Origin: an uncultured virus (IMG/VR IMGVR_UViG_3300024270_000031) | Lineage: Duplodnaviria; Heunggongvirae; Uroviricota; Caudoviricetes | IMG/VR virus record: IMGVR_UViG_3300024270_000031 | Coordinates: 115,442-135,441 of that record | Length of the DNA: 20,000 bases | Direction: 5' to 3' (one strand) | Shown: positions 1 to 20,000 of the stretch, piece by piece | Position numbering within the stretch: position 1 is the first letter of the stretch | How the letters are laid out: each line of letters opens with the position of its first letter | Notes under the pieces: generated by a model | What the model saw: the letters and a program-made list of their open reading frames with translations, nothing else | The model's database searches: none | Told to the model about the DNA's origin: nothing | Made by a program: the position numbers and the translations under genes

Positions 1-2
1 CA

Positions 3-362
3 GACTCTGATAGTATGACTACTCGAATGTATGCTGAGTATTATCACAGAGACCCTGATCTCGACCTAACTGAGGAAGAGTTTAAAGAAATCGCTGTTGC
101 TGCGGATGCGATCACTAAGAAATGTCGTTGGGATAAAATTTATCTTCTCTGCCCTCACGGAGTATTTGTAGACGACCATACTAGATACATGGCTTTCAGC
201 GGCGATACAGAAAGAAGAGAACTCTTTGAGATTCTTTGTAACAATATCAAAGCTTCAGGTAATTGGGATAAGGTAGTTATCCTCGACGGCGGATATTATA
301 ATAACTTTAAGAAAATTGTTGATGATGTAAAGGAGATTATTGAAAATGGTAAAATGGCTTAA
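3..362 (+). CDS. nadR: C-terminal part of a NadR-like nicotinamide riboside kinase (AAA_28-type); 5' end lies outside the window
   Basis: The frame is open from the window start and reads DSDSMTTRMY, resembling the NadR DTD Walker-B region. It also has DKIYLL..VFVDDHTR and sits directly upstream of pnuC. Confidence 0.7.
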   Translation, partial: DSDSMTTRMYAEYYHRDPDLDLTEEEFKEIAVAADAITKKCRWDKIYLLCPHGVFVDDHTRYMAFSGDTERRELFEILCNNIKASGNWDKVVILDGGYYNNFKKIVDDVKEIIENGKMA

Positions 363-1026
363 GAATGAATTTTGGAACGGCTACACGGCTTTTGAGAGAA
401 TCTTTTTCGCTTCCTTGATTTTGCTTCAGGTAATTATGTATTTCATCGTCCCTGACACTGCTATCGGAATTATCTGTGGACTTGCGGGTGTTATCTGTGT
501 CGCTCTCACAGCAAAGGGAAAGATTTCTTCGTATATCTTTAACTTTGTGCAGATGATTACTTATATGATTATTTGCTGGGACCTTGCTCTCTATCTTGAG
601 TTTGGCGAACAGGTGTTCTACTTTATTGTTTGTATCTTCGGCGTTTTTATGTGGAAGAAGAATATGAAGAAGAATGACGACGGTACTGAACAGGTTAAGG
701 CAAAGAAGTTTAAGCTTTGGCAGTGGCTTGGGTCTGTTGGCGTAGTAGCGGTAAGTACTTTCCTTCTTGGTTATTTCGGTGAAGCCGTTCTCGGAAGCAC
801 CCTTCCTTATCTTGATGCTATGACTGTTGCTCTTGCTGTTATTGCCCAGCTTCTTATGATTTGGAGATATAGAGAACAGTGGGCGTGCTGGATTCTTATC
901 GATGTAGTAAGTTTGGTTATGTTTATTATTCTCGGTCAGTGGTCTATGGTTGCTATGTATATTGCTTGGACTGCTAATGCTTTCTACGGTTGGTATAACT
1001 GGACTAAACTTCAGAAGGCCGCGTAA
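346..1026 (+). CDS. pnuC: PnuC-family nicotinamide riboside transporter
   Basis: Multiple TM helices and PnuC-like motifs: LPYLDA...AQLLM..RYREQW..W, and NAFYGWYNW. SD AGGAG at 331-335 favours ATG 346. Confidence 0.9.
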   Translation: MVKWLKNEFWNGYTAFERIFFASLILLQVIMYFIVPDTAIGIICGLAGVICVALTAKGKISSYIFNFVQMITYMIICWDLALYLEFGEQVFYFIVCIFGVFMWKKNMKKNDDGTEQVKAKKFKLWQWLGSVGVVAVSTFLLGYFGEAVLGSTLPYLDAMTVALAVIAQLLMIWRYREQWACWILIDVVSLVMFIILGQWSMVAMYIAWTANAFYGWYNWTKLQKAA

Positions 1027-1039
1027 TTTTAAATAGTTA

Positions 1040-1059
1040 ATATTGTATAATATAATAAA
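1040..1059 (+). promoter_or_regulatory. Class II promoter-like motif ATATTGTATAATATAATAAA
   Basis: Identical 20-mer at 17377-17396; variants at 5085, 9253, 9875 and 10579, all intergenic. Confidence 0.6.
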
Positions 1060-1084
1060 TTAAATTTGAAAGGATATTTAAAAA

Positions 1085-1474
1085 ATGAAAAAACTTTTTG
1101 CACTACTTCTTTGTATTATTGTTCTGGGAACTTGCTGCGTCGGCTTTGCTTCCTGCACTGCAGCAGACAATGTAAACCACAATCTTTCCCAGGCAGCCGA
1201 CAATTTCCAATGTCTCAGAAAGATCACGGTTTATAATGCTAGAACAGACCTCATTGTTATGGAAATGGAAGGTTATATGAGTCTTTCTAATACATCTACG
1301 AGTGAGCTTGTTGTTACTTGTAAGACCGGCGCTGATGAGTACAAAAAGAATTACATCTATCTTAATGAATATGTTATCTATGTAGTCGAAGATATTACGG
1401 GCACTTCTACTGATCCCTTCCACTATAAGGTACACTTCTATACAGCCCTTCCTGATTTCGATGTAAATAAGTAA
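1085..1474 (+). CDS. Conserved phage lipoprotein
   Basis: MKK plus hydrophobic stretch plus lipobox FASC. The NLSQAADNF..LRKITVYNART motif resembles a widespread phage lipoprotein family. Confidence 0.75.
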   Translation: MKKLFALLLCIIVLGTCCVGFASCTAADNVNHNLSQAADNFQCLRKITVYNARTDLIVMEMEGYMSLSNTSTSELVVTCKTGADEYKKNYIYLNEYVIYVVEDITGTSTDPFHYKVHFYTALPDFDVNK

Positions 1475-1485
1475 AAGAATATTAT

Positions 1486-1531
1486 AAAGAACAATATAAA
1501 GATTCAGATCTTTGTATTGTTCTTTTCTTTT
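1486..1531 (+). terminator. Rho-independent terminator
   Basis: AAAGAACAATATAAAGAT-tcag-ATCTTTGTATTGTTCTTT followed by TCTTTT. Confidence 0.8.
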
Positions 1532-1540
1532 GCTAAATTA
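1532..1540 (+). promoter_or_regulatory. Class III (putative late) promoter motif GCTAAATTA
   Basis: Same 9-mer at 2973, 7981 and 10693, always intergenic and upstream of a gene start. Confidence 0.6.
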
Positions 1541-1575
1541 TACGTAAGAAAATATCACAGAAAGGGACAAACCCT

Positions 1576-2730
1576 ATGAAATTAAACGAATGGAAAGATG
1601 GTAACGGAAATAAAATTGGACAGGCTTCGTCTGCAACGGCCGCTACTATGACTAAAACAAATAAAGATAAGTTTATTAGTTTACTTTATTATATAATGAG
1701 AAACAGAGGTTCTCAAGTGCTTGATTCTAAAGTGCTAGGTCTTAATGATACTGGCTTTACTTACAGAGAATTACGTAAGATACCAACTGGTCAAGAAGAA
1801 CTAATTGCCGTAGTAATTTTTACCGATGATCGTTGGCACATGAGTATCTATAAAAACGGTAAATGTGTAGATAACTATGCAGGAGAATCATGGGAGACTT
1901 TATTAGAAGCTCTCGAGGGTTATTATAATGTTCCTGTATCTGGTACAAAGGAATATGATAAACTATGTGAGTGGCTAGACAGTAAAGGAAATAAAGTAAG
2001 TATCTCTTCTTCGACACCCACCACAAGTACTTCTATCAAAAACAATGTTGATCAGACAGACAGATATAAAAGTCTAGTGGCACAAATAGATGCTGATGGC
2101 ATTAGCACTTATACATTAAATGATTTAAATGCTACCGAACTTAATATTACAGTAAACCGTCCTAATAATAAAACTTTAGATATTAAAATAATCTATGACC
2201 CTGCTACTGACACATATACTCTGAGAATGCTTGGACGTGAGCTTAAAGGCTGTGACTACAAAAAAGATATTCTGGAATTATTAGTAATAGGAAAAATTAT
2301 TAAAGATACTAATCTCTGTGAGTCGGCACTTAATGAGTTTGTAGATAAGAATGGAAAAAAGATAAATTTAAACAATTCTGCTGCACAGACAACTAATAAG
2401 ACTTCTACTAAAAATTATCCAGACCAAACAGAAAGATATAAAAAGCTTTTAGCCCAAATTGACTCAGACGGATTTTGTAAGTATACTATTAATATATTAG
2501 ATGATAGAATACTTGCTATTACTCTTAATAACGGAGTCGGAGTAAAAATAATTTTTAAACCTTATGTTCCTTGCTACTTAGTTCAAGTCGACGGCTATGA
2601 TAATAACTGTGATACTTTTGAAGATGTTCTAAAGCTTTTAATTATCGAAGGTATTATAGGAGATACCGACTTATGTGAGTCTACTTCCTTTGCCGACGAC
2701 TTTAAGATATACGAAGATATGTGGAACTAA
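1576..2730 (+). CDS. Three-repeat protein with LxE-delimited units (putative processed internal head protein)
   Basis: Units begin LNEWKDGNGNKI, LCEWLDSKGNKV and LNEFVDKNGKKI. Units 2 and 3 align clearly (DQTDRYKSLVAQIDADG vs DQTERYKKLLAQIDSDG; DTNLCES vs DTDLCES). Confidence 0.7.
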   Translation: MKLNEWKDGNGNKIGQASSATAATMTKTNKDKFISLLYYIMRNRGSQVLDSKVLGLNDTGFTYRELRKIPTGQEELIAVVIFTDDRWHMSIYKNGKCVDNYAGESWETLLEALEGYYNVPVSGTKEYDKLCEWLDSKGNKVSISSSTPTTSTSIKNNVDQTDRYKSLVAQIDADGISTYTLNDLNATELNITVNRPNNKTLDIKIIYDPATDTYTLRMLGRELKGCDYKKDILELLVIGKIIKDTNLCESALNEFVDKNGKKINLNNSAAQTTNKTSTKNYPDQTERYKKLLAQIDSDGFCKYTINILDDRILAITLNNGVGVKIIFKPYVPCYLVQVDGYDNNCDTFEDVLKLLIIEGIIGDTDLCESTSFADDFKIYEDMWN

Positions 2731-2739
2731 TTAAATAAT

Positions 2740-2780
2740 AAAAAGAACGAGTATAAAAAGTATTCGTTCTTTTTCTTTTT
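2740..2780 (+). terminator. Rho-independent terminator
   Basis: AAAAAGAACGAGTA...TATTCGTTCTTTTT followed by CTTTTT. Confidence 0.8.
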
Positions 2781-2972
2781 CGGCCGACATGAAAAAAAAA
2801 TAATATGAGTTATATTTCCTTCTTAATCTCATATATAGAATACATATAATAATCCTACTATATATAAAATGAGTTATACCTTTTCATATATATAAATAAA
2901 ACTTCTTTCTTCCTTAAGCCCCCTTATTAAACCATCAAGTTATTAAAATAATAAATAAGTTAAAAATATTAC

Positions 2973-2981
2973 GCTAAATTA
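2973..2981 (+). promoter_or_regulatory. Class III promoter motif GCTAAATTA
   Basis: Recurrent intergenic 9-mer upstream of the HD-domain gene. Confidence 0.55.
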
Positions 2982-3111
2982 ATTGAATGGGAAAAAGGAT
3001 TGGCATAGTTAGACTCAAATCTAATATAACCTATTTAAATAGCTAACTACTTGCTTCTGAGGCTTGCTTCCTTGGAAGCTTTTAATCTATATAGAAAGGC
3101 AGCAAGAAAAG

Positions 3112-3657
3112 ATGAATATGAATTTTATTAATGCTCTTCATGCTCTTAGCGCTATAGCAGAGGGCGGAGCGGATTATCAGAAAGAATATCAAGAGTATAT
3201 AGAAGCACATAAAGAAAGAGTAAAGAAGTTTGCTTCCTGGCTAGAAGAAAATTGTCCTGAAGTTTTCGAGGGCGTCGACCTCGATGCTTTCCATGAAGTT
3301 ATTAATGAACACGATGAGTCTAAATTCTCGGAAGAAGAGTTCGAGCCTTACGCTCAGAAGTGGTATGGCAACGGAGAGAAGACCTTCGAGTATGAGGAAG
3401 CATGGAAGCATCACTGGATGAACAATGAGCATCACCCTGAATTCTGGCTGGGAGAAGACATGCCTTATATCTATATTCTTGAGATGCTCTGCGACTGGGG
3501 TTCCTTCTCTATAGATAAGGGAGACCTAAAAGAACTTTCTGATTTTTATTATAATAAAGCTATGGACGACCCGGAGAAGAATCTTTCTGATGCTACTAAA
3601 GAAATAATCCAAGATGTTCTTTCTCATATAGAGTCCGCGGCAGAAAGAGAGGAATAA
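3112..3657 (+). CDS. DUF5662-like HD-superfamily metal-dependent hydrolase
   Basis: H..V, HDESKFSEEEF, AWKHH..N.HHPE.W and MP..Y..EMLCDW motifs. ATG 3112/3118 follows AGAAAGG. Confidence 0.75.
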   Translation: MNMNFINALHALSAIAEGGADYQKEYQEYIEAHKERVKKFASWLEENCPEVFEGVDLDAFHEVINEHDESKFSEEEFEPYAQKWYGNGEKTFEYEEAWKHHWMNNEHHPEFWLGEDMPYIYILEMLCDWGSFSIDKGDLKELSDFYYNKAMDDPEKNLSDATKEIIQDVLSHIESAAEREE

Positions 3658-3660
3658 CTT

Positions 3661-4776
3661 ATGGCTGAACCTTTAAAGCTAGAATGTTCAGTAGAATTTG
3701 AAGATGAGTGGCGACAGCTTGAGTGCCATTGGGATTATAAAAGATTTTTTACTATTAAGTGTAAACTTTTTCATGGTGCTGTTTATACTGCCGCGCACAC
3801 AAAAGTATCCGATGGAGAAAGTCTTGGTTTTGCTAGCGGTAGGGACAAGTTAGAATTTTATTATCTCGAAGGTGTCTACCTTCCCATTCTAACTACCTTT
3901 AAGGCTGCCACTGTCACTGCTTACAAGACAAAAAGTAAGTTAGAAGTATATAATAATTATTATAGAAATGCAACTATATTTGAATGTCGCATACCTTTTG
4001 AAAATCTGGACTTAAAAACTTTATGTAAAGCTAACGGCTGCTTTACTGCTAAGGTAAAAGCCTTCAGCGATACTGGCGCTGTTTATGAAAAAACCTGTTC
4101 AATAAATACTGCAGCAGCGAAGCTTCCTTATTATCTTGAGTTCGCCCCAACCATGAGCGGCGTGGTAGAAGTAAAGAAGGAGACTTCCTATAGAACTAAG
4201 TGCTCTTGGACTAAGGCAGAGCCGGCTGCAGACTATTCTCCTGTATATGGCTACTGTGTAGAGCTTAGATATAGAGCAGGAGAGTCAGGATCTTTTAGTG
4301 TGGTAAAAGGACTGACCGCAGTAAAGAAAGATTCAGGCTACTGGCTTGAGAAGTCTGATCCTGCTGTTACGGCTTCTATAGAGGCACTCGAGGATGAGCC
4401 GCCGATCGAAAGTTATGAAATAGCCGGTAAAGATATTGAAGTCCCTATCTTAGGCGCCGATACTACTGAAATTTATTTTAATCCATTAGACCTGGGTATA
4501 GAGAGAGATTATCAAATAAAGGTTGCTGTATATCCTTTTACGGTTTATGGACTTTCTGTAGACTACGAGCCGACAGAGGATGAGATACTAAATAGCTCTT
4601 TACTCGCCGGTCCCGGAATTTCTTCTGAGGCACTTAATAAACAACTCGGTTTAGTAAGAATCAAAACTTCTAAGGGTTGGGTAGAAGGTCAAGTCTGGGT
4701 TAAGACCCCTAATGGCTGGAAGGAGTCCTGTGGTGTGTACACAAAAACTCCTACAGGCTGGAAAGAATCAATTTAA
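3661..4776 (+). CDS. Putative virion/tail-associated protein with FN3-like segment and C-terminal KTxxGW repeats
   Basis: SWT...VYGYCVEL resembles FN3 strands. The C-terminus carries KTSKGW, KTPNGWKES and KTPTGWKES, similar to phage fibre-type C-termini. SD GAGGA. Confidence 0.5.
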   Translation: MAEPLKLECSVEFEDEWRQLECHWDYKRFFTIKCKLFHGAVYTAAHTKVSDGESLGFASGRDKLEFYYLEGVYLPILTTFKAATVTAYKTKSKLEVYNNYYRNATIFECRIPFENLDLKTLCKANGCFTAKVKAFSDTGAVYEKTCSINTAAAKLPYYLEFAPTMSGVVEVKKETSYRTKCSWTKAEPAADYSPVYGYCVELRYRAGESGSFSVVKGLTAVKKDSGYWLEKSDPAVTASIEALEDEPPIESYEIAGKDIEVPILGADTTEIYFNPLDLGIERDYQIKVAVYPFTVYGLSVDYEPTEDEILNSSLLAGPGISSEALNKQLGLVRIKTSKGWVEGQVWVKTPNGWKESCGVYTKTPTGWKESI

Positions 4777-4783
4777 TAAATTT

Positions 4784-4812
4784 AAGGCCTCTTCACAGGG
4801 GCCTTTATTTTT
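4784..4812 (+). terminator. Rho-independent terminator
   Basis: AAGGCCTCT-tcac-AGGGGCCTT followed by TATTTTT. Confidence 0.8.
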
Positions 4813-4949
4813 ACAATTTGTTTTGGCGCGTTTTAAGCTACCTATTTCGCGTTTAAGACTGCAGACATATAAACACCAGGCCCCCTACCATAAAACTCGA
4901 TACAGAGAGAATAAGGAGCCCTGTCGTCGATGTTCTAGCCTTACCTACC

Positions 4950-5330
4950 TGTGCCCGGAAAATAATTTACAAAAAGTTTGCAAATATTTATTAAACTATT
5001 AAATTAATAAATTAATAGCTCGCCTCAATAAATAACATATTTTTCTGAAAATTTTTTAATAAATTGATAAATTACTAGATATTATACTGTATATTATTAT
5101 ATATAGATCTATAATAATAAATATTGTTTAGCTCTATAGGCCAACGGCCTAGCGGCTTGCCGCAATAGCTATATATTTTTCTCAAGATCTAAAATAAAAA
5201 TAAAAAATATATAAAAAAAATAAATATATCTATTATAGATATATAATATAACGCTGGAGTATTATATATATAGCGTTAGACGCGTGCGCGCGTGCTAATT
5301 ATTTTTCATAAAAAATTTATTTTTCGAATT
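4950..5330. other. Very AT-rich, palindrome-dense non-coding region (candidate replication origin)
   Basis: No credible ORF. Palindromes TATAGATCTATA, ATATATCTA-tta-TAGATATAT and TAACGCT...AGCGTTA; GC hairpins at 5137-5163; ACGCGTGCGCGCGT at about 5280. Confidence 0.45.
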
Positions 5331-5349
5331 TTAAGGAGTTTGATAGATT

Positions 5350-5655
5350 ATGTGTTCTAATACCACCCGTAAATCAGCTAGTTTTAAGTGCCCACATTGT
5401 GGTGCTCAATACCTTCCGGGAGAAATTTATATACCTGGTGCCTTGATCGGCCAGCCGGAAGATTTAGTAAAGGATTCTCTTGGTAAGATCATTTATGAAG
5501 ACTACCGAGAGGGAAAAGAACCCGACATGATTGAGCATTATATTTGTGATTACTGTGATAAACCCTTTGTAGTTGAAGCAACTATTACATATAAGACTAT
5601 GGCAGAAGCACCAGAGAAGGACTTTTCTACCCAATATGTCTCACTCTTAGACTAA
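5350..5655 (+). CDS. Zn-ribbon hypothetical protein
   Basis: CPHC and CDYC pairs; SD AAGGAG. Confidence 0.75.
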   Translation: MCSNTTRKSASFKCPHCGAQYLPGEIYIPGALIGQPEDLVKDSLGKIIYEDYREGKEPDMIEHYICDYCDKPFVVEATITYKTMAEAPEKDFSTQYVSLLD

Positions 5656-5668
5656 TTATACATATTTC

Positions 5669-5750
5669 AGGCTAAATTTAGTGCTAATTTGCACATTTTT
5701 GCGTTTTTTAGCACAAATTTAGCCTTTTCCTTACGCGTGCGCGTAAAGGC
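5669..5750. repeat. Two inverted repeats
   Basis: AGGCTAAATTTaGTGCTAA...TTAGCACAAATTTAGCCT (5669-5725) and TTACGCG-tg-CGCGTAA (5731-5746). Confidence 0.7.
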
Positions 5751-5753
5751 GTG

Positions 5754-5844
5754 CGTAACTTCCGAAATTACAAAAATCTCATTCTGTAACTTCTGTAATT
5801 TCGGTAATCTCATTTATTTCAAATACGTAACTTAGGAGATTTCG
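5754..5844. repeat. 31-bp tandem direct repeat containing overlapping YGWAAY-N7-RTTWCR palindromes (iteron/operator array)
   Basis: GTAACTTCCGAAATTACAAAAATCTCATTCT (5755) vs GTAACTTCTGTAATTTCGGTAATCTCATTTA (5786). Exact palindromes at 5754, 5785 and 5826; near matches at 5763, 5794 and 5803. Confidence 0.75.
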
Positions 5845-5846
5845 TT

Positions 5847-7574
5847 ATGATTAAGATTTACGAGATTTCTCCTCCACAGAAAATATCAGGCCTTAGTTCT
5901 CTTATAGTCCAATTCGACTATAATGAATACATAGTAGATTCTATTAAGACTATTCCTACTGCCCACTACCACAAGAAAGAAAAGGTTTGGGAGCTGCCTG
6001 TTTGTTATCTAGGTAGATTACTTGATAGCCTGACTTTCTTGGATGAGATACAACTACGATTACTTGATACACCGGAAAACGGTGAATTTCATTTTAATAA
6101 AAACTTTGACCTGGAGCCCTTGACCGAAATTGAGAAAGTTTCGTTCAAGATGAAACCATTCGAACATCAGCTCGAGGCTATTAACTTTGGGTTAGACAAA
6201 GAGAAGTGGCTACTCCTTGACTCTATGGGTCTAGGAAAGACTAACTCTATCATCTGGCTAGCAGAGACTCTTAAGAGGAGAGGGATAATCGATCACTGTT
6301 TCATTATCTGCGGAGTCAACTCCCTAAAGCAGAACTGGAAGAAAGAGATTCAGAAGTTCTCGACCGAGTCGGCTGTTGTACTAGGAGAGTACACTACTAG
6401 AACCGGAACTACTCGCTATAGGTCCATGGACAAGAGAGCTCAGCAACTCAAGGATCCAATAGAGGAGTTCTTCGTGATCACTAACTTAGAGTCACTCAGA
6501 GACGACCGGATCATCGAAGCTTTCAATAAGTCAGCTAATAAGTTTGGGATGATTGCTTTCGATGAAGCTCATAAGGCAGCGACTAAAACTTCTCAGCAGG
6601 GAACTAACCTACTTAAGCTTGAAGCTCCCTTTAAGATCGCCGCTACCGGAACCCTGATAACTAATAATCCCCTCTCGGCCTATGTCCCTCTCTCGTGGAC
6701 CGGGAATGATAACTCTATTCTGACTAACTATAAATCTCAGTACTGTAATTTCGGAGGTTTCAAAAACAACCAAGTTATAGGATTCAAGAATCTTGAGGTT
6801 CTACAGGAAGTTATTAAGTCGTGTTCACTTAGAAGAACTCTAGACCAAGTTAGATCAGACATGCCGCCGAAGACAGTAACCCTGGAACTTCTAGAGCCGG
6901 AAGATGATCAGCGTAAGTTCTATGAAGCAATCAAAGAAGGAGTCAAGGAAGAAGCCGATAAGATCGAACTTAAGACCTCGAGTCTCCTTGCTCTCACTAC
7001 TAGACTTAGACAAGCTTCAGCCTGCCCGAGTATCCTGACTACTCAGCCGGTTAGTTCATGTAAAGTGGATCGCTGTCTAGAGCTGATCCAAGAACTTACT
7101 TCTCAAGGAGAGAAAGTTGTGGTACTCTCTGTCTTTAAAGAAACTCTAAATGAGCTTGCAGCGAAACTCGGGGAATTTCGTTTTAGTATAAATACTGGAG
7201 ATATCCCGGATCCGGTAGTCGCTAACAACGTTGCTAGATTCCAGGATGATCCTAAGGAGCAAGTCTTTATAGGAACTTGGGGTAAAGTCGGAACTGGCTG
7301 GACCTTGAACTCTTCTTCTTACCTCATATGTCTAGATACACCTTATACAGCAGCAATGTTCGACCAGGGCACAGATAGAATCTGGAGAGTTAATAACACT
7401 CGACCCGCTTTCATTACTGTGCTCATGTGTAAGGATACAATAGACGAGAGGGTTCAGCAGATCATAGAGACTAAGAAAGAACTAGGAGAGTATCTCGTAG
7501 ATGGAGTCGAATTTAATAACACCAATAACTACAAGCTTGACGACGAACTCAGAGCAATCCTTCGAGATCTCTAA
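5847..7574 (+). CDS. SNF2-family (SF2) helicase/ATPase with N-terminal HARP-like domain
   Basis: Motif I DSMGLGKT, motif II FDEAH, motif III ATGT..N and motif VI QGTDRIWR. The N-terminal F.YN..IVDSIKTIP...YH...KVWELP resembles HARP. Confidence 0.9.
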   Translation: MIKIYEISPPQKISGLSSLIVQFDYNEYIVDSIKTIPTAHYHKKEKVWELPVCYLGRLLDSLTFLDEIQLRLLDTPENGEFHFNKNFDLEPLTEIEKVSFKMKPFEHQLEAINFGLDKEKWLLLDSMGLGKTNSIIWLAETLKRRGIIDHCFIICGVNSLKQNWKKEIQKFSTESAVVLGEYTTRTGTTRYRSMDKRAQQLKDPIEEFFVITNLESLRDDRIIEAFNKSANKFGMIAFDEAHKAATKTSQQGTNLLKLEAPFKIAATGTLITNNPLSAYVPLSWTGNDNSILTNYKSQYCNFGGFKNNQVIGFKNLEVLQEVIKSCSLRRTLDQVRSDMPPKTVTLELLEPEDDQRKFYEAIKEGVKEEADKIELKTSSLLALTTRLRQASACPSILTTQPVSSCKVDRCLELIQELTSQGEKVVVLSVFKETLNELAAKLGEFRFSINTGDIPDPVVANNVARFQDDPKEQVFIGTWGKVGTGWTLNSSSYLICLDTPYTAAMFDQGTDRIWRVNNTRPAFITVLMCKDTIDERVQQIIETKKELGEYLVDGVEFNNTNNYKLDDELRAILRDL

Positions 7575-7968
7575 GGAAGCCAGGGAACTCGGATTAGTAG
7601 TTCGCTACGATACTATAGAGTACAGAGGGGAAACTGTGAACTTCCTCTCTGATCCTCCCGGTCATCAGTGTTTCGCTCAGTGGAGAGGGAAGCTGGTAGA
7701 TCTAGGATTAAACAATATCTACTACAAAGAAGATATGTGTAAGTTTGTGGATCGAGAACTCGACCTTATAACTGACTTCCGTAATTGTCCGGATTTCGCC
7801 GGCGCGAAATTAGAGTATTTTCATAACGGCGACTTTAGAGATATTAGACTCTGCTACAAAGGTCGGATACTTAAAGTCTTCTTAGTCGCCGGCGAAGTGA
7901 ACGAAACTTTCCTAATTTCGGAATCAACCCGGATTCTTAGAACGCCGGGAATTATTGACGAAACTTGA
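7501..7968 (+). CDS. Hypothetical protein
   Basis: 155-aa ORF filling the gap after the helicase, with AGGAG upstream. The start is uncertain because of a 74-nt overlap. Confidence 0.65.
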   Translation: MESNLITPITTSLTTNSEQSFEISKEARELGLVVRYDTIEYRGETVNFLSDPPGHQCFAQWRGKLVDLGLNNIYYKEDMCKFVDRELDLITDFRNCPDFAGAKLEYFHNGDFRDIRLCYKGRILKVFLVAGEVNETFLISESTRILRTPGIIDET

Positions 7969-7980
7969 TCAATTTCGTTT

Positions 7981-7989
7981 GCTAAATTA
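7981..7989 (+). promoter_or_regulatory. Class III promoter motif GCTAAATTA
   Basis: TTTGCTAAATTATACG is identical to 1529-1544. Confidence 0.6.
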
Positions 7990-8021
7990 TACGATTGAAT
8001 TTTTGTAAGGAGAATTACATA

Positions 8022-9203
8022 ATGGTAACATACATTTATTTTGTAAAGTGCCCTAACTGTGAAGATGAGCACTTTGATTTCTTTGATGATGCTAAAGCTT
8101 TCGCAAGAGGTTGCATGAGTAAGAAACCTATTATCACTCAGACTGAGGTAGAGAGAAATGACTTTGGTGAGTGTACTGACTCTTCTGATCTCGGAACTAT
8201 CTGGTCTTGGGAAGATGAGATGGAAGAACCCGAAGCAGAACCTGAAACTAAGTTCTCTAAAGATGACGTTGTGAGTGACTACGACCCAGACACTGACCCT
8301 GAATTCGCAGATGACGATTTTTTTGCTGTTAATGACGACTTATACGAAAGTGCCGAAATTTCGTTTACTAATAATGCCGACAGAGATGAGTTTTTTAAGC
8401 TTTGTTCCGAAATTGGTATAGTTACAGGTGCGGACCTTAAGAAGTTTATGGATGAGTTTGGTGCAGATGACAGCAATATTCTTGCTAAGCTTAGAGAGTA
8501 CAGAGCAGAACTCGGAGATGACTTTAAGATCGAGGAGTGCCAAAGAAAGCCGATTCCTGAGGGAATGACTATTGAGCAGTTAGTAGAGACCATGCAAGAG
8601 AACGAGGACATGGTTGAGTGTGCTGGTTGTGAAGAGCTCTTTCCTAAGGACGAGTGTTTCCATAAAGATGATATTGGCTGGCTCTGTGGTGATTGCGAAG
8701 ACAGAATAGTTAAGTGCACTTGGTGCGAAGAACTTTATGATAAAAGTGAGTGTCGTTATGAAGTAGACCTTGGATGGCTCTGCAGTAGATGCGAAGCTGC
8801 TATTAAGTCGAGAGGTGAAACTCTTACTTTCCGAGAGGGAAACTATTGGGATTTCCTTGACGAAGATGTAGAGGAACTTCATGACCTTGGAAATACTTAC
8901 GATGGTGGTTATCCTGAAACTCGTACTTGGATGTGCTATCTTAATGGTAATGACCTTGGTACAGTAGAAGCTACTACTGAAGAAGAAGCTTATCTTAAGA
9001 TGGAACAGACTTGGCCAGAATATAGATACAATAACGAAGATGTCCAGGTAATTCCGGTAGATGAGCTTGAGGAGAGCACTTCTAAAGTGGATACTCTTGA
9101 AGAAGCTACAGATTACAGAAAGCGTTTGACTGCTTGCCCTGAATGTGGCAGTGAGTCATACGATGCTGAAACACGTTTCTGCCTTAAGTGCGGATTTAAT
9201 TAA
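8022..9203 (+). CDS. Acidic multi-module protein with several CxxC Zn fingers and LxE linkers
   Basis: SD AAGGAG 8007-8012 then ATG 8022. CPNC, CAGC/CGDC, CTWC/CSRC and CPEC/CLKC pairs. DDLYES, FKIEE, FLDE, ELEES and TLEEA lie between modules. Confidence 0.75.
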   Translation: MVTYIYFVKCPNCEDEHFDFFDDAKAFARGCMSKKPIITQTEVERNDFGECTDSSDLGTIWSWEDEMEEPEAEPETKFSKDDVVSDYDPDTDPEFADDDFFAVNDDLYESAEISFTNNADRDEFFKLCSEIGIVTGADLKKFMDEFGADDSNILAKLREYRAELGDDFKIEECQRKPIPEGMTIEQLVETMQENEDMVECAGCEELFPKDECFHKDDIGWLCGDCEDRIVKCTWCEELYDKSECRYEVDLGWLCSRCEAAIKSRGETLTFREGNYWDFLDEDVEELHDLGNTYDGGYPETRTWMCYLNGNDLGTVEATTEEEAYLKMEQTWPEYRYNNEDVQVIPVDELEESTSKVDTLEEATDYRKRLTACPECGSESYDAETRFCLKCGFN

Positions 9204-9316
9204 GTTTAAACTGAATAACTAATAAGTCTCAGGTTAGAAATTCATTTTAATATATCGTATATTATGAGAGGACTTAATATACGAAAATAAATAAACTAAT
9301 AGGATGGTAATTTAAA

Positions 9317-9829
9317 ATGAAGAAAGATAATCAGAACATTGAAAATGTTGCGAAGGATACCAAGCTTGGCTACTCCTTCTATTCCAGATTGCTCGGCAAG
9401 CCTTTCGATACAGTAGAAGAGCTTGCTGCAGCAGAAACTGCTTACTATGATAAGCTCAGAGCTAAGGATGAGAAAGCCGCTGCTAAGAAAGCAGATGCTC
9501 AGAAAGTAGAGGATGCTTTTAAAGCTCTCAACGCAGCTCGTAGAGATTATAAGAGTAAGCTTAATCAGCTTACGGAAGAGTTCAGTGAAGCACTCGCAGA
9601 CCTTAAGAAAGCTTACGAGCTTGGTAAGGCTGACATCCATAACACTCTCGCTGCCGCAGAGAAAGCTTATGATGATGCGCTCAGAACCTTTACCGAAAAG
9701 TATCCTGAAGGATATCACCTTACTCTTAAGGATGGCGATTTCGAAACGACTATTAGTAGTCAGACCACGAAGAATACTTTTGATAATAAGAATCTCGCGG
9801 ATATCTTCAGCCTGCTGTTTAATATTTAA
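9317..9829 (+). CDS. Coiled-coil hypothetical protein
   Basis: Ala/Lys/Glu-rich helical 170-aa ORF with phage-like codon usage. Confidence 0.8.
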   Translation: MKKDNQNIENVAKDTKLGYSFYSRLLGKPFDTVEELAAAETAYYDKLRAKDEKAAAKKADAQKVEDAFKALNAARRDYKSKLNQLTEEFSEALADLKKAYELGKADIHNTLAAAEKAYDDALRTFTEKYPEGYHLTLKDGDFETTISSQTTKNTFDNKNLADIFSLLFNI

Positions 9830-9894
9830 GTATACATAAAAAATTACTGAGACAATTTAAAAATTTCGATTTTTTATTGTATTATATAATATAA

Positions 9895-9970
9895 GATGAA
9901 AATCTTGTAGACAAGTTTCCTCCTTTGTTAAACGCCTTGATGATTCCTCCGATCAAGGCGTTTTTATTTT
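9895..9970 (+). ncRNA. Candidate small RNA with two anti-SD (UUCCUCC) elements and a terminator
   Basis: Class II promoter motif at 9875. TTCCTCC at 9917-9923 and again in the loop of AAACGCCTTGAT-gattcctccg-ATCAAGGCGTTT, followed by a T tract. Confidence 0.5.
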
Positions 9971-9990
9971 ATTTAGTTATAGGATGTATT

Positions 9991-10368
9991 ATGCAAACAA
10001 CAGAAGCACAACAGCTTTTATCAGAAATATTTGAACGAGCCGAAAAAGAACAGATTACAGAATTTCAGCTTATTACTTCTTGGGATGCTTTTATAGGCTG
10101 CTGGAAATTCCATAAAGCAACTAAGTTAATTATTAACGCTCTTAAAGATTCTTCTGCAACCTTATTTAAGGAGTACTGTAGTGAGGTAGCTACCGGATCT
10201 GCTGTAGTAGAAAAGCTTCTTGCTTATAATAGACTGCAGAACGTTATTGAGTTCTATGAGAGAGATCTTGCGGTATTACGAAGTATGCTGGATGAGTACG
10301 ATGAATATCTTGGGAATGGCCACTTCTGGTATTCTTTCTTAGGAGGCGAGAGGGACTTATGGAACTAA
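9991..10368 (+). CDS. Hypothetical protein
   Basis: ATG 9991 follows AGGATG; the longer TTG start in the ORF track runs through a terminator hairpin. Confidence 0.75.
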   Translation: MQTTEAQQLLSEIFERAEKEQITEFQLITSWDAFIGCWKFHKATKLIINALKDSSATLFKEYCSEVATGSAVVEKLLAYNRLQNVIEFYERDLAVLRSMLDEYDEYLGNGHFWYSFLGGERDLWN

Positions 10369-10577
10369 CTACTCTATTTCAGACTTATGCTGAGCTTGAG
10401 AACCCGCCGGTAATTGAACTACTTAATATCCGGAAAGAACCGGTTGGAGCTATCTATTTAGATAAGTTTAAGTATAAGAATTTCGTAGTATCCGAAACGA
10501 ATAACTCTGAGAAGTACTATCTTTATGTCGATGGACTCGGAATTTATTTCTCTTTTTATCAAAAAATAACACCGTAA
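10359..10577 (+). CDS. Hypothetical protein
   Basis: 72-aa ORF, SD GAGGG, overlapping the previous stop. Confidence 0.7.
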   Translation: MELTTLFQTYAELENPPVIELLNIRKEPVGAIYLDKFKYKNFVVSETNNSEKYYLYVDGLGIYFSFYQKITP

Positions 10578-10595
10578 TTATCGTATAATATTATA

Positions 10596-10692
10596 GGTGA
10601 TTGCGAGTATGTGGTGTTCATTGGCATCAGGGGCGATGAGGTAAAACTCGTCGTCCCGCTCCTTTTATAGGGTAAAATTGACCCTGTAATCA
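10596..10692 (+). ncRNA. Candidate multi-branch structured RNA upstream of nrdD
   Basis: Five compatible helices rich in G-U pairs, starting right after a class II promoter motif at 10579. Confidence 0.5.
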
Positions 10693-10701
10693 GCTAAATT
10701 A
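10693..10701 (+). promoter_or_regulatory. Class III promoter motif GCTAAATTA
   Basis: Upstream of nrdD, followed by an AGAGT-TTCG-GCTCT tetraloop hairpin. Confidence 0.5.
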
Positions 10702-10751
10702 AATACAGAGTTTCGGCTCTTAGACATAAAAATTAAGGAAAGGTATTGATT

Positions 10752-12956
10752 ATGCAAAGAGTTATTAAGCGTGATGGCAGAGAAGTCGAATTCGATAAGT
10801 CTAAGATTATCAAGGCAATTTCTCAGGCTAATCAGGAAGTTATTAAATCAAAGCAGATTGGTCCTAGAAAGATTGATCAGCTTGCAACTATTGTAGAAGA
10901 GAAGTGTAAAGTATATAAGAGGGCAATTAAAGTCGAGGACATTAATGACCTGATCGAAGACGAACTCATCTCCCGAAATTACAACAATCTCGTTCGTGCA
11001 TTTATTAAATATAGATACAATAAGGAGCTTGTTAGAAAGTCAAACACTACCGATGATTCGATCTTGAGTTTGATTAACCTCGCAAATGAGGAACTCAAGC
11101 AGGAGAACGCGAACAAGAATCCTGTAGTTAATTCTACGCAGAGAGATTACATGGCAGGAGAAACTAGTAAGGATATTACCAGAAGACTTCTTCTTCCTAA
11201 GGATGTAGTCAAGGCTCATGATGATGGTACTATTCACTTCCATGACTCAGATTACTTCATTCAGAAGATGCATAACTGTGATTTAGTTAATCTCGAAGAT
11301 ATGCTTCAGAACGGAACCGTAATTTCCGGTACTCTAGTTGAGAAGCCTCATAGTTTTGCTACCGCTTGTAATATTGCGACACAGATCATCGCACAAGTAA
11401 GTAGTAACCAGTATGGCGGTCAGTCAATCACCCTCTCACATCTTGCTCCTTTCGTAGACGTCTCTAGGCGTAAGATTATGGATGAAGTAAGAGCTGAATT
11501 CGATATGGTAGGTTTCGATACAGAAGCTGAAGCCGAAATTGCTGCAATTACAGAAAAGCGTGTAAGAGCAGAAGTAAAGCGCGGCGTTCAGACTATCCAG
11601 TATCAGGTTAATACCCTGCTCACTACAAATGGTCAAGCCCCTTTCATCACTGTGTTTATGTATCTCAATGAAGTAGAAGATGAGCGGACTAAGAAAGATC
11701 TTGCGATGGTTATCGAAGAAGTTCTTCGTCAGAGAACTGAGGGCATCAAGAATGAGAAAGGCGTCTGGGTTTCCCCCGCGTTCCCAAAACTTGTATATGT
11801 TCTAGAAGAAGATAACGTGTATCCTAATTCCGAGTACTGGTATCTTACTAAGCTTGCAGCAAAGTGTACTGCTAAGCGACTTGTTCCGGATTACATTAGT
11901 GAGAAGATCATGAAGGAACTCAAGGAAGGCGGATGCTTCGCTCCTATGGGTTGTAGATCCTGTCTCTCTCCTTGGTATGATGAGAATGGTAAACAGAAGT
12001 GGTACGGCCGCTTTAATAAGGGTGTAGTCACCGTCAACTTAGTTGATGTCGCGTGTGGATCCGATGGTGCGAACTACTCGAAGGATCTTAGTAGCTTCTG
12101 GAAGAACTTCGATGAAGTACTTGAGCTCTGTCATAAAGCCCTGCTCTGCCGCTACGAAAGACTCAAGGGTACAGTAAGCGACGTCGCTCCCATCCTCTGG
12201 CAGCATGGTGCTATCGCTAGACTTAAGAAAGGTGAGACTATCGATAAGCTTCTTACTGGCGGATACTCGACTATCTCACTTGGATACGCTGGTTTGTGGG
12301 AATGTGTGGTAGAACTTATTGGTAAGGACCTTCTAACCGAAGAAGGCCAGGAACTCGGACTCGAGATCATGCGATACATGAACAAGAAGTGCGATGAGTG
12401 GAACAAGGAACTCTATCTCGGCTTCGGAATCTACGGAACCCCTCTTGAGAGCACTACTTACAAGTTTGCTAAGTGCTTGCAGAAGCGCTGGGGCGAAATT
12501 CCCGGAGTTACAGATAAGAACTATATTACTAATAGTTATCATGTTCATGTAACTAAAGAGATAGATCCTTTCGAAAAGCTTGCGGTAGAAGCGAAGTTCC
12601 AGAGACTTTCTTCCGGCGGTGCAATCAGCTACATCGAAAGTGCGAACCTAGAGAATAACCTCGAAGCAGTACTTACAGTAATCCAGTATATCTACGATAA
12701 CATCATGTATGCGGAACTCAACATTAAGTCAGACTACTGTCAGGAGTGTGGCTGGGATCGTGAGATCATGATCGTAGAAGATGAGTCGGGTAAGCTTGTC
12801 TGGGAGTGTCCTAACTGTGGTAACAGAGACCAAAGCAAGATGAATGTTGCTAGAAGAACTTGTGGCTACATCGGAACTCAGTTCTTTAACCAAGGCAGAA
12901 CTGCAGAGATTAAAGACCGCTTCGTTCATATGGACTGTCATGAGTGTGGGTGCTAA
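10752..12956 (+). CDS. nrdD: Anaerobic (class III) ribonucleoside-triphosphate reductase with ATP cone
   Basis: N-terminal VIKRDG ATP cone, HFHD, QYGGQS, TPLEST, CQEC/CPNC Zn site and the glycyl-radical motif RRTCGYIG. Confidence 0.97.
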   Translation: MQRVIKRDGREVEFDKSKIIKAISQANQEVIKSKQIGPRKIDQLATIVEEKCKVYKRAIKVEDINDLIEDELISRNYNNLVRAFIKYRYNKELVRKSNTTDDSILSLINLANEELKQENANKNPVVNSTQRDYMAGETSKDITRRLLLPKDVVKAHDDGTIHFHDSDYFIQKMHNCDLVNLEDMLQNGTVISGTLVEKPHSFATACNIATQIIAQVSSNQYGGQSITLSHLAPFVDVSRRKIMDEVRAEFDMVGFDTEAEAEIAAITEKRVRAEVKRGVQTIQYQVNTLLTTNGQAPFITVFMYLNEVEDERTKKDLAMVIEEVLRQRTEGIKNEKGVWVSPAFPKLVYVLEEDNVYPNSEYWYLTKLAAKCTAKRLVPDYISEKIMKELKEGGCFAPMGCRSCLSPWYDENGKQKWYGRFNKGVVTVNLVDVACGSDGANYSKDLSSFWKNFDEVLELCHKALLCRYERLKGTVSDVAPILWQHGAIARLKKGETIDKLLTGGYSTISLGYAGLWECVVELIGKDLLTEEGQELGLEIMRYMNKKCDEWNKELYLGFGIYGTPLESTTYKFAKCLQKRWGEIPGVTDKNYITNSYHVHVTKEIDPFEKLAVEAKFQRLSSGGAISYIESANLENNLEAVLTVIQYIYDNIMYAELNIKSDYCQECGWDREIMIVEDESGKLVWECPNCGNRDQSKMNVARRTCGYIGTQFFNQGRTAEIKDRFVHMDCHECGC

Positions 12957-13444
12957 TGAATTATAGTCAGATTAGAAGTTTAGATATTGCTAATGGCCCT
13001 GGCTGCCGGATCAGTCTCTTCGTTAGTGGCTGCGAGCACAGATGTAAGAACTGCTTTAACCCGGAAACTTGGAACTTTGATCATGGCAAGGAGTTTACTG
13101 AGGATATTTTAACTAGTATCCTCAAACTCGCTAAGCCGGATCATATTAGCGGACTGAGTATTCTTGGTGGAGAACCCTTGCACCCTAGGAACCTTGCTGA
13201 GGTATGTCGACTTGCCAGAAGATTTAAGGAAGTGTATCCGGATAAAACTGTTTGGCTTTGGACCGGCTACTTGTTAGAAGAAGTATTAGAGGGTCTAGTA
13301 GATTCCGGAATCGATGTAGTAGTCGACGGTAGATTCGTAGAAGAACTAAAAGACCTTAGACTGAAATATCGCGGATCTTCGAACCAAAGAATTATCGACC
13401 TAAAAGAAACTCTCCGAACCGGCGACCTTATATTATATGAATAA
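12956..13444 (+). CDS. nrdG: Anaerobic RNR activating radical-SAM enzyme
   Basis: DIANGPG.R.SLFVSGCEHRCKNCFN, GGEP and RGSSNQR motifs; TAATG coupling with nrdD. Confidence 0.95.
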   Translation: MNYSQIRSLDIANGPGCRISLFVSGCEHRCKNCFNPETWNFDHGKEFTEDILTSILKLAKPDHISGLSILGGEPLHPRNLAEVCRLARRFKEVYPDKTVWLWTGYLLEEVLEGLVDSGIDVVVDGRFVEELKDLRLKYRGSSNQRIIDLKETLRTGDLILYE

Positions 13445-13450
13445 AAAGAT

Positions 13451-13515
13451 TAACGTTTGTTATTATTGACGAAACCCTATATTTCGTTTATATTAACAAA
13501 CGTTATTTTTATTTT
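13451..13515 (+). terminator. Long hairpin terminator
   Basis: TAACGTTTGTTA...GACGAAA-ccctata-TTTCGTT...TAACAAACGTTA followed by TTTTTATTTT. Confidence 0.7.
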
Positions 13516-13563
13516 GCACAAAAGCACACAGAAAAATTATTGAAACTTTGTTGGTTTTGTCGG

Positions 13564-13592
13564 TTTACAAATCGCGCGAAACGTGATATAAT
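13564..13592 (+). promoter_or_regulatory. SigmaA-type early promoter
   Basis: TTTACA-17 nt-TATAAT with extended TGn; flanks conserved with 15280 and 18443. Confidence 0.85.
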
Positions 13593-13624
13593 ATTAATGT
13601 AAGAAAACAACGGAGGAAATTAAA

Positions 13625-13876
13625 ATGAGTAAATTTAATGTTGGTGACATTATCAAAGCAAAGCCCGAGTGGCTCGGACCTCGTGAGACTGGTGAGGAGA
13701 GATACCTCGTTCTCGAAGACAGAGGCAATAAAACTTTAGTTGCCTACATCGATGTGAATCATGTATTCTCTTTCGGCAGCACTCATGTCTACGCAGACGA
13801 GTGGATGGAACTTGATCCCAATCCATCAAATGAAGTTCTCATGACGATTATGGATATGACCAATGGAAAGATGTGA
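13625..13876 (+). CDS. Hypothetical early protein
   Basis: Strong SD GGAGG; FNVGDII N-terminus is common in small phage proteins. Confidence 0.8.
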   Translation: MSKFNVGDIIKAKPEWLGPRETGEERYLVLEDRGNKTLVAYIDVNHVFSFGSTHVYADEWMELDPNPSNEVLMTIMDMTNGKM

Positions 13877-13888
13877 GGAGGAAAACAG

Positions 13889-14071
13889 ATGAGACAAAGA
13901 ACGCATGAAGTCAGAGCTAAGAAGCCTGACAACATTATTCGCTTTACGATCGATGTTGCTTCAGTTCCTAACCCTGATAGAAAGTTTAGCCGGCTAAAGA
14001 ACAAAGCTCAGGTCTTTGACGACCGCCGAAAGAGAAAGCCTAAGTATAAACCCAATTACATGGAGGACTAA
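13889..14071 (+). CDS. Small basic hypothetical protein
   Basis: SD GGAGG; 60 aa, K/R-rich C-terminus. Confidence 0.7.
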   Translation: MRQRTHEVRAKKPDNIIRFTIDVASVPNPDRKFSRLKNKAQVFDDRRKRKPKYKPNYMED

Positions 14072-14074
14072 AAT

Positions 14075-14374
14075 ATGATTACATATAAGATTCATCAGAT
14101 TAAGGACATCGCAAATACTGACTATGCTTTCAGAGGTTATGATCCTAAGAAGTTTAATTTCAAGGATTACGAGTGCCTCGGAGAGGGAGAGTTCGATGCA
14201 GAAGCAAAGACTGCTACCGAGATTTGTGATATTATCTTTCATGTATTTAACATGAGAATGCCGGCAGACTTTAAGGGACACTCTTTATCAGTGAGCGACG
14301 TGATTGAGCTTAAGACTGATATTACCACAAGCTTTTATTATTGTGATATTGTTGGTTGGGTGCGCATCAAATAA
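14075..14374 (+). CDS. YodL-like domain protein
   Basis: YKIHQIK..YAF...DY....GE....IF..FN...PADFKGHSLSVSDVIEL matches the YodL family signature. Confidence 0.85.
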   Translation: MITYKIHQIKDIANTDYAFRGYDPKKFNFKDYECLGEGEFDAEAKTATEICDIIFHVFNMRMPADFKGHSLSVSDVIELKTDITTSFYYCDIVGWVRIK

Positions 14375-14422
14375 TTATTAACAATTTATTTACAGTCTGT
14401 TAGCACATTATCTGACAAAATA

Positions 14423-14431
14423 TGTTATAAT
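14423..14431 (+). promoter_or_regulatory. Extended -10 early promoter
   Basis: TGTTATAAT with CAAAATA upstream and ATGTAAGAAAA downstream, as in the other early promoters; the -35 is weak. Confidence 0.6.
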
Positions 14432-14466
14432 ATAAATGTAAGAAAAATTTAAGAGAGGTACATATT

Positions 14467-15054
14467 ATGAACGTAAAAGAATTGTTTGAGAATGAAGAGC
14501 TTATGGATTCTATCGTAGAGGACATCGAGGATATTCCTGAAGACTCTGAAGTAACTTACGAAGTATGGGCACTCGGCTACAATGATGAGGACGAGCCTAC
14601 CGATACCGAAGTTCTTGTTGGAGAGTTTGTTAACCCTGATGAAGCCGTCGCTTGTGCAGAGAAAGTTACTGTAGTAGCACTCGATGAGATCGGTTATGAG
14701 AAACTTGATAAGTCTACTATGTACTTCTCTATTGAAGTTGAAACTGTAGTGGCTGATCCTGACGATGAAGGTACTATAAATATTGGTACTATCTATTCGA
14801 GAGACCTTTGGATTGATGATGAGTACGGTCCCGACTATGAAGAGAATATAGTAGCTCTTGCTGATGAAGATTATGAACTCCTCGATGATGGCACTCTTAA
14901 GATTCCCTGCAAACTGCTAAGAGACTTCAATAAGAATGATCTTATTGGAATCGACTTTGTTAAAGAAGTCAACAAGGCTATTCTCTTCTATAAGATTATT
15001 TCGAAGGTTACTTACGCTGACGGCAACTATTACCACTGCGAACTTATTATTTAA
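14467..15054 (+). CDS. Highly acidic hypothetical protein
   Basis: 195 aa, D/E-rich, SD GAGAGG. Confidence 0.8.
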   Translation: MNVKELFENEELMDSIVEDIEDIPEDSEVTYEVWALGYNDEDEPTDTEVLVGEFVNPDEAVACAEKVTVVALDEIGYEKLDKSTMYFSIEVETVVADPDDEGTINIGTIYSRDLWIDDEYGPDYEENIVALADEDYELLDDGTLKIPCKLLRDFNKNDLIGIDFVKEVNKAILFYKIISKVTYADGNYYHCELII

Positions 15055-15057
15055 GGG

Positions 15058-15086
15058 TTTACAAAACTCTTCATTTATTATATAAT
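15058..15086 (+). promoter_or_regulatory. SigmaA-type promoter with no downstream ORF
   Basis: TTTACA (15058-63), 17 nt, TATAAT (15081-86). Confidence 0.7.
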
Positions 15087-15091
15087 AGACT

Positions 15092-15230
15092 TGTATCCTA
15101 AATACACAACCATTAAAGCCAAACGTTTTTCCGTAGACTCATAGGGAAGAGCATTATAATATTTTTATTCTAATTGCCTAACTTCTATAAACCTTCTTAA
15201 TCGGCTCTTCCTTATGGTGTCTCTACATAT
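15092..15230 (+). ncRNA. Candidate early small RNA (long stem, 51-nt AU-rich loop)
   Basis: CATAGGGAAGAGC (15140-52) pairs with GCTCTTCCTTATG (15204-16), extended by GTAGAC/GTCTCTAC; it has its own promoter. Confidence 0.5.
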
Positions 15231-15279
15231 TGCACAGAAATAAATAAAATAATTTTGAAAACTTCGGTTGTTTTGTCAG

Positions 15280-15308
15280 TTTACAAATCGACCTTTTTGT
15301 GATATAAT
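15280..15308 (+). promoter_or_regulatory. SigmaA-type early promoter
   Basis: TTTACA-17 nt-TATAAT with extended TG. Confidence 0.85.
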
Positions 15309-15347
15309 ATATACGTAAGAAACACTGATACTTTGGAGGAAAGTAAA

Positions 15348-15644
15348 ATGGAAAAACTTTATATTGTTTGTTGGGGCTCGGCTGGACAGGACGATGTTGG
15401 AAACTCTAAAGCTTTTTGCGGAGTTCACGGAGTTTATACTTCTAAGTCTGACGCTCTCAAAGGTCTTGTAGAGTGTAAGGATGTCTGCTATGACGAGGTT
15501 GTTCAGTCCGATGACCATGTGGAGCTTGAGTACAACATGTCTCGTACCAGAGTCTATGGTTCCGAGGCTGAAGAGTACTTCGAGATTGATTGGGACTTTG
15601 CAGATGTGACCAACGAAATCTATATTACTATTGCTGAGCACTGA
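15348..15644 (+). CDS. Acidic hypothetical protein
   Basis: SD GGAGG 15335-39 then ATG 15348. Confidence 0.8.
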   Translation: MEKLYIVCWGSAGQDDVGNSKAFCGVHGVYTSKSDALKGLVECKDVCYDEVVQSDDHVELEYNMSRTRVYGSEAEEYFEIDWDFADVTNEIYITIAEH

Positions 15645-15657
15645 GGAGGACTACATA

Positions 15658-16386
15658 ATGTTTTACCAGACTGGAATTGATATTACAAACGATAAGCAAA
15701 TGTTCAATTTTCTTAAGGACCACTTCAGATACCCTACTATGAACTCTTGGAACGGAGTTTATTCTATTGCAAACAACGTAAAGGTACATAGACTTAATCT
15801 CAGCGGAGACTGCTGGACTGCTCTTAATCTTCTTAATAACGGAGAGTACGAAGTACTTAACGATATAATCAGAGAATGGGAGAGGGAGCATCCCGGTTAC
15901 GTTGTCGGCTTCAATGGAAGAAGCGGTGGTTATCTTGTTCTTTATAACAAAGACGACCGTGGTGATGTTCTTCCTTGCTCTATAACTGATAATGATGATT
16001 ATTCTCAGTATAAGGAATGGTGTCGTTATTACGGATATACGGTAAAAGAAAACCGCTTTGAGCTTCAGATGTTTACTAAGCTCGTTCGTGAGTTCGATAA
16101 ACTTTGTGATGAACTCAGAGCTTTCTGTGATTGGCTGTCTCAGCTTAAGTTCGAAGTTATCGAGATGGATAAAGCTGTCGAAGACTTCAACTATATTTAT
16201 GCTGACGACCTCGAGTACCTCGGCTTTGCTGAGCTCTCTTGCACGGATGAGGGTAAGGTAGACTGCTCTGAGATTCGTCAACTTGCTTGCTTGATGGAAG
16301 CTTTTATTAAGCTTGCAGACCGTTCTGACTCTGGGTATTCTATTACCTGTGATGATAACGGAATAACGTATTATGAGCATTACTAA
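15658..16386 (+). CDS. Conserved phage/MGE hypothetical protein (HFRY.TMNSWN ... GFNGRSGGYLVLY)
   Basis: SD GAGGAGG then ATG 15658. The motifs look familiar from Firmicute MGEs, but I cannot assign a function. Confidence 0.8.
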   Translation: MFYQTGIDITNDKQMFNFLKDHFRYPTMNSWNGVYSIANNVKVHRLNLSGDCWTALNLLNNGEYEVLNDIIREWEREHPGYVVGFNGRSGGYLVLYNKDDRGDVLPCSITDNDDYSQYKEWCRYYGYTVKENRFELQMFTKLVREFDKLCDELRAFCDWLSQLKFEVIEMDKAVEDFNYIYADDLEYLGFAELSCTDEGKVDCSEIRQLACLMEAFIKLADRSDSGYSITCDDNGITYYEHY

Positions 16387-16421
16387 TTTGTGAATAGTTT
16401 GTAAACATATGCCAAAAGGGG

Positions 16422-16450
16422 TTTACTTTTGTCACAAAATGTGTTATAAT
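16422..16450 (+). promoter_or_regulatory. SigmaA-type early promoter
   Basis: TTTACT-17 nt-TATAAT with extended TG. Confidence 0.8.
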
Positions 16451-16483
16451 GTATTATACGAAAGATAAACGGAGGATATACAT

Positions 16484-17344
16484 ATGCTAAATGATACTAA
16501 GAAAGATTTGATTGAGCAGGCCCGCAAACTTGTAAAGCCCTATGAGCAGTATTCTATCGACGAACTTGCCGATGCTTACTGCGACGCAACTGACACTGGT
16601 AATGAACAGCTGAAGAACATTTATATCTCGGCACTTATTCTTCGCTTCTGGTATAAGATTGATAAGATGTACAGAGAGAATACTGTTGCACCTTGTCTCG
16701 AGTACGAAGATTTCTTCTGGTGGCTCTATGAAGCAATCGAGTACGCTTGTAAGTACAGAGGCTGGAGAGACGAGACTAAGAAACTTAATGCACAGCAGTG
16801 TATCAATAAGTGTATTGATACTATTAAGCTTCAGAAGTACTATGATCTCAGGCTTGATAAGAAGAAGGCTGTAAACTACTGCACTAGTATGGACGCTCCG
16901 ATTGCCGGTGATTCTGATGATGAGGCAAAGACTCTCGGTGATATGCTTGAGGATGAAGACGACTGCTTCGACACTAGTGCTGATGACGTTATGATGCTGG
17001 TTCAGAACTATATCAATCGTAATAAAATCATTGAAGCTATCTTAATTGATAATATTGCTTTCAATGACGTACAGCGACACTCTAAAAGAACTATTAAGAC
17101 CACTAATGCCGACGGTGAGACTTATAGATATACTGAGCACAGCTCAGAGTTCTGGCCCTATAAGCTGGTTCAGATTGTAAGTAAGCTTCCGGCTACATAT
17201 AAGAGTTCTTTTATGAGACGTTATCACATTTCAGAAGAGAAACTTACTACGGTTCTCGATGCGATTGAGAGAGCTAACAATCAGAAGCTTTATAAGTACC
17301 TTAAGAGTTGTCTTGCTGAGCTTAAGGTAAGTTATGCGCTGTAA
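16484..17344 (+). CDS. Divergent phage sigma70-like factor
   Basis: Region-2-like EYEDFFWWLYEAIEYACKY and a region-3.2-like sigma finger SMDAPIAGDSDDEAKTLGDMLED. Confidence 0.6.
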   Translation: MLNDTKKDLIEQARKLVKPYEQYSIDELADAYCDATDTGNEQLKNIYISALILRFWYKIDKMYRENTVAPCLEYEDFFWWLYEAIEYACKYRGWRDETKKLNAQQCINKCIDTIKLQKYYDLRLDKKKAVNYCTSMDAPIAGDSDDEAKTLGDMLEDEDDCFDTSADDVMMLVQNYINRNKIIEAILIDNIAFNDVQRHSKRTIKTTNADGETYRYTEHSSEFWPYKLVQIVSKLPATYKSSFMRRYHISEEKLTTVLDAIERANNQKLYKYLKSCLAELKVSYAL

Positions 17345-17350
17345 AACTCT

Positions 17351-17376
17351 AGGCCGGCTTAAAACCCCGGCCTTTT
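17351..17376 (+). terminator. Rho-independent terminator
   Basis: AGGCCGG-cttaaaacc-CCGGCCT followed by TTT. Confidence 0.7.
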
Positions 17377-17396
17377 ATATTGTATAATATAATAAA
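17377..17396 (+). promoter_or_regulatory. Class II promoter-like motif
   Basis: Identical to 1040-1059. Confidence 0.6.
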
Positions 17397-17421
17397 AAAC
17401 GAAACTCGGAGGATTTCAATT

Positions 17422-18120
17422 TTGTATCTGGATTTATTTGACGAACTAAGATTAAATAAAAGACTTGTGAAGATTGCCGGCTTTGAGGTCGCAGCTTACT
17501 GGGCCGAGCTTCAGAGTATTCTTAAGCAGGTCGTAAAGAAACAAACTATGGATGAGAAAGGATTCTTCCCTCTCGATAGAGACTATGTAGAGAGGGAGAC
17601 TACTTTGACTACTGCTAAGCAACTTAAGTGTGATGAAAAGCTTCTCAGTCTCGGAGTACTTCTTAAAGACCCGGAAGATCCTAATAAGATTGCTATCGCA
17701 GTAAACGGAATGGTTGCGGTGATCACAGACGAGGATACTACTAAGCTTAAGAAGACTGGTAAAACTTCTGCAGACGCTCGGGCAGCGAAGGTTGCCGGGA
17801 TTAAAGCGACTATGAAGAAAGCTATCTTAGAAGACGACTTAGAACTTCGCGCCGCTTACGAACGCTGGATCGACGGAATGATCGACGCGCAGAACTGTAA
17901 GTTTACTAAAGCAGTAGTGCAGGTATTTGAGAAGACGGTTACCGGATACACTACGGACAAAGCCCTGCGACTTAAGATCATTGAGATTGCTACTACTAAT
18001 AGTTATAAGGACGCTACTTGGGCAATCAACAGGATCTACAACCCCGGAAAGTTTACTTCGCCGGCTACTAAACTTCCTGAGCAGAAGATTTGCACCGGCG
18101 TTTCTAACGATGTATTTTAA
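17422..18120 (+). CDS. Putative wHTH replication initiator / replisome organiser
   Basis: TTG 17422 follows GGAGG. NKRLVKIAG.EVAAYWAEL...KGFF.LDRDYVERETTLTTAKQ....KL..LGVL resembles phage initiator N-terminal wHTH domains. Confidence 0.6.
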   Translation: MYLDLFDELRLNKRLVKIAGFEVAAYWAELQSILKQVVKKQTMDEKGFFPLDRDYVERETTLTTAKQLKCDEKLLSLGVLLKDPEDPNKIAIAVNGMVAVITDEDTTKLKKTGKTSADARAAKVAGIKATMKKAILEDDLELRAAYERWIDGMIDAQNCKFTKAVVQVFEKTVTGYTTDKALRLKIIEIATTNSYKDATWAINRIYNPGKFTSPATKLPEQKICTGVSNDVF

Positions 18121-18129
18121 GGAGGACTT

Positions 18130-18411
18130 ATGAACGAGTTTATTTCTGTAAAGACTTGTCCTATCTGCGGAGAGGGACCTCAAAGAATTACTACCGAATT
18201 AGGTAGACCGGGAGGACACGGATACCCCGGACATAAGGACTATCAGTATGTCTGCGAGTGCTGTGGACTTGTTAAGGGTGAGTCTCATCATGATATTTAT
18301 GGATCTTCCGAAGATGCAATTAACCGAGCTAAGAAGTCTTGGAACGACCGAGTAGCTGGTGTACAGACCTACCTTGACCGCATCTATGTAAAGCGCACGG
18401 AAGGTATCTAA
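18130..18411 (+). CDS. Lar-like restriction-alleviation Zn-finger protein
   Basis: KTCPICG ... YVCECCG ... A...WNDR pattern; SD AAGGAGG. Confidence 0.65.
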   Translation: MNEFISVKTCPICGEGPQRITTELGRPGGHGYPGHKDYQYVCECCGLVKGESHHDIYGSSEDAINRAKKSWNDRVAGVQTYLDRIYVKRTEGI

Positions 18412-18442
18412 AAAATTTCCGAAACTTCATCTATTTTGTCAG

Positions 18443-18471
18443 TTTACAAATCCTCAAAAATATGTTATAAT
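18443..18471 (+). promoter_or_regulatory. SigmaA-type early promoter
   Basis: TTTACA-17 nt-TATAAT with extended TG. Confidence 0.85.
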
Positions 18472-18504
18472 ATATACGTAAGTAAAACTTAGGAGGATTA
18501 AAGA

Positions 18505-18732
18505 ATGGATACCGAACTTATGATGATTCAGATTAATCAGGATTTCAACGAACTTGCAGAACAGTATGCTGGTGCAGCGAGCAACGAAAGACTTTGGGCA
18601 AAAGGTGCACCTGATGCTGAAACTGCCCGGATGCATGAAGAGAATGCAATTCAGAACCATACTATGGCATTATTTTATGGTTATCTCGCAAGTAGATCAC
18701 TTGACCTTATAGAGTCTTTTGAGGAGGACTAA
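18505..18732 (+). CDS. Hypothetical protein
   Basis: SD AGGAGG; 75 aa. Confidence 0.8.
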   Translation: MDTELMMIQINQDFNELAEQYAGAASNERLWAKGAPDAETARMHEENAIQNHTMALFYGYLASRSLDLIESFEED

Positions 18733-18734
18733 TT

Positions 18735-19076
18735 ATGGAAACAGTAAACATCACCGGCATTACTTCAAAGGAAATTTCGCGCACGCTTTTGCACGAGGGC
18801 TTTACTAAGAAAGTAGAGTGCAAGAACTACTGGGACTCACACGGTACCAGAGTAGAATATGCACCTACACAGTATAAGTTCGATCAGGAAAAGAAGTTTG
18901 AGATTTGGGAAGTGGTTACTGAAACTCATTACCCGGCAATTAATCATACTCAGACTTACACTGACTGGAGACTTGTAGTGGAAGGCAAGCCCCTTGATCC
19001 TAATCTCGGTTGGGTTGTAGGTTACGATCACCTCAAGACTAAACTCAAGCTTGATTGCTGCGTCGGTTGCGGTTAA
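18735..19076 (+). CDS. Hypothetical protein
   Basis: SD GAGGAGG; 113 aa. Confidence 0.8.
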   Translation: METVNITGITSKEISRTLLHEGFTKKVECKNYWDSHGTRVEYAPTQYKFDQEKKFEIWEVVTETHYPAINHTQTYTDWRLVVEGKPLDPNLGWVVGYDHLKTKLKLDCCVGCG

Positions 19077-19110
19077 TAAACTAATAATTTAATAAGAGAG
19101 GAATATACGA

Positions 19111-19434
19111 ATGATAAGATCTGAATTTTATGGGCTCAAGTCTGGTGACTGGAAGTGCACTCACGTTGGTGTAGCGTCTATCACCGGTGCATATAAGCAG
19201 AAGAAAGTAGATGGAAGAAGAGTAAGGAACAAGACTCCCGGACACCGGAATTACTACTACATATTTGAGCGACTCACTTCTGATGCGAAGGCAATGAAGA
19301 TGATCCGGCTCAATGCTCAGCAGGTCAGAAGAGTACGGGACGGTTGGTTTACTGTAGAGGAGATTGCTGACAAGAAGGCAGCAAAGCGTTCTCAAATCTT
19401 TAAGGAGAAGGTGAGCTACAGCTTCTGTGACTAA
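19111..19434 (+). CDS. Basic hypothetical protein
   Basis: SD GAGAGG; 107 aa, K/R-rich. Confidence 0.75.
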   Translation: MIRSEFYGLKSGDWKCTHVGVASITGAYKQKKVDGRRVRNKTPGHRNYYYIFERLTSDAKAMKMIRLNAQQVRRVRDGWFTVEEIADKKAAKRSQIFKEKVSYSFCD

Positions 19435-19435
19435 T

Positions 19436-20000
19436 ATGAGAAAAGAAGAATTTCAGAAAATCATGGACGCGCTCGGAGATCGTCTACTGGTGTGTGAGCA
19501 GCACCTTGGCGACATACACACTACAGACGATCTCAGCCGACTTTCTTTGGCGAGAGCCGCAGACCTTAAAAGCTTCTGTGTGACAGAAGAGGAAGTCATG
19601 ACCAAGATAGTTATGGTAGACCTGTATCACATCATTGGTATGGGACATCTTCTTCCGCCGCAGATGATGAAGTTTACTTACGCTATTCAGGAGTACTTGC
19701 AGTATCGTCCGACTATCAAAGCGATCGCTAAGCACCTCGATAGTATCTTCGAGCTGCCGAAGATTCCGGTAGAAACTCAGTATAAGTTGATGGGTCTTGG
19801 AGACTTTACTCTGACTTCTGGAGTTGGCGATCCTGTGGTAGATGATGCTTCTGTCGCGGACTATGACCAGACGAAACAGAGAACTCTTGGGCAGTCACTT
19901 CTGCCTTTCCGAATTGAAGGAAGCCAGATTAGAGTGGACATGACCCAGTTCGATTTCTTCGTAACTCTTATGACGAATCTCTTTAAGTCTCCCCTCTCGG
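19436..20000 (+). CDS. Hypothetical protein, 3'-truncated by the window end (absent from ORF track)
   Basis: ATG 19436 directly follows the previous stop and reads MRKEEFQKIMDALGDRLLVCEQHLG... with no stop before the window end. Confidence 0.75.
   Translation, partial: MRKEEFQKIMDALGDRLLVCEQHLGDIHTTDDLSRLSLARAADLKSFCVTEEEVMTKIVMVDLYHIIGMGHLLPPQMMKFTYAIQEYLQYRPTIKAIAKHLDSIFELPKIPVETQYKLMGLGDFTLTSGVGDPVVDDASVADYDQTKQRTLGQSLLPFRIEGSQIRVDMTQFDFFVTLMTNLFKSPLS

Follow-up and report, generated by a model that had tools for sequence, protein, structure and literature searches.

A 19-bp spaced palindrome occurs 13 times without mismatch in the window (the whole stretch of 20,000 nt of phage DNA analysed here), and our results support the view that its copies are DNA sites for a two-fold symmetric protein, selected even where they lie inside genes. 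The putative binder is a 54-aa ribbon-helix-helix (RHH) protein of the same phage. We tentatively propose, at somewhat less than even chances, that the palindromes are operators of this protein, which would bind them as a late repressor and silence the early region.

Distribution of the palindrome

A motif search of the window recovered every exact site of the preliminary description, starting at 5754, 5785, 5826, 6125, 6744, 7162, 7780, 7902, 7959, 8408, 11534, 12494 and 17400, and the crowding noted there, with 10 of the 13 within 5754-8426. First to last, the sites span 11.7 kb of the 135-kb contig, and no further exact site lies elsewhere in the whole 135,441 bases; the sites are thus not genome-wide, all 13 falling in one part of the contig. 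The eight one-mismatch sites already listed (5763, 5794, 5803, 7805, 8345, 10974, 13541 and 18420) were found again together with four more, at 1381, 10041, 10685 and 14153. Since position 7 is T and position 13 is A or G in 13/13 sites, the motif unit is 7-5-7, YGWAAYT-N5-RRTTWCR, instead of the YGWAAY-N7-RTTWCR first given.

Spacers of 0-20 other than 7 gave 0 or 1 exact match apiece in the window and 0-3 each in the whole contig, none being enriched. Half-site counts predict 0.55 exact matches in the 135,441-base contig, and a second-order Markov null of the window gave a mean of 0.125 (maximum 2 in 200). The early estimate of less than one chance match per 20 kb therefore holds, with an expectation of 0.1-0.6 against 13 seen. 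Many sites had been placed inside coding sequence, and eight are indeed fully intragenic, compared with a mean of 0.50 (maximum 3 of 1000) when genes were recoded by genome codon usage and of 0.48 (maximum 4 of 1000) under synonymous shuffling, so that the enrichment stands against codon-preserving shuffles. The genes and sites concerned are:

4780..5349, unstranded: AT-rich intergenic element, left edge of the site field
4784-4805: terminator-like hairpin within the AT-rich element
about 4982-5080: 8-bp-period A/T repeats within the AT-rich element, where TATATA tracts also occur
5279-5294: alternating purine-pyrimidine tract within the AT-rich element
5350..5655, + strand: zinc-ribbon protein, 101 aa, in motif-bearing and motif-free relatives
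5731..5756, unstranded: another alternating purine-pyrimidine tract, directly next to the site array and containing a short inverted repeat
5754..5844, unstranded: leader array in a 9-bp register, with exact sites 5754, 5785 and 5826 (the last over the helicase Shine-Dalgarno) and one-mismatch sites 5763, 5794 and 5803
5847..7574, + strand: SNF2-family helicase with an N-terminal HARP-like stretch; intragenic sites 6125, 6744 and 7162
7501..7968, + strand: ORF2 (start 7501 or 7537), an acidic protein without a known family, built as a beta-beta-beta-beta-alpha tandem; sites 7780, 7805 and 7902 are internal and 7959 spans the stop codon
7959..7990, + strand: exact site 7959-7977 directly 5′ of the phage-type promoter motif GCTAAATTA at 7981
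8345..8426, unstranded: one-mismatch site 8345 and exact site 8408, both within ORF 7995/8022-9203
10685..10703, unstranded: one-mismatch site overlapping a phage-type promoter motif (10693) before nrdD
10746..12956, + strand: nrdD, containing one-mismatch site 10974 and exact sites 11534 and 12494
13541..13593, + strand: weak look-alike immediately 5′ of the -35 box belonging to a sigmaA-type promoter (13564)
16484..17344, + strand: sigma-factor-like protein (PHROG 351, E 2.7e-6)
17400..17418, unstranded: exact site between the extended -10 and the TTG start of 17422, overlying the Shine-Dalgarno
17422..18120, + strand: initiator-like protein, 232 aa, whose gene adjoins a DnaC-like loader gene in motif-free relatives
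G000:C1:104340-104504, outside the window, 16.7 kb before the leader array: 54-aa RHH gene, the proposed binder

The site field starts sharply at the AT-rich element before the zinc-finger and SNF2-helicase genes and thins over ~25 kb. When sites were pooled by position relative to the helicase, none fell at -5 to -2 kb and 33 at -2 to 0 kb, with a one-sided decay; the densest bin, at 23.9 per 10 kb, covered the last 2 kb ahead of the helicase, around the AT-rich element. The field comprises 14-25 sites across ~25 kb; in G002, 19/19 exact sites lie inside 28 kb of 233 kb. Most sites are mid-gene, distant from promoters. The AT-rich element (28% GC at 5001-5500) is a candidate major early promoter and/or origin. 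A similar, site-framed element is present in motif-bearing relatives, its 8-bp A/T repeats retained even at 54% GC, and is missing from the motif-free loci L024, L030 and L034. The putative origin of the preliminary description was not established: GC skew is positive along G000 and G002, with no switch in either. With respect to a possible terminal repeat or DNA end at the AT-rich element, looked for in contigs, two runs bridge 1467-6153 and depth has no consistent step.

Selection on the sites as DNA

Synonymous positions inside the sites are conserved across about 80 relatives. In the helicase gene, 2-3-fold synonymous third bases are 0.97 fixed in the arms versus 0.69 outside (n 5 vs 165), and in ORF2 the figures are 0.90 and 0.74 (n 7 vs 31). 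Degenerate site positions change only among the allowed bases (for example, Arg A46/T19 at a W position), and codons in the helicase gene, ORF 7537 and nrdD preserve the motif. A decayed site at 6073 in the helicase gene is kept in 38/44 relatives; site 17400 is kept in 6/8 close relatives examined and lost in 2/8.

An RNA hairpin acting as a translational operator was ruled out, because the arms do not covary. Across 370 distinct sites, Watson-Crick arm pairs numbered 195, 225, 200 and 243, versus 190, 226, 187 and 236 expected from column frequencies, which argues for a DNA-binding site. Recombinase core sites were also ruled out: all spacers differ, and no tyrosine integrase was found in five records.

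The motif marks one clade of ~220-kb myoviruses of 28-52% GC that use codes 11 and 4, and sister phages with the same codes and GC range are without it; the helicases that go with the motif all group together in a single clade (20 rows, with SH-aLRT 99 in a quick tree). Because the sites follow one phage clade across this GC range and two genetic codes, their reader is most likely a phage-encoded protein. Of the dimeric phage protein envisaged in the preliminary description, the symmetric DNA site under selection and, most likely, the phage reader stand, but not the 17422 protein as binder.

A candidate binder of the ribbon-helix-helix family

RHH genes elsewhere in the genome had been named as worth looking for, and the 54-aa gene that was found has a distribution that tracks the motif. 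It lies among tail genes behind a phage-type (late-type) promoter, and GCTAAATTA precedes it in 27/27 correctly read loci. Orthologues are present in 5/6 motif-bearing genomes, the sixth of which begins 1.8 kb before the helicase, and in 0/10 motif-free genomes (0/7 in a first set, and again 0/7 in a set of records, each at least 90% complete and lacking the motif around the helicase, of which three were new). In a prospective test, seven new records were found by the RHH protein alone; all four that hold the helicase have the cluster there (7/20 matches in G019, 11/17 in G020, 20/30 in G021 and, among the matches listed, 6 of 9 in G024), and the three without it have 1-2 matches each. Since the motif-bearing helicases form a single clade, this co-occurrence counts as one evolutionary event. 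The same presence pattern is shown by genes 9925 and 14467 (6/6 motif-bearing, 0/7 motif-free) and by 10359 and 19111 (5/6 and 0/7); most genes sharing it are acidic and none has a known DNA-binding family.

The 54-aa protein matches Pfam RHH_1 with 21.8 bits (cut-off 20.5), and its best PDB sequence matches are AvtR and a CopG-family protein. The top Foldseek rows are all RHH (CopG probability 0.94, E 0.45), none at E <= 0.001. A homodimer model scored 0.47 versus 0.00 for the best control (pLDDT 73; runs agree in at least 95% of contacts), a mark reached by 20/30 solved pairs and 1/23 single chains; its ribbon-like contacts join residues 13-17 with partner residues 13-18, and it possibly passes by likeness to solved RHH dimers. 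In the AlphaFold monomer, residues 8-16 form a helix of low confidence instead of a strand. Across 24 orthologues, the predicted ribbon residues Q14/T15/E17 hardly vary. By these comparisons the candidate belongs to the RHH family. A second RHH-like gene lies at 76357-76539 of G000.

Positions 4-7 of the arms read AATT in 427, AACT in 193 and AATC in 107 of 786 cases, which sets AATT-like boxes at positions 4-7 and 13-16, and the commonest spacing between neighbouring sites is 9 bp (48 cases). The inner-half preference expected of a perfect 10-bp palindrome is gone at position 9 once Shine-Dalgarno-bearing sites are left out (182 vs 169, p 0.52). The motif variant GAAAAY occurs in G015 and G020, with no clear matching change in the RHH ribbon.

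Other candidate binders fared less well. The 17422 protein, earlier suggested as a winged-helix (wHTH) binder, is encoded in 6/7 motif-free genomes; that label has no convincing Pfam or PDB match, 0/127 members of its family have a DNA-binding Pfam family, and PDB gave nothing relevant. Its gene thus appears to be a target of the site rather than the source of the best-supported binder. ParB_N was found in 0/5 records (4 of 5 at least 90% complete; control found in 11/14), which leaves the parS reading without its protein. HTH_3 and Phage_integrase were each found in 0/5 records (controls in 14/14), and other HTH families and serine integrases were covered by ORF scans alone. No ParA, ParM or TubZ family was detected by Pfam among 269 ORFs, many of them without a family, with four border-crossing ORFs outside the scan. 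ORF2 was rejected, since motif-free G009 (93% complete) has it and motif-bearing G014 (46% complete) does not; fold searches with it gave no match at E <= 0.001 (best Z 6.2). ORF 19427 seemed clade-restricted by tblastn, and a profile then found a copy in motif-free G009.

Sites at promoters and ribosome-binding sites

The GCTAAATTA promoter motif occurs 31 times on the sense strand and once antisense, and a site stands at about the 7959-to-7981 offset in 33/175 distinct promoter contexts, largely homologues of the 7981 promoter. In 47/669 distinct site contexts the spacer contains GGAG and a start codon lies no more than 8 nt away. Because many strong sites cover a ribosome-binding site or adjoin a promoter, the evidence points more to transcription control than to segregation or replication initiation. 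The sigma-factor-like protein 16484..17344 is a candidate reader of GCTAAATTA promoters, and there is no strong site at the promoter of its gene.

The weak sites upstream of sigmaA-type -35 boxes were rejected as palindrome copies, as they follow a consensus of their own, in which a G never varies at a position left free in the palindrome. Among 35 distinct promoters of that class, the left arm was seen in 13 and an exact site in three. The look-alikes at 13541 and 18420, the latter placed before 18443 as 13541 is before 13564, would thus mostly belong to a separate promoter element.

Proposed mechanism and alternative readings

In the mechanism that we favour, each site would hold two RHH dimers, bound to AATT-like boxes of 4 bp with 5 bp between them and a 9-bp period, and overlapping sites, such as those before the helicase, three or more. 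The protein would be made late, to judge from the position of its gene among tail genes behind a phage-type promoter. It would then cover the ~25-kb early domain starting at the AT-rich element, sitting where the helicase and initiator-like genes start, Shine-Dalgarno included, and beside promoters, and acting as a roadblock on sites inside the first operon. Early and replication-start functions would be lowered after late expression begins.

We regard it as unlikely that, in a lytic phage of ~220 kb which marks off a chromosome domain of its own, the late 54-aa protein instead polymerises on the one-sided palindrome gradient from an origin- or end-like AT-rich element, forming a structural coat and not a plain repressor; such a coat would set the packaging start, organise or shield first-entering DNA, or switch the replication mode. 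Comparably unlikely is an origin architecture in which an AT-rich origin lies between sites that are bound by RHH, as an accessory or replication-limiting factor, or by 17422, with far sites titrating or loading the protein. Lambda O binds palindromic iterons, and here, in many relatives, sites lie to the left and right of the AT-rich element, the element being absent from the three motif-free loci. The 17422 gene has the DnaC-like loader as neighbour in motif-free relatives and carries a site over its own start; its product is basic (pI 9.0) and has HTH_36 (0.95) and Phg_2220_C (0.94) as Atlas neighbours. An origin or a DNA end would also agree with the mid-gene position of most sites and the densest bin around the element. 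However, 17422 is common in motif-free genomes and its site is lost in two close relatives, there is no skew switch, and sites 5-25 kb off on one side are not needed for an origin.

Marking of a DNA end is less probable still. The late protein, RHH, would coat the packaging-start or first-entering stretch and position the terminase, or protect or organise the DNA, in keeping with the sharp left edge and one-sided decay of the field, the place of the RHH gene among tail genes behind a late-type promoter, and the lack of a small terminase subunit named by Pfam or PHROGs; yet many strong sites lie over ribosome-binding sites and promoters, and known pac-recognition regions measure a few hundred bp.

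We consider improbable a centromere of a plasmid-like carrier state, where an RHH protein of the ParG, omega or ParR type would bind dispersed sites near an origin. The RHH family, the tandem arrays, the adjacent origin-like element and the absence of integrase from five records fit it, but ParB_N and the ParA, ParM and TubZ families were not found in the searches above, and the RHH gene, with no NTPase beside it, is preceded by a late-type promoter and surrounded by tail genes. We give no more credit to a repressor or nucleoid factor of a Bacillota host: although no HTH_3 phage repressor was found in five records and sites lie beside sigmaA-type promoters, the motif tracks one phage clade through its range of GC and codes and is missing from sister phages. 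To our knowledge, it matches no host box. Least probable is binding by ORF2 (7537-7968) or another clade-restricted gene product such as the basic 107-aa 19111, given that ORF2 is acidic (pI 4.9) with the wrong distribution (G009, G014) and 19111 is absent from motif-bearing G004 (91% complete), even though 79/80 ORF2 loci hold sites and ORF2 weakly resembles two folds, an AP2 tandem (105 aligned with Z 4.5 and rmsd 11) and the arm-binding domain of an integrase (56 aligned with Z 4.3 and rmsd 3.0).

Relation to known systems

The parS/ParB, Noc/NBS and MatP/matS systems also have palindromes inside genes, limited to one chromosome region. The present sites differ from them in sequence, in the absence of ParB_N from five records and in their one-sided decay from an AT-rich element.

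In Arc and CopG operators, each of two dimers occupies a 4-bp box of its own, and the boxes are set 5 bp apart (PMC2724298). Arc (P22) and CopG (pMV158) share with our sites this box geometry, the central-base dyad and, if our proposal holds, cooperative dimer arrays, and CopG represses an initiator gene, as would the 17400 site (PMC2724298). The archaeal-virus AvtR, our best PDB sequence match, is described as binding eight sites in its own viral genome (PMC5569661). Unlike Arc and CopG, the present system has 14-25 sites over ~25 kb, many intragenic, and has its RHH gene among tail genes. Unlike in usual RHH autoregulation, none of 22 RHH loci has a site in the gene itself or in the 300 bp upstream.

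Cluster A mycobacteriophages (L5, TipsytheTRex) have more than 20 copies of one repressor site, at and away from promoters, through which the repressor is proposed to stop initiation and elongation; these stoperators are asymmetric, transcription-oriented 13-mers in short intergenic spaces, read by the monomeric HTH immunity repressor of a temperate phage (PMC9283540). Our sites are alike in being many copies of one sequence at promoters and elsewhere, and unlike in being symmetric 19-mers, often intragenic, in phages with HTH_3 and Phage_integrase in 0/5 records. Cluster O mycobacteriophages, not obviously temperate, carry 17-bp dyad repeats genome-wide, a third of them in coding regions and mostly off promoters, for which neither binder nor function is described (PMC4351075). 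The many dyad-symmetric copies, coding regions included, are a shared trait; here, in contrast, they form one sharp-edged domain with a candidate binder in hand.

Dispersed palindromes of the Cluster O type in non-temperate phages have gone a decade without a known binder or function, whereas confined, synonymously selected sites and a small, easily purified candidate make the question testable here. If our proposal is true, the sites would form the switch that shuts off early functions as late ones begin, or else organise the origin or a DNA end, in a widespread clade of large gut phages, and RHH proteins would act across tens of kilobases and not on a single operator. The mainly open-access literature that was searched contained no description of the motif, of the clade-specific RHH protein or of an RHH-defined chromosome domain in phages.

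Relatives and host

No other palindrome takes the place of the motif in motif-free loci and genomes, according to de novo dyad scans. In motif-free G009 there is a TAGG-N7-CCTA cluster, probably of tRNA arms, and the 15 relaxed matches of G008, against 2-7 with other spacers, are dispersed. An anomaly in the purine/pyrimidine pattern of the helicase gene is lineage-specific instead of general. Genome size, TGA recoding in relatives and the published description suggest that the clade may belong to the Jade clade of recoded gut phages (bioRxiv 10.1101/2021.08.26.457843). Two contigs have been placed in one Bacteroidales bin, probably wrongly, in view of an NrdD that is Clostridia-like (56.5% to Butyrivibrio) and of the Shine-Dalgarno and sigmaA-type signals.

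The palindrome forms a confined field in the phage genome

All 13 exact YGWAAY-N7-RTTWCR sites of the preliminary description were found in the window at the positions it had reported. Its eight one-mismatch sites were also present, the complete set being 12 with the addition of 1381, 10041, 10685 and 14153. Spacers of 0-20 other than 7 gave 0 or 1 exact match each. The window is the final 20 kb of a 135,441-base record (G000), the rest of which holds no exact site; half-site counts across the whole record predict 0.55 exact sites, other spacers yield 0-3, and a second-order Markov null of the window gave a mean of 0.125 and a maximum of 2 in 200 runs. Eight sites are wholly intragenic, compared with 0.48 expected from synonymous shuffling (maximum 4 in 1000 shuffles) and 0.50 from recoding with genome codon usage (maximum 3 in 1000). 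The clustering of the palindrome is confirmed.

Among related records, G001 contained 14 exact sites in 220 kb, G002 (233 kb) had all 19 inside 83,984-112,422 and G003 had 14 inside 62,500-90,936. Around ORF2 (window 7501/7537-7968), a relaxed pattern found sites in 79 of 80 loci from metagenomes, 534 at spacer 7 and 6-26 at spacers 3-12; 27 loci with distant helicases gave 9 sites in 438 kb. Pooled over seven genomes and counted from the start of the SNF2-family helicase gene (window 5847-7574), site density per 10 kb was 0 at -5 to -2 kb, 23.9 at -2 to 0, 10.7 at 0-2, 8.6 at 2-5, 1.4 at 5-10, 2.6 at 10-20, 1.0 at 20-30 and 0 at 30-40 kb. In a quick IQ-TREE search of the helicase, the 20 motif-bearing rows formed one clade (SH-aLRT 99), in which L023 and L253 have only 3 sites each and L256 only 1, and the 32 motif-free rows had 0-2 sites each. 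The helicase of L035 contains an intein-like insertion (10740-11400), and L256 and L265 carry endonuclease-like insertions before or inside the gene.

On its left the field is bounded by an AT-rich element that precedes the zinc-ribbon gene and contains A/T repeats of 8 bp as well as alternating purine-pyrimidine tracts. Sites flank it on both sides in many relatives; L024, L030 and L034 have neither the element nor sites. Alternating tracts (possible Z-DNA) adjoin site clusters at window 5279-5294 and 5731-5756 and in most motif-bearing relatives, one of them of 29% GC. The helicase gene itself shows the genome's lowest purine/pyrimidine alternation and the most RRYY/YYRR 4-mers of all 2-kb bins (104 vs about 200), an anomaly strongest in G000 and L011 and absent from L016, L019 and L026.

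Selection acts on a DNA word

The refined unit is 7-5-7, YGWAAYT-N5-RRTTWCR. In 370 distinct sites the arms paired only as often as column frequencies predict, and thus an RNA hairpin was rejected. Synonymous-site conservation was seen when the codons of about 80 relatives (29 for nrdD) were aligned, third bases being more fixed inside arms than outside in the helicase (2-3-fold sites, 0.97 vs 0.69, P = 2e-4), ORF2 (0.90 vs 0.74, P = 0.007) and nrdD (4-6-fold sites, 0.83 vs 0.62, P = 0.03, few codons), a comparison that is partly circular because positions were chosen for the presence of the motif. Degenerate arm positions changed between allowed bases only, the pattern predicted for selection on a DNA word: an Arg codon at a W position had A46/T19, a Ser codon at an R position A21/G50 vs T2/C2, and an Asn codon at a Y position C46/T24. 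Relatives have sites at new positions, including non-homologous stretches, and distant members use the variants TGAAATT, CGRAATC and YGAAAAY. The sites are real and under selection. Compared with motif-free relatives, the motif-bearing clade has a longer linker in its helicase, and two conserved sites (window 6073-6143) lie there.

Arc and CopG operators have two 4-bp boxes 5 bp apart, with one dimer per box and cooperative extension (available text of PMC2724298); the inner 13 bp of the sites are likewise box-N5-box. Boxes among 786 arms were AATT (427), AACT (193) and AATC (107). The commonest neighbour spacing was 9 bases (48 cases), and spacings of 25, 52 and 57 were mostly fixed homologous pairs. 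The helicase leader can be read as 10-bp units in a 9-bp register, perfect at 5763 and 5794. Once Shine-Dalgarno sites are removed, C is no longer preferred over G at position 9, which counts against a fully symmetric 10-bp unit.

A large phage with relatives of varied genetic code

G000 encodes a T4-type portal, prohead protease, major capsid and tail tube, DNA polymerase A, clamp and loader, DnaB, primase, a DnaC-like loader, gyrase and RecA, as well as PFL and NrdDG, with 25 tRNA calls within its first 10 kb. The near-identical G001 (220 kb) covers what G000 lacks, and together they close into a circle of about 222 kb. Three near-identical records stop at window 17477 and G001 restarts at 19883 (window 19883-20000), probably assembly breaks due to co-occurring strains. 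No close cultured relative was found, the best helicase matches being about 35%. A host in the Bacillota is suggested by the Clostridia-like NrdD together with signals of the Shine-Dalgarno and sigmaA types.

TGA stood opposite query Trp at 8 codons in G004, 16 in G005, 3 in L023 and none in G002 and G006. Some relatives thus read TGA as Trp, which recalls the Jade clade, a putative affiliation (available part of bioRxiv 10.1101/2021.08.26.457843). TGA is also recoded as Trp in L026, L035, L222, L227, G007, G008 and G009, as in L023, and in-frame TAG occurs in G011, L029 and L033, so that at least three codes are in use within the family. G000, which itself uses code 11, has an 89-nt tRNA-like gene with TCA in an unassigned anticodon loop (L001:1165-1253), possibly a suppressor or selenocysteine tRNA.

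Consecutive genes of G001 (L077:4149-7079) encode GmrSD_N plus HNH, an EcoRI-type methyltransferase and a MerR/excisionase-like protein; just before them (30-32 kb of the G000-G001 composite) GC dinucleotides fall to 1 and 0 per kb vs about 40. In motif-free G009, C1:100,000-140,000, which includes the ORF2 homologue, has reversed GC skew and gene direction, a large inversion.

A ribbon-helix-helix protein is the candidate binder

The preliminary description had proposed a dimeric phage protein as binder, possibly the product of the 17422 gene (window 17422..18120). Six of the 7 motif-free genomes also carry this gene, which discounts it as the binder; there it usually stands before the DnaC-like loader. 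Its product resembles a replication initiator; the suspected wHTH was unconfirmed by any Pfam or PDB match, and its Atlas neighbours were HTH_36 (0.95) and Phg_2220_C (0.94). At first ORF2 followed the motif, yet it is present in motif-free G009, missing from motif-bearing G014, and acidic. The suggested search for ParB, HTH or RHH genes elsewhere led to an RHH gene. ParB_N, HTH_3 and Phage_integrase were each found in 0 of 5 records, four of them at least 90% complete (control detection in 11/14, 14/14 and 14/14 genomes).

All sense-strand ORFs at least 38 aa long were screened against six motif-bearing and seven motif-free genomes; several clade-restricted genes were left, one of them in a DNA-binding family:

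G000:104340-104504, sense strand, 54-aa ribbon-helix-helix (RHH) protein, pI 9.6, outside the window and 16.7 kb before the first site

The protein matched Pfam RHH_1 above cut-off; its closest solved sequences were AvtR and CopG-type proteins, and its closest folds CopG and other RHH proteins, with weak E-values. A dimer model scored 0.47 vs 0.00 for the best control (pLDDT 73), which may mirror likeness to solved RHH dimers; among solved pairs 20 of 30 attained the score mark, and among single chains 1 of 23. Runs shared at least 95% of contacts, with residues 13-17 pairing between the two copies; the expected strand was missing from the monomer model.

The gene was present in five of the six motif-bearing genomes and none of the seven motif-free ones. 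Among 35 records, the seven with a completeness of 90% or more, three of them new, all lacked it, and each is motif-free around the helicase; three motif-free fragments gave weak generic matches (E about 1e-4), and none was found in five motif-bearing fragments, which begin 2-9 kb before the helicase. Two strong matches came from the bin that contains L233 and L234. Querying with RHH alone returned 38 loci, and in seven new records tested the site cluster occurred in 4/4 holding the helicase and 0/3 without it. A second RHH-like gene precedes topoisomerase I (G000:C1:76357-76539; L005:4357-4539) and occurs also in G002, G004 and motif-free L283; G004 has a third at about 55,051.

A possible shut-off circuit and its alternatives

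In all 27 loci that were read correctly, the GCTAAATTA motif precedes the RHH gene, one more, mis-oriented row being left out. The motif also stands before structural and lysis genes, with 31 sense copies vs one antisense, from which we infer that it is a late promoter, recognized by the sigma-like protein of window 16484..17344. The most likely circuit, at somewhat less than even confidence, is as follows: host sigmaA would drive the early domain, the phage sigma would switch on late genes together with RHH, and RHH, whose binding is predicted, would cover the site field, including the helicase and initiator starts, and block the first operon. Its weak points are that the co-occurrence of gene and motif amounts to one event, and that none of 22 RHH loci has a site of its own.

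Site 5826 overlaps the helicase Shine-Dalgarno. Site 17400 overlaps that of 17422, just 3′ of an extended -10, and is kept in six of eight close relatives; site 7959 immediately precedes a phage-type promoter motif at 7981. GGAG lies in the spacer of 90 of 669 distinct site contexts, 47 of which have a start codon within 8 nt. The remaining sites are mostly mid-gene.

The sharp edge of the field at the origin-like element, a further weak point, fits three other roles. An origin is unlikely; GC skew is positive along the whole of G000 and G002, with genes nearly all on one strand, and so does not locate one. A function at DNA ends is more doubtful still, and a centromere is improbable, the system failing the definition of parABS with no ParB_N in 5 of 5 records. 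Binding by a host factor is equally improbable.

By analogy, the system would behave like an RHH operator set dispersed in stoperator fashion. Stoperators, as defined in the available text of PMC9283540, are asymmetric, oriented sites bound by an HTH monomer, a definition that the sites here fail. The closest unexplained case is the dyad repeats of Cluster O, which occur genome-wide (available text of PMC4351075), unlike the confined field here. Among viral RHH proteins with several sites in the genome, AvtR comes closest (PMC5569661, available part). No published account of this motif was found in the literature searched, and it comes with a directly testable candidate binder.

The weak look-alikes 13541 and 18420 stand before sigmaA-type -35 boxes of a promoter class that has its own consensus and an exact site in just 3 of 35 members; they deserve little weight as sites. 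This sigmaA-type family has a conserved element, AAAC-Y-Y-TG ... GTTTTG-TCAG, upstream of the -35, possibly an activator site. Further copies extend as far as about 27.8 kb in the composite; those within the window include:

Window 13534-13600, sigmaA-type promoter copy
Window 15250-15315, sigmaA-type promoter copy
Window 18413-18475, sigmaA-type promoter copy
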